Shown one piece after another: positions 1 to 64,000 of a stretch of DNA of 64,000 nucleotides (position 1 is its first letter; each line of letters opens with the position of its first letter). The stretch is from Euglena gracilis. Taxonomy: Eukaryota. The DNA is taken from positions 13,682,387-13,746,386 of the forward strand of contig CP154954.1 in NCBI GenBank assembly GCA_039621445.1, read 5' to 3'. A model generated the notes under the pieces. The model ran no database searches, had not been told where the DNA came from, and saw only the letters and a list, made by a program, of their open reading frames with translations. The position numbers and the translations under genes are program-made.

Positions 1-478
1 GGTTGGCATGTCTCACTGACGGTCGGTGCTGCCGGGGGAGAGTACCCCTTGAGGCGTCCACAAACCCAGACCTCCTGGGAACTCTTCCCCCACCCTCCAA
101 TGGCAGCCTGGCCAACAAACCTCCGGTGACAAATCCCAACAATCCCTGCCATGGCCTTACAATCCCAGCCACCCATTTATTCGGCCATCTATTCTGGATG
201 CGGGCTTGCCGTGTTTTCGAACACACCCCGGCCATACCTGCCAGCATCCCCCCCCCCTGGCCTGGGCCATGTTTGAGGGTAAGCCTGGGGGGCCAACCTT
301 ATGTGGCAAAGTTTCATGTGCGGAGGAGGGGGGTCGGGCGCCCGGGGAGGGATACCCGCCAACACCCCCAGCAGTCCACGACCGCATCACCAAAGTGCCA
401 ACCGTTTGGAGGTTTTGGACGATGAGGCCCCCGCCGGTGCGCGGGGCTGGGGGCCTTCGGGAGAGGGGGCCTGGCACG

Positions 479-584
479 GAGCTGCCGGCCGGGGTCCGGG
501 GGCGGTACGTGCAGTGCCTCACCCACTACCACGCCTCCGGCGCCCTCACGCCGCCCGCCCTCACCGCCCAGATCTACGGCGCGC
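479..584 (+). CDS. Host gene exon 1 (first in window)
   Basis: ELPAGVRGRYVQCLTHYHASGALTPPALTAQIYGA; CTG at -8..-6 upstream; following intron starts GTGCAGGGC. Confidence 0.7.
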
Positions 585-3500
585 GTGCAGGGCCGCCCCC
601 CCCACAGCTCCCCGTGCCTCACTCTGTTCATCCATGGTTCATGACATGGGGAAAAGGTTCTGAGACGTTCTGGTAGCGCGTTGAGGTGCCCCATCCGAAG
701 GGGTCCATGCGGCCCTGCCCACCGACATCGCCGATGGAGAAAAATCCGTTGCAAAATTGTGTCCGTACCCGCCCCCCCCCCATCAGCATCCAAGGGCCAC
801 TCCAACGGTGGGGGGTCAGGCAACACACACTATTAAGAATAAAGGTCTTGGGCAGGCGAGGTGGGCGAACGGCAAAACTTTTTCTGAACCTTGACAAACT
901 GCCAAGATGCCAAAAAAGGATCAATGCGAACGGACGTCCGGCACAGGCACCTTTGCTGCGAGTGTTGTTGGCAGAAGCGCGGAATGCATCCATGGGAAAG
1001 AACCTTGCCGGGGGCGGATGCGCGAGGGTCACTTTAAACCTTTTCGGCGGTGATTGGGGTGCCCAACATCGAATCCTTCTTCCAAACTCTTCCGAAGTCA
1101 AGCCTGCCGACCTTGCTATCGGCAGACCATCCTCCCAGACTGTTTTTCCCCCACTCGACTCCTTGGCGGGCAAGACTGTAACCACTACCACTGCATATAT
1201 AATATATGTAATATGTACAATACATAAATATAATATGCATATATACAAAAATATGTGTATATGAAAATGTATGTATATGCATGCATATATATGTATGTAC
1301 ATATACGTATATGTATATATGTATATATATGTATTTGTATGTACATATATGTATACATGGGCATATGTATATATGTGTGTGTATATATACAAATATATGT
1401 ATACTCTCTCTATATGTATGTATATATGTATATGTGCATCTGTAATTATATGCGTATGTGTGTATACCGCTGCGCTCTGTGCAGTGAGCACACCCCTGGC
1501 TTGACCTCACTGCCCTTGGCCCTGTGGTGGCCGCACGACCTGACCCCCCGCCCAGTTTGTTCCGAACGGGTGGGCCTCCCTGGCACCAACTGTTGGAGCT
1601 CCCCACGCTGGACAAGGCCCAGGTCACCGAGCTGCTGCCCGGGCTGGGGTGGGGGGGGTTCATTCCACCAGGTTGAAAGAAATGTTCCTTGGCGTCAGCA
1701 AGCGAAAGCGTGTTCGAGAATGGCCCAAAACGCCAAAAAAAAAACCAGATAAAAAATTGGAAGAATGGTCATTTTTTTGGGTTGGCGCACGGCGGACAAC
1801 CCGACTGACGATGGATGCGTGTGACCAGCTGACCACATCCCCTGCTGATGGATGGCTTTTGGATGTAATTGTGGCAGTCGAGACCACACTTTTCCCTTCT
1901 AACGTTCCAACGAGAATGTTCTGTTGCGAAATTCGGACAATCGGGGTTGTATTTGGGGGAGGGTGTTTGCCAGTATACCCCCCCCCCCCGGAAACTGTCC
2001 TCTCCCCTTTGTACCCGCTGTCCTCGCAGGGACCGGTCTTTCCCCTCTGTTCTTCCTGAGTTGTCTGTACCATAGAGACACTTCACCCAAGCGTGACCCG
2101 ACCCCAGGGGGTGGGCAGGTTTTCGAGGTGGGTTTTGACCCCCAGGGGGGTGGGAGGTGTGTTCCTGTTGCAACGAAGCAAATTGCAACATGCTCGTGGT
2201 TTGGCAAGTTTTGCCATTCAGCGTTCCCCTCCAGCCAGAGCACCGGTGCTCTGATGGCGGACCTCTCTCCGTTAAGTGCGGCCATTCCAGTAGGACCCCA
2301 GCCTGTATCTCCTGTAATGCACCCTTTACTGATTGTGGGGGGGGGTGGGAGGGGCTGAACTGTCAGATCATCCGGCGCGCTGGGGCCCTTCAGCCCCCAC
2401 CTACATGGGCAAGGTGCCCTAAAGAACTGGGCACACCGTCTGTCTCTCGGCTCCTGAGGTGGCCAACTTGTGCAGAAAGTGTGTGTTTCCCTTGGTGGTT
2501 GAGGTGCAGCGCGGTGTCCAACGGCCCCAAACCCCACTCACTCGCTTTTGACCCCCCCCACCCCCGGGGCAGAACCGGGTTAAGTGCCTATGGGTATGCC
2601 AGGCAGCCTCTCAAAAGGGTGGGTTTCACCGCTGGGTTTGAAAAAGGCTTCAGCATTGCGCTGAAGTGCAATACAAAAATCAAGACCTTAAGTGCGAGTT
2701 GGGCCGCCCGAGAAATATTTTTTGTTATTTATCAAAATGCCAAAAATAATTAGGCCAAAGTGGAAGGGAAAATTTGACCTTTGGGGGGGGGGCCTGGCTA
2801 CCCCCCCCCCCCCCCCCCGGGCGGTGGGTCTGGCACACAAAACAATAGCGAACCCGTCCAGCTGGGTTGGCCGAAAAACTTTGGTGGGTTTTGGCCGAAT
2901 TTGTGTGGTTTTTGGGCTGGGCCCCAATGGAAGCGGGACCCCCACAGACGCAGAGTCCAGGTCAAAGTGAGCCCCGCAAACGGCGGCGATCGCCGGAAAG
3001 TCATCCCTTCTGTCGGCAGAGGACAGAAAGGGGATCGGCGCCCCCTCCCCCCGGCCCGCCCCCGCAGCACTACTTGGGGGCCGCCCCGGAGGCCGCTTTG
3101 GTGGAGACTGTGATGGCGCGGACGGCGGGGCCAGGGAAGCCCCTTGAACTCCATCACTGTGACTGTGTGCATTGAGTTGGGCTGTGCTCTGCTGCACTGT
3201 GCTGCGCTGAAGGCCTTGGGAGCCGGGAAACTGAGTCCCGCAACAGGAGCACAGCACAGCTCAGCACACAGCACAGCATACAGCACAGCGCAGCGCAGCA
3301 CAGCACAGCACAGCACAGCACAGCACAGCACAGCACAGCACAGCACAGCACAGCACAGCACAGCACAGCACAGCACAGCACAGCACAGCACAGCACAGCA
3401 CAGCACAGCACACACAGCACAGCACAGCACAGCACAGCACAGCACAGCACAGCACAGCACAGCACAGCACAGCACACAGCACAGCACATCACAGCACAGC

Positions 3501-6500
3501 CTCTCTCCCTTTGCGTCCCCCAATGATGGGTGCCCCCCCCCCGACGACGTCGGTAGCGGCCGCCCCCCCCCGCCCCCCCCCCCCGAGCAGAGGTGCCCTG
3601 GGTGGGTCACCTACAGAGCGTGGCGGCGGCGGCGGGCCAGTTCCTGCGCGGCGGGTGGACGGACGCGGACCCCGCTGACCGCCCGGCAGCGGCGCTGGCG
3701 GCGTTGGCGGACCGCAGCTGGACGTCCCTCTGCCCATCGTGCCCCGGTCGGACCCTGTGACCGGGCGGACCCCCCAGCACCCCCGCGTTGTGCTGGCCCA
3801 TCCCGTTGTCTTTCCTTCACATGTCATCAGAAGCCATGTGCTTCGGAGACGTCCCACGCGCTCCATTTGGAATGCTGTTGCCAAATGGCGTGGGGGTTGG
3901 AATTCCCTGCAGTTGACTGAGTCTGCTTCGCTAGTGGGAATGGGTCTTTTTTGAAGGGTGTGAGTCTGTCAGAAACTGGTGGAGAAGAATGGGGCTCGCC
4001 AAAGCGAACAACCTGCACAATTAGACGTGTGCAAACGCATGGCCACCAAACAACATAACCTTGGTGAATGATGGACTGTATGAAGAACACATCCCCATCC
4101 CCCAGAACCACAACCTCTGGTCGTTTTGTTGACCCACCATCTCGGACAGGGTCTGAGGTGTCATCCAGGCTGCCCACCGGAGTGGATGCCTCCCGGCACT
4201 GCCACTTCAAAACGCTCTCAGACCCCCCGCAAGGTTTCCAGTTTTCAGCATGGTATCAACCTGTACCAGCCCCCCCCCCGCTCCTACTGCCAACTCTTCC
4301 CGAGCGTCGCCTCCCAGGGTCTCACCAGGCCTTGACGCTCAAGATGTTCCACCTGTTCGACCTGCTGCCCTTCCTGCAGCAGCGGATGCTGAAGGTGATT
4401 GCAACCATCCCGCCACTTGCACCCGTGTCTGGCCCCACAACCACCGCCCCCCCTCCCCATGATAGGGGATGGATGCAAGCGGGTTCAAAAATGGGTCCAA
4501 GATGGGTCGAAACTGCAGTTCAATTCTTGACTGCTTGAGTCGACGGTCGTTTTTTTTTTTGCGTGATTGGCTGTTCATGACCTTTTTGTTATTTTATCTT
4601 TTTTGGTACCCGGTTCGACCAGGGCCAGGCCCAGATGGGGACAACACCACGAACCAACACCAACAAAACACCACGCCCAAGTGAAAGGAGACAGTAATTA
4701 GGAGAAGACCAATCCTGCCCACCCCTCCCCCGTGTTCATCCCCCCCCCTGGCCGTTGGAACTACATGCCAGAGCCAATGAGCCGAGGGGGGGGAGCAGCG
4801 TTGAATTTATTGGATCAGGCCCACTTATGAATGCCCATGCACCCCGTGGCGGAGGGGACAGCACGAACCCTTAAAACACAAGAAAAATGCGCAAAAGGCG
4901 AAATAAATGTACTCGTTTGGTTAGCGGCTAGTTTGAAAAGGTTCAGTATTCAGACTCCACTTTCCATTTGTGCCAAATTTCTTTGCATTTAAGTGGAAAG
5001 TGGCGTCAAGGAGGATTTGAAATGCCAAGTCTCAACTGTGCAGGAAAAAGGTTGCATCAAGCCAAAGAGGCCCCAATCAAAAACAGGTGATCTGCCAGCA
5101 GTGACACCCACCTGCCCTTTCTTGAAACATGCCCAACACCTAGCCCTCATCACTGCTCACCCAAACTGGCAAATGTGGCACCTGCTTTTTACCCTGTTAG
5201 GGAGGTCCAGAAATCAGGATAGTTGGGCACTGATGGATAAATATACGCTTACAGACTCTGCACCAATCTCCTCGTTGTGGCCTCCCATCCCCATTTCCAA
5301 AGGAAACACACAAAAAAGCCTCAAGTTCAATGCCACGCATTTTAGGGGGTATTCAAGGCGTGGCTTAGCGACCCCCCCCCCCCCGTGGACGGGTTCAGCT
5401 CAGAGGCCGCAGAGGGCCGCAGCCTGACCCGGGTGCTTGGGCTTCTACTCCCCCTCCCCTCCCCACGCGGGCCCAAAGTGGCCCGGCGCACCCATCCATC
5501 ACGGCGCAACCGGGCATCTCGGCCTTCCTCCCCACCGTGATGGAGGTGACCGCCGGGCTGCTGGACCTTGACCCCATCCACACCACCGGCAACTTGAAGG
5601 AACTGGAGGCGCTGGGCCTCATCACCCTCTGCCCCCACAGGTGTGTGTTGCGGTGGGTGGGCACAGTGTGCCCCGTTCCCCCCCCCCCCCCCCCCCGAAT
5701 TGGAAGACCCAAACACAAGGCTGCCCAAATAAATGCGTTCCAAGGACCGCAAGGATTGTTTTTCATGAATCAATGATGAACTTTGTTTTCTGCGGAAAAT
5801 CACATCGGTTTTGCACGTGGCACGACTCAGGGAAGAATTGACAGATGCAGGGAGGAAAGTTGATGTCGAATTGACCTCAGTTGAATGAAGTGGAAGTCCA
5901 TAGAGTTCCTTCAAGAATAACTTTGCTCCCCCCACAAGCCTTGAAATCCCACCCAAATGTAAAGCCGGAGGGGGCTTTGTATATTTTTGTGAATGTGAAA
6001 GGACAGTTCGGCCACACAACTGTTTGCGCGCGCCAGTGTACGCCTCTGGGTGTGTGCTTGATAAGCGCTGCGTTGCCCACACCCAATCAAATTCACTTCC
6101 CCTCCCTGGAAGGGGTTGGCCTTTTTTTCCCTCCTCAGGACCCCCCCCCCTCCGGTGTTCAACTGGGCGACTGGCTGGTTTTCCACCCCGGTTGTGATCA
6201 AATCAAAGAAGGATGGCTGGGCCCAGGGATTTTTTAGGTTGGACCCTGGGAGAGGGGGTGGGGGGTTCCATTGGACCCCCCCCCCCGGAGTGGGGCCTAG
6301 CGTCGAGGCCTGGGAGGGCCTGGATGCTACATCCCGGGGCTGGGCGCGGGCCTGGCGTTTAGTCCCGGAGGTGGGGTTTCCTCAGTTTTCGGGCCGCAGC
6401 GCTGAGTTTTTTTGGACCCCGGTAATTGACCCCCCGAACGTGGTCCCGGGACCCCCCTCCCCATCACTGGGGTACCCCTTGGTTGGTTGGTTGGGTGGGT

Positions 6501-9500
6501 GGGTGGGGGGGGACGCCCTCCCAAGACGTCCCCTGGACCCCCCCCGGCCGTCTGAAAAGAATCCTTGGTTGGGCTCACAGCGACAGTCGGGGACGTCCCC
6601 CCCCCCTGCACTCCGCCGGCCCACAGGTGTGGGTTGCACCGCGGCGACGACCTGGACAGCGCGGTGTGCTTCTGTCCCGCACTGAAGGACACGGTGCTGG
6701 AGACGCTGCTGCCGGAGGAGCGGCCGGGGAGGCCCGGGCCCCTCCCGGAGCCAGGGGAGGGCGGGGCAGCCCTAAACCCCCCTAAATAACCTGGCGGGGT
6801 GCCAAGTTATTGGAACCAACTTTTGGCCCTGCGCCCCCCCCCCGCCAGGTTATTTGGGCCCCTTAACCCTTGACGCCCTGAAGGAATTTTGCCCAGTTAC
6901 TGGAACCATCTTTTTTGCCCCTCCCCCCGCCAAGTTGTTTGGCCCCCGCCAGGAGCAAGGATCCCGCCAAGTTATTTGGGGGGGTTACCAGGGAACAGTG
7001 CACGTGCAAGGATGGGGCAAAACACCCACGAAGCAAAAGCCACGATCATACCATTGCTCTCGGTGTGTCCAACCCCACACCCCTGGGGGTGAGCGACTGG
7101 GTTTTTTTCGGAGTGACTGCCTGGTTTTTGGTCCTGGATCCCCCTGGGGGGTCAGCCAGGATTGGCCAAAAGTGGCCGCCAAATCCCCTCCACATCACCA
7201 CGCGGTTCTTCCGCACGCGGTGAGGGGGAAGGGGACGGCGCAGAAAACACAAAATAGACATACGGGATCAGACAATTATTCGGAACTGCTCGGAAGAGAG
7301 GGCCAGAGCAGAATGCAGCGCCAGGCCTTAACCCAGACAGAAGCCAAAGTGCATCCCCTTCCCCCCAGCATAGGCCCCCCCCATTGCTGCCGAAGCGGTG
7401 CCTGGAACGTGCAAAGACGCAAAACAACCAATCGGTGCCAGGAGTCCAACTCCCTAACTTAATTGGTTGCCCTACCGTATCTCATGGACAGAGTGGGGGA
7501 GAGAGAATCAAACAGCGCCGCAGTGGGGGTGCCAAGAAAGACAGCCTTGCCCCGAGCCAGCACACTCCCACACTCCAACCCTTCCCCATCGCCTTCTGGC
7601 CGGGACGTTCAGTCCACCAGGCGGAAAACCCTGAAATCCTTCTTCTGTGCCATGCCACTGTTCAGGTCGGGGTTCTTTGGGGCTTCCATGCGTTGACCTC
7701 CAGCGAATCCGCCCCCCCCCCCCTCGGCGGTCAGCTACAAAGTGTTGTATGTCACAGACTAGGTGCACCGCCCCCCCCCCCAGAACCAGCAGCCAACTCT
7801 GAGGCAAAGCCCGGTGGAACGTTTGGGGCGGTTCAGGTCTGCCCCCCTGCAGGAAGCCCACAGGGGTCGGCAGCGAGCGTTCACTACTTCCCCCCCCCCG
7901 CTTCAAACAGACTAATAAAGTCGCGCCGTTTTGTCCGCTCTCAGCCAGGGCACTGCGGGCGCAGCACACGAACGCACCACCCGGGCGGCCCCGGGGGCGG
8001 GTCCATATCAACTCCGTCGCGGCGCGGCTGTACAGCCGCACCCACAACATGGAACACCCAAGGCAGTTCCTCGTGCGCAGCCGGCACCACCGCGTCGCTG
8101 GGGAACTGGTGGAATGCCGCAAGGACCTCCGCCCCGGCTGGGGGGGGGAGGCGATGCCCTGCTGTGCCTCGGCCATTCATGCACCGTGCTGCGCCGTGCT
8201 GCGGTGTGTCGTGCTCCACAAAGACAGCCACAGCACAACATGACACGATGCACCACAGCACAGCACGGCACACGACACTGCGGCACGGCACAACGTTGCA
8301 CGCCACACCACACCACGGCACACAACAGCACAGCACAGCCACAGCACAGCACACCACAGCATTAAGCGTTTGCAGGTATTATGTGCGTGCTCTGTGTTTG
8401 TTATTGTTTGTGTGATTGTGCATCACTGGGGACGTTGTGTGGCTGGTGTGCCCGCTTAAGTGCTGCCCGCGGCTGCGGGCACCCCAGGGCAGGGCGTTGC
8501 TAAAGAGAATTTGACCCCACCCCCAGGGGGGTCCAGCCAGCCAGCAGCCTTTTTCCAGCCAGCAGCCTTTTTCAGCCCGGGATCCCCTCCCCACCCCTCG
8601 AGTTTTATTTATTTCCAGCCGCCCTTCGGGCGACTGGGCGGTAACGGATTTATCGCTTTCGGAGGTGCAAAAATGGGCCAAAAATGGGTCAATAATGGGT
8701 GAAAATGGGTCGGAAAAAGGCCAGCCAGGGCAAATTTGGGTCAAATAGTCGATTTTTTTTTAGCTGAATTGGCAGTTTTTTTTGAACATTTTTTGCATTT
8801 TGATTTTTTGGTACCCGGTTCGACCCCGGGTCGCTCCAGCCCGGGACTCCTAGGAGGGGGAGGGGGGGGGGGCAGCCAGCAGCCATTTTCCCGCCAGCCC
8901 ACATTTTCCAGCCTCTGAGCTGGCACCCCGGGGTCGTTAAAAGACGCCCCGCCCCAGGGTCAGGAATCAGTTGCCGTACCGGCAGATCCCCATCGTCCTG
9001 GCCAGCCCCGCCTGGGGCCTGGCTGGCGGGGAGGGCCTGGCCCCCAGCCGGCCCGCACTCTGCCCTGCAGCTGCTGCGGAACGGCGTGTGGCCTGAAGGC
9101 GCGACAATCTTCGCGGACGTCACCAAGGACATTGAGGCGGGGGGCCGGTCCAGTCGGCTCCAGGCGGGAAACCACACATTTTTTTCTGGCCAAAAAATCT
9201 CACAATGATTTTTTACCGCTGATTGCATGATTTTTATGATTTTCACGATTTTTATGCTTTTTATGATTTTTGTGATTTTCATTGCTGGTCACATACACAT
9301 TGCTCAAAAAGCTTTTCTTTGAGGGCCTTTCACATGATTTATTTCGTTTCACTTGGGGGTTTTCAGGCATTCTTCGGTTGGTTGGTTTGGCCCCTGGGGG
9401 GCCCACCAGTTTTTTTCCGTCCAGCCCTGCTCATCCCTCCCTCCCGATCCTCCACCGGCCCCCCTCGCCACTCCTCGGGGGGCTGGGGGGCCCCACTGTC

Positions 9501-12500
9501 GCCCCGCTGTCCCCCCCGAAGGGCCACCTGCGGCCCTCCCTCGGGCTGGACGCCCCTCCGGAGTCCCTCACACTCACCGGCCTGCGGCAGTACAAACCCC
9601 CGCCCAGGCCCGGGGGCCGGGGGGGGGGGGCGTCTCCCACCACGGCCTCCCGCCATCGGGGGGGGGGGCACCCCAACGAGTCATGGCTAATTTCTTCCCC
9701 AGGACCCCCCAGGACCCCCGCAGGTCCGCAGGACCCCCCAGGTCAGGCTTAGGCGGCCGGATTCGCACTTGAGCTTTTTTGGTGTTGGTTTGCGCACATG
9801 CGCAAATTAACAAAAATATTTATTTCGGCTGTGTGGCTGTGGGGGGGGTTTGAAAACATGGTGACAAGAGAATGCAAAAAATGAGCAAAATTGGGGGTTG
9901 TACCACTGGGACTTTGATCAAAAATGGTGTTTTGGGGTTCTGGAAATGGGCTCCGCACGTCGATTCCCCGGAACCTTCCTCCCTGGGAGTGAAAAAGACG
10001 CAAAAAAAGCCGCAAAGGAACAGGGCCTTTACTGCCCTTCTTGCTCTTTTCAACTGTTTCCCCGGGTGAACCTGAACTGCCGGCAGTGTGTGTCCTGCGT
10101 GTTTGCCGGATTGCTTTCCTTGCAGCTCCTTGGTGTGGTGTTTTTGACACATTTTGCAAAGTGTGGCCACGGAGTGCCAAAGTGTGTGAGTGTAGGGTGA
10201 AGGGTGTAGGATGGGGTGAAGGGTGTAGGGTAAGGAAGGTAGGTGCAGGGGGTTTGGCAAATGATGTGCAGGGGGGAAGAAATAGGGTCCACAGGGGATG
10301 AAAGGGACAGGTGTCTCCCATTTATGCCCAGGATCCGCACAACCAGTTTTGTTGCAAAGAACCCGGAAGAAGAAGCCCAACCCTTGAAGAACAAAATTGT
10401 GTTCATGGGCGCAAACAGGCGCAGTAACACAATATGTTGGTGCGTTCATTTGCACCCATAAACACAATATTTTTGTCCTTCAAGGGTTGGGCTTTAGCGC
10501 TCATGAACTGACACCGTTGATGAACAGTGTGACAAAGAGGCCATGACGGCGCGAACCAGTAGAACGTCGAGAAACATAATTTGGTGGGTTTGTGATACTG
10601 TTTATCGATGGCGTCAGTTCATAGGCAAAAATTGTGCTTGTGTGCGCAAATACACAACACAAAAAATTATGTTCAATGCGACAAAATACACAACCGTCAA
10701 ACGCCGGTAAATCGCTGGTGGTTCATGTGTCCATCATGCTATTGTCATGGGTCATGCTGTTGGTGGGCACGAAAAGCAAATGAAACAGTTGCAGAAATTC
10801 CAAAATTTCACAAGTGGTTCATTTGCACTTATTTGCCAGCGAACAAAGTGACGCGCGCTTTAGCGCAAATGAATTGCCAATGAAGCGACACCACTCGGCC
10901 CTGCAACAACCACCTTCACTGGCTTCTGAAGGGTTCAACCCCAACGAGCATACCATCTTCCCCAACATCAGGTATTAGGGGGCCAATTCTACTGTAGTGA
11001 CAGGTCCCAGGAATGGTTGAGAGAGGATCTGCTGAAGGTGGTTACGCAGCCCCCCGATAACGGTGCACGTCCGCCGGCACCAATTCAGGATCCCAAAGGC
11101 CTTGCCGCTAGCCCGCGGCTTGGGCTCTGCTGCTGCAGCCACATCAGCTGCTGATGCCTCAGCGCCCACCAAGCCGGCATCCACCTCCCCAGCAACAGCA
11201 CCCACTGTCAGCGGCCACGTTATTCCCCGCAACTGGGGCGTGAGACTGGGGGACGACGTGGTGCCAGTTCATGGCAACCAGCAGTTCATGGCAACCAGCA
11301 GCAGGAAAAAACTAGCCCTCAAACACCCGTTATTTGCAAGAATTGTTGAACATTTAACACTAGATTGGTTGCATGAAAGCAGTGGGACTTACCCCCCACA
11401 AGTTATGTGTCAAAGCTGGTGCGCTTGCATGTTTTCTAAGGGAAAAATGAGGAGACACGATGGCGAACACCGGAAAACAGATTCCCGGTTTGACGCATCC
11501 TGGGTATTCCAGGTTCCAAATTTTGAATTCTGGCAACACAGTACTGTTGCAGAAAAAGTGTCCAACAGTCGCAGGTTGTTTGCGCAATTTGATACGCTTA
11601 ACTGCCAAACCGATGGTGCAAAAACTACCTGACCTGCGGGCCGGGGAACAGCAGTGCAGAACGTGCACACGTAAGACAGGCAATTTTCCTCACGCCAGGT
11701 GCCGTGCTCGAGTGAACATTATGCGCTACCTCTCACCGCAAATTTCATCACCACGCACTGGTGGTGTGTATCATCAATGGTTGGTGTGCGGAATTGCGTT
11801 CGCCAGCCATCACGGACGAGGAGATGGTATCGCACCACTCTTATTCGTTGGTGCGCGCATTTGCGCCCACAAACAAATTTTGTTTGTGTGCGCTAAGGCT
11901 CACACAAATCCATTATTTCGAAGTAAATGATTAAAATGTTTGCCCGCGCATTTGCGTCGCAAACAAATTTTGTTTGTGCGCGCAAATGCGCGCGCCAACG
12001 CGCCTATTACGTCCCAAAACCTCGTAGAGTTGTGGTAATCATCAGTGTCTTTTAACTTGAACACGTTGTTTGTGCACACCCATGCACAAACCATCTGCAT
12101 ACCAGTTTCCCCAATGGTTGGTGCGCGCATTTGCACACACAAATAAAATTTGTTTATGGGCAAATTTGCGCGCAAGGGTATGCCATTTTTAACTTCAACG
12201 TTTTGTGTTATGTGTGCGTGCAAATGCGTCCACAAACAGATTATGTTTGTGCACATTGTTGTTTGTGCGCATTTGCACGTTTTCGCTCACAAACACACAT
12301 CAGTTGCGTGACAGCTGGCGAACACAATATGTAGTATGAGATGCAATATCACTCCGTGTGTCCTAACGGGCGGCTGCAGTACCCAAGCCAGTTGAGGCAC
12401 CACGTCAGCATCAGTACCAATTGTCATGACAGCGTGTGCTTCTCACCTGTTTGACGTACAAGAGCACCAATCTCTCCCTTGGCACTCTTTGCGTCACTCG

Positions 12501-15500
12501 GTCAGTAACATGTGTACCAAACCCCCTGGAGTTACAACCCTCTAACATAGGGCTGCAACAGTTCATAAACTGTTTTCCATGTTTCAGGGTACAGGGTCCC
12601 ATGTGTTTCACAAAAATTGTAAATTTGCGCTAATGCACCCCCTCCCCCGGGGGTGACTCTGAGTTAAAAACAAGTTTGGTTTGGCACCCACCGGGGGCCC
12701 TTTCCAGCCATGTTGCTGTGTTGTGGCCACTTATGGACAGTTTCCCCCCAGGTCCCTGCCTTAGGCAGCCGGATTCGCACTTAAGGGTTTTTTTTAGAAG
12801 GGGTGGGTCCAGGGCTGACCCTCCCCACCCCCGGGACGTTGGTGGTCCCGTGTCCAGGGGTCTGGGTATGGGTCGAGCCGACATGTTTTGCCGTTTCGTG
12901 TCATAAATGATGGGGAAATGGGTTTCTGTTTGTTTCCTGAGGCCAAACTGAGCTTTAAAGGCCCCAAAGTCCGCTATCTTCAAGAAAAGTCAAAAACTAT
13001 GAAATTGGGGTGTTTTTCAAAATGTTTTTTTTTGCAATCCCCCAGCCGTGCCCCCCCACTTGAGAAAGCTTTTTTTTTGCAATTTCATTTCATCAAAGGC
13101 AGAGTTCAACTTTCTGGTTAAAAAAGTTTTGGATCGGTGCCAGTGACTCGTTGGGCTTGTGCGTGGGGGGGGGTCGACTCTGGGAGAAACCCAGTGTATC
13201 AGTGAAAATTTTTTGAGCTTTCACATGCCTGTAAAATCATTTTTTTTTTTTTTCTTTGAAAAAAGTAATATTCGCATGCATACATATATACATATATATT
13301 ATTTTTATTTATAATATATATAAATACACACACATATATATATACATATATACATAAATGCATATATTTGTATATATAATAAAAATTAAATATATGTGTA
13401 TATTTATATATGCATATATTATTATATATTTTCATATGTACATATATTTATTATATATAATATTATGTATATATGCATATATAAAATTAAAATCATTTAT
13501 ATATAATAAAATTAAAACATATGAAAAACAAAAACCTTTTTGGCGCATAAGTCAGGACCAAAGCGCCAGTGCAGAATAATTTTGGTTTCCAGGCAAGTCT
13601 CTGATCCCGTGGGTGACCAGGGGGCTGTAGCAATGATGGAGCTCGGACCTCTCGGCTGGCAGGTGCACCGCATCATACAGACCCTGCTGGCGGTCTACGC
13701 CTCGCAGTCCATCGGTGTCTCAGATCAAGCGCTGGAGGCTGAGCTGCACCGGCTGCTGGTGTGTGAGTGTGTGTGAGTGTGTTGTGTGTGTGTGTGTGTG
13801 TGTGTGGGTGTGTGTGTGTGTGTGTGTGTGGGTGTGTGTGTGTGTGGGGGGGTGTGTGTGTGTGTGCGCGCACACGCGCGCATGTGTGTGTGCATCGACA
13901 ATTTGGCCGAAGCCGACTTCCTCGGGGGGTGATGGTTTATTGATGGTCTTGTGTTGCGTGCGATGTGTGTGAGTTGCAATGATAGGAATATTTCGTTGTT
14001 TATGATTGGGTCGCAATCTATGCCACACAATGCACTTTCTGTAACAGAAAGCACCGTTTGCTGCCACACCAAAAGGGATATGAATGGAACAGAACAACAG
14101 TCCATTTCGTCCAGCTTCAGGCCACGTGTCGCTTGCCACTCCCTATCCCGGCCAGACTGCAGGGCCACTATCTCGAGGAAACTTATATTGTTTTTTTTTG
14201 AACGAGTCTGTCGACCAACTGCATCCCTGGACACCCTCCATTTGCCCCATATCCTCCATTGCCTCATGCGCCGCCTGGCTTGTGTTCATGGCATGCCTGG
14301 CATGTGGCATGTGGCATGTGGCATGTAGCCAGGCATGTGGCATGCCTGGCTTGTGTTCTGGCTCGTTTTTGCGGCCATTTTCGGTGTGTGTTTTTTGAGC
14401 TCTATTTTTGGGCCGAAATTTGATGTTTCCAAAATGGCCTGTGATCACCAATTTTGCCTGATAGGCAGTTGCTCTCTCCCTCTCTACTCGCCAACTTGCT
14501 TGGCCGCCCTGGAAGCTTTGGCAGAAAGTTGCCCCCTATCGCCAGTGAAGTTCTTTTGTGCCAATTACAAAGATGTTTGTTGGAAGGTTTGTCCATTCTG
14601 TCCCGCCAGCTTGCTGTTGCCCCCCCAGGGATCCTCCCCTGCACCCAATGCCTCGCTCACTTGCTCAGAATCCTCCGCTCCTCCTTGCCTCACCCGACAA
14701 CCACCTTCTTCCGGGGAATATGCCTGCCCTGGCCGGGAAACCAACTCAGGGCAGCTCCCACGCCAGGCTTAGTGGGTGGGGGACCTCTACCCTGGATTTT
14801 GAAAAGCATCGGACGGACCTCTCAACTGCCGGTGGTGCATTCTTGATGTGGCCTGTACCACAAGAATTGTAAGAGTTTATCGCCCCCCCCCCCCAAATAA
14901 TGCAAAGGTGCGTTCATCGCACACCGCCGCCTATTGCAGTGGGAGTGTGTTCTATTTGGACCTCCGCTCGTAGCGGCCCCACGTTTCTAGCGGGGGAAGC
15001 CTGAACCCCGGGGGGGGGGAGGGTGGAGGGGCTGTCATGTGGGTACCTCCCCCCTGGGCGCTTGGCCCAGCCATGATTGAAGGTAAGTCCAGGGGGCCAA
15101 CCTCATGGGCGCCAAGTTTGCAAATTAAGAATTTTGGCAGAAGGCTGTGCAAAAGGTGCAAAAGGCTGAAAGCCAACTCTAGGGAGGCCAAGTTTGCATG
15201 TAAGGAGGAGGAGGGGGATACCGCCCGGTGGGGGAGGCGGAATGGAGGGAACCCCTGGTCATAAGAAACACCCATGCCCCCCTCCCCCTCCCCCTTTTCC
15301 GCAGACGCTGGCGCGGGAGTACGCGGCGGCGCTGCAGCGGGTGGTGGGCGTGGTGGGCTTCGGGGCGCACCTGCCCCTCGCCATGGCACAGTGGCCTGCG
15401 CAGGAGGCCCGGCACGGCCTGGCCGCCACCGTGGAGCTGGCCCAGACGCAGGCCCCGCCCCCCGCCATGGTGGGGTGGGTGGGGGGCCTGGTTGGCGGAG

Positions 15501-18500
15501 GTGCGTAACTTTAGATGAGTTGGGTGATTGCGTGTTGTGCGTGTTGTGTTCGTGCGTGTGTTGTGTGTTCGTATGGGTGTGTTGCGTGTGTGTTGCGTGC
15601 GGTATGTATGTTGTTGGTGTGTATGTGTCGTGTGTGTATGTGTTATGTATGTTGTGTGTGCAGGGTTTTTCTGAAAAATTTTGGACCCCGCGGGGGGGTA
15701 AGGGATGGGAGGGTGGGTAGTTTGCCTGACCCCCTCCCCCTGGACCCGTACCGGGGGGGGGGGGAATTGGATGCCGAAAAAATTGATTGGGAAAAAATTG
15801 GCATACAGAAATCCTGCCAAATTTTTCCGGGCCTTTTTTGAAAATCCTGCCTCAAAATTTTGAAAATCACCCTTTTTCCAGTCATCTTGCATACAAAACC
15901 TGCCAATTTTTTCCGGGCCGTTTTCAGGTTTGGCACCAATTTTTTCGGCTTCCAATTTTGTCGGGTCTAATTTTATCTAGCTTCAATTCCCCCCCCGGTA
16001 GGTGCTGGACCCCCTCCCCCGAGGGCACCCCAAGGGCTTTGTGGTTCCTTGTGGGTCTCAGGCGGCCAAACTCGCACTTAAGGTTTTGATTTTTAGCTTG
16101 CATCTGAGCGCAAATTTCCAATCTTTTTGAAACCTGGCGGTGAAACCCACCCTTTTAACCCTCTGGTTCCTCGGAGACCCTCCGCGGTGGCGTATGCATC
16201 ATTTGCCGACGTTGGGACCCGGGGAACAGGCCCAATTTTGGTGTTTTTCAGCCTGTGCACCATTTTGAAGAAGCTTCAAAACCCTGGGTTTGAACTCCGG
16301 GACACGTGAATTTTCCCCAAAGCCGCCTTGACTGTGTTCCCTGGATGGTGCTACACAGGCTGGGTGTAATTTGGCCCTTTTTGTTGCTTTTTGGGGGGGC
16401 TCTTCGATGTATCCGCGAAGGGTTGCCTGCTGAGGTGTCCAGAGGGTGGACTCTACACACACGTTGTGAAAAGTTTGAAAAAAACGTTATGCCATAGAGT
16501 TGTGATCCCTGGGTGCTTGAAGTGCGAGGAGCGGCACAGCAGGAACCCCCCGGGGGGGGGGGGTGGGGGGGGGGGGTTGAGGGCAAGCCCAGTGTCTTGT
16601 CCCAACGTCTGGTGAGCAACTCCAGGCCCCACACTGCCGGGCATAGAAGGAAATAGTCAATGGCATTGCGCTCAAGCGCAACAGTTTTGCCTTGTGCTTA
16701 AGCGCATTGTAAAACTGTTGCGCTTAAGCGCAATGTATAACAGAAGCCCCTGAGCTTATGGGAGTCCCTCTGATGTGTTACGGTGTGTTGGGAGCCCCTC
16801 TCTGCACGGCCAGTGTGTGGGCTTTGTGACAATGTAATTCTTAAATTTCCATTCTTCATAAACCTGTTGTGCCGAAAAAAATTTTGACCCCAAAAAAGTT
16901 ACCCAGAAAGTGGGTACTCCGGACCCCCCTGCCCCCCCCCTGAGTGGGTGGGGGTACCCCCTGGGTGGGGAGGGAGGACCTCCCCCCCTGCCTTAAAGAA
17001 AGTCTTTAACGCCCTGTTTGTGCTTTGTGTGTGTGTGTGTGTGTGTGTGTTTTGTGTGTGTTACCTCCCGCCCCGCTTGTCCAACGACCACCCTCCCGTT
17101 AGATGCGATCTTTTGTGTGCGACGTTGGTTGAATAATGGCAAGAATTTGTATGATTTCGTTTCGCCTTTTTCCATTTGAATGTTTCATGGTTTTTTTCTG
17201 TGATTTATTGGGATGATGGCCAAAATTTGGCTGCGAATGCCCCAAAAAAGATAATGAAAAAAACGGCCAATAACCCCCAAAAATGTTCCCAAAGTGCCCA
17301 GAATGACCAAAATTGATGTAAACCCCCCAAAATAATAATAAAAAAAACTCCCGGTTTATTATTTGGACACTCGAAGTCGGGGTTCAGGGGGGTTTATCAT
17401 TTGGGGGGTTTATTATTTGGGCGAAAATTTCGAAGTCAAAAATCGACCCCAAAACCCCTCCACGGGCTCCTATGGTCACTTTTTTTTTGGCATTTGTGGG
17501 CCTTTTTTTTGTTGAAAAATGGGTGCTTTTTGGGTATATGCACCAATTTCATCCATTTTTTTGATTTGTTGCAACATTTCTGCTGACTTTTTCCTGCTTT
17601 TTGTCTATGCCTTCACAGCTGCCAGAGGGGGGGTTTATTAATTGGGCAGCCAAAGTAGGTCCTCAGGGGGTTTATTATTTGGGGGATTTAACATTCGGGG
17701 GTTTATTATGTGGGAGGGGGGTTCAAGTGCACGTGTTTTTTTGTTTGTAACAAGCAACAAAATTTTGTTGAAAGTTGGCCAAAAAGGCCAAGAATGGCCA
17801 AGAATGGTCAAAAATGGCCAAAAATGGCCAAAAAAAATGGCGAAAGGTGGCCCGAAATGGCTGATAATGTCCACAAGTGGCCAAAAAACCCAAAAATGCC
17901 CCAAAACGGCCAAAACAGCCCAAAAATGTCTTATACCACACCTGTGGCCAATTTTTCGCCAATTTGTCCCCCCCCCCCTTGCCTAACGACCACCCCCCTG
18001 GTTGGAAATGAACAATGGCTGTTTTAGTCACCCCCCGGTCGGAGACAAACATTAGTGGTTGTTGGACAAGGGGGGAGGTTTGTGCTGTGTGTCGTGTGTG
18101 TTTTGTGTGCGTGCGCGCGTGCGTGTGTTTTGTGTTGTGTTGTGTTGTGTTGTGTTGTGTTGCGTTGCGTTGCGTTGCGTTGTGTTGTGTTGTGTTGTGT
18201 TGTGTTGTGTTGTGTTGTGTTGTGTTGTGTTGTGTTGTGTTGTGTTGTGTGTTGTGTTGTGTTGTGTTGTGTTGTGTTGTGTTGTGTTGTGTTGTGTTGT
18301 GTTGTGTTGTGTGTGTGTGTGTGTGTTGTGTTGTGTTGTGTTGTGTTGTGTTGTGTTGTGTGTGTGTTGTGTGAGTGGGAATTAACGTTGAGAGGTGCCT
18401 TTTTTGAGCATTGATTGTTGATTCCTTTTCCAATTTCGGTCAGCATTTTTATGGCGATGATAATGATGATTTCTGCCCCCTCCCCGCCATGTCATTTTCC

Positions 18501-19381
18501 CGTCCTGGAAACGGGAATTTGTCATCTATCCCCTCTCAAAAATAAGACGCCGGTCCACTTTTGGGGTCTGTTGCTCAAAAACCCAAGGGAGGTCTTATTT
18601 GGGGGGGGGGGGGCTCCTTTTTGGATTATTGTTGACAATTTTGATCGAAAAAGACCTTTCCTGCGGAAAGGGTCCAGAGATAGGTCCAAAAAAGGGCAGT
18701 TTCTGGCAATGAGCAAAATGTGTCTGAAAAAATGTCAATTTTTGCATTTGCATGAGCGAAAATCGAAAATGTAAAAGAATCACCCATTGGGGGGCATTTT
18801 CACAATTTTTGGGGGTCTATTTTATTAAAAATCCTCTCAATTTTGGAGGAGTATTTTTTTGGGATGGGGTCTTATTTTGGGGGGCTTTAGATCTGGAGTG
18901 AATGCCTTTCTATCTTGCCAAAATCAATCTAATTTTAATTTATTTTAATTTTAATCTGCTCTGCACGCCCCCCCAGGATACTGTCTCCCTGGGATACGGC
19001 CTTCCCTTCTGTACCCGCTGATTTGTCTCTTTCCCCATACTCACGGGCTCGTCTGGAGACAGTTTCCTGGGGGGCATCGACCCTCGACCCTCTAGCTGGG
19101 TTGGCGCCTGGCGCGGAGCTGTTCGGCCACATCCAGGACCTGGCGGGCCCCGCTGGGCGGGTTTCTGCCCATGGTGGCTCCAAGCGTGCCCGGGCCACGC
19201 CCCCCCCCCCCCCCCAGTGTCATCCCCACATTCCACTGCTCACACCTGGAGGGGGGGGGTTGGAATCAACCCCCCTCCAGGCTCTCCAGCCAGAGTTGCC
19301 CCTCCCCTGGAGGGGCAACTCATTATCATTATTATCATTAGGAGGGGAAGGGTGTGGTGGGTGGTTTGCGCGCACATATGT

Positions 19382-19477
<96 letters not shown>

Positions 19478-19489
19478 GTGAGAGTTTGC

Positions 19490-19546
<57 letters not shown>

Positions 19547-22500
19547 CATCTGTCGCTGTGCATTGCAGGTACGTGGCTGGCATGCACTGCGTGGCCACCT
19601 GGGGGGCGGTTGCTCTGTCGTGGTGGAGGGGGGGTTCGGTGCGGTTCGGTGCGCCGCCGTGCTGGTGCATGGGCAGACAAGGCCCCCGTGGCGCTGCTGA
19701 ACCCGTCCGGCTAGGGCGGCCGAGGGTGGCCGATGGCCTCATCTCCTCGTTCCCTTCCAAATGGTTTGGGTGCTGTTGGAATTGGTGGACGTTTCGGCAC
19801 ATCACACAAACCATGCCCTTCCGGCTTCATTCCGCTCAAAACCCCTGCACACCAGGACACATATGTTTCAGGCCAATGCTCAGGGTCTGGATTGAAATAA
19901 AATTGTATAATTTTGCATACTCGCTTTTGGGATCACTCGGCCACAGGGCAAGTCAGCTCGAAGTTTCCACCCTCCAATCGCCCCCTTCAACCTTGGGCCA
20001 ATCCATATTTTAGGCGGCTGTGGGAGCGTTCCCCCCAAATCCAAGTTCAAATCCTGACATGGATTTGTGTCTGAAAAGCTCAGGACCATCAAAAGTTCAG
20101 ATCATGGAGACAAAAAATTGAAGTCTGATTTTTTTGGGGGTGCCATTCTGGAGGACCACATTCTCCCCCCCCCCCCGCCCCCCCCCACCCCCCCCCCGGG
20201 GCCCTGCCAGGGACGCCAGCCTGCAGCACCTGCAGGGCGGGCTGCGCTGCCCCAACGTGGCACTGGCAGTGCTGGCGGCGGAGCAGCTGCTGCCCCCCAA
20301 GGGGCCCGAGGGGGAGGCGTTCCAGGCACTGCTGCTGGACGTGAAGCGGCAGTGCTTGACGCCCACGCCCGGGCTGTGGCCTCGCTGTCCTGTGCTGTGG
20401 CATGTGTGTATTGTGTGAGAGTGTTGTTGCGTATGTTGTGTGTGATGTGTTGTGTGTGTGTGGTGTGTGTGTGTGTTGTGTGTGTATGTGTGTGTGTGCA
20501 CAGACACGTCACCCCCCTACTCCACCTTTTCCCCTACACCCCCCTGCCCACTGATTTGGTGGCATGTGCGGAATGTGGGGTTTCCCTCCCTCGTTGGCTT
20601 CACACCACCTTCATGCCACCACCCTCTCTCCCTTTGGGGTATTTTACACTTTCCGCCCTGATCCCCCCCTCCTTGTTCTGCCACAAAAACCCCTTTCCTG
20701 TGTACCCTGTCTGCCCAAGGCCCTTTTGAGGGGGCAATCGCGGTGCTTATGCCCACTCCCCAGGTGGGACCCCACCCTCAGGTGCGGGGGGACAGCCTGC
20801 AAGCAGCCTTCTTCCAGTCTCAGACTCCCCTCCCCCCAGATGGTTTTATCTTCGGAGGTGCAAAATTTGTCCAAACTGTGCCAAAAATGAGCCACCACAC
20901 TCAAAAATTTGATCAACATCGATTGTTTTGCATGGCAGCTTTTTTTGGTCATGTTTTCGGGGTCGAAAATTGGTTCCCTGTTTAGCCCCGGGTCGGGCCC
21001 AGTGCAAACCAGGGGGCACCCTTGGGGGGAGGTCAGCCAGCAGCCTTTTTTCTCAGCCACGTTTAGTTTTCCCGCCTCTGACCCCCCCTCCGGGGTGCGA
21101 GCCCTCGTGTGGCCGGCAGTCCCCCCTCTCCGGGATTTGTTCATTGTGAACAGGGACAGGAACTTTCCCTCCTGGTTCGGTTGACAGTTGTCGGGTGCCA
21201 GAGGTCCCGGCCGAGCGGGCCATCTGGTAAAGGGGTGGCTGGAAAAGAGTTGCTGGCTGGACCCCCCCCCCCTAGGGGGTGGGGTCCAGGTGGGGGGTAG
21301 GGTCCAGCTGGCTGGGAGCTGGACCTGGCGGGTACCCCCCAAAAATGGCCAAAATGCCAAATCCAGCTGGGTTGGCTTTTTTTTTTGGAAATTTGGAGGT
21401 GAAGACCCAAAAACCACCCCAAAATGCCCATTTGGGCCATTTTTTTAAAAAAAATTTGACCCCTTTTTCAAAAAACTTTGGCGCTAAGCACTTTTTTTTT
21501 GGTCCAACCCGGCTTTGCCGGGCTGGCCCGAACTTTATTTCAGCGGAGCCCCCCCCCCCCCCGCGGAGCTCTGCATCCCGGCTGGGAGGTGCTGGCTGAA
21601 AAAAAGGTGATGGCCGGCTGGCCCCCCCCCACCCCCCAGGGGTAGCGTCCCCTCCGGCTTTAGAAAACCCTGCGTGGAACAGTTTCCCGGGCGGGTAAGG
21701 TAGGTAGGTGGGTCAGCCTCCGGCACCGGGGGCTGCGCTTTCATTTGGACCCTCCCGCGCTTCTATTGGGGAGGTTTAGGTGGGTGGGGTAAAGGGATGC
21801 CCACCCTCCTTGCCCGCGCCGCGCGGGTCCGTCCGGGGCGTGCCGGGGACCATTCGGCCATCCACCGCCGACGACCGCCTCTTCCACACGTTCCGCAGCT
21901 ACCTCGCGGTGCGCGCCGTGCTGGCCAGCGTCCCTGCCAGCCCGGGCCCCGCCCCCGGCGCTGCGCAGTGGACCCGGCGCGGGCCACCGGGCCTGCGACT
22001 CCACTCCACTCCCCCCACATGCCCCTTTTCGGGCTGTCTGCCGAGGATGGTGTGGGCATCAGAACCCTCTGGGGTGTGGGGTGCTTTATGAGTGTGCCCG
22101 CCCACAGGGACCTCATCCTGCGGGCTGGCCAGCACCTGTTTGCCAGCTGGGTGGCCGGTCCCCCCGGGAGGGTCTGCTTGAATACAGTTGCGGCCTCTGT
22201 GGGGGGTTGGGACCGAAATGAGGGTTTTTTTCGGGTTTCTTTTCACTCCAATAATTTGCTTCACTAGTTCCACTGCAGCTGCATTTGCTTTCTTCGCAAA
22301 GTTTCAGGTTTCAGGCATCAGGCAGGTCAAGCCGGACAGCCAGCTGGATCCCCCCCTCCCCCCCACCCCCCCGAGGAAGGGTCTTCCAACCGGCACCTTT
22401 TGTGCTCAGCCAGCTTCTTTTCCCCGCCGGCCGGAGGACCTACCCAACCCCTCTGGGCATTCCGCTACGGACCTGCCGACCCCGCATTGTGACCCGAATT

Positions 22501-23480
22501 GGCAGGGGTTGGTCCCTCGACACCACTGGTGCATGGGGTTGTAGATAGGGTTGCAGTAGGGCCGACTCCACGGAATCAACAGGAACGAAGAACGGTGGCA
22601 AAAGCCAAGGATTGCCCTGACGTCCCCCAATCTGTCTGGGGTGGGGGCGGCATTTGTGTGCTTTGTTCCCCTCCCCCGACTGAACTCGTTCCTCGACTGG
22701 GTGACACCAAACCGGCGGCACATTGGGCGAGGCGGCAACCAGGCTTTATTACAATGAAGTTCTTCCCCCCCCCCACATACAGGGAGTAGGGCACTTTCGA
22801 CTCCCGGAGGGGGGGTTGGGTTTGGGGTGGGTGGTGGTATAGCACACCGACCCTCCCACCCATTTTCGGCACTGGGGGCCGAAAATGCTGTTTCAGGGCA
22901 AAATAGGCTTGGTCAGCAGGCACTGGGGCCCAAAACTGTGCCTGTTGTGGGCCTACAGCACAGGCCCCTGCCCCCCTCCGGGGTGTGTAAAAGAAGACTC
23001 AGGGAGACCCGGAAAGCACCCCACCCCAGGGTTCGATATTTGGAGGGTGACACACCCACCTCCCACCTGCCCGAATCATATATCTTAACTTATATATAAT
23101 ATAATATAATATAATATAATATATATATATATATATATTATAAGTATATATAATGTATATTATGCATATTATGGATATTATGTATATTATGTGTATTTTG
23201 CATGTTATGTATGTTATATATCATGCATATCATGTATATTATGTATGGTGTGTAATTATATAATATACACACACATGTGCATCTTAGTTTATATTGTTCT
23301 TATATTCTTATATTCTGCTTATATTGTTTGTTGTATTCATCCCACCCCGTTGCCCTCCTGCCGCAGCGCCGTGCCCCCACCCCGAAGACGTCCCCGCGGC
23401 TGGTGGTGCCGCCCCCTGCCAAGGCGGTGTCCCCCGCCTTCCGGGCGGTCCCGGAGCTGCCCGCCCTGCGCGCCGACTGA
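479..23480 (+). CDS. Multi-exon host gene, 3' part (17 exons, ~730 aa visible): STAND-class NTPase / soluble adenylyl cyclase ADCY10-like C-terminal region
   Basis: GC-rich exons join in frame to give, in order: PWLD, LLELPTLDKAQVTELLQHYLG, VETVMARTAGHLQ, LFDLLPFLQQRMLKVIAT, FCPALKDTVLETLLPEERVHINSVAARLY, RHHRVAGE. This is the motif order of STAND ATPases (WLD; ELxPL; RTxGNP; LDRLP..LKVA; FxHxLxxDxxYxxL...ER; HHxxAG). Ends at TGA 23478-23480. The 5' part is outside the window, so no cyclase domain is seen. Confidence 0.7.
1195..1466. repeat. Degenerate (TA/TG)n microsatellite
   Basis: tatatg/tatgta low-complexity run. Confidence 0.9.
1485..1636 (+). CDS. Host gene exon 2
   Basis: HPWLDLTALGPVVAARPDPPPSLFRTGGPPWHQLLELPTLDKAQVTELL. 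The 5' junction is ambiguous by 1 nt (shifted acceptor or a C-run indel). Confidence 0.65.
2612..2709 (-). mobile_element. End of a dispersed DNA-transposon/MITE family (GGCGGCC..CGCACTTAAGG)
   Basis: Reverse complement aligns over ~95 nt with 16060-16155; the same terminal motif recurs at 9750 and 12762. Confidence 0.6.
3064..3128 (+). CDS. Host gene exon 3
   Basis: QHYLGAAPEAALVETVMARTAG; flanked by stem-forming nonconventional introns; frame is kept. Confidence 0.7.
3249..3500. repeat. (ACAGC)n pentanucleotide microsatellite
   Basis: Direct reading; degenerate relative at 8225-8360. Confidence 0.95.
3606..3746 (+). CDS. Host gene exon 4
   Basis: GHLQSVAAAAGQFLRGGWTDADPADRPAAALAALADRSWTSLCP; GT donor at 3747 (3' end tentative). 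Confidence 0.65.
4318..4408 (+). CDS. Host gene exon 5
   Basis: SHQALTLKMFHLFDLLPFLQQRMLKVIAT; preceded by CCCAG. Confidence 0.75.
5488..5640 (+). CDS. Host gene exon 6
   Basis: HPSITAQPGISAFLPTVMEVTAGLLDLDPIHTTGNLKELEALGLITLCPH; GT donor at 5641. Confidence 0.75.
6224..6567. mobile_element. hAT-like MITE
   Basis: Termini CAGGGATTTTTT / AAAAGAATCCTTG; degenerate 8-bp TSD GCTGGGCC / GTTGGGCT. Confidence 0.5.
6627..6721 (+). CDS. Host gene exon 7
   Basis: CGLHRGDDLDSAVCFCPALKDTVLETLLPEE; preceded by CCACAG. Confidence 0.75.
7999..8130 (+). CDS. Host gene exon 8
   Basis: RVHINSVAARLYSRTHNMEHPRQFLVRSRHHRVAGELVECRKDL; nonconventional junctions on both sides. Confidence 0.75.
8490..8951. mobile_element. 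hAT-like MITE with perfect 8-bp TSD
   Basis: TSD CCCCAGGG at 8482-8489 and 8952-8959; imperfect TIR CAGGGCGTT / GACGCCCCG; internal CAGCCAGC repeats; related pieces near 4600, 20845-21060 and 27250. Confidence 0.75.
9057..9135 (+). CDS. Host gene exon 9
   Basis: HSALQLLRNGVWPEGATIFADVTKDIE; nonconventional junctions on both sides. Confidence 0.7.
9470..9601 (+). CDS. Host gene exon 10
   Basis: LLGGLGGPTVAPLSPPKGHLRPSLGLDAPPESLTLTGLRQYKP; 3' end tentative (GC donor). Confidence 0.6.
9750..12330. mobile_element. Probable decayed DNA transposon with (T)GCGCAAAT/ACACAAA subterminal motifs
   Basis: Starts with the family terminal motif TAGGCGGCCGGATTCGCACTT; motif clusters at 9790, 10410-10700 and 11850-12300 flank a coding-like ORF (11063-11632). 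Confidence 0.4.
13275..13520. repeat. AT-rich (TA)n low-complexity run
   Basis: Direct reading. Confidence 0.85.
13593..13758 (+). CDS. Host gene exon 11
   Basis: QVSDPVGDQGAVAMMELGPLGWQVHRIIQTLLAVYASQSIGVSDQALEAELHRLL; TTTCCAG acceptor, GT donor. Confidence 0.7.
13759..13892. repeat. (GT)n microsatellite at the intron start
   Basis: Direct reading. Confidence 0.9.
15305..15474 (+). CDS. Host gene exon 12
   Basis: TLAREYAAALQRVVGVVGFGAHLPLAMAQWPAQEARHGLAATVELAQTQ...; CTTTTCCGCAG acceptor; GTGGGT donor tentative. Confidence 0.7.
16060..16155 (+). mobile_element. End of the same MITE family as 2612-2709
   Basis: CAGGCGGCCAAACTCGCACTTAAGG...GCGGTGAAACCCACCCTTT. Confidence 0.6.
17063..18079. 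mobile_element. TIR element (MITE) inserted in a GT-rich microsatellite
   Basis: ACCTCCCGCCCCGCTTGTCCAACGACCA ... TGGTTGTTGGACAAGGGGGGAGGT inverted termini; relative at 31541-31921. Confidence 0.6.
18130..18372. repeat. (GTTGT)n microsatellite
   Basis: Direct reading. Confidence 0.95.
18977..19156 (+). CDS. Host gene exon 13
   Basis: ILSPWDTAFPSVPADLSLSPYSRARLETVSWGASTLDPLAGLAPGAELFGHIQDL; both ends tentative. Confidence 0.55.
19383..19542. repeat. (CA)n followed by (TG)n
   Basis: Direct reading; mutually complementary arms. Confidence 0.9.
19569..19709 (+). CDS. Host gene exon 14
   Basis: YVAGMHCVATWGAVALSWWRGG...; TTGCAG acceptor; frame after the G-run is uncertain. Confidence 0.55.
20211..20360 (+). 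CDS. Host gene exon 15
   Basis: DASLQHLQGGLRCPNVALAVLAAEQLLPPKGPEGEAFQALLLDVKRQCLT. Confidence 0.7.
21848..21976 (+). CDS. Host gene exon 16
   Basis: TIRPSTADDRLFHTFRSYLAVRAVLASVPASPGPAPGAAQWTR; upstream intron ends pair (CACGCCC/GGGCGTG). Confidence 0.65.
23366..23480 (+). CDS. Host gene terminal exon 17
   Basis: RRAPTPKTSPRLVVPPPAKAVSPAFRAVPELPALRAD then TGA. Confidence 0.65.
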
Positions 23481-23567
23481 GGAGGGTCTGCCCCTCAGCC
23501 CTCCCCCACCACAGAGACTCCCCTCTATCAGGCTTCTGCAGGCCGGGACCGCTCGCGCACAAAGCAA

Positions 23568-23798
<231 letters not shown>

Positions 23799-24943
23799 TG
23801 TCTAATTCATATGGGCAGTGTCTGTGACCTGCCTGTGGAGACCTGCCAAAGGGCAAGCAAATGGAGAAGGGATTTGTTGTTCATGCCCCCCATCGTGGTC
23901 TCTGGAATTAGTTAACCCCTTTATGACCTCGCTTCGGCTCTCCTGGAGTGGCGGTGCATCCAGGGTCTACCTGGTCGCTTGGGTGGTTTATGAATCTATG
24001 GCGCGTCCTTTGGAACAGCGCCCTTCCTCCACCCCCCAAGGGGCTACCTGCAACGCACACGGTCTCTTCCAGACCCCCCCCCCCCCGCTGCCGCACGCGA
24101 ATGTGTGGCCGGCCCTCCCCCTCGTTTCGAAACCAGAGGCCTGGCTCTCAGCCGCCGCACTGTCTGGCGTGGGCCCCCTGCGCCGCCCTCTCTCCGTTGG
24201 GGACCTCAGGAGGCCCGGCCCTCCCCCTCGCCACAAACCCCGTTGGCTGGGCTGCCACCCGGTTGGGGGGGCCGATTGCGCGGGGGGGGGGGTCCGGAGC
24301 GCTCAGCCCCGCCCGAGACGAACGTTGCCTGACACAGCGGTTGGCTTCGCAACACCGCTTTGCGTTGGTGTTGTGTCGAAGCAAGCCCTGTCCAAGCACC
24401 AGCACCAGGCACTTGGACGGGGTCTTTGTTTATCTATTACCTCTGGTTCTTGGCCCGTATTTTGGCGAAAGCGGCACCCCCGGTTCTTTTCCATCTTTTC
24501 CAGTTCTTAAACAAGGGGGAGGTACGTGGTATTCCTTTTCTCCAGTGCATCCATTTTCCTGTCGTGGAGGGCAAGCACCTCCAGCCGCAAATCTCGACAA
24601 TCCTCCCCCCCCCATTCGAGACACACACATCGCTGCTGTTCCCTGGCCCATTTCCCTCTGCCCCACCCTGCCCACCCCACAGACACCTCCGCTGCCATTG
24701 TCGTCACACCAATGCCATGCCGTCAGAGCCCCTCCAAACGTTCAAGCGGACAACGGAATGGAAAAGAGCGGGTGTAAAAGCCTTTAGACAACGTCACAGA
24801 ACTTGAAAGGAAGGCGTGCTGTCTACAGTTCAAGTCCAAAAGTTGGCTAGTGACCATGCCGTGTTGGCGACTCTTGCAAAGGTGCCTCGATGGAGAGCCC
24901 CCTGCCCCCAAAACACTTTGGGAGATTTTGCCATTCCAAACAG

Positions 24944-25075
<132 letters not shown>

Positions 25076-28000
25076 TTGCGCGCGTGGTTGTGTGTGTTTT
25101 GCTGCGTTGGGTTTCTGCCCATTGCCTTCCACGGGCTGCGTGGAATAACACCGGCCTGTGTATTTAACACAAGTATTCCGAGCATTCATCCCACATTGGG
25201 GCGTCTACTGCACAGGGGCGACTGTGTGATTGCTTTTTCAAGCCTGGCCGTGCAGGACATTTCGGGAACGGTCGACACCCCTGACGTAGCACAGAGCAGA
25301 ATTTTTGGGCTTTTGAGTGTTGGAAAAAGGTCCGCGGTGTCGATCAGAGAATGTGCTTTGCCAAAAACAACAATCAGCTTAGGGGTTCAGAGGCAGAGTG
25401 GGTGGACCCATGCTGATCTCCCCTGGATGCGGGGCAGTGGTGTGTTTTGTGCTCTGTCGGGGAGGATGCCCCCCCCATTCTCCCTGCAAAGCGCCAACGT
25501 TTTTTTGGATCGTCCCTGGCCCCCGAGGGGGGTGGGAGGGGGGCGGGTGCTGTGCCGTGAGGATGGCTTCATTCCGTCGTCCGCTGGCCGCCTGGTGCTG
25601 TGCGACCGGAGTCCTATCCCGGTCTCGTGCCAGGATGCCGCCCTGCCCCTCCCCGTGCCGTGCGCAGCAACTCCCGCGTGACTGACCGGGCTGCCTTGTG
25701 GCCCGGATGTGTTCCCGCGGGGCAGGTGGCGCAGGCCGCCCCGCCGTGGCATTGCTGTTGCCCGCGGCTTTCCCGTTAGCGCATGGGTCGAATTTGCAAA
25801 AGTCGGAAATTGCCAAATTCTACGTTGAATGGGAGTTCAGCAAAGGAGACCATTTTGACCTTTTTGATCCTTCTGGGGAAAAAATTGTCGCGTTAGTAAA
25901 TTTTCCATGTGGAACATTAACACAATGCGCCAAAGAAAATTTTGGGCTGGAGAAACTCGGGATTTTGTTTCATTTCCTGGGACAAATCTTGGATGGATGC
26001 TTAGAACACCTGGGAAAAAACACTGTTTATCCAACAGTGTTTCCTCTCGTCCAAGTTTTTTCCCCCTCCCCAGTGCCATTGCTACCTTGATTCCAACATC
26101 GGGAAGACCACAACTGGCGAAGCAAGGCATGGCATCGAGATTCATTCTTGGTAAATTGTTGGATGTATCCTAAGGCAGCACCTAATTTTTCCCCACCAGT
26201 CTACCCACCCCCCCACCCCCCTCCAGGAAACTGTCACCTGTCAGGTTGGCCAGTACCACGGACACTGACAGGTTCTCAGACATGACAGTTTCATGTGGGA
26301 GGGGAGTAATGGTCGTGGGAGGAACACTGTTCAGAAATATCTCGTGGAACCATTTTCTCGAGAATACTCCAACTCCGGAGTGCTTTGGGCCAGCCAATGT
26401 GCTTCCAAAACATATATCTGCTCGCCGAAGGTTGAGTCTGGAGATTCCTGAACTCATTCCTCCCCCCAGCACCCACCCACCCACTTACCAACCTGCCACT
26501 GACCCACCATTTTTGGGGTGTGAGGGCTTGCCTGTTACTCGAATATGGTCCGAAAATCGCCCCTGCTGGGTTCAAATTCAAGTGACCTGCTCCCCCACTC
26601 ACCGCCTTCCGCTGCCACACCCGCCTCCCGTGCCGTTGATTTGCATCCCTCTTTGCCCCCGCCCTTTTCCTTGGCAACCTCCGAACCCTCCCGAAACCAC
26701 TCCCTCTGACCTCCCTGACTAACCATCCCCCCACCCGATACCTGCCTTTGGTTTCAGTGCCTGGCCTTCCGGCGGCTGTGTATGTTTGGTCATTTGGCGC
26801 TACAGTGCCGTGTGATGCAATTTGAACCCCCCGATGGGGCTTTGTCTTTCCTGGCGTGCTGGAGCATGTGGATAGTCATGGGTCTGATGTGCAGAGTCGC
26901 TGACGCCAGAGCTCCCGCGAGGGAGGTCCACCTGCTTATTCACCTCCAACTTTTGATTCCTGATGCTTTCTTATTTTTGATTACTGTTTCATTTTTGATA
27001 TTCTTTTTTTGCCTTTTAAGTGGGCCAACGTGGGCCAAGAATGGGCAGATTTTGCATGTAAGATTTTTTTCTTATTGTGTATTTCTTTTTGGTTGGTTCA
27101 CACCTAACCCAGCCCATGCCACCTGAGACCAGGACTGCACGAGAATTCCTGAACTCCCATAAGTGGTGGGTTCGGGGTCGAGGGAGTCTGGCCAAAAAGT
27201 GACCATAATTGTGCTGTTTTTATGGACCTTTTTGCAGTTTTTCATTTTTTTCGGTACCCAATTCCATTCCAGGTCGGGCCCAGTTCCAGCCCAGGAACCC
27301 CATGGGGGGGGGCAGGAGTTAGCCAGCAACCTTTTCCCGGATCCAAAGATTTCCAGCCTCTAAGCTGGACCCCCCAACCCTGGGGTTATCAACACCCTGC
27401 CTTGGGGTCTGTCAAGCGACGTTTTGATTGCTTTGGTCTGATGCCTTTCATTTGGGCGACCAAAGTTGCCATCAACTGCTAGCTTTTATGTGGTGTTGCC
27501 CAGTGTGCATGCACACTTTCACCATGTTACTCACCAGTCAAGGTTTAATAGCTTAAAAAAAACAAGAGGATCTCAGGAATCGGTTTGCTTTGGATCTCGT
27601 CAAACATTCACAGAATGGCATTCTGTGCGGGTTGAATGCCCAATTATTAAAGAATGAGCTAAAACACCCACCGAAAAGACTGTGGTTTTACATGTTGTGT
27701 ATTTGGTAATGCCCATGGATTCACTTAACACCCATGTGACCGTACTTCCTGGGGGATTTGTGAGTGAAAGGGTGGTTTGGGGCCTCTGGATCCCCCAGGG
27801 GAGGTAACCCCCCCCCCCCCGGGGCTGTTGGTGCCAACTTGGCCAAGACCACCGACCTGGGCAGCAGCGGGGGGGGGGGGGGCTCTTGTCCCCACCCCAA
27901 TGGATCGGCTCTTTGATGTGCCCCAAGATGGCCCTCCGCCATTCCGCCTGCGCCTCACCGCTGGGAGCTTCCCAAACTTTCGTCGCCCCTTCCCACCTCT

Positions 28001-28279
28001 TGGGCACAAATGCAGCCAGCTGAGCAGCCGCCGCCGTAGGCCAGCCATTGCCCCCCCATCCATTATGGCCACCATGCTCTGTGGCAACAACGCTCCCATC
28101 CACCGTGTTTGCCCGGCTGTGCTGTGGAGCCAACGGACCACAACAAACGAGCTAAGAAACAGAGAACAGAAAACCTGTTCATTTGCTGCCCACTCACATG
28201 CAGATAAAGATACAGATACACACGTAGATGACAGTCCCGATGGGGACGTTACGTGTATCACGGACATGTATGTGTGTGT

Positions 28280-28720
<441 letters not shown>

Positions 28721-31540
28721 ATAATAGTATACATAACGTATCTGTGCACAGATGTACATATGCATACACCTATACATGTTTTACACGTTTATCCACCCAA
28801 GGGGCAACAGATAACAAAAACACCCTGCTAAACTCGTTCACTGGGGATTCTGCGCAGTCAGGCGGGCCAAAGACAGCCCTAGCGATGGTGTCGCTTGGCG
28901 CAGCGATAGATTCCCCCGCCAAGTTAGCAACCACCCGAACCTCCCGCACTGCTGTTACCACGCTTGGGGATACTTATCCGTTTCGCTGCTGGCACGAATG
29001 GTGTTCCGTTCACCGCAATACTCAAGTGGTACACTTTCCAACCCCGTCCAGGAGATTGTCACCCCCGGGAAAGTGGGTGATATTTTGTATCGCTATCACC
29101 AAAAAACTTTTGTTTATCACGTGAAAGCAGAAGGAAAATGCATGTATTTTCCCATTTTCTCTGTATTTGCCAGTTTTTGTTTTAGTGCTTTTCCCCCTCA
29201 TTTTTTGAGTTTTGTTGAAAAATGTTTTCCAGAATAAAATTTTGCACATTTTGGATTTGATTTGTCCCCTGGCACCCAGGTTTCTGCCATGTTTATACTT
29301 TGGGTTTCAGGGCTAATTTTTTTGATTGTCTAAGCAGAACGCCATGCTGATTATTTAGTAAAGTGGGAGCAATATTATAATCGCTCATGTGTTGGAATTT
29401 TAGTAGTAGGGAATCTGCCAAGGGAAATAAAGATGCATTCCTTTGTCCTTGTCGCATTTTTTTTTGAGCTGCTTTGCAGAATTTTTCCAGCAGATTTCAA
29501 AAAATCACCAAGAAAACAAGAATGAAGTTTTTTTTTTTGTGTTTCCCCCCCAACTTTTAGCCAGCAAATTACATGGTTTTAGAATCTCCAAAACCTTGAT
29601 GGTTATGTTTTTTAAGGAGTTTTTGAGGCAAAATTTTTGTGACAGCTATCGAATTTGTGCTTAAATTATTTCTTGTCAGTCAACTGGGTCCAGATTCATC
29701 CTCTTGTATATTGACCTGTTGAGATCTCTCTTCACTGAGACACACAATATTCCTCTGAGAGTCACCGTGAAGTCCTTGCCTCGGTTTGAGTTGGACCTCC
29801 TCCGTGCTCTTCCACCAATGGTTTGTGTTTGGGCGCCCTCCCCTCCGGGATGGCAGACCGTTTTACTTTTGGAAGGCTGGCCCTGTGTTACCTTGGGTTT
29901 GTCGTTCAGCAGAGGACTCCGCTCACCCTCCAACTGTTATTAATGCATTAATTTGGCACCCTGCATAATCGCAGGGGGCCCAATGTCGAGTATCAAAGTT
30001 TGGTGTGCAAAGTGTTCAAGCTGTCATCCCAGAACAGCTTGCAATTTTGCCCCCTCCCCACCTAATTTTCAGGCTTCCAATGCCTTTGCGACCAAGGAAA
30101 CTTAGGGATGCACCTACATGGGGGTTTCTTTAAAGTCTGTTGGCCTAATCCCCCCATCCCATCCCTAAGCTCATTGACGGCACTGACCCTGCAAGCCCGG
30201 TTGTTGCATTTTTCCGCCCAGCTGGAATCAAAGTGTTTATTTCAATTTAGTTTTGTTTTTTATACAATTTTTATGATTTATTTTGAAGTATTTATTTTTG
30301 GTGTACTTCTGGTTTATTTTGATTTATTTCGCTTTATTTTGGTATATATATTTTTATTTTTTTGAGGAGCGGACACCCCACGGTATTCCGCCACTCCTCG
30401 GTGGGTTTGGTCGTTTGGCCGCCGACTGTCCTCCCCGCCAGCCCCGGTGTGCAGGTCCACCGGAGGGGGCGGACGTGCCCCGACAAGCCATCGGCCCCGC
30501 GACTATTCGTTCGCTCTGTGTGGCTGCGGACCGCTTTATTGTGCCCCGCTGCATCCTTGGAGGCTCTCTCTGTGGGCCCTTGGCCATGGCCCTCTGCGTG
30601 CAGTCAACCCAGCGCCTGCCCAGGAATTTGGTTGGTGCCGACAATTATACCCGGCAGTGTATTTTGTCCAGAACTGTTTGGGACAGTTGAGGCTGAGCCC
30701 CAAACCAAACTTGCCACTTTTTCTTTTTGAAAATTTGCAGGTCCGCTTGCACAGTTGCACACAGGTGAACTACTTACACAATTGTGCGAACGGGCCGACG
30801 ATGTATTTGCACAATTGTCCGAAGATTTCCACGTGTTAAATTATTAGACTTCCTTCCTGTATGTGCCCCCTGTCCTTTCTCCACAGTTTTTTTTTTACGC
30901 AGGCACACTGGCACGGGGAGATCAGCATGACAGGATTCCCTGGGTTGAGCCGGACCAAGCCCCTTCTCCGCCTGGTCACTGGCCCCCGCTTCGTTCCCTC
31001 CCCCCACGCAGGCCATGTCGGCCGCGGGACGGCCACTGGGTTGCCCCCAACCTAGTGCTGGCTAGCTGGCCGGCAGGAGTGGGTTGGGGGTGGGGGTGGG
31101 GGCTGTGGTTTGAGGGGCAGGCCTTTCCCACTGCAGGCCTCCCCTTTTTTTTGTCCCAACTTGACCAGGGGGTGCATGCCTTCAGATCCAGGGCATCCCT
31201 CCCTTCTGGGAGAAGTACCCCGTTGCAAAGCCGCATGCCGCACCACACAACTCCAAGCCGGCTGGTATGGGAGGTGCTTTGTCTGTTTTTGAATCTCACA
31301 CGTGCCATCCTGTGGTTGGTGGAGGCGGATAAAGTGTGAAGGCTGGCAGAGCAAAACCTGGATTTAGTCAGAATCAGATTTGCACAATTGGGCAACTTCC
31401 CTTAACCAGCTTCCCTGCCAAATTGCCACCCCCAAAGTCCCAAAGTCCCAACACCTGGCTCCAAAACTGAGACATGATGGTAGGAAGTGCAGACCACGTA
31501 TCACCTTGCTTTCCCGGGGGGGGTAGGTATGTCCAACGAC

Positions 31541-31921
31541 TCCCCTATGTCCAATGATCCCCGGTCAGAGGACAACTTTTCGGAGGTTAGGCCAAATTTT
31601 GGTCCCGGCGCGAAGGGTTGGGCCGAAAATTTTTGCGCCCAAAATCTGCCAAAATTGACCAAAATGCCGTCTTTTGGCATTTTTTGAGCAAATTTTTGTT
31701 AAAGTTGCCCAAAAATTTTGGCGCAAAGCGCCTGAAGGAAAATTTTGGCCTTTTTGGGCGGGTGGGGTACCGGGTACCCGCCAATTTTTTTTGACCCCTT
31801 GTCCCCCCCCCCCCCCCCCCCCCCGGTCGGAGGACACCTTTCTGGTCACAACCCTATGTCCAACAACCCCCCCCCCCCCCGGTCGGAAGACAGAGGTTAC
31901 CGCTCGTTGGACATGGGGGGA
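31541..31921. mobile_element. TIR element (MITE)
   Basis: TCCCCTATGTCCAATGA ... TCGTTGGACATGGGGGGA inverted termini; same family style as 17063-18079. Confidence 0.55.
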
Positions 31922-34900
31922 ATGAAAGAAAAGTCAAAATGTGGTGGATGAATAATGGAAATAACATAAAAATAAGTGAGATTATAGTACTATACAAAAT
32001 TAGTACAAATACTGAAATAAAAAAAAAATGAAAAAAATGATCCCAAAATGGGCTGAAGAGTCCCATCTTCAGGATTTTATTTCAGGAAGCTGGACATGTC
32101 TTTTGCTCCCCCACCATTTTTCATTTCATTTTTTTTGAAATTAAATCGATTTAAAATCAATTTTTTAATCAATAATCGCCGAAAATGGTTTCAGCCGAAA
32201 GCCTGCGGCACCGTTGATGGACCCAAGTCCAAAAAAAAACAACCAACCGTGTAACAACAAAAACTGGGCCCAAGCGGTGCGTGTTGGAAATCTCTCCTGT
32301 GCGCACGAGAAATAAAAATTCCCAATGGCAAAACTACGGCCCTTGGACCATCCAAGTTTGAGTTCCCCCAACTCCGGATTTTTTATTTTGGGTCGGTAGT
32401 CGGTTCATGCCAAGACTCCATGATTCGCCAAAATGGCCCTGTCTAGGGCGTTTTGGACCCCTCCTTCCCCCCGGGTTAGCTTCGCCCTCACCCATAAAAG
32501 GATAACCCTTAGCGGCTCCCTGCCTCCCTTCCCATAAAACAGCTGAACTTAAAATTTTGGTAAAATTCTTCAATGCAAAATTTGGATGTGCAATTGTTCG
32601 CAGTGGCGGGGGCTCCCCTTCTTGAACCCCTTAAAACCTAAAATAACAGGCTCCATGAAATTCACAAATACCCCCTTTCCACCCCTCACCCCCCTGTCAT
32701 TGCAATATGTGCCAAACGCCCAACGGTTTATTTGTAGTGTGGTCAACCAGGCACAGATACCTAAAGATATCATTGAAAATTATAAAAAGATATCAATAAT
32801 AAAAGAAAGATATCATTGAGCACAGCCCAATAACTGGTTCATAAACATGGGTCGTTGAGAGGAGTAAGGACCAGTGATATGGAGCCCCACAGCAAACCCC
32901 CGTTTTGACTTTTTGAATATTTGTTGGATCATTGACATAATCGCACAAAATCGCCCCGTGGGGTTGCCCACTGGAACTGGTTTTGGCCTGGGTCGAGATG
33001 GAACCAAAAAACAAATGAAACTGCAAAAGGGCCCCAGAATCAGCGCATTGTCATGATCCTTGGCCCCCCCAAAAGAGCCAGGCAGCCCATTTTCTGTACT
33101 GTCAAGCCCCCCTTGAACTGGCGTCGTTTGAAAAGTTATTGGCCAGTCCAAGGGTATTGAGGCAGTGTCCCCCAGAAGAGACACCTCCCCCCTCCTGTAA
33201 TGTCAAGATATTACGCAATGGCTGCACCATCCCCCCCCCCCCGCAGCCGTCCAGTGGTCTTTCCACTTCACAGACGCCTTTCTGTTGGTAACTGGGCTGG
33301 GGCTGACACAGTCCAGCTGTTTTTTTTTTGCCGCAAAACGGGGGCCCCCTCCCCTCCGACCTGTCGGTGTGCCGTGCCCCGCCCCGCCTCCACCCGTCAG
33401 TCTGCAGTGTCCGGGGCGCCGAACCCCCCCCCCCCCCCGGCGGCCGGCAGACTGGCCGGCTGAGTCCCGGGAGAGACTACCTGTCTTCGCCCTCTGGCGT
33501 CTGGTGGTCCTCCTTGACCAGTTAAGGTGATTACCACGCTTGGCCTGGCCTGGCTTTGTGCCCAACCTTCAACTGACCCGCTGGGGGAACCCACACGTGT
33601 ACCCTGACCATGACCTCCAAAATGCGCCTGGCGGGTCAATGACCTCCCTGCCAAAATTAACTTCCATTGTGCCAACTTTTTACAAAGCATTTCGCCCAGA
33701 GTTCATTGGTCCAGGCTGTTGGACCCGAAAGTTGACAACGCAAATTTGTACCTAGGAACCCCTGGCAACCTCCCAACAAGTTGCACACAAAATATGTGTG
33801 CTTGGCCGATAACCAGTAAAACACACAAAAAATCTGCGAAAGTTGCAAAAATACCCCCCCCCCCCGCTGTACCCTCCGCTCTCTGGCCTTAGCCCTGGCT
33901 GGGACGCTCAGCCTGAGGGGAATAATGGGAAAAGACTCAAGTTGAGCCTTTTGACAATTGTTCAGGGCGTTTTATCTTTAGAAGCCTCAAAGAAAATGGA
34001 CGAACAATAACCCTTGCCCCTCAATATGCACCGCATCACACAGATCATCCAACAGGTCATTCATTCCGGTCCAGTAACAGAAACTCCTCCAAAATGGTAC
34101 TTTCTTGGCGCAACTCTAACCGTCAGCTGTCCACTGTCAGTTGTCAGGTAGGATTGTTGGCCCCAATGTTGCCCCCCAATGGCAAACATCATCGTGCCTC
34201 TCTCAGCAAGGAGCCTCCATTCCCCCCATCGCTAGCCTGATGTGTTGGTGCACCCCTGCTCATGTGTGTCTCCCTCCCTCTGTCCTCTGTGGTTGCCCCC
34301 TGCCGCAGACACCCCCCGGTGCCACCTTGGGACTCTACATGGCAGGGTCATTGCCAGTTGTCACCAACTGACTATTTGACCCTGACTATTTGGGGCCTTG
34401 GAGGCTTGGAGACAGGCAGCAGGCGACGAAGGTATGCCCAGTCCAGGCGCTTGTATTGTGTTTTGGTGCTTAGTGCGCCATTTACAAAGCGCTGGTGTGG
34501 GGTTTGGAAATTTCGGGTTTTTGTTTGCACCATTTCATTTCTTGTATACAGAAATATGGACCTGACATACCGTACTATCGCACACAAAGGCCTTGCATTT
34601 GCACCCCTGTTAAATACGCACACAGGCGATCATATTTGCACGTGGATGTGCACGTCCACAACGTGACCCACCACCCACCACTGAAAGTTCACGATTTCGG
34701 GGCTGAGCCATGAAGCACCATTGCCGGCGGCTCATGTTTCAGCAAAGCCACGAGGGGCATGTACATCGCATTTCCACACTTGATTCACATTGCTTTATTT
34801 CAAGGCAGCTGCTTCCCACCAGATGCCAAGTTCCATTTGTGCTTGGGCTGACCCCGCCCACCCATGCATTCAGTCCACCCACCCCCCTGCTTTTGGCGCC

Positions 34901-35306
34901 CTCGTTCCCTCTGCCACCCCACGCGCCCCATGCGGGTGTCCGCGGGGTGTGTGCCCCCCGTGCGTCCCCCACGAGCGGACTCGGTGGCTGCAAAGCCACT
35001 GCGCTGCCCTAACCCGAAGGCTCCAGCCCAGTGCTGCACCACTCCGGTGCCTCTTGGCCCTTCCGGACGCTTTCAGCGGGGACCCACTTTGGCGCCAGCG
35101 CGCTGTCATATTTCCACAGGTGCACACATCCGCACATGACGCTGGTGATGTGTACACATGTACGCTGCATGTACAGGACACATGCATACCCAAGTTATAT
35201 CCCAATGTGCATGCCCAGTACGCATGGGCGTGCACAAACTTCCCGGAGGGGCTTCCCGGACGGGCTGTGTTGTTCCCAAACTGAATTGACTCCCAGCCCT
35301 GCTCTG

Positions 35307-36955
35307 AGATGGTCCCGTAATCCCCCGAGGTCTCAAACAGAGATCGAATGCAAGTGGCCCAATCTCAAGTTGCGGAGTGTGCACATCGGTTGGTTGTGTA
35401 CCTGCATACCCCCGTGATGTTGGCTTTGAAGCTTTAGCCTTCTGGTCTGTTTTTTTTTTGCCTATGTGCAAATGGGCTGCGCATTTTATGCGCAGAAATT
35501 GACCATTGGACGACATCCTTTGTCAGAATAGCTCTTCGGAGTTGAGCAATCCAGGGGGTTGTGTGTCTCTGGCTGTGTTTTCTGTGACACAAGAGGACAC
35601 TACCGGTGGTTGGAATGCCGATGGTTTTCGTACGCACCCCCCCAGGTTGAGACCTTGGGACCTCCCAGCCCCGCCCTATTGGTCTCCCAGGCAGAAGCTG
35701 AGCCCGGGCTTGCTGTTCCCCTAAACTTCTCCCCCACCCCACCGGCGTGGACCCAGACTGACCGGTTTTTGTCCACGGTTTGGTCCACGGGCCTGCATGC
35801 CAAAGATTGGATTCCTGATCCGGCCTTTTTCTGAGACACCGAGGGTGGGAAGTGAGTGACTGGTTTCAAAAGTGACTGCCTGGTCTTTTGAAACGGAAAT
35901 TGACCCCCGGGGGGGGGGGCGGGCTTGGTTTCGCAATGGTGTCGTCCTGCCAAACACAAACGTCTCCGCCCAGCGGTCCTGCCAGCCACCCGGATGCTGC
36001 CTCTGTACATTGTCCTCCCGCCGCCCCCCCCCCCGCCCACCCCTGCCGGTTCAGCCCTGCCACGGCCCCTGCCTCGTTCGCCCCACGGGGGCTTGGCTGT
36101 GTTGCTTTCCTCTGCCTTGCGAATTGGCTGCCCTGCTTGCCATTGCGGGCGTTTTCCTCTACCTTGCGCCTTGGCTTCCTTGCTTGCGATTGCGTGCGCC
36201 ACTTCACCAACTGAGGACATGAACTTCCCCCCTGACGTGAACTGCCCGCCGTACGGTGTGGCAGCGGAAAGGGAGTGTGCTCCGCGCGCGCAGTTCTCAC
36301 AGCTTCTCGGCCCAGTCTCCCTGGTTCAGTCCCTCCTTTTTCTGCGCACAGCGTGGGGTCATCTCACTGGAAAGTTTTGCATCGGGCTTTTCTGTGGATG
36401 GAGGAGTAGGTTTAGTGTGGATGTTTTTCTTTTTGCACTGCCCAGTTGGATTTAATTTAAAAGAAACCCAAATAACACGGCGGAATGCCAAGTTACAAGA
36501 ACCATACATTTATACCCCCTGTCCAGGGTATTTGGGCACTGTTTCCAGTGCCGTTATGAATTGATGCCTCAAAAGGGCTGTCAGGCCAGACCATTCGGGC
36601 TGCGCACACTCTGGGGGTGAGGTCCTGTTTCTTTTGCCGGCTTGTTGTGTCATTTTTTTTTGGCGGGTTCTTTCTTACTGCTTTTTGTTGCCGGAGTTGG
36701 TTGATCATAATCGTCCTTCGAACGACAAAATGAGTTTCACAATGCTGTATTTACTATCTGAAGACGAAGCAAAGCACAACAGTGCATTGCGCACTTTCTT
36801 GCTGCAGTTGGAGAAAAGCGAGAGAGCTGGAGAGTGTCCCTTCAAGCTGTCCGAGACGTGGGCATGCGCTGCTGGGAGGCGCCACCGCCGAGAAGGGGAA
36901 GCAGAAGGTCGCGACAAGCGCTGCGATGGCAGAGGACGACGAGGAGGACGAGGAG
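35307..36955 (+). repeat. Long direct repeat, copy 1
   Basis: Aligns at high identity with 41247-42888, from AGATGGTCC to GACGAGGAG. Confidence 0.95.
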
Positions 36956-37068
36956 GACAGCTCCGGCTCCGCGCAAGACCCCAGTGAGGTCCTGCTTTTC
37001 TTTGCCAGAGTAGGCGGATCATAATCGTCCTTTTGGCACGGTGCTGCAACCAATTGTTCAAGCTGATC

Positions 37069-37985
37069 ATGCAATTTACACACCTGCAAGACGAGACCGA
37101 CAAAGAGGCCTTCGAAGCGGCGTGCAGCAGCCTTTTCTTACAAGAATCGCTTACAACAGCCTTCTTACGAGGTGCGGACGGTACTACCGTGATGGCCGCG
37201 ATTGGGTCAGGTCAGAAGTGGACTGTGGCCGGCTGGGAAACAACCCGCTGTGCCCTTGCAGTACGGAAGCTCACTGGAGTGGCTATGGTGGAGTCTACAC
37301 TACAACCATACTTAGCGGCATACCTTTACAGCTTGGCCCTCACGAAGAACGTCTCGATACCATCACTGGAGCTGAGCGACAAGGCGTCGGACGTGGAATT
37401 CAAGTTGTACGAGAAGTGGACAACGGCGACGACGACGACGACGAGGAGGAGGCAGCGCACGCGGAAGAGGAAGCCCAGGACTTCACCTGACAAACGGCCG
37501 AGGAGGCACTGCCGGGGGACCTGGAGAGGATATGGACACAGGTACAGTCTGGAGGCTTACGTATGGAAGTACGAAGTTTACTGGAACAGATACCAATCTG
37601 GAAGACCCTGAAGTCCAAGGCGGAAGAAAATAATCACCGTCAAGATGGCAAGAGTGGGTTTGACCGCACTCTGCGTGCAGTCCAGCAGAAGCTCTTGAAT
37701 ATCTTACGTATCTTGGCAGCGCTGCACTGCACCTTGCAAGCAGCCCCTGAGGACGTATTGGGTTTGAGCCAACAGCTATTTGCATATGTGGCTGCCTGTG
37801 AAGGGGACATTGTCAAGGAGAGGAAGAGGAGGAGCATACCTCAAACCAAACAACCAGGAAATGGCCTATTCACCCCTGATGACATCAAACTGGCCAAAGC
37901 ACAAGCTGGCATCAACAAAGAGGGTATCAGTCCCCCCTTCATGGGTGAATTCCCCAAGTGGCATTTTCCCACCCCCCACAGGTAG
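37069..37985 (+). pseudogene. DIRS gag-like ORF (frameshift and stop)
   Basis: MQFTHLQDETDK...acidic tract...LLEQIPIWKTLKSKAEENNH...QQKLLNILRIL; homologous to 42712-43251; overlaps the RT ORF start. Confidence 0.6.
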
Positions 37986-39175
37986 AAAAGGGTGGAAATT
38001 CAAGCAATGGCCAACAGCTTGGCAGGCGAGACCATGGAGGTCTGCCCCCAAAGGGAAAGGCAAGTCCAAAGGAGGAAAATGGTTTGCCAACCACCTTTCC
38101 TGGAAGTATTGCTCCTTTCTTTTCAGATCAGAACTCCTCAAGTTCCAACAGGTCATTGTTTTCTCCAGAGTTGGGCATTGTGCCAGAAACTCAACAATCA
38201 CTGAGGGGCAGAAGCCAAGACATTTGCAGTCTGTGGGAAGCTGCATACTTGAGATCTGTGCAGCAGATCACCGAGGTGCTGCTGCTGACAGAGGAGCACT
38301 TTCTGCGAGTGCCTCTGTTTCAGAGACTTCAGACCCAGTTGCCATGGTGGCAGAAAGTTGCCCCCACAAGGGTGTTGCAACTCATCACACAGGGGGTAAC
38401 CCCCCCTTGGGAGTCACGCCCCTCCCTCAGCACATTTTCTATACCAAAATCAGAGATGGAAATTCAAAAGGCAAAAAGTATTTTAAAAGACTATTTCCAA
38501 GCAGCAGCCATAAGACCAGTCCCCTGGAAAGGTACCCAACACATCGTCCCTTGGTTTGTAATCTACAAACAGGAGCCTCGGGAAGAAAAACATCGTTTAA
38601 TAAGCGATTGTCGCCAACTAAACCACAATTTTCTCCCCCACCCTTTCAAACTGGACAACATCCAGGTCATCTTCAGGCACCTAAAGAAAGGACAATGGGG
38701 AGCAAAAATCGACCTAAAGGACGCCTACTTTCATTTAACGTTGAACCCAACCCTAAGACCCTACATGAGGATAACTCTGGGGGAAACATGCTGGGAGTTC
38801 CAGGCAGCTTGTTTTGGTTTAAATGTGCTGCCAGAAAAATTCATGAGCCTCATGAAGTGCCTGGAAAAACGCTGGAGGGCCAAAGGCCTTTTATGCTTTG
38901 TGTACCTGGACGACATGCTCCTGCTGGGGGACAGCCAGAAGCAAGTGAGTCATGCTGGCAGATTTACTGCAGGGGGGTTTCAAAATCAACAGCAAAAAAA
39001 AAACAATCTTTCAACCCACCAAAATCTCCCACATTTGGTGTTCCACCTCAACCTGGCACAGGGATTGTTGCAGTTGGGGGCAGAAAAGCTAAAGATGCTC
39101 AGGAGGGAACTGGGAAAATTCGTCAAACACCAGTCCCTCAGTTGCAGAAAGATGGCCTCAATTTGGGGTGCATAA
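37958..39175 (+). pseudogene. DIRS-type reverse transcriptase
   Basis: KHRLISDCRQLN, AKIDLKDAYFH, FGLNVLPEKF, YLDDMLLL. Confidence 0.9.
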
Positions 39176-39710
39176 GAAGCTTCCTGGTGGGGCTGCCCTT
39201 CCTCAAGGCATTTACAGACACTTTGTTAGGTTTTGTCAACCTACAAGAAAAGTTTTGGCTGGGATCATCAAGTTCCAATCTCAGAGGAGGTGAAGTCTCA
39301 ACTGAGAGATGTACGAGAAATTCTGCAGACCTGGGAGGGGGAGACCCTTCCCATGCCCAGCAACCAGACACCTGGAGTCAGACAGTTCAACCTTTGGTTG
39401 GGAAGGCCTAGACCAACAAACTGGCACCCAGTTGCAGGAATTTTGGCGAAAAATTCTCACTTACATATAAATGTAAAAGAATTGATCGCAGCCATCTCCA
39501 ATGTAAGGTCTTTGGCTAGAAAAGGGACACAGTGTCCCTAACAGTGGACAACAAAGTTTCCTACTACTATCTCCTCAAGGGGGGGGAAGACTACCCCACC
39601 TGAACAAACTCATCAGACCTTCTCTGAAGTGGTGTATGGAATTGGACATCACCCTCCAAGTTCACTGGGCTCTCTCACAAAACATGGAAAGCGATGCCAT
39701 CAGCATATGG
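39176..39710 (+). pseudogene. DIRS RNase H (fragmented)
   Basis: SQTVQP/SDSS-like start, HINVKELIAA, VDNKVS, QNMESDAIS in shifting frames. Confidence 0.7.
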
Positions 39711-39714
39711 CACC

Positions 39715-40160
39715 TCGACCCAGGGGACTACAGTTTAAACCCTTTCATTTTCAAAATAGTCATGCACATTTTACAGCAGTTCATAAACCCCAACGTGGAC
39801 ATGTTTGCATCACCAGGGAGTCACAAACTTCCTCATTTTGTGAGTCGATGGCCCCATTTTTAGGCAGTGGCCACAGACAGTTTGAACTGCCCTCTGGACA
39901 TGTTTTCAGAAGTTTATGCAAACCCTCCCTTGGTCTGTGCTGAGCCAGTGGCTCCTGAGGTTAAAAGAACACAGACATCTAAGATGCCTTCTGATTTGCC
40001 CCCTGTGGGTTTCAGCTGTGTGGTGTCCCCTGTTAGTAAAGCTACACATTCCACACACACCAGCCCTGAGAATTCTGTCTTGCCACCACATGTTCGAGAA
40101 CTGTCATGGGCAGCCCATGAAAAATCCACGGTGGCACCTGGCCTGCACTTTATTGTCAGG
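39715..40160 (+). pseudogene. DIRS Dam-like methyltransferase domain
   Basis: DYSL...VDMFASPGSHKLPHFVSRWP...VYANPP(W)...LLICPLWVSAVW. Confidence 0.8.
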
Positions 40161-41260
40161 CAGTTGTTACAAAAGCAACAGATTCCCCCCTCAGTGGTTG
40201 ACAATTTGTTAAGTCACGATCTTTCATTGGCGAGATATGACTCTGCCTTCAGGCTCCTGTGGGGAGTTTTGACCATGTCCCAGCTAGACCTCAACACCGT
40301 AAGCCCAGAATTAGTCGCTTCTGGCATCATAAAAATTTTCACCTTCAGTGTGGCCCAGGCCAGGAATGATTATAGTGCTGTGGCCCAGCTTCCTGGTTTT
40401 CACATGTTAAGGTTTTACCCCTGTTGTCCCCCTAAAAAAGACAATGGAACACATCCACCCCCAGGTATTCGTCTTTTTGGAATCCTGAATCATTACTTCA
40501 GAAGTTGGCGGCAGCACCTCCCCCAGAGTGCCTCAGTGACCTGATGGACCAAGTCACTTTAAGTTTCAGACTCATATGTTTGCATCGCTCAGTGGACTTG
40601 AGCAGAACCTTCAGGACAGTCTCCGGAGGTTGATGGCAAGATCTTTTTCTTGGTCAGAAGAAAGGGTTGGAAACAGACTCAGTGGGAGGAAATTCGCCAA
40701 ATTCCTTCAAGTCCTAATATTTGCTCCTGGTTCAACATGAAAAACTATGTCAGTTTGACATCTCACTGTGCCCCCCGGGGGACATTTAGTATGAAGTTTA
40801 AAACCTCTCTTTACCCTCCTGTCTGGAAAAACCATTGGGAGTTTGACAAAACGATTGTTGGATAAACACGGGGCACCCCCCCCAGTGGCCCCCCCACTCC
40901 ACCAGGGGGGCATGAGTGTACATGTATAAACTGGCAGGTTTGTCCTCTGAGGAAGTGTGCCAAAATGGAAAATGGAAAAATGTGCAGGCCTTTTCTTCCC
41001 ATTATTTGCGGTGGGAAGCGGGAAAAAATGTGGCGGTTACTGTCCAAAAAATGGTGCACAAAGCCTCACTGGGGTCTTGTGTGGAGCCGGAGCTGTCTCG
41101 GACTCAGGTGAAGAATGTTCCAAGAGGAAGGGACATCGAAGGCGGAGCACAAGACGACAGTGAGCCCGCCACCCCGACCCGGAAGAGAACAAAAAAGTTG
41201 GTCAGCCCCCCCCCCCAAGAAATTTCAATTCACCCACAGACAGGCCAGATGGTCCTGTAA
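40160..41260 (+). pseudogene. DIRS tyrosine recombinase (fragmented)
   Basis: ARYDSAFRLLW, RLICLHRSVDL, and C-terminal GLSSEEVCQNGKWKNVQAFSSHYLR with the candidate catalytic Tyr. Confidence 0.75.
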
Positions 41261-42888
41261 TCCCCCGAAGTCTCAAACAGAGATCGAATGCAAGTGGCCC
41301 AATCTCAAGTTGCAGAGTATGCTCATGGGTTGGTTGTGTACCTGCATACCCCCGTGATGTTGGCTTTGAAGTTTTAGCCTTCTGGTCTGTTTTCTTTCCC
41401 TGTGTGCAAATGGGCTGCACATTTTATGCACAGAAATTGACCGTTGGACGACGTCCTTTGTCAGAATAGATCTTCGGAGTTGAGCAATCCAGGGGGTTGT
41501 GTGTCTCTGGCTGTTTTCTGTGACACAAGAGGACACTACCGGTGGTTGGAATGCCGATGGTTTTCGTACGCACGCCCCCCCCCCCCCCAGGTTGAGACCT
41601 TGGGACCTCCCAGCCCCGCCCTATTGGTCTCCCAGGCAGAAGCTGAGCCCGGGCTTGCTATTCCCCTAAACTTCTCCCCCACCCCACCGGCGTGGATCCA
41701 GACTGACCAGTTTTTGTCCACGGCCTGCATTGTGCCAAAGATTGGCTTCCTGTTCCGGCCTTTTTCTGAGACACCGAAGGCGGGAAGTGAGTGACTGGTT
41801 TCAAAAGTGACTGCCTGGTCTTTTGAAACGGAAATTGACCCCCGGGTGGGGGCGGGCGGGCTTGGTTTCGGAATGGTGTCGTCCTGCCAAACACAAACGT
41901 CTCCGCCCAGCGGTCCTGCCAGCCACCCGGATGCTGCGTCTGTACATTGTCCTGCCTCCCCCCCCGCCCACCCCTGCCGGTTCAGCCCTGCCACGGCCCC
42001 TGCCTCGTTCGCCCCACGGGGGCTTGGCTGTGTTGCTTTCCTCTACCTTGCGAATTGGCTGCCCTGCTTGCCTTTGCGGGCGTTTTCCTCTACCTTTCGC
42101 CTTGGATTCCTTGCTTGCGGTTGCGTGCGCCGCTTCATCAACTGAGGACATGAACTTTCCTCCTGAGATGAACTGCCCACCGTACGGTGTGGCAGCGGAA
42201 AGGGAGTGTGCTCCGCGCGCGCAGTTCTCACAGCTTCTCGGCCCAGTCTCCATGGTTTAGTCCCTCCGTTTCCTCCGCACAGCGTGGGGTGACCTCACTG
42301 GAAAGTTTTGCATCAGGCTTTTCTGTGGATGGAGGAGTAGGTTTGGTGTGGATGTTTTTCTTTTTCCTCTGCACAGTTGGCTTTAGTGTAAAAGAAACCC
42401 AAATAACACGGCGGAATGCCAAGTTACAAGAACCATACATTTATACCCCCTGTCCAGTGTATTTGGGCACTGCTTCCAGTGCCGTTATGAATTGATGCCT
42501 CAAAAGGGCTGTCAGGCCAGACCATTCGGGCTGCGCACACTCTGGGGGTGAGGTCCTGGTTCTTTTGCCGGCTTGTTGTGTCGTTGTTTTTTGGCGGGTT
42601 CTTTCTTACTGCTTTTTTTGTCAGAGTTGGCGGATCATAATCGTCCTTCGAACGACAAAATGAGTTTCACAATGCTGTATTTACTATCTGAAGACGAAGC
42701 AAAATACAACAGTGCGTTGCGCACTTTCTTGCTGCAGTTGGAGAAAAGCGAGAGAGCTGGAGAGTGTCCCTTCAGGCTGGCCGAGACGTGGACATACGCT
42801 GCAGGAAGGCGCCACCGCCGAGAAGAAGGGGAAGCAGAAGGTCGCGACAAGCGCTGCGATGGCAGAGGGCGACGAGGAGGACGAGGAG
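41247..42888 (+). repeat. Long direct repeat, copy 2
   Basis: Aligns with 35307-36955. Confidence 0.95.
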
Positions 42889-44960
42889 TTGGTGGCGGCG
42901 GAGACAACAGCGAAGCGGCTCCCCTGGCAAGAGGATATGACCCCACTTCCCCAGGAGCTGTCGGCCTGCCTCAAGCAGGCGACGGTAGGTACAAGGTTAC
43001 CCTGGAAACACGTCCTGAACCAGCTGACGAAATTCCAGGACCTAAAAACGCGAGCTGAGGACAAAAACCACAACCAGGACACCAAGGCCCCCATTGACAA
43101 GACGCTCAAAGGGGTACAACAAAAGGTAATCCATTTGATGAGGATTATGGCCACCAACTGCTGTCAAGTGGATGCATTCCCAGAGGACTATCGAGTCCTC
43201 TCCCAGCAACTCTTCTTCGCCATGGCGGAGTTGGAACAAGGCCTTCTATGAGAACAGAAGCGTCGAAGTATATCTGCAGCAAATGTTCTTTTTCAAAAAA
43301 TATCTCCAGGTCAAGAGGACTCAGAGCCGCTGTACAGTGCTGGTATGAACACACCAGTTGGCAGGGTGGAATGGTGGCATTTTATCACCCCCACAGGCAG
43401 CCGAGGCTGGAAATTGAAAGGAGGATTTAAGGGGTTCAAAGGAGGACTCAAGGGTGGAAGACGAGGCTATGGCAGCCAAGTCTGGAGAAGTCCCTGGACA
43501 TCCAAATGGTATGGCACCCAGTCAAGTCTCATTCCTCCCTCCTGGTCCATTGCAGAACAAAGGGCAGAGGGAAGCCCTGACATCCAGGCCCCTGAAGAGG
43601 GTACAAGTCAGCCCCCAGTTTGGGGTGAACAGAAGTCAAGCCACCATGCTGGGGAAGGAGCAAGGTGCTCCTACCACACGTTCAACATCAACCAGCCCCA
43701 ACCAGGGGGCCCAGGGCCCCAACCTGCAGCAGCAGCCAGAGGAGTGGGAGAAAAGGATGGTAAACATTATCCTGAGTCAGGAAGAAAGATGGAAGGAGTC
43801 CCGTCTCTTTCATTGATTGAGGGAATGTCTCCCCTGGTGGAAAACACATGCTCACGCCAAAGTGTTGCAAATGTTTCACTTTCCACCTGCCCCAGCAAAA
43901 GAACAAGCCAGAAATTTCATTGGCCCCAGAAATTTTGGAGGACTGACAAAAAGTCAAGAGCTGTCAGAGTGTTGACAGATCCACAAAACACCAAAACTTT
44001 GGTGCCATGGTTTGTGTTGCCTAAACCGGAATGAGGGGGGGTGAAACATCGTGTCATTGCAGACCGAAGGTAACTCAATCTTTATTGTTCCCCAGAAAGG
44101 TTTACCCTGGAAAAACATCCACCATTTTTCCCCCTCCTAGCTTGAATGGGGTGCGGGAGGTGTATGCCAACCCCCCCTGGAAAGTCATAAAACCCTGGCT
44201 CTCCAAACTTTCCATGAACAAACAGGTAAAACGCCTTTTAATAACCCACATGTGGGTTTCAAGTGCATGGTGGCCCCTATTAACAAAAATGTCCAAACCT
44301 GAGGTGACAATGTTAGTGGTTCCTCCCTGCCAAGAGAGAACTGTTTGGGGGGAATCAATGCCTGGGCCAAAATAGTCCCTGGCCTGCAGCATTGTTTCTG
44401 GTTCCGTTTGGAACAGCAAAAAATGTGAAATTCACAAATTGACATTATCTTAAAAAGTACCTCCACTTTAATGAGATATGTCAGAGCCCTTAGAAAATTG
44501 TACGTGCTGCTGCAGGAAAAGGGTCTGGACCCCCTGCAAGCAACCACCTTGGACACTGTGTCCAGCATCCTGGAGCTGCACAAGATGTCGAGTGCTGAGG
44601 CCAGAAACGCTTTATTTGCTGTCACATCACTCCCTGGTTTCTACCATGTTTCTTTTCACCCTCTGCTAAAGAATGAGAGATCCTGTTGGAACAGAAATGT
44701 TCATAAATATGCAATATTTTGGGATCCCTTACCCATCCTACAGAAACTGGGGGACTGGGGGACACTATGTCCACCAGTGAGTTGATAATCAAAATAATTC
44801 TGTTGTTCAGACTTTTGGCCTTACAAAGAGGAATGCACCTGGCCAGAACACAGAGATCTCTCTCTGTGGTTGGTGAAAAAAATTGAATTTTGGTCCAGAG
44901 AAAGGGCTGGAAAGTTCCATAGTGGTAACAACTTTTGAAAAATCCTTCTCAGAGGGCAGC
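41247..44960 (+). mobile_element. DIRS/PAT-type unit 2: divergent subfamily, RT/RNase H deleted, truncated by the LINE
   Basis: gag 42712-43251; RT start LVPWFVLPK..KHRVIAD jumps to MT VYANPPWKVI (~44150); YR 44420-44900 (RYVRALRKLY, KYAIFWDP). Confidence 0.8.
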
Positions 44961-44964
44961 AACT

Positions 44965-45605
44965 GGTTAGTCTGGCCGCGTCCAGCCGCCGGCCAGACTA
45001 ACCAGACGCTGCATGGCCGGGTACAGGGCGGCGGAGAGGGACTCAAGCGTCTAGTGTCGGTCGGGGGACAGGGCGGCCACCTCTGGCGAGGCTTCCCAGG
45101 AAGTCAGGAGCTCGTTCCACGCGGAGCACTGCAGGAGGTCGGCGGAGGGGCCGTAAAGGAGGGGCGGTGGGCGGTACACGGGGGGACGCCAGTCCAGGCG
45201 TCCGGCGGAGAGGGACAGAGAGACGAAGCACGGTGAGTGACCCCCGTCGCGGAAGTCCGACTCCACGGAGGCGCCGCGGAGGAGAGGCAGGGCAGCGTTG
45301 TTGGCCAGGATGAGGTCGATCCAGGAGGCAGCCACCTGGCGGGACAGCTGCGGGGAGTGGAAGGTCATCGGGAGGGGGGCTGCATGGGCATCAGTCCACG
45401 GGGCTCCGGGACCCGTGAGGTGGGCAGAGCATGGGGCAGGGGGTACGCTGGCGACCGCTGCAACTGCTGTAATCCCGGGAGGGCAGCACGGAGCCGTTCC
45501 AGTCCCCCAGCAGCAGTGTGGGTACCTGCATGTCTAGAGAGTGCGAGCGTTGCCGAAAGCGAGGTCGAAGCTGACGCGCTCGCCACCGCCGGCCTGCATA
45601 CGAGT
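44965..45605 (-). pseudogene. LINE APE endonuclease fragment, inverted relative to its RT
   Basis: Minus-strand PTLLLGDWNG, TFHSP, SWIDLILAN, DGGHSPCFV (APE motifs GDFN, RID, SDH equivalents). Confidence 0.8.
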
Positions 45606-46226
45606 CCGTGAAGGGGGTGCACCTCCGTGGCACGCTCGCCGAGCTGCACCGGCTGGAGCTCCTGACTGCCCGCCCGCCCTGCACCGGCCCATGGCACTGG
45701 CCATGGGTCCGGTTGCTGGATTCCCTCGCCGCCCGCGGTGTCCATCTCCCCGCACGACCGTCCCTGCCCTCCGCAGCGCCATCTCCGCAGCGTCTGCCGC
45801 CCGCCGCTCCGCCCTGGACAGCGTCCTCGAATCCCACCGCCGCGCCGGCCATACCCGGAGGCGGGACGCCCTCCCCCAGCTGTGGCCTGAGCGCCCCGCA
45901 GTGATCTTCCGCTGGCTCAAAGCGGAAGCCCCTCCATTTTGCGCTCGGCCCATCCTCGACGCCTCTGGCTACCAGTGCATGACCCATGCCGCCGTCGACC
46001 AAGTGGTCCGGTCCTTCTGGGTGGATAGTGTACTATGGCAGCACGCCTCCCAGGACCGCGCAGCCCGCTGGAGCGCCTTCCTCTCCTCGGAGTTCGGCAC
46101 CCATCTGCCGACCGCCTCGTGCCCCTCGGTTCCCTGGACGGCAGAGCGGGTGCGGTCCGCCCTCTACAGCACGCGGGATCGCGCCGCACCGGGCATTACC
46201 GGCGTCCACCTGGCAGCGTGGAGGAG
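45606..46226 (+). pseudogene. LINE ORF2 linker and RT start (left of Gypsy insertion)
   Basis: AVIFRWLK...WTAERVRSALYSTRDRAAPGITGVHLAAWR (xAPGxDG-type motif); continues in frame at 62733. Confidence 0.8.
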
Positions 46227-46526
46227 TGTACGTCTGATTCCCAATTCCCAATTCCCAAAAGCCTTCGCTTTCGCCTTGGCGCACCTACTTGGGAACTGAA
46301 AATCAGAGTAACAGTAAAATCCCTTTTCCCACTTCCCAAGAAGCAAAGCACAGAGCAATGCAGGGAGGACGGACTGGATAACCAAGTCCGGTCCGGAGAA
46401 AAGGAAAGACAAAACAGAATACCACCTGTGGAGAGAGAAGGGGCACCCATTAGGAAATCCTAATAGGATCTGCTTCCATCCTAACTTCCTCAACGGAAGG
46501 GGACAGAAGCATACGCCTGGTACACA
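46227..46526 (-). repeat. 3' LTR (300 bp)
   Basis: Differs from the 5' LTR by one substitution, a 1-bp indel and one TTCCCAA unit. Confidence 0.95.
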
Positions 46527-46536
46527 TCCCCCTCCC
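46527..46536 (-). promoter_or_regulatory. Polypurine tract
   Basis: GGGAGGGGGA on the minus strand, directly before the 3' LTR. Confidence 0.85.
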
Positions 46537-47344
46537 AGGGCTATGCCCGAATTCTCCTTTGGACCAGGCATTCTGGCCACAGGGATTTCGGACACAGACC
46601 TGGTCTGTGGCAGGTGCACCCTGGCGCATCCACAGGGGCCCTTTCCGTCGCACAGGGGTCCACTCAAAGGGGGGGGCGGAAAGGAGGGGACCTAAAAAGC
46701 CCAAAACGCGCAAAATGGTTTCACCTATTCGGCGGTGGCTTATGGGTATATAGTATATTATAGCCCACTTGGGAAAATGGGGCTGGCATGTTTCCTTGCC
46801 AAGCAAACCCATCCACCCAGTTTGGGTGTGCCCAAGGCACTTGGGGTTGGGTCCATGGGCATTCCAGGAAAACCCATGGGGAGGGTGTGGAAGGAGGGGG
46901 CCTCTGACCAGTCAAACCTGGGCAGGGCGCATGGCCAGTCAAACCTGACCACGCAAAAGGAAATCTTACTCTACAAAACCAACTGCCGGCGACAGCATTT
47001 GCCCCGGGGGGAAAGTAGAGAGGAGTGGGGGGTTGTATTAGGCCAAAAAGTTGTGCTGTCTGGCAGCCTTAAGGCCTCAAACGGCCGAAAAGAAAAGAAA
47101 GGGAAAGGAAAAGAGGCCGTCGGCCCTGTGCGCTGCGTGTCGCACGCCCGCGAGAGGGGAGAGGGGAGAGGGGTGTGCATGCATGCGCACGGAATCCTGC
47201 ACATGGCAGCATCCCGGTGGGAACTTACTAGCGGCGAATACCGCAAAGGGTCTTCGAAGGGGTTGTTCGGGCGAATACCCAAACAGGGTGTCAGGCGAAT
47301 ACCTGACGAGGGTGCTGAACGCCGCATTGGCGCTCACAGACACC

Positions 47345-50300
47345 TCACCTGCCTTTATCGGCTGGGCGTTCGCGCACCTCACGCCAGTAGTCGTGTTGGT
47401 GGTCCCCTAATGGGTCCTCAACCAACTCCAGTTGGCGTGGAGAACGCGGCGGAGCTGATTCACTACGAATGGTGTTTAGCTCCGGATCGTTGACATCAAA
47501 GGAAGGGGTCTCCCAGTCCTTGATCCAATTATCCGGTAGCTTCTCCCTGGTACGTTCAGCATGATGCTGAAGATACCGTTGGAGCTGCTCCCAGAAAATT
47601 CTAGGCAGCATCACCGGCCAGATGATGTAATTCATCCGGGGATGATTCGCAGGCACCTGCGGGGGCATCCCCGGGGTCTGCTTGAAGTTGATGTCATACA
47701 TCCACCTCGCTGTCCGAGCTCTTGCGGTATGGGGCCGTAATACAGCCGCCAACCAACCTCTGAAGTCCACCAAATCGTGTTCTTCAGGAGGCCACAGTGG
47801 CAAGGCGTATCCGCCATGCTGACGCTTGGAGAACAGGGGGTAAACCTGTGTCTCCCAGTCGCCATCAGTCCAGAGGTAAGGCATTCTTGCCTTGGCGTGT
47901 TCTTCGACGGCGAGGCGCATTGCCCCAGCGTCGATCTGGAACTCACGGGCCATTCCCGTGTGGCGGTAGCTTTCTACCTTTCGGAAGTCGGAGTGCTTCA
48001 GGCGGCCTTCCACCTGCTTGTACTCCTTCTTCCACTTCTCCAGTGTCTCCCAGTGCTGAGGGACAGTGGTGGTGACTGCTCCATCAGCAGTCTGCACGAA
48101 CTTGGCTCCTATACAGTTGATGCACAAGGCAGGGATATCCCTGTCTTGAGCATTCTCACTGTAGGAGTAGTTCAAGCTGTGCTTCCACGCGTTCAGGCAC
48201 TCGCCACATACGAGCGCCACACAGTTCGGCACATATGCCCTGTGATGGAACCACGAGGATTGCACCTGCCGCTTGCACACATGCACAAGCGGTTGGTTGT
48301 GCCGCACATGGTGGCACACGGTGCACGTCCAGGCAAAGGACGTGCCGTGATGGAAATACAACACGCAGTCCTCACCAAAGTACTGTGCCAGTACTCTTGG
48401 TGAGCGCCTATTCCAGAATGTCCAGGTATGTTCCGGGGCATAATGGAAAGGTTCTCCTCGGACGAAGAGGGGCTGAATCCATTGATTCAGTGACCCTTTC
48501 TGGTGCCTAATAGCAGCCAGTTTCTTCGTCCTCTCTTCCACGGTGCCTAGTCTGGTCAGGATATCCTGAGTCCAGAGCTGGGCATCCGCAGACACGGGAG
48601 GAGAAGCAGGTTCATCCTCCTCCTCATCCGTCGATCCGGTGGAAGATTGGGCCTGTCGACCACGAGCCTTACCTTTCGGTTTGCTCTGGCCGTACCCGGA
48701 CGATGCAACGGCCGAAAAGTCGTGCATTGTCGTAGGGCCTTTTGGCTGTCCGCCAGTCTGACCTCCAGCGCCACCTTTCGGTGGTGGTTTTCCATCACCG
48801 CCTTTGGCAGGGGGCTTACAGGGTGCAGCACCCGGTTTGCCTCCTTTCGGCTTCGCACTCCCGGAATCAGGAGGCGACGCCTGCGGCTTACTCCTGGTAT
48901 CAGGAGCCGATGGTGCCGGAATAGACGTTTGCCATCTGGGCGAAGCGGGCATCCTGACCGCTGGGTCGCGCATGACGCTCCGAGGGGTCGGCACACGTTC
49001 CTGGGGTTGTTCAGCCGGCCGTCGCCGAGCAGGTTCATCCTGTCCGACGAGGCGTGGCACTGTGGTCGTCATCGGAATCGGTGCTTCCACAGGCGCTGGC
49101 GCTCCCAGAAACTCTGCCATTGTCCTCGGGACGGCAGGGACCCTGCGCGGTGTCGGTGGTCGTGGGGGTATCTCCTCCACTTCCATTTCGACATCCGGTC
49201 TAGGAGGTTGATCCTCCACAACCGCTGGCGCAGGTGCTAAGGGAGGTTGATCCTCCGCTGTAGCTGGTGCGACAGATGGCTCTGTCGGCTGGGGATCATC
49301 CCCTGAAGATGGTTGCACTGCTGCCGAAAATGGGGGTGCGGGGACACCGACATCTGGTGTCTCCACGACCTCAGCGGCGGAGCTTGATGCTACGCCTCCA
49401 CCTCGTGGCGTTAGTGCAGCAGCCACGGCAGTAATGCCGGTGACTACGGCGCCGAGCACACGGCCTCCTAATGAGGTGCGTGCTGCGGGGCTGGTAGGTT
49501 CTTCGAGGATATCCTCGACGACCATACCAGTCACCTCGGCTGGAGGCTCAGCCGTTGGAACAGGCGTAGCAGCCACAGGCATATCCCCTGCGGGTGCTTC
49601 GTCTGGCCTATGCTGTGCCAGAGTAGGCAGAGCAGCGTAGAGGATATCCTCCACGTTCTCACCTACCTCCTCAGGAAGTTCCTGATCTCCACCTACGGGT
49701 GGACAGACAGAAGCCGCCGCGGGAGCCGGGGAAACCGAACGTTCCCCTTCCGCTCGCGGGGAAGAGACGAATGATACAGCCGTTCCTGTCGGAGACGGCG
49801 GCGCTGCCTCCAGGATGGTAACGGAGGGGCTGCGGTCGCGTTCCTCCCGCCGCGGAATCGCGGTGGTGGAAGCGACTGACGCCTCACGTCTCCTTCGCGC
49901 CAGAGGTTCATCCTCCGGGGCGATGAAGGCGCACAGATCCTCGGGCGAACGAGGATCGTCGGGGTGCCATCGGCATCCCTGAGCGTCCGCCAGCCTGTAA
50001 AAGGCCAGCGTACTGCTGCTGGCGCTGTTGGGCTAGGGTGGCGGCCATGATGGCTGCACCCAGGCGTTGGCAGGCCTGTTCGGGCCCAGGAAGTCGCGGT
50101 AACGCGTGTCTTCCCAGACCTCGAAAAAGCCCTCCTCGAACTCCTGAACGCATGCCAGAATCGGCATACGCTGTTCGAGGATGGCCTTCCGGTGACACAT
50201 CAGCGGAAGGAATACCTCCCGGTCGAGGGTACCGCCAAACTGCCGCCGCAAATGTTCCTCCAGGGTGATATCGGCCAGGTGCCAGTTGGGGCGCAGGTGG

Positions 50301-52861
50301 CCGAGAATCCGACGACGAGGACCCTCGATGGCATCACCGTAATCCGGTGGCAGGCTTTCCATTCCAGGCCTATCGTCCTGGGGGTCACGGAGATGTATAT
50401 ACACCTCCATGACATAGGTAGTCCAGGCTCGCCACCAGAACTGCTGCAGCATAAAAATACGCTGCTTGTGGACGCGGCGACTTTTGCCCTGGACATCCGG
50501 GGCGTCGCGGCACACATGCATAAGCATGCGGCGTCCCATCTCCAGGCCCGGGTTATCCCGAGGCGGTGGAGGACTTCCGCGCACGCCGAATCCCCAGAAG
50601 TCGACAGGAAATTCCTGCCGGCAGTACTTACAGCAGAGGTCATACCTCTGCGGGTAAGCCAGGGAAACACGCTTAACGCGGAAGGTGGAGCCGTAATGGC
50701 TCACCAGCCACACCTGGAGGTTGTTGCACCACAACACCTCGATCAGGCGTTCGATGTCGGGGTGTAGTGGGTAGAATTCCCACTGCACGCCGAGGGGTCC
50801 GACTGTATGAATACAGTCGAAGACTGCCTTCAGCCTTCGGGCCAACACACGCTGGTCCCGAAAACCCAACTGGTGCAGGTAACTGCGACCAGTGGAATCG
50901 CTGAAGAGACCCCAGTTCTGGCAGGGGTATCCCAGCCAAAACCAGAGCTCCCAGAAACCTGGCTGGGCATCCAGCAAGGGTCTGCCACCTTCACCTTCGA
51001 AGGCGTACAGATCTATTCCGTAATGGAATAGTCTGACTCGGTTCTCGGTGTGGCGTAATACCACATCGATGACTGCTTGTGGAGGGGTGACGGGGCGGTT
51101 TCCTGCAACATGGTAATCATGCTGCATTCGCCAGCCTTCGTCCTCCAGCTCCTCCTTGAACCTGAGCATATGCTCAAAGTCCGAGAGGACTTCTGCTGGT
51201 TCTTCTTCTTCCTCACGTGCTGTTCCCTTACCTTTACCCTCACCCTTCCCTTTGCCGGCCACGCCTTTGCCTTCTCCCTTGCCTTTGCCTTCGGCCTTGC
51301 CGGCGTCCTTTCCTGTATGGCGAATACCAGAGGGTCGGGCGCTCGGTGCCGCAGGAGTCGGTTCGGTTCCTTCCCATTCCATCTCTGGGGAGGGACCTGG
51401 CCGCTCCGCTGCACGTCGCGGTGATGGCGTGGCTGGGCGTTGGTGAGGAGTCTGGCGTGGGCTTGGCTTCGACGCGGGGGGTCGCGGCTCCTTCCATACC
51501 GGAGGGATCGGCGGTGGCATTGCGGCAACAGGACGGCTCATCGCCACCTGTGCCTCTGCCGGTGGTCGTCCAGCCGGGGTATCCTGGCTGGCTTCCACCT
51601 GCATCGCCACACCGCCTTCCGCGTCCCGTGGGCTGGATCACCTGGGCTGTGGGGTAAGGTTCTCCGTAGTCCGGTCGCGCTTCAGGGTGGCAGGTAATAC
51701 TGCCACACCTGCCGGGGGCTCACCGGGTAATACCGGGGTTGCCACCCGCAGCTGCGGCTGGTACGGATGGTATGGGGTGTATCCACGGCCCTGAAGGGCA
51801 GCCAGAGAGGAGTAATACCTCGTCCGGTGCTTTTCAGACGCGAATACTGGCTCCTGCAGGAAGTGCCGAGCAAGCTCATCCTGCTCGGTTCCCGGAGGTG
51901 CCATGTGATAGTAGGGAGTCTCCTGCCGACGGGGGATATCCCCAGTCTGGACAGGAGCTGCACTGGGCGGTCGAGCTGCCTCACGGTGGGGAGGTTCATC
52001 CTCCACCACTATGGGCTCCGCCTGCCGCCGTGGCTCAACGCCAGGGACAGGGGCGACCGATGATGCTTGTGGCATCCAGTGCATGAACATGTGTTGGACG
52101 TATGCCTCAGGGGGCACGTCCGACTGTCCGGCTGGGAGCACGCGTGCGCCGCGCGGGTAATCCGCGTGCGTCGCGTACCGCGAGACAAATTGCTCCGCTG
52201 GCGGCTCGCGCGGCGGCATGCGCTGCGGCGAGGGCGGGCGAGCAAAAATTCTCGTCATCCCAGGTGGGACATGCACAGCCTCACCTACCGGTGGGGGCGT
52301 GTGCTCACGCATATGCACGGTGTGGGATCCCACCGGCGTCTGCGTTTGCAGCATGGGCGGCACATACACGCCCAGGTCCATCATGGTCTCGCCAGGCTCG
52401 AATCCGGAATCGGATGCCGACGAGAAATACCGTCTCCCCGTCATCAGGGCTTGACCACAGGGACACCACTGAGCCACAGGGGTGTTGGCTACTACCAACA
52501 ACTGAGCACAGTATGCATCCCAAAGGGCTTGCATAAAGGGCTCCGTTGGGGGGTGTGCGCACATACGCATCGCCCGCTCCAACGTCTCCGTAGTGCGGAA
52601 GATCATCTCTCCCGCATACGGGGGCAGGCGCGATCTGCGCTGCGCTGGTGGCTGAGGTGCCGGCTGCTGGACGGCAGATGGATCTGGTACCGCATATGCG
52701 GACCGGCTGCTGGTAGCCGCGGCGACTACCGGGGCTGAAACCCTCTCAGCATGTGGGGCACCCGGAATCGGGGCCTCAGCATACTGAGGGTACTGGGGGT
52801 ATGGCGCGCCAGAAGGCTGCGGCCATGGTGGACCTGGTCCAGGTCCGCGCCCAGGCAGCAT
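47345..52861 (-). pseudogene. Accessory ORF of unknown function, ~1,840 codons in one frame with two internal stops
   Basis: ORFs 51638-52861, 50033-51610 and 47345-49654 share a frame; the gaps are open apart from TGA 51638 and TAG 50033. Confidence 0.8.
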
Positions 52862-52928
52862 GATGCTACCCGAACGACGACGACAACGAAGGGTAACCTT
52901 GTTGTCTGTCGCTTTGAGTGCTGGTGCA

Positions 52929-52991
52929 CTGAAAAAGGTAGGCTTCTATCTTAATCAAAAACTCTGCGAGAAAGGTAGAGAAATAAAGAAG
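52929..52991 (-). promoter_or_regulatory. Candidate splice acceptors for the accessory ORF
   Basis: Minus strand CTTCTTTATTTCTCTACCTTTCTCGCAG and CCTACCTTTTTCAG upstream of ATG 52861. Confidence 0.55.
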
Positions 52992-53058
52992 TGCAGGGGG
53001 GGGGTATAAACGCGAAACATTCACATAAAACACACACATTCTCCAAAACGAAATCGTT

Positions 53059-53457
53059 TCAGAAAGTGTTTATGTTTATGTCTATATTATTGCGCTTGTT
53101 CCACAGCTTCCAATCCTGCTGGATATATCCAACAAAACTGGATGCTGGCTCCCAAGTGTCCTCCTCTGGCCCATACCCTTTCCAGCGAACTTTCCAGTAG
53201 TGCACACCCCTGTCGACCTTGTGGTCTATTATCTTATCGACCACAAAGTCGTCCGTTTCAGGTAATCTGGAACGGGGCTTGAAATATAGGCAGGGGATAG
53301 CTTTTCCGTCTGGGGGGCTTAGGTACGGTTTGAAGTCGTCCATATGGACGTCCTCAATCCCGTTGGGCAAGGCAACTTTATATCGCCCGCTACTACCTAA
53401 CCTCTCCAAAATTTCGCATGGGCCGAGCCAAAGAGGATCTAGCTTGGAAGACTGCAT
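53059..53457 (-). pseudogene. Integrase C-terminus (GPY/F-like) and chromodomain
   Basis: [12 protein letters not shown]...[19 protein letters not shown]...[18 protein letters not shown]. Confidence 0.92.
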
Positions 53458-53558
53458 GCGGGTGCGGTTATTCCGTACCCACCTGGACTATACACAGGTG
53501 TGTTGAAGTTCTGTAAAAAAGATTTCCGTTTGTTGAAATGAATTTCTGTGATACGTGA

Positions 53559-54416
53559 TTAGACTGCAGAGCGGAGTAATTCCACTTCTGCAAACCACGT
53601 TTCACAGCTGACGCTACTTCGGGCGGGTCTCTCCGAGGGGATATCCCCTATGGCCGGAGGGTCTCGTCCGAAAACAATTTTGTACGGTGAGTGTGGTAAT
53701 ACCAACCCTGGCAAGGTATTGATGTAAAATAAACACCAATGAAGAACGGATAACCAATTCTTACCCGAGTCAGCCAGTGAAAGGCGAAGCATATTGACAA
53801 CGAATTTCACGGCTGCCTCGGCTCTACCATTGCCTTTCAGGCGGTATATAATGGAAAAATGCTGCTCAATGCCGAGTAAACCGCACAAAGTTGTGAAAAA
53901 CCGCGAAGAGATCAAGTGATCTTGATCACTCACGATTTCGTTCGGTAAACCCATTAAGCAGATACATCTCTCCAGGAATATGGATGCCAAAATTTGGGCT
54001 GTCAACCCTGCTTTCCGGCATGGAATGGCTACTATGTACTCACTCAGCCGACAGACGACAACAAAAACGTAATCGTAAATTTGGTCATCTGATCCTTTGC
54101 AAGGTTCAAGTTCGAGAAAATCCATGCAGAGGGACGTCAAAATGTCTGGTGGTACGGGGAAAAAGTCCATCGTACCAGGGGGGGTACCTCCGCGCGGTTT
54201 CACAGCCTGGCTAATTTGGCACCGTTGCGAAATTCGCAAACAGCGCGAATATAAATCTTTTTCACTCAGGGTTGTGCAATATCTGCGACCCACTAGTGAA
54301 AGAAGTTTGGGGGCCCCAGGGTGACCATGGTTGTGATAGCTCAAAATCACATCATCAACCAGGTCTTGGGGTATACAATATTTATAACCAGATTCATTCC
54401 GGAAAATAAGTCGCAA
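53559..54416 (-). pseudogene. Gypsy integrase core
   Basis: HNHGHPG zinc finger (second Cys changed to Ser), MDF, IVSDQD, GNGRAE. Confidence 0.92.
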
Positions 54417-54436
54417 TGGTGATAGAGAGTAATTCT

Positions 54437-56110
54437 CTATGGGTTCAGTCGATTCACAATGGTACTATATATAGGGTCACGCGAATAATCCCATTCGCGG
54501 AAAAATAGGGGGGTAGGAGTTTCTGTACGCGTAATGCGACGGGGTCCGGCAGTGTGTCCACGCCGGCGCCTTCCACGCAATGGTGAAATGGCGATGCTGC
54601 GATATACCCGGGAAACGGGTAGTGAATCGAGCATGTTGTCCGCAGCGTCGGATCGACGTGCGAACTGGTCAGCCTCATGGCTGCCATGAAAAGTCGCATC
54701 ACCCTCATCCGGGTTCCCAGGATAATACCAGGGGGCTCGGCTGAGAGGATCCGCAACTTTTTGCGTGTGACCTGGGGTATAGATAACCACCAGGTTAAAC
54801 TGGCTCAAGAACTCATGCCATCGGCATCTTCTGCCCACTGATGACATGGCCTTGTTCAGGTCCTCGGTACACCAGTGTTGAAGGCTCTCATGATCCGTCA
54901 ACACAAGTATCTGGACCAAGCTGCTGGCTATCCAGCTGCGGAATTTCTGGAGAATAAGCACAATGGCATATGTCTCCTTTTCGCGAATGCTCCATTTAAC
55001 CTGTCCTTTCCCGTTGTCGCCCTGTAGCTTCCTGCTGAAGAAAGCCACAGGTCGGAGCTCATTTGCCGCATTATGCTGGCTAAGAACTCCGCCAACAGCG
55101 TAATCGCTGCTGTCGACCTCCAGGACATACGGTTTATATGGATCCGCGATATCGAGAACCACGTTCTCGAGGAGCAAGTCCTTGATTTTATTCAAGGCCT
55201 CGCGCATTTGGTCATCCCAAATGACTTTTGCGTTATCGGGTGTCCGATTTTTGAGTTGTCGGGTTAGGGGTACCGCGATTTTCGCGAAATCTTTCATGTA
55301 AATCGCGTAATATTGGGCTAATCCCAAAAATCCCTTTAAATGCGTTAAGGTCTTAATGACCTCAGGAGTCCATTTCTTAATGGCCTCCATCTTACTGGGT
55401 GCGGCTTTACGCTGCCCGTTGCTCAGGATATGCCCGCAAAACTTAATAATTTTGCGAAACAGGTGCATTTTGGAACCCTTCACAAAAAGCAAATGCTTTT
55501 TGAACGCGGATAATACCGCCCGCACATCGCGATAATGCGGTTCGAGGATATCCTCGCCCGATTTCGCGGATGGCGGTTGGGTTCCCACCAGTACATCATC
55601 GATGTACACCAGAGCAAACGGTAAATCGCGCAAAACCCACTGGATCATGCGTTGAAATATGGCTGGGCCATTCTTAACACCCATGGGGAGTACCGTCCAT
55701 TGGTACACACCCTTGGATGTCACGAATGCCGTGTACGGTTGCGAATCAGGATGCAAATGCATCTGATGGAAGCCGTCTTCCAGATCAAAGATTGACCACA
55801 ACCGGTTATCCGATTGTTTGGTGATCAAATCCTCGATCAGCGGTAACGGGAAGGGGTCATCCTTCGTTTGGGAGTTCATATACCGGTAATCAAGCACTAG
55901 TCTCCACTTTTTCTGACCAGACTGGTCAGCGGGTTTGGGCACCACAAAAGCTTGTGATGTCCACTCGCTCTTGGAAGGGATAATTCACTTCCGCTGGATG
56001 AGCTTCTCAATCATCTCGTTGAGAGCTTGTTCGCGTTCACCCGAACAACGGAAAATTTTCCGGTGCATGGGTTTAGCGCCATCCTTGAGCTCGATTTTGC
56101 AAACACCGAA
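54437..56110 (-). pseudogene. Gypsy reverse transcriptase - RNase H
   Basis: WRLVLDYRYMN, FDLEDGFHQM, LPMGVKNGPAIFQ, YIDDVLV, VDSSDYAVGGVL, EKETYAIV, TDHESL; in-frame TGA at 55985. Confidence 0.95.
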
Positions 56111-56319
56111 CGGCCCGCGAATCGCGGGGTCGATGTCGCAGGCGTAAACTGGATTATCCAGTACACCATGGAATTCACGAGTAATTCGCGAACAATAGTC
56201 AGCAGACTTGGAGTGTTGGTCCGCACTCTCAATGACCGCAGAAATCTGCGTTGAGGGTGTGGCATCCCCATCCGTACCAAGGTGTCTTGGCACACGCACA
56301 TCGGATATTCCGAATGCGT

Positions 56320-56730
56320 CAAAGAAACAAACGCGAAAAATGATTTCTTTAACCGGTGGTAATAATATACCACAAAAATCCTCAAATAGTGGTACATCAG
56401 CGGGGAAATTCCACCAATGGAAACACACATAGGATAATTGGTGAAACCAATCCGCATTCGGATTGACGGGTATGAGGAGAGCTCCTCGCGCTTCATCGCG
56501 GAGGATTTTCTCCACCACATCCGGGATAAGTTTTGGGGGAGGGTGCATCCAGAGCACCGTATCACCCCAAAATTTTAGAAATGCGTTGGAATGTCGCGAC
56601 CAATATCGCGACAAGCGCGCATGCGCTTTTGATGAAAACGCATCAATTTCTAACGACAATTCGAAGGAATCAGCCAAAACCGCGATTTTGGAGAACCATT
56701 CCTCCAAAATACGGTATTGACCAAAGTTAA
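56320..56730 (-). CDS. Dam-like (N6-adenine) DNA methyltransferase domain inside Gypsy pol
   Basis: QYRI...IDAFSSKAHARLSRYWS..NAFLKFWGDTVLWMHPPPKLIPDVVEKIL...ALLIPVNPNADWF is colinear with the DIRS MT at 39715-40160. Confidence 0.8.
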
Positions 56731-57569
56731 AGGCGTTCCATACGCGCATCGCGTAGGTGTCGACCTGGTTCGCGGGCTGAAGAGCGGTAACGCAATTCAG
56801 GGATCCGCAAACATAGGTCAAGGGTGTGTCATCCACACTCCCTAGGGGCATTCCCGAGGGTTGATGGGTTGGATGGGTGTATACCCAATCCATATCATGC
56901 CAGATGGAATTGGGGGAGGTGTGTGACACGGATTTCGCGGTCCCAAACAACAAGGCAATACCTCGTTGTTGGAGCACTTGATGTACGGTCGCGCATTGTG
57001 ATCCGCAACCAAGTGTATGGTTACGCGAAATCGGGATTAGTGTTGGTGTTTGGACTAGACATCCACAATCGAAATCTGGCTGGGCGGAAATTCTCCTACA
57101 GTGCACACATTGGAAGGAAGTGTCGGAGTAGTGGTCCTGGTCGCGCATGTTGGTCTGGTGAGGGTGTGTGTAAAAGTTGGGATGCGCTTTTGAAGCTGCT
57201 GGGGGGTGTACAGATGTATCTGAAAGCGATACATCTGCTGGAAAACGGGGTATTGATGCAGCTGGGCGACTACTCGACACCGTGATCACTTCAGGCCTTT
57301 GGGCTTTCGTCTTGTAACCCAGTGAAACGAGGGGGGTACCGCTACTCGCTTGCCCTGCCTCATGGGGAACGGAAGTTGGTGTGTCTACGGGCAGGGGGTG
57401 AACTTTCTCGGTACACCCGGTGTAGAAAACGTTGGTTGGTGTGGTTGGTAACGGGGTAAAAGTTTTCGAAAACGGTGTGGAAAAATTGGTGGTCGTCGCG
57501 GTTGACGCCACAGGTGATGAAGGTTTGGGGGGCAATGAAGAGAATGGTGATGTGCGCAAACCGTGGGAG

Positions 57570-57930
57570 TGGCAATCCACTACCAGACGGTGCTGACGTA
57601 AAAAGGGGTATCCCAGAATTACGTCAGAACCATGGATTCCGGATTCATATCCTCAGGTATCCGGAAAATTTTGCGGTTGGGGGGGGTGTGAGTGGTGCTT
57701 GGGGATGAGGGGTAGGACAATGTCCAAAAAGCATCCCAAGTCACCACCGCACATGGGGGTGTTGTCAGCCGTCGTAATTTTGATCGGCTTCTTGGCTTTC
57801 ACCAAAAGGGGGGTTGGTATCAACCCGAACCGAAAAAGTAGTGCAATGCGACAACCAGTGTCAATGAGAATTTTGACTTTTTCACAAAAATTTTGGATTT
57901 TGATTTCTGCTTGGACCAAAAGTTCCATGG
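57570..57930 (-). pseudogene. Aspartic protease
   Basis: KILIDTGC...ITTADN...(TGA 57653)...DVILGYPFL, in frame with the MT and RT. Confidence 0.88.
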
Positions 57931-58197
57931 GGGGTAAGCAAAGTGAAGGGTCTGGCGAAAATACGTTTTCTTGCCAGCTTTCCCATGAACCCTTTCCTAC
58001 TTTGCACAACATTCCGAGCGGAAAGTTGGAGTGGGGGGTGGGGGACCCGAAAATATTCCGGGTACCGACCAGAAAGGCAGATGGGCCTGGGGGGCAGGGT
58101 TGATCAGGTCCTACCTCCATCTGTTCATCAGCCCAGAGGTCCGTGCCCTCGGACCTCGGGCTCCCCTACTCCAGGTCCGAACCGGCCGAATAGGCGG

Positions 58198-61100
58198 CTA
58201 TGGGCCTTTTAGAGTATAAACGTATTTCAACGTGCGCACCGCCATGCGGGCCTCGTCGAAATCGGTATCCGTGGTCTCATCCCCCTCCCTGCCCGAAGCC
58301 GGGGTGTCATCCTCCAAACAAGATATCTTGAAACCGACTTTATGGCGGTTGGAGGAGTGACCCTTGTCACCGCGATTCATACCGCGATGACGTTGGCCAG
58401 GGCGGGGAGAACGAGAACGCGGACATTTGGATGAGTGGTGATCACTCGATCCACAAAGCGAACACCGCGATTTGTGTCGCGATTCTGAGTAACGGGGGGA
58501 TCGGTTTCCCGATTTCCCGTCAAACCGTCGTGGTGACCGGGTATCCCGTAGACCATGACCGGTGTGTCGGGGTTTTCCCGATGAGGATCGCGAAGAAGAT
58601 GATCCGCTTCGCGAACGCGATCGCGATGTCTCGCGATGAGAATCATGCTTCTTGGCCGGGGCACCGGGTGACCTACCCCGAGGGGTACCGTGTTTCCGCT
58701 CATCGCGGAACGGGATCCGGGGGCTAATACCACCGGAACGGGGACCCGATGACCGTGAATTGCCCGATTGGCGTGAAAACGCGGAGGAACCCGAACCTCG
58801 TGATGAGGTCGAGCCTCGCGGACTCTGAATACGCTTACGCGCTTCAGGATTAGGACATTCCCGAGACATATGTCCCGATTTGTTGCACAAAAAGCACACT
58901 TTATCCGTGGCTTGGTCCGAAGAACGCGGGTATCGCGTTTTCGATCCCGTGTTTGGTGAAGTGGGTGAAACCGGTGATTTTTGCAACGCGTTCACCGAAC
59001 CAGCCGGTAATCCAGCGGTTGGGTGTGCGTTATACGCGGATTTAATCTGACCAAGAAGCTGTGATAGCTTCAATTGCTTGGAAACGTAGTTCCAGCGTTG
59101 GTCAAGAGTCATTGGATGACTCGCCAACTCCTCACGGTGGATATCCTTGATGAGGCTAGGCGTGAAATGCATGAGAACAGCATCAAACTGTTCGCGCATT
59201 TGCTTTTCACTGAGTTCATCCACTTCAGCGGCAAGTCCTTACCATTTGGCATACCAAAGGTCAGTGGACTTCCACTTGCGGTCGGGTGGGGCGCCTTGCC
59301 GCCACTTGGTCTCCAGGGTAATCCTAGCGACCAAACTTGAACTGGTGGAAGCGTATTGCTCCACCAGGTCATCAAAGGAAACGCGGTAGCGAATCACGAG
59401 TTGTCGCGCGCGTTCCTTCTCATCCCTTGGGAGGCAATCGATGAATTCCATCTTGATCACCTCCGGGTTTGTGTCCTGGGTTGGCCCTTTTAATGCCCAG
59501 TAATACTCCGAGTCCCGGAAAAACTGTCTCCATGTGGTTGGATCACCATCCCACTGGGGTTTCACCTTATTCGCGATTGCGATGGTGCCCTTGAAGTCTT
59601 TCTGAGAAACCCAATGACCCTCGGTGGTATTCCGCGGTTTTGGGCCTGGGTACGGTCGAGCACCAAGCGTATCCTTTCCGGATTCTTGTCGGAATCGCAA
59701 AATTTCTGGTGAAGGTGAATCCTGGTATCGGAAATCCGGTCGCAAACCCTGTTGGTCACCCGTAATACGGGGACTCTCCGGTGTGGGGGTATGTCGCGCA
59801 TGCAACGTGTGACCCACTCCCGGTGTACGGGTTTGGCTCATTCCACGCACAAGCATGGAATGATGGATTTCTTGGTGGGGAATTGGCGGAATCGCCGTGT
59901 TTTCCGCAAATTCGGTTCCCGTAATGGGAAATTCATCCGAAAACTGGGTTTGGGTTGTGGACAAGGCCAATTGTGGCACAATTCGCGGAATCGCGGAATG
60001 TGACACTCGGGACACGGGTGGTGGTGGTGCATGTGCACCCAGAGCCGGGTTATGGGAACGCGACTCTGGAACATTTGGCGCATCTTCGGCAATGCATACT
60101 GCCGAATTGCGGTGTGAAACCTGCTGTTGGTTGGACACAATATCCAAACCCACAGACAAGTCATGCACACTTTGCTCCAAATGCTCAACGAGTTGGAGTT
60201 GGCCGCAAATACGGTCAACTTCGTCCTCCAAAGCGCGAATACGCTTGCGGTAACGGGAAAAGTCATCCAAGTGCGGAATCCTTTCGGAAATTCCGGTAAC
60301 ATCTTGGACAAGTTTCCCGTGAGACTTATCCAATAAATGGAGTTGTCCCATTAATGCTTTTACAGCATTTGAGAGAATCTGCAAAGGTGATGTCACCTTG
60401 GTTGGTGTGGTGGTGGGTGCAACCGGTGCAGGGTTATCCGACAACACGGTTGTGGTACCCATGGACAAATTTCCGGGTTGTGGCTTATCCAGAAACGCGG
60501 AAATTCGCTCATCCAACCTGGTAATCTCACTTTGCGTGGATCGGGCATTCCGATTCACCGATTCCTCAAGCCGTAATAGGCTGTTGCAAAAATCTTGCAA
60601 GGTTTCCTGATTGTTAGTGAGCATTCTGTCATAAAATGCCTTGAAATCAGGGTTCTCGGTAATCCGAGAACTGGAACCTGCAGGTAGAGACTGCATTTCC
60701 GTTACTTTGGTAGACACCGATGCATACCGGGTCTGGAGTTCCCCAATAGCAGTCTGAATATCGCTAATGTCCGGAACTCGGTGGGAAAGTGCGGAATAGC
60801 TTTGTTGCAAACCCGCAATGGCCGAGTTAATCCCGCCAATGTCGGATTGCAACTGCAACTGCAGGGAATCCTGCCGTTGTGCTACTTCCGCTACTTTCGC
60901 GCTCAGATTGGATAATCCAACCTGATTCGCGTCACAATAGCAGGTTTTCTGCTCCAAACGGGAAAGTCGCTCCTCCAACTGCCGCACATACGTGTGGGGA
61001 GCAAAATTCTCGTTTGCTTGTGACTGGAATTGCCGAAACTTTTCCGTTTCATCGCACAACTGCATAATGCGGTGTTGCGATTCATGGAAAGTTGCGGACA

Positions 61101-62141
61101 ATGTGGTGAAATGGTCCATAGACACAAATCCACCACTGCTGGATGTTGCAGACGAGGGATCTCGTGCATGCAACTGTTGTTGCAAATGCGACAACGCGGA
61201 TAAACAGGACTCCATTTGTCCCGATAAATATTGTAGTGAGTCATGCAAGTGCAGAAACTTGGAGTCATTCCGGGTTTCCGCTTCATGCATGCATTCACTA
61301 ATTTGCCGGAAGTTTTGCGGGAGTTGTTGGCACATTTTGTCAAAGGTTTCCTGAAAGTTTGCAAGGTCAATACCCGCACTTTCGAAATTCCTCTGACAAT
61401 ATTTGCCAACTTCCTGCAAGTAATTCCAGAAGTATTCCAGCTTGGTGAAGACATGTTTTTGGTTGTCCTCATCAAACTGGAGCACTTTGTTGAGTGCGGT
61501 TGCACAATCTGCAACGCATTGTTGCACATGGTTGAACTGCTTCACAAGGGGGTGATCCCCTGCAAGCCGAGCAACGATATCCTGCACATCCTCAGCAGTG
61601 AGGAGCTCCCCAGTTCCCTTCCCATAGCCATCCATGGGTTGGGACGTACCAGAGAATTCTGGTACCACTAGGCGAGTCTCCGGTTGCCAAGGTAGTGCGG
61701 GATAGCACCCAAGATCGGGTGGTGGTGGCAAAGCTCTGTAAGGGCTTGCCGGTGGAAGAGCGGGTGGTGGTTGAAAGAAACAGGTGTTTCTAGCCCACCA
61801 TCACCAGAGAAGCCCAGTGGCGGAATCACCACGGGTCTCTCCGGTGTGCGCAGCTGCACCATTGCCGCAGACAGAGGCGAATACCCCCGTTGTGGCAAGG
61901 TGCGTGCGGAAGAGGCCGCATTAGCCTCTGAAGCCAATGATGTGGAGGGCTCATCGCCGACCACCGTCAATGATGACAAGTGTTGCAATTGTGACAATTG
62001 AACCAATTGTGCCTCATCGGCGTGGGAACTGGAAGCACTTTCACATAAAAGCTTCCAATCCCCATTTTCTTGGTCAATATCTTGCAATGATGCCTGTAAT
62101 AAGGCATAGTTGAATTGATGGTTGGGGCCTGTGCTTTGCAT
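58198..62141 (-). pseudogene. Very long gag: coiled coil, capsid-like region, two CCHC knuckles
   Basis: ATG 62141; frameshift ~61735; heptad-rich region; KPQWDGDPTTWRQF; in-frame TAA 59239; CFLCNKSGHMSREC and CSLCGSSDHHSSKC. Confidence 0.85.
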
Positions 62142-62330
62142 CTTTCTGATGACAAAAACAGCAAAAACCCACAAAACTAAGCAGTTGTGCTGGCACCAGA
62201 GGGGCTGTAACGGGTAATACCGAACAGAACCTTCCGGAGCCTGCTCGTCTGCTTAGACGTTGACTAGAAGCCGGGAGCTGACGCTGCGACCGTGTAATAA
62301 CGGTGCAGGGGATCTCCGCTGCCAGTCAGC

Positions 62331-62420
62331 GTAGGATCGAACAAATCTGCTACCAAGTGTAATACCTGGTAGCCTTTCTGTTTGTGAAGTGTGTATAGGA
62401 TCGTAACCAATCTGCTACCA
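62331..62420 (-). promoter_or_regulatory. Two primer-binding sites complementary to initiator tRNA-Met
   Basis: TGGTAGCAGA at 62411-62420 and 62346-62355, each followed by CGATCCTA (complement of the initiator T-arm GGAUCG). Confidence 0.85.
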
Positions 62421-62422
62421 AG

Positions 62423-62728
62423 TGTACGTCTGATTCCCAATTCCCAATTCCCAATTCCCAAAAGCCTTCGCTTTCGCCTTGGCGCACCTACTTGGGAACT
62501 GAAAATAAGAGTAACAGTAAAATCCCTTTTCCCACTTCCCAAGAAGCAAAGCACAGAGCAATGCAGGGAGGACGGACTGGATAACCAAGTCCGTCCGGAG
62601 AAAAGGAAAGACAAAACAGAATACCACCTGTGGAGAGAGAAGGGGCACCCATTAGGAAATCCTAATAGGATCTGCTTCCATCCTAACTTCCTCAACGGAA
62701 GGGGACAGAAGCATACGCCTGGTACACA
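62423..62728 (-). repeat. 5' LTR (306 bp)
   Basis: Matches 46227-46526; TGTGTAC...GTACA on the minus strand. Confidence 0.95.
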
Positions 62729-63565
62729 GGAGGGCCATGCCATCGTGGTGGTACGCTGCCGTGGCGCGCCTCTTCGCTCTCGTGGAACAACAGCGCCGCT
62801 GGCCCCGGAGTGTCTGCAGGCCTACGTGGCCATGGTGCCCGTGTCCTCTGGCGGCCCGGCCCCAATACCAGCGGCCCATCACGGGTATCACCGTCCTGGA
62901 GCTGATGTATCGAGTGTAGGCCAAGGGGATTATCACCTCCTGGGCCTCCGCACTTGAGCAGTTCGTGCTGAGTGATGCCGCCTTCGGCTTCCTCTCGCAG
63001 GGGGGTACTCTGACGGCAGCACAGGTGGTCGCGGACCTCATCGAGCGCTCCGCACGCGAGGGCTCCGAGTTGTGGCTCGCGTCCTTCGACGTGATGAAGT
63101 GCTTCGACTCCCTCCCGTGGTGGGCGGTGTTCGGCACCCTTCGACATGCGGGTGTCCCTGCAGCCACGGTGGACTGCTTCGAGGCATTTTACACCCCCGT
63201 CTCCCGTCGCTTCCGGTATGGCCACATCGACGGCTCCTCTTAGCACGCAGCCAATGGCTTGGCCCAAGGTTGCCCTTCCTGCCTTGATCTCTTGAACATC
63301 CTGTTTGAGGGGTTCCACCGATGGGCCGCCACCTGCAGCTGCGGAGTGCATACCGCCGGGCACCGCGTGGCCTCCCTCAGCTTCGCCGACGATCCGGTCC
63401 TGGTGGGCTCCGGCCGCGACGCTGCCACCTCCCTCATCTCCGCCGACCTGCGTTGGTGCGCCTTGCTGGGCGTCCGCGGGACGAACGTGCAGCTGTGGTT
63501 GTCCCTCGGCGCGGGCCTCTCCGTCCCTGTCCAGAACATGGTCCTGACCTCTGTTCCCGCCCATG
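62729..63565 (+). pseudogene. LINE reverse transcriptase (right of Gypsy insertion), 3'-truncated
   Basis: QRPIT..LELMYRV, AFGF, SFDVMKCFDSLPW, GLAQGCP, SFADD. Confidence 0.9.
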
Positions 63566-63760
63566 AGTGTTTCATTTCGGCTTCTCGGCTTTTTGACACA
63601 TTTTTTTTGCGGCTTTTCGGCTTTTTAGCCGTTGTTTTTCGGCTTTTCGGCGATAATGCCGTTCACGTTTGGCTTTTCGGCTTTTTTGCCACTCATTTTT
63701 GGCAATTCGTCTTTTTAGCCCAATACTGCTGCGATTCTGCACTTTCTGTGGCCGTCTTTT
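63566..63760. repeat. CGGCTTTT-motif repeat, probably the end of another element that truncates the LINE
   Basis: Repeated TTCGGCTTTT and abrupt loss of LINE coding character. Confidence 0.45.
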
Positions 63761-64000
63761 GTCTGGTCCTTCTTCCCTTTGTGCTTTGAAGGACTTCCTT
63801 ATTTCGGACGTGAAACGTTCTGCGCAAGACATTCAGTTTTTCACCATGGCACGAAGAAGCAAGAAGACAGGAATTAGTCGTGTGACTGAGTGGAGAAGGC
63901 TGAAAAAATTTCTGGCTTCTGTTAATCAAACGTTTGGTGGTATTTGGGGGCTGGCTGAACACACCCCAGGACGTATTGTCCTTGTTGACACCAAACACAA

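Follow-up and report, generated by a model that had tools for sequence, protein, structure and literature searches.

REM1 of Chlamydomonas is a chromovirus whose third ORF lies in reverse orientation and encodes PHD and chromo chromatin-reader domains. Elements of the DAM-LTR or 'EpiLTR' class (Fernandez-Moreno et al., bioRxiv 2026, doi 10.64898/2026.05.21.726589) are, by the abstract and Results of that report, Ty3/Gypsy-type retrotransposons whose pol includes a stretch resembling Dam adenine methyltransferases, with Asn-Pro-Pro as the Dam motif. The class includes chromodomain forms, and in some of its members pol is followed by another epigenetic module. The same text names retrotransposon-borne cytosine methyltransferases of Symbiodiniaceae and streptophytes. 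Extra coding sequences are further described for bdelloid rotifer LTR retrotransposons with captured ORFs (PMC5408684), for an orchid Ty3/Gypsy element with an m6A demethylase domain (PMC9289625) and for Retand elements of plants, in which a long stretch separates pol from the 3' LTR (PMC11963269). In the available text of these three reports, the extras either belong to known families (esterase, exonuclease, ALKBH) or reside in non-chromovirus plant lineages. Envelope genes of errantiviruses and related Ty3/Gypsy elements (PMC13524379) occupy the same position in the element. Presumably, they are expressed from subgenomic spliced RNA.

Here we describe an additional gene, ORF3, found in a stretch of 64,000 nucleotides of Euglena gracilis DNA (further referred to as the window). 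Its host is a complete LTR element of 16,504 bp. The LTRs are in direct orientation, share 99.31% identity across 290 nt and are bordered on both sides by the 5-bp target-site duplication CCTCC. The sequence that follows the 5' LTR at 62420 opens with TGGTAGCAGA, as a primer-binding site (PBS) does. The order of Pfam domains is gag(CCHC)-PR-RT-RNaseH-IN, with the protease recognized by its D-T-G motif, and a chromodomain (PF00385, E 4.1e-11) follows an SH3_Tf2-1 match at the integrase C-terminus. By its LTRs and duplications, PBS and polypurine tract (PPT), domain order and chromodomain, the host is a chromodomain-bearing Ty3/Gypsy LTR retrotransposon. The features of the element are as follows.

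62729-62733, minus strand: target-site duplication CCTCC, 5' side, read directly (the same 5 nt at 46220-46224)
62421-62728, minus strand: 5' LTR, 308 nt, begins with TGTGTACC and finishes with GTACACT
62398-62420, minus strand: PBS TGGTAGCAGATTGGTTACGATCC adjoining the 5' LTR, read directly; TGG... is of the tRNA-3'-end type
58201-61800, minus strand: gag frame, split by in-frame TAA 59239-59241 into an 853-aa coiled-coil-like part and 346 aa that include a CCHC zinc knuckle (zf-CCHC E 2.3e-6, Pfam)
57656-58165, minus strand: pol protease with the D-T-G motif, followed by in-frame TGA 57653-57655
56441-56674, minus strand: stretch resembling Dam (N6-adenine methyltransferase), located between protease and RT (PF05869 E 3.5e-4)
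54440-55984, minus strand: RT and RNase H (RVT_1 E 5e-28; RT_RNaseH_2 E 3e-25), with in-frame TGA 55985-55987 just before
53562-54464, minus strand: integrase (rve E 1.8e-7, Integrase_H2C2), in the present copy in a frame unlike that of RT
53062-53487, minus strand: SH3-like domain and chromodomain (Chromo E 4e-11), in yet another frame, ending at TGA 53059-53061
52862-53058, minus strand: intergenic spacer, each of whose three frames contains stops
47345-52861, minus strand: ORF3, one frame cut by TGA 51638-51640 and TAG 50033-50035
46527-46536, minus strand: polypurine tract GGGAGGGGGA adjoining the 3' LTR, read directly
46225-46526, minus strand: 3' LTR, 302 nt, from LTR comparison
46220-46224, minus strand: target-site duplication CCTCC, 3' side, read directly

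At the sequence level, the element resembles DAM-LTRs in being of Ty3/Gypsy type, in possessing a chromodomain and, by a weak match, in a Dam-like stretch within pol. The limits of this match are plain: in contrast to the DAM-LTRs as reported, it stays below the Pfam cut-off (20.7 bits against a gathering score of 28.1 for PF05869, covering model positions 23-104 of 169) and in the present copy has His-Pro-Pro instead of the family Asn-Pro-Pro at the catalytic pocket triplet; NCBIfam gave no match for the stretch. Unlike the EpiLTR elements of that report, the present element contains no recognizable cytosine-5 DNA methyltransferase (DNMT) domain, as PF00145 matched none of its ORFs in the Pfam search. 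A separate 1,838-codon ORF with two uncharacterized domains does not appear in the abstract and Results of the DAM-LTR report; the family could already be catalogued elsewhere in that work.

ORF3 is read in a single frame of 1,839 positions (1,838 codons and the terminal stop) from ATG 52859-52861 to TGA 47345-47347 and is interrupted at codon 408 (TGA 51638-51640) and codon 943 (TAG 50033-50035). The initial annotation had joined three ORF calls into one frame with just two internal stops, placed it between the chromodomain and the PPT on the pol strand, and regarded it as additional coding sequence that takes the place of env in a chromodomain-bearing Ty3/Gypsy element. All of this was borne out: the offsets between the three pieces (2,688 and 1,605 nt) are divisible by three, and the frame lies between the chromodomain stop at 53059 and the PPT at 46527-46536. 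The GC content by codon position follows a coding-like high-low-high pattern (e.g. 0.66/0.42/0.69 in block A, described below). No second copy of ORF3 was found in the 64-kb window. ORF3 is a real element-borne ORF, and we hold it to be very probably a genuine gene of the element that has decayed in the present copy.

Pro-rich stretches (17-28% Pro per 60 residues) alternate in the ORF3 protein with two blocks in which W/C/H/F/Y make up 15-37%, at about residues 558-942 (block A) and 1425-1794 (block B). The protein is modular: it consists of Pro-rich linkers, which are long and probably disordered, and two Lys/Gly-rich basic tracts; an acidic run and then a compact domain come after each tract.

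51191-51313, minus strand: first Lys/Gly-rich basic tract leading into an acidic run, residues 517-557, with an 18-nt tandem repeat
50036-51190, minus strand: block A, residues 558-942, W/C/H/F/Y-rich, with a single partial relative
50843-50935, minus strand: 31-residue stretch LGYPCQNW...GFRDQRVL, the sole DNMT-like part of block A
48602-48892, minus strand: second Lys/Gly/Pro-rich basic tract leading into an acidic run, residues 1324-1420
47480-48589, minus strand: block B, residues 1425-1794, belonging to a small uncharacterized protein family by its relatives and their alignment
48107-48325, minus strand: Cys/His module CxxCH...HxC...CxxxxCxxC...CxNC, probable zinc sites (alignment A1)
47570-47674, minus strand: C-terminal motif PGMPPQVPANHPRMNYIIWP...FWEQLQRYL, conserved, with 12 invariant columns in alignment A2

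The composition scan agrees with the alternation of Pro-rich tracts and two Trp/Cys/His-rich blocks described at the outset. The structural check on the globular blocks proposed there yielded nothing usable, given that the AlphaFold models had mean pLDDT of 45.2 and 34.7 and could not serve for fold assignment. Sequence searches in Pfam, NCBIfam and PDB produced no match for any part of ORF3, and the segment before the first internal stop (segment 1) had none in Pfam, NCBIfam or an hhalign comparison with the block B alignment.

Block B belongs to a rare family. In a search of 1,835,955,588 representative proteins, 14 matched it at E<=1e-3, 11 of them at 1e-10. The identity to the query ranged from 26 to 96% and the E-values from 7.8e-34 to 1.7e-4, with a near-identical fragment apart (1.1e-151). 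One relative of 431 aa spans residues 38-412 of the 459-residue query. Eight of the remoter relatives are 23-40% identical, hence at least block B has been under constraint at the protein level. The relatives share ten Cys/His positions and the motif PG[ML]P.Q..NHP..N..IWP in the alignment. The block B of the window conforms to the family pattern CxxCH...HxC...CxxxxCxxC...CxNC, PG[ML]P.Q..NHP..N..IWP, W..P.FD in both A1 (14 sequences: the block B of the window and 13 relatives) and A2. The Cys/His positions probably form two or three zinc sites, and the conserved pattern suggests that ORF3 may bind zinc. A RING finger was considered for this module and rejected. The RING cross-brace has the spacing C-x2-C ... 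C-x-H-x2-C-x2-C ... C-x2-C, which the alignment does not match, its second and third ligand pairs being about 17-25 residues apart; none of the 14 A1 sequences had a RING family match in Pfam, and the ESM Atlas score for RING-type likeness was only 0.80. The low-complexity lead-in, first basic and then acidic, recurs in the block B relatives P0004 and P0009 and in the block A relative P0015. The latter is the only relative of block A and a partial one, with 68% identity across 17% of the query.

Several other explanations of the reading frame were weighed. The G+C content of the region (61%) lengthens random ORFs and would favor a chance frame, or the shadow of an opposite-strand gene. However, over 47345-52861 the ORF3 frame contains 3 stops, as compared to 38 and 62 in the other minus-strand frames and 25, 51 and 42 in the plus-strand frames, whereas 2,000 mononucleotide shuffles gave 56.7 on average and never fewer than 36. 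Moreover, block B has protein relatives with E down to 4e-22 outside near-identical copies. The stop counts and these relatives refute both variants, to which we assign practically no chance. The internal stops might instead be the original ends of three separate cistrons of about 407, 534 and 895 codons. The second and third segments each possess a basic tract, an acidic run and a compact domain of their own; the 431-aa relative spans block B only; P0015 opens with a Met just ahead of its Lys/Gly tract, and P0001 begins at the Met preceding block B. Such protein starts, however, come from an automatic gene caller applied to short contigs, and independent genes would share one frame in 1 case of 9. 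Segment 3 remains open for 150 codons past the TAG before its next Met (residue 1094), which at the stop density of the shuffled sequence would occur by chance in about 1% of cases; therefore one ORF with point nonsense codons fits better than three genes. In the present copy gag and pol are likewise cut by in-frame stops, which shows that it is subject to nonsense decay. We consider three cistrons distinctly improbable, and infer that ORF3 encodes a single protein. ORF3 sits downstream of pol and ahead of the 3' LTR, where errantiviruses and Athila-type elements of plants have their envelope gene. The product is nevertheless not an envelope protein, in line with the initial annotation, which had noted neither a signal peptide nor a transmembrane helix. 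The hydropathy scan, made without a dedicated predictor, revealed no signal peptide, the N-terminus being Pro/Gly-rich; in place of a clear membrane anchor, the sole near-threshold stretch (residues 1131-1149) is Ala/Gly/Thr-rich with a 19-residue Kyte-Doolittle mean of 1.6; no Pfam envelope family matched ORF3, and Pro-rich low-complexity sequence makes up over half of its product. This makes an envelope-like gene a very improbable reading. The check for a nested element was passed as well, with no direct or inverted repeats of at least 18 nt found bounding ORF3 and no TE domain inside it by domain search.

Two further readings concern the origin of the blocks. ORF3, or block B alone, may be a captured host gene, a passenger without a role in the life cycle of the element. 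Capture of extra ORFs or domains by LTR elements is documented in the available text of PMC5408684 and PMC9289625. The block B relatives could be host genes, those of 323-431 aa look stand-alone, and Pfam found a retroelement domain in 0 of the 14 A1 sequences. This absence says little for relatives that are short, fragmentary and devoid of context. Moreover, the family has attained a very high copy number with 5.5 kb staying open save for two point stops in the present copy, and the lead-in architecture recurs in distant relatives. We thus deem capture without a role quite unlikely. Block A, on the other hand, could be a degenerate DNMT, and the element an 'EpiLTR' variant (Dam, DNMT and chromodomain) with the DNMT remnant moved to ORF3; LTR elements with this triad are described in the DAM-LTR report. 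The closest ESM Atlas clusters all belong to PF00145 (top score 0.87, 132 of 256 features shared), but a count of 132 is, by the Atlas notes, typical of chance matches or distant relatives. In hhalign comparisons block A scored 30.4 against nine DNMTs (P 0.0025; reached by 0 of 215 shuffles) and 24.9 against 13 DNMTs (P 0.017; 0 of 183 shuffles), although with probabilities of just 12% and 2.7%. The two sides align over the core G[FY]PCQ...GF.D.R, in which GYPCQ of block A stands opposite the catalytic Pro-Cys-Gln motif of the DNMT consensus (GFPCQ). After masking the 31 residues, the scores fell to 11.6, against a mean of 14.95 in 111 shuffles, and to 16.2, against a mean of 15.8 in 123 shuffles, and so were about equal to or below the shuffle means; hence the entire DNMT signal comes from one motif. 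The glycine-rich cofactor loop (consensus DLFAGiGG) and the ENV and PQ.R.R positions have no counterpart in block A in these alignments. PF00145 did not match block A even at E<=10, an unfiltered hmmsearch (--max) gave 0.1 bits, exceeded by 6 of 500 shuffles, and tblastn against 50,697 phage records returned nothing at E<=10. A DNMT origin of block A is therefore rather unlikely.

The explanation that we favor as a whole, with moderate confidence, is that ORF3 encodes a modular accessory protein and constitutes the third gene of a 16.5-kb chromodomain-bearing Ty3/Gypsy element whose pol includes a Dam-like stretch. Functional copies would translate it, as a separate cistron downstream of the pol stop, into a single protein of some 1,838 residues. 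Expression would presumably proceed through the putative acceptor-like site upstream, where a pyrimidine tract of the spacer ends with AG at 52964; the spacer also holds a C9 run (52996-53004) whose length differs among copies, with indels at 52957/52996. An acceptor-like site there would parallel the presumed spliced expression of errantiviral and related envelope genes; unlike these, ORF3 has no signal peptide, fusion-protein features or membrane anchor. The extras of PMC5408684, PMC9289625 and PMC11963269, as far as the available text of these reports goes, sit downstream of pol and ahead of the 3' LTR or are fused to pol, are not envelope-like and often have an obscure role. ORF3 resembles them in its position and in its non-envelope nature; unlike theirs, its product is far larger and belongs to no Pfam family. 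The likeness to the retroelement DNMTs of Symbiodiniaceae and streptophytes, as named in the DAM-LTR report, consists in a putative epigenetic module borne by a retroelement and in the PCQ-containing stretch of block A; those enzymes are recognizable family members, whereas block A fails in Pfam and its likeness vanishes upon masking of the 31 residues. The likeliest mechanism, which taken on its own we hold to be less probable than not, is that the ORF3 protein would be nuclear and bind nucleic acid or chromatin by its basic tracts and putative zinc module. It would then aid the RNA or DNA of the element or blunt host silencing, beside the chromodomain and the Dam-like domain. The initial annotation had likewise suggested, as candidates, an anti-silencing or nucleic-acid-binding factor or a captured host gene. 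Such a protein would parallel REM1 in being the product of an accessory gene of a chromovirus, possibly acting on chromatin; unlike the reverse-oriented PHD and chromo ORF of REM1, ORF3 lies on the sense strand and contains no recognized domain.

The present copy is dead: in addition to the two nonsense codons of ORF3, gag and pol have three in-frame stops (TAA in gag, two TGA in pol) and two frame changes. No intact copy was encountered, and neither ORF3 stop site is among the 40 listed of the 1,049 variant sites found between copies. In the DNA run X1, 102,231 contigs matched the element. The metatranscriptome run X17 yielded 244 contigs covering all 30 element bins; one of them (2,402 nt) spans 51118-53523, from the integrase into ORF3. 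The family is abundant and may be transcribed; the RNA-library contigs could be contaminating DNA and represent the unspliced form only. One more speculative view, which we consider doubtful, is that ORF3 represents a new class of accessory proteins that combines a rare zinc-binding family (block B) with a domain (block A) that has kept nothing of a cytosine methyltransferase but its catalytic loop, and together with the Dam-like domain and the chromodomain forms a three-part kit to read, mimic or block the DNA-methylation marks of the host. If true, the kit would help to explain how the family attained its very high copy number in a genome that is depleted in CpG and presumably methylated. 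The observed-to-expected CpG ratio is 0.88 in the element versus 0.59 in the left flank.

The direct repeats at 46237–46526 and 62440–62728 are 99.31% identical over 290 nt and belong to the LTRs of an element 16,504 bp in length, with CCTCC at both its outer ends. Its terminal features are as follows; the primer-binding site and the polypurine tract were located by sequence inspection.

62421–62728, minus strand: 5' LTR, starts with TGTGTACC and ends with GTACACT
Immediately after the 5' LTR, minus strand: primer-binding site TGGTAGCAGATTGGTTACGATCC
Immediately before the 3' LTR, minus strand: polypurine tract GGGAGGGGGA
46225–46526, minus strand: 3' LTR, starts with TGTGTACC and ends with GTACACT

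Pfam domains follow in the order CCHC knuckle, RT, RNase H, integrase, SH3-like fold and chromodomain, and the protease motif D-T-G is located ahead of RT. This order together with the motif identifies the element as a chromovirus-type Ty3/Gypsy. The initial annotation had placed a long accessory gene, here ORF3, between the chromodomain and the polypurine tract; indeed, ORF3 starts 198 nt downstream of the chromodomain stop and ends 808 nt upstream of the tract.

ORF3 is very probably a genuine gene of the element that formerly encoded one long protein and has decayed in this copy. Its translation (47345–52861, minus strand) comprises 1,839 positions, opens with ATG and is interrupted only at codon 408 (TGA, 51638–51640), codon 943 (TAG, 50033–50035) and the frame end, so the coordinates, offsets and strand proposed initially were correct. 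These three stops compare with 25–62 in the five alternative reading frames of this interval, and with a mean of 56.7 and a minimum of 36 in 2,000 shuffled versions of it. The G+C content by codon position follows the high-low-high pattern of coding DNA.

The two internal stops could also be read as boundaries between three separate cistrons. This has lower odds: downstream of the TAG at 50033–50035, 150 codons remain open before the next Met, and such a piece is hard to explain unless it was formerly continuous with the upstream part. Other genes of this copy are broken too: gag contains one in-frame TAA and pol two TGA, while integrase and chromodomain are each out of frame with RT. Hence, the two stops of ORF3 are part of a general decay and are not specific to this gene. 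A variant genetic code was rejected, since all three stop types occur internally and ORF3 itself terminates in TGA, so a reassigned stop codon fails to explain the breaks. Among the sites listed, nearly all contigs of the DNA run X1 disagree with the window at five positions of ORF3; two of the differences are synonymous (third position) and three change the residue, which is too few for inference on selection.

ORF3 is not a chance frame, an envelope gene or a nested element. Its N-terminus is Pro/Gly-rich, and the best 19-residue hydropathy mean, found in an Ala/Gly/Thr-rich stretch at residues 1131–1149, is only 1.6, in line with the earlier view that the protein is not envelope-like. The possibility of a nested element with its own termini, raised at the same time, was checked: no direct or inverted repeats of at least 18 nt bounding ORF3 and no TE domain within it were found. 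No other sequence in the window was found to resemble ORF3 or the rest of the element.

The spacer between the chromodomain and ORF3 has stops in every frame and contains a run of pyrimidines that closes with an acceptor-like AG at 52964. The length of its C9 run (52996–53004) differs among copies: in X1, deletions of 1 nt and 2 nt are each seen on contigs with about one fifth of the depth, and deletions are also present in two RNA-type runs (X16 and X17). Neither a spliced form nor runs X15–X17 (all RNA-type) appear among the 15 joints listed, which carries no weight for or against splicing. A junction of 47005 with 52999, as in a variant lacking ORF3, occurs on one X1 contig; we considered it unreliable, given that the shorter side measures 24 nt and both ends lie in C-runs.

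In total, 102,231 X1 contigs were placed on the element at an identity of at least 90%, and thus the family is very abundant. Of the sampled words, 62–72% are present in runs of one coded organism (14 of the 24 runs listed) and 30% in a leaf-litter metatranscriptome. The metatranscriptome contigs (n = 244) leave none of the element's 30 bins uncovered, and one of 2,402 nt extends from integrase into ORF3 (51118–53523). This coverage is consistent with transcription of the full-length element, although it may also stem from DNA in the library.

A composition scan of the ORF3 protein agrees with the annotated alternation of Pro-rich tracts with two Trp/Cys/His-rich blocks. Residues 1–516 and 943–1323 form low-complexity, Pro-rich regions. 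Each of two basic tracts rich in Lys and Gly (residues 517–547 and approximately 1324–1400) leads into an acidic run, after which comes a W/C/H/F/Y-rich block: block A (558–942) after the first run and block B (1425–1794) after the second. No relation among block A, block B and the segment preceding the first internal stop (seg 1) was detected by self-BLAST or when the block-B alignment was compared in hhalign with block A and with seg 1. No part of ORF3 had a meaningful match in Pfam (at E of up to 1 and up to 10), NCBIfam or the PDB sequences; seg 1 in particular matched neither Pfam, nor NCBIfam, nor the block-B alignment in hhalign. A word-based search with both blocks returned nothing at near length, scans of viral contigs yielded no relative of block A, block B or RT, and two scans of metagenome contigs found no relative. 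No Rfam families were found in the window.

An exhaustive phmmer search with block B retrieved 14 of 1,835,955,588 representatives at E ≤ 1e-3: one fragment with 96% identity, one relative with 52%, four weaker matches, and eight proteins with 26–40% identity (E from 4e-22 to 2e-13). Alignment A1 was formed by block B of the window and 13 matches; P0013 (1,060 aa), whose match is confined to the low-complexity lead-in, was left out. The conserved positions of A1 include CxxCH, HxC, CxxxxCxxC and CxNC, followed at the C-terminus by the motif PG[ML]P.Q..NHP..N..IWP and then W..P.FD. In A2, a block-B alignment of seven sequences, 12 columns are invariant. One relative of 431 aa covers the whole of block B, and two others (P0004 and P0009) share with ORF3 the basic-then-acidic lead-in. 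Given this conservation and these relatives, block B is a genuine, conserved domain family without a name in any library; as judged from the aligned sequences, the family is small and conserved, with a clear putative metal-binding signature.

AlphaFold models had a mean pLDDT of 45.2 for block B (14-row alignment) and 34.7 for block A (single sequence), neither of which is good enough to search for folds. In ESM Atlas the clusters nearest to block B were of the RING type (score 0.80, by the notes of the tool in the range of a lead only); RING was rejected because the spacing of the ligands does not fit and Pfam shows no match.

For block A a single short relative was found; its identity is 68% across 17% of the query, and it diverges beyond. 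Its nearest ESM Atlas clusters were cytosine-5 DNA methyltransferases (DNMTs; score 0.87, 132 of 256 features, likewise in the lead-only range). The comparison set consisted of 15 loci, namely Dcm from E. coli together with 14 methyltransferase loci from phages, and profiles were built from nine and then 13 of them; in the latter, L009 was dropped as a near-duplicate of L002, and L011, a 185-aa partial sequence, was never used. Unfiltered hmmsearch with the DNMT profile gave block A 0.1 bits, exceeded by six of 500 shuffles. In hhalign the score was 30.4 against nine DNMTs (P 0.0025, probability 12%; reached by none of 215 shuffles) and 24.9 against 13 (P 0.017, probability 2.7%; none of 183). 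In both alignments, confidence is limited to a single stretch, LGYPCQNW...GFRDQRVL, facing GFPCQ...GF.D.R of the enzymes. When the 31 residues of this stretch were masked, the scores became 11.6 and 16.2, respectively, about equal to or lower than the averages of shuffles masked in the same way (14.95 from 111 shuffles and 15.8 from 123). Masking abolishes the signal, and therefore the resemblance to DNMTs concerns a single motif and not a domain. We rejected membership of block A in the methyltransferase family on these grounds, and consider a methyltransferase remnant to have lower odds as well.

A methyltransferase of another type may be present elsewhere in the element. About 450 extra residues between protease and RT include a Cys-rich patch and a weak Pfam match to Dam, an N6-adenine methyltransferase (E 3.5e-4, 20.7 bits versus a cut-off of 28.1), at 56441–56674 on the minus strand, inside the open frame 55988–57652. 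According to the text of a recent preprint (Fernandez-Moreno et al., bioRxiv, doi 10.64898/2026.05.21.726589), many eukaryotic LTR elements carry Dam domains, 30.9% of Dam-carrying TEs are chromodomain-bearing elements, and a subset found in Cymbomonas and Euglena, the EpiLTRs, also carries DNMT. By its weak Dam match and its chromodomain, our element resembles a DAM-LTR chromovirus. Two differences are seen: the catalytic triplet conserved in the elements of the preprint is Asn-Pro-Pro, whereas the pocket of this copy has His-Pro-Pro, and the abstract and Results text of the preprint do not mention a long ORF after the chromodomain, such as ORF3. The CpG observed/expected ratio is 0.59 in the left flank (1–35000), where TpG/CpA is in excess (1.31), versus 0.88 in the element (46225–62728), which suggests that the host methylates CpG and that the insertion is young. 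The CpG depletion, the Dam-like domain, a CCCTAA-type repeat in one joint and a large genome rich in LTR elements would agree with published descriptions of Euglena gracilis.

Extra genes are rare in LTR retrotransposons and, where understood, reveal how the element handles its host: envelope proteins provide for cell-to-cell spread, and methyltransferases and demethylases for epigenetic evasion. Extra ORFs in LTR elements have precedents, and epigenetic modules have lately been reported in such elements; what is new is the size of ORF3, the unnamed block-B family and the absence of any recognisable domain from a gene that takes up one third of a 16.5-kb element both very successful and very abundant. 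Because of the basic tracts, the predicted metal-binding signature, the lack of membrane features, and the neighbouring chromodomain and Dam-like domain, we tentatively suggest that its product might be a nuclear accessory factor binding nucleic acid or chromatin, a reading we hold with considerable doubt. Should the protein act on chromatin or silencing, it would be a new component of retrotransposon 'epigenetic toolkits' and a handle on the reason for the large expansion of the family. A host gene carried passively has lower odds; as a passenger, ORF3 would be a clean example of very large captured cargo.

Several further observations concern the element and its surroundings. At about 62334–62360 (minus strand), approximately 60 nt downstream of the real one, there is a second, slightly diverged LTR end with primer-binding site, ACACT TGGTAGCAGATTT...; one X1 contig skips 64 nt at 62331–62396, which fits copies differing in this duplication. 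The gag gene is unusually long for Gypsy. Its first 853 residues (59242–61800, minus strand), which precede the zinc-knuckle part, are coiled-coil-like by eye and have a weak NPV_P10 match (E 1.1e-5, below the cut-off). In one X1 contig, CCCTAACCCTAACCC is found between two parts of the element (joint 54404–54486); this copy has thus received an insertion of a TTAGGG-like, telomere-type repeat.

Outside the element, 35307–36955 and 41247–42888 form a tandem duplication of about 5.9 kb (90–98% identical), which encloses an ORF with an RVT_1 match (37958–39175, E 2.4e-10) from a separate retroelement unrelated to the Gypsy one. Numerous long microsatellite-like arrays, whose units measure 5, 8, 10 or 12 nt, e.g. 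(CACAG)n and (GTTGT)n, occupy 3234–3533, 8199–8359, 13741–13894, 18074–18411, 19341–19501, 23518–23776, 24898–25122 and 28284–28815, and some related arrays repeat at a spacing of 4–5 kb.

Follow-up and report, generated by a model that had tools for sequence, protein, structure and literature searches.

The analyzed stretch of Euglena gracilis DNA (64,000 nt; hereafter, the window) contains a single LTR retrotransposon of 16.5 kb, which occupies positions 46225-62728 and is read, as are all its features given below, from the minus strand. Its 5' LTR (62421-62728, 308 bp) and 3' LTR (46225-46526, 302 bp) are direct repeats with 300 of 301 aligned bases identical, and a 5-bp target duplication, GGAGG, lies outside both of them. 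Inward of the 5' LTR there is a PBS-like tract, TGGTAGCAG..., presumably resembling the initiator tRNA-Met primer-binding site, and a PPT-like purine tract, GGGAGGGGGA, precedes the 3' LTR. The order of the encoded domains is gag(CCHC)-PR-[Dam-like domain]-RT-RNaseH-INT-chromodomain. The element has the LTRs, the Gypsy-type RT/RNase H and the DDE integrase of non-DIRS LTR elements, as well as the chromodomain of chromoviruses, located C-terminally to the integrase after a Tf2-type SH3 domain; it is a young Ty3/Gypsy chromovirus. Searching the window with tblastn reveals neither the element nor the Dam-like domain a second time.

The first ORF of the element (59242-61800, 853 aa), Q/L/S-rich and coiled-coil-like, lies upstream of gag in the same frame, with a single TAA between them; its comparison with Pfam yields a weak NPV_P10 match alone (25.4 bits, below the cut-off). 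The gag part (58201-59238) carries a CCHC zinc knuckle (zf-CCHC, E=2.4e-6, 27.8 bits with the cut-off of 20.8). The N-terminal part of the protease (57653-58165) contains ILIDTGC and is stopped inside the protease by an in-frame TGA at 57653-57655; the Pfam match is weak here (Peptidase_A3, E=0.1), and the DTG motif has been identified from the translation. The subsequent ORF of 555 aa (55988-57652) comprises the remaining protease and an S/T/P-rich linker (together 56765-57652), the Dam-like methyltransferase-fold domain (56312-56764, residues 10-160 of P0001, recognized by Pfam, PHROG, the family profile and the structural model) and the beginning of RT. RT-RNase H (54440-55984; RVT_1, E=5.3e-28; RT_RNaseH_2, E=2.7e-25) is followed by the integrase with its H2C2 finger and rve core (53562-54464; rve, E=2.1e-7; Integrase_H2C2, E=5.4e-5; each slightly below the cut-off) and by the Tf2-type SH3 domain and chromodomain (53059-53487). 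The chromodomain, already suggested in the initial annotation of this DNA, is confirmed by a match to Chromo (PF00385, E=4.7e-11, 42.9 bits with the cut-off of 25.1).

The linker between the protease and the Dam-like domain contains a Cys motif, CxxC...CxC, at approximately 57070-57140 (residues 171-198 of the ORF 55988-57652). The motif is kept in the nearest relative of the element, P0002 (see below), while the surrounding linker is not, and it may form a small zinc-binding module preceding the Dam-like domain.

Downstream of the chromodomain, still inside the LTRs, there is an orphan region, ORF3 (47348-52945), consisting of three ORFs (435, 534 and 895 aa) that share a frame interrupted by two stops. 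It spans 5.6 kb and about 1860 codons, and its product is P/A/R-rich with ordered-looking Cys/His-rich parts. Searches in Pfam, the Atlas and the word index have identified no homologue of ORF3, and neither a DNMT nor any other known domain is recognized in this 5.6 kb tail. The element is unusually long because of ORF3.

Microsatellites (TG/CA and TA-rich dinucleotides) and G/C runs occur across the window and create long spurious frames (THTH..., YIYI..., PPPP), for example at 17726-18439, 19342-20010, 23110-23763 and 27768-29121. Rfam and tRNA scans over the whole 64 kb yield no match.

The protease, the Dam-like domain and RT-RNase H had been described as lying in one reading frame. The common minus-strand frame is indeed there, but in-frame TGA codons interrupt it twice, at 57653-57655 and 55985-55987. 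The latter codon is private to the window copy: in all four public runs considered, nearly all contig depth at this position corresponds to a sense codon, and P0002 carries a residue here. Reassignment of stop codons as an explanation of the in-frame TGAs has been rejected, as the runs and P0002 read a sense codon at 55985-55987; moreover, all three stop codons terminate ORFs in the element. The integrase frame differs from that of RT-RNase H in the window, while in P0002 it is continuous, and other copies diverge from the window at 54447, reading on through the RT-RH/INT junction. The chromodomain frame differs again from that of the integrase core, and there is no overlap between gag and pol. 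Judging by its reading frames, the window copy is defective and unable to make Pol, because of the two in-frame stops, the frame changes between RNase H and integrase and before the chromodomain, and the lack of the gag/pol overlap. Since the LTRs of this defective copy are nearly identical, it has probably been moved by machinery supplied in trans, or else its master copy was defective already.

The bounds initially proposed for the Dam-like domain, 56320-56730, are close, but the confidently folded part is somewhat different, 56312-56764. The IDAFSS motif, located by motif search, is at 56630-56644, and the motif IV tetrad, HPPP, at 56534-56545. The domain matches the Pfam family Dam (PF05869) with E=6.7e-5 and 23.1 bits, not reaching the gathering score of 28.1, and the PHROG family annotated as DNA methyltransferase (phrog_111) with E=7.8e-6. 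A family profile constructed from 114 database homologues, with the window sequence and P0002 left out, recognizes the domain with E=1.4e-51 over 56312-56716. The HMMER scan of 1.84 billion representatives yields 431 homologues with E<=1e-3, of which 87 reach E<=1e-10 and 10 reach E<=1e-30, and 10 of the 20 long homologues scanned pass the Pfam Dam cut-off. The assignment of the window's domain to PF05869 is made via transitive homology and predicted fold only. Sequence searches of PDB, both by phmmer and with a 57-sequence profile, produce nothing meaningful, that is, no solved structure is matched by sequence.

The expectation that a Rossmann-type methyltransferase fold would be found by Pfam and structure prediction has been borne out. 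The AF2 model based on the 57-sequence alignment has pLDDT of 87.5 and pTM of 0.79, with strands alternating with helices (single-sequence AF2 reached pLDDT of 37.8 only). The best matches of the model in BFVD are phage DNA N-6-adenine methyltransferases (E=1.7e-9, TM 0.61; 21 matches at E<=1e-3). Among 48,161 PDB representatives, the top matches are all class-I SAM methyltransferases, with adenine-N6 enzymes leading: the Z-scores are 10.8 for PCIF1 (Foldseek E=6.9e-4), 8.8 for METTL5 and T4 Dam, about 8.5 for KsgA/Erm, 8.4 for M.TaqI and 8.3 for E. coli Dam, though Z of 8-11 is not specific, being common to many Rossmann methyltransferases. The domain is thus predicted by the model to be a Rossmann methyltransferase fold, with phage Dam, PCIF1 and T4/E. 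coli Dam as the nearest structures. We are highly confident in the identity and architecture, that is, in the segment being a Dam-like (PF05869-type, phage-derived) methyltransferase-fold domain.

The nearest relative of the element, P0002 (1208 aa), has been identified in a word-indexed collection of 5.8 billion sequences (E=6.5e-80; 66% of the residues are identical in the domain region) and contains the Dam-like domain, RT, RNase H and integrase in one uninterrupted ORF. It is the sole homologue retrieved by the word-index search for longer proteins; the same search for proteins of similar length yields no homologues among 583 candidates. The scan of metagenome contigs for DNA of the relatives has matched 366 pattern stretches, none of them confirmed. 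As for the domain context in the 20 long homologues, the Dam-like domain is upstream of RVT_1 in six, three of which also have RNase H and integrase, and upstream of Copia-type RVT_2 in two; one has the DIRS-like order RT-RH-MT, nine contain Dam only, and in two no family is found.

Public sequencing runs also cover the element. Among 24 runs listed, 20 contain all or some of the stretch, and at least half of its words are present in 15. In four runs, contigs aligned to the stretch cover all 30 bins (three runs) or 29 of them (the fourth one), and the bins of the domain are as deep as those of RT. In run X1 alone, 41368 contigs align to the stretch at likeness of at least 85%, and the family is therefore very repeated and diverse there. 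P0002 and the four runs demonstrate that the domain is present in other copies of the family, and, as initially proposed, it is an integral, family-wide part of the chromovirus pol between the protease and RT. These data show that the family, which is highly repeated, has the domain as a fixed and conserved module.

One of the public runs is a leaf-litter metatranscriptome, in which the presence of contigs in an RNA library is not proof of transcription. RNA-library contigs of run X17 cover the domain, which is no demonstration of transcription.

The window also contains remnants of DIRS-like elements, known to carry a methyltransferase (MT) domain. DIRS elements have MT after RT-RNase H and use a tyrosine recombinase; the MT domain of DIRS/PAT elements was reportedly described by Goodwin and Poulter. 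The first MT-like remnant (39507-40209, plus strand) belongs to an element with the DIRS/PAT order, RT followed by MT, as RVT_1 is found upstream of it at 37949-39172; it has a TAG stop and a frameshift at the NPP motif. The second one (44025-44372, plus strand) reads YANPPW. No Pfam family, tyrosine recombinases included, is found in ten plus-strand ORFs at 36565-45233, where the elements are degraded.

The Gypsy-borne domain had been reported to match the DIRS MT of the window motif by motif, and this has been confirmed in part. The six-frame search with the 114-homologue profile ranks the remnant pieces as the three best non-self matches (39507-39860, 44025-44372 and 39886-40209, with E of 0.002, 0.006 and 0.034, respectively), and the profile alignment is colinear: VDMFAS corresponds to xDaFas, YANPPW to WinPpf, and LLICPLW to the ilivPvW strand. 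The same motifs are thus recovered by the profile, but direct comparison does not retrieve them: in pairwise alignments of the domain with the remnant pieces, the observed score is matched or exceeded in 8, 455 and 113 of 500 shuffles, that is, the likeness is at chance level, and tblastn of the domain against the DIRS remnants in the window gives no match. As far as can be told from sequence comparison, the Gypsy domain and the DIRS MT domains belong to the same superfamily, being distant relatives. The DIRS elements of the window as the direct donor have been rejected, since by the shuffles, tblastn and the profile they are too distant, and the tree (see below) puts the domain with Gypsy-borne relatives.

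The presence of two DIRS-like MT remnants in the window, at a distance of 12-17 kb, could suggest that the segment was captured from these adjacent elements as an isolated nested fragment, or is a frame open by chance. This reading is refuted: P0002 has the domain at the same place with 66% identity, four runs cover it, its likeness to the DIRS remnants is at chance, and the tree puts it with Gypsy-borne relatives. We consider it to have almost no probability.

A particular feature of the domain is its motif IV. Active N6-adenine methyltransferases have (D/N)PP(Y/F/W) in this position, where the window reads HPPP, and the question raised earlier, whether HPPP or NPPx is the consensus, can be answered: the family consensus is NPPF, while HPP recurs in relatives. 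In particular, P0002 has HPPL, and HPPP is present in two other representatives, P0009 and P0043, among 150 listed. As P0002 shares HPP, the variant is not a private mutation of the window copy. In the column of the catalytic Asn, the 114 homologues have 84 Asn, 19 His, 9 Cys, one Tyr and one Phe, and hence the catalytic Asn is conserved at 74%, compared to 76-97% at the 18 best-conserved columns. The window has the consensus residue in all 18 of these columns, but His in the Asn column.

The aromatic residue (F/Y/W) that closes the tetrad is retained in 65 of the 84 Asn rows and in only 4 of the 19 His rows; the association of His with the loss of the aromatic residue does not represent independent events, because the His rows are phylogenetically clustered and the counts come from related rows. 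The His rows also keep fewer conserved columns than the Asn rows (on average, 0.80 versus 0.915, again for related rows).

Cys instead of the catalytic Asn is observed in 9 of the 114 homologues, in eight of them as CPPF, and a supported clade of six rows reads CPPF, FAPF or CPQF.

The tree of the domain has been constructed for 83 sequences with the tetrad columns left out, and it groups the window's domain with Gypsy-borne relatives. The window pairs with P0002 (SH-aLRT 99), the next neighbor being P0003 with NPPI (96), and all three belong to a clade of 13 rows (95), mostly with NPP[I/V/L] and some with HPP. His is found elsewhere in the tree too, including an eight-row clade of the HPP[N/D] type (SH-aLRT 95). 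At least eight changes between the Asn, His and other states are needed to explain the distribution.

Comparison of the window with P0002 shows that the core of the Dam-like domain is far better conserved (76% identity over 139 kept columns) than the indel-bearing linker. Differences between copies have been counted for the best-supported 40 of 481 differences. Within this set, 6 synonymous and 3 non-synonymous differences fall in the folded core, 12 and 4 in RT/RH, and 7 and 6 in the whole stretch 56228-56791, where three of the non-synonymous ones are in the disordered tail. As a rough sign, purifying selection appears to act on the domain.

LTR retrotransposons other than DIRS that carry Dam domains, called DAM-LTRs, have been described by Fernandez-Moreno et al. 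in a preprint of 22 May 2026 (bioRxiv 10.64898/2026.05.21.726589), whose authors state that they know of no earlier identification of these domains in LTR elements outside DIRS. Five DAM-LTR lineages are defined there, one of them chromovirus-like, and repeated capture from DIRS is argued. The novelty of a Gypsy-borne Dam domain, implied in the initial annotation, therefore does not hold, and the window element belongs to an already published class, as far as it is described in the main text of the preprint. In the model proposed there, the Dam domain of the transposable element (TE) puts 6mA on RNA-DNA intermediates or recruits the host AMT1, and, as the outcome, new copies sit in 6mA-marked permissive host chromatin. 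6mA is reported to be enriched on DAM-LTRs in two ichthyosporeans and Euglena, while the gain of 6mA is absent when DAM-TE domains are expressed in E. coli (bioRxiv 10.64898/2026.05.21.726589).

The possible function of the domain can be considered against this background. The Dam-fold domain would be made within Pol, directly before RT, and, given this position beside RT, its likely targets in cis would be the replication intermediates of the element itself or newly made insertions. With the HPP[P/L] tetrad replacing NPP[F/Y/W], methyl transfer would be weak or absent, and the main role of the domain could be to bind SAM, nucleic acid or a host partner. As the fold-defining residues are kept and the tetrad has changed at both of its key positions, we favour such a weakened or inactive domain with a mainly binding role over a fully active DNA enzyme, and the latter over an RNA-directed PCIF1-like enzyme, although even the favoured role falls slightly short of an even chance. 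Its strongest form is a retrotransposon-borne pseudo-methyltransferase, that is, a constrained Dam fold with the tetrad decayed to HPP[P/L], non-catalytic and massively amplified in a chromovirus lineage, the change from Asn to His and the aromatic loss recurring in several TE lineages. This form is a possibility to which we assign roughly one chance in three. Such a protein would hold SAM or nucleic acid, or recruit a host 6mA writer to insertions, and, if this is true, TE-borne Dam domains are under selection for a function other than methyl transfer, or for more than methyl transfer.

The opposite explanation is that the domain is a fully active N6-adenine methyltransferase of DNA or of the RNA:DNA hybrid, with His replacing Asn at the target amino group and 6mA placed on cDNA or insertions. 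It agrees with the retention of all 18 best-conserved columns and the apparent purifying selection, while the presence of His in 19 of 114 homologues and in the supported eight-row clade suggests its long-term tolerance. His is both a hydrogen-bond donor and acceptor; because of this capacity and of the supported clade of eight representatives that keeps it, His may be functional rather than degenerate. The excess of 6mA on DAM-LTR copies in three species (bioRxiv 10.64898/2026.05.21.726589) also fits an active enzyme. Still, both key positions of the tetrad are altered, Asn to His and the aromatic residue to Pro (Leu in P0002), the His rows keep fewer conserved columns and mostly lack the aromatic residue, and the E. 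coli experiments of the preprint have shown no 6mA gain, so that full activity on DNA seems unlikely. The negative E. coli test for DNA 6mA would fit an RNA substrate as well, in which case the domain could be a PCIF1-like adenosine methyltransferase acting on a cap-adjacent or internal adenosine of the element's transcript or genomic RNA. The best solved-structure match is the cap-specific PCIF1, rRNA m6A enzymes (METTL5, KsgA/Erm) rank alongside DNA Dams, and the homologue P0125 has a weak PCIF1_WW match; but the sequence profiles match phage DNA Dam, the best viral folds are phage DNA N-6-adenine methyltransferases, and Z among adenine methyltransferases differs by only about 2. We regard an RNA-directed enzyme as improbable, more so than the active DNA enzyme. 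The overall explanation, combining the DAM-LTR identity and the fixed module with the proposed role in cis and the weakened tetrad, is the best one as a whole, and we hold it with good, if not full, confidence.

The combination of a chromatin reader and a DNA/RNA writer fold in retrotransposons bears on the way mobile elements engage host epigenomes. With the DAM-LTR class in print, the value of the window is narrower: it provides a complete, very young and anatomically clear example, with the LTRs, the target duplication and the PR-DAM-RT order, and documents a lineage with His instead of Asn that the main text of the preprint does not discuss. The relatively weak conservation of the catalytic Asn, compared to the fold-defining residues, bears on whether these domains methylate at all, after the negative E. 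coli assay reported in the preprint.

Among known systems, the likeness to METTL14-type pseudo-methyltransferases would be one of mechanism only. METTL14 belongs to the MT-A70 family, keeps the methyltransferase fold with a degenerate (D/N)PP(aromatic) tetrad and serves as a binding scaffold; the window's domain is Dam-like and outside this family. Phage Dam (PF05869/phrog_111) provides both the best sequence-profile and the best viral fold matches, while the window's domain differs in being below the Pfam cut-off, in its fusion into a retroelement polyprotein and in the altered tetrad. With the MT of DIRS/PAT elements, which the preprint also mentions, it shares the Dam-like superfamily, and xDxFAS, NPP[WF] and the LLI-P-W strand are aligned by the profile; the differences are its position before RT and the presence of the DDE integrase, the LTRs and the chromodomain.

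The closest system is the DAM-LTRs, above all their chromovirus-like lineage (bioRxiv 10.64898/2026.05.21.726589), with which the window element shares the Ty3/Gypsy LTR organization and a pol that has a Dam domain of the eukaryotic type as well as a chromodomain. It encodes a Dam-type (PF05869-like) domain as these elements do, with the window's Pfam score being sub-threshold, and the preprint describes the domain as a five-stranded sheet with flanking helices related to the DIRS MT. The Asn-Pro-Pro triplet, called almost universal there and not used as a criterion, is replaced by HPP in the window and P0002 (HPP[P/L]), and no DNMT is found in the 5.6 kb tail of the window element. The words "histidine" and "inactive" have zero occurrences in the main text of the preprint, from which the His variant, the weak conservation of Asn relative to the fold residues and the PR-DAM-RT position are absent; hence this position may or may not match that of the chromovirus lineage defined there. 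Elements with the Ty1/Copia order, by their translated domains, carry the Dam-like domain too: in P0127 and P0129 it is upstream of the Copia-type RT (RVT_2), in P0129 between the integrase core and RT, and this arrangement may be the one of the preprint's lineage in which the integrase and RT lie on either side of the Dam domain.
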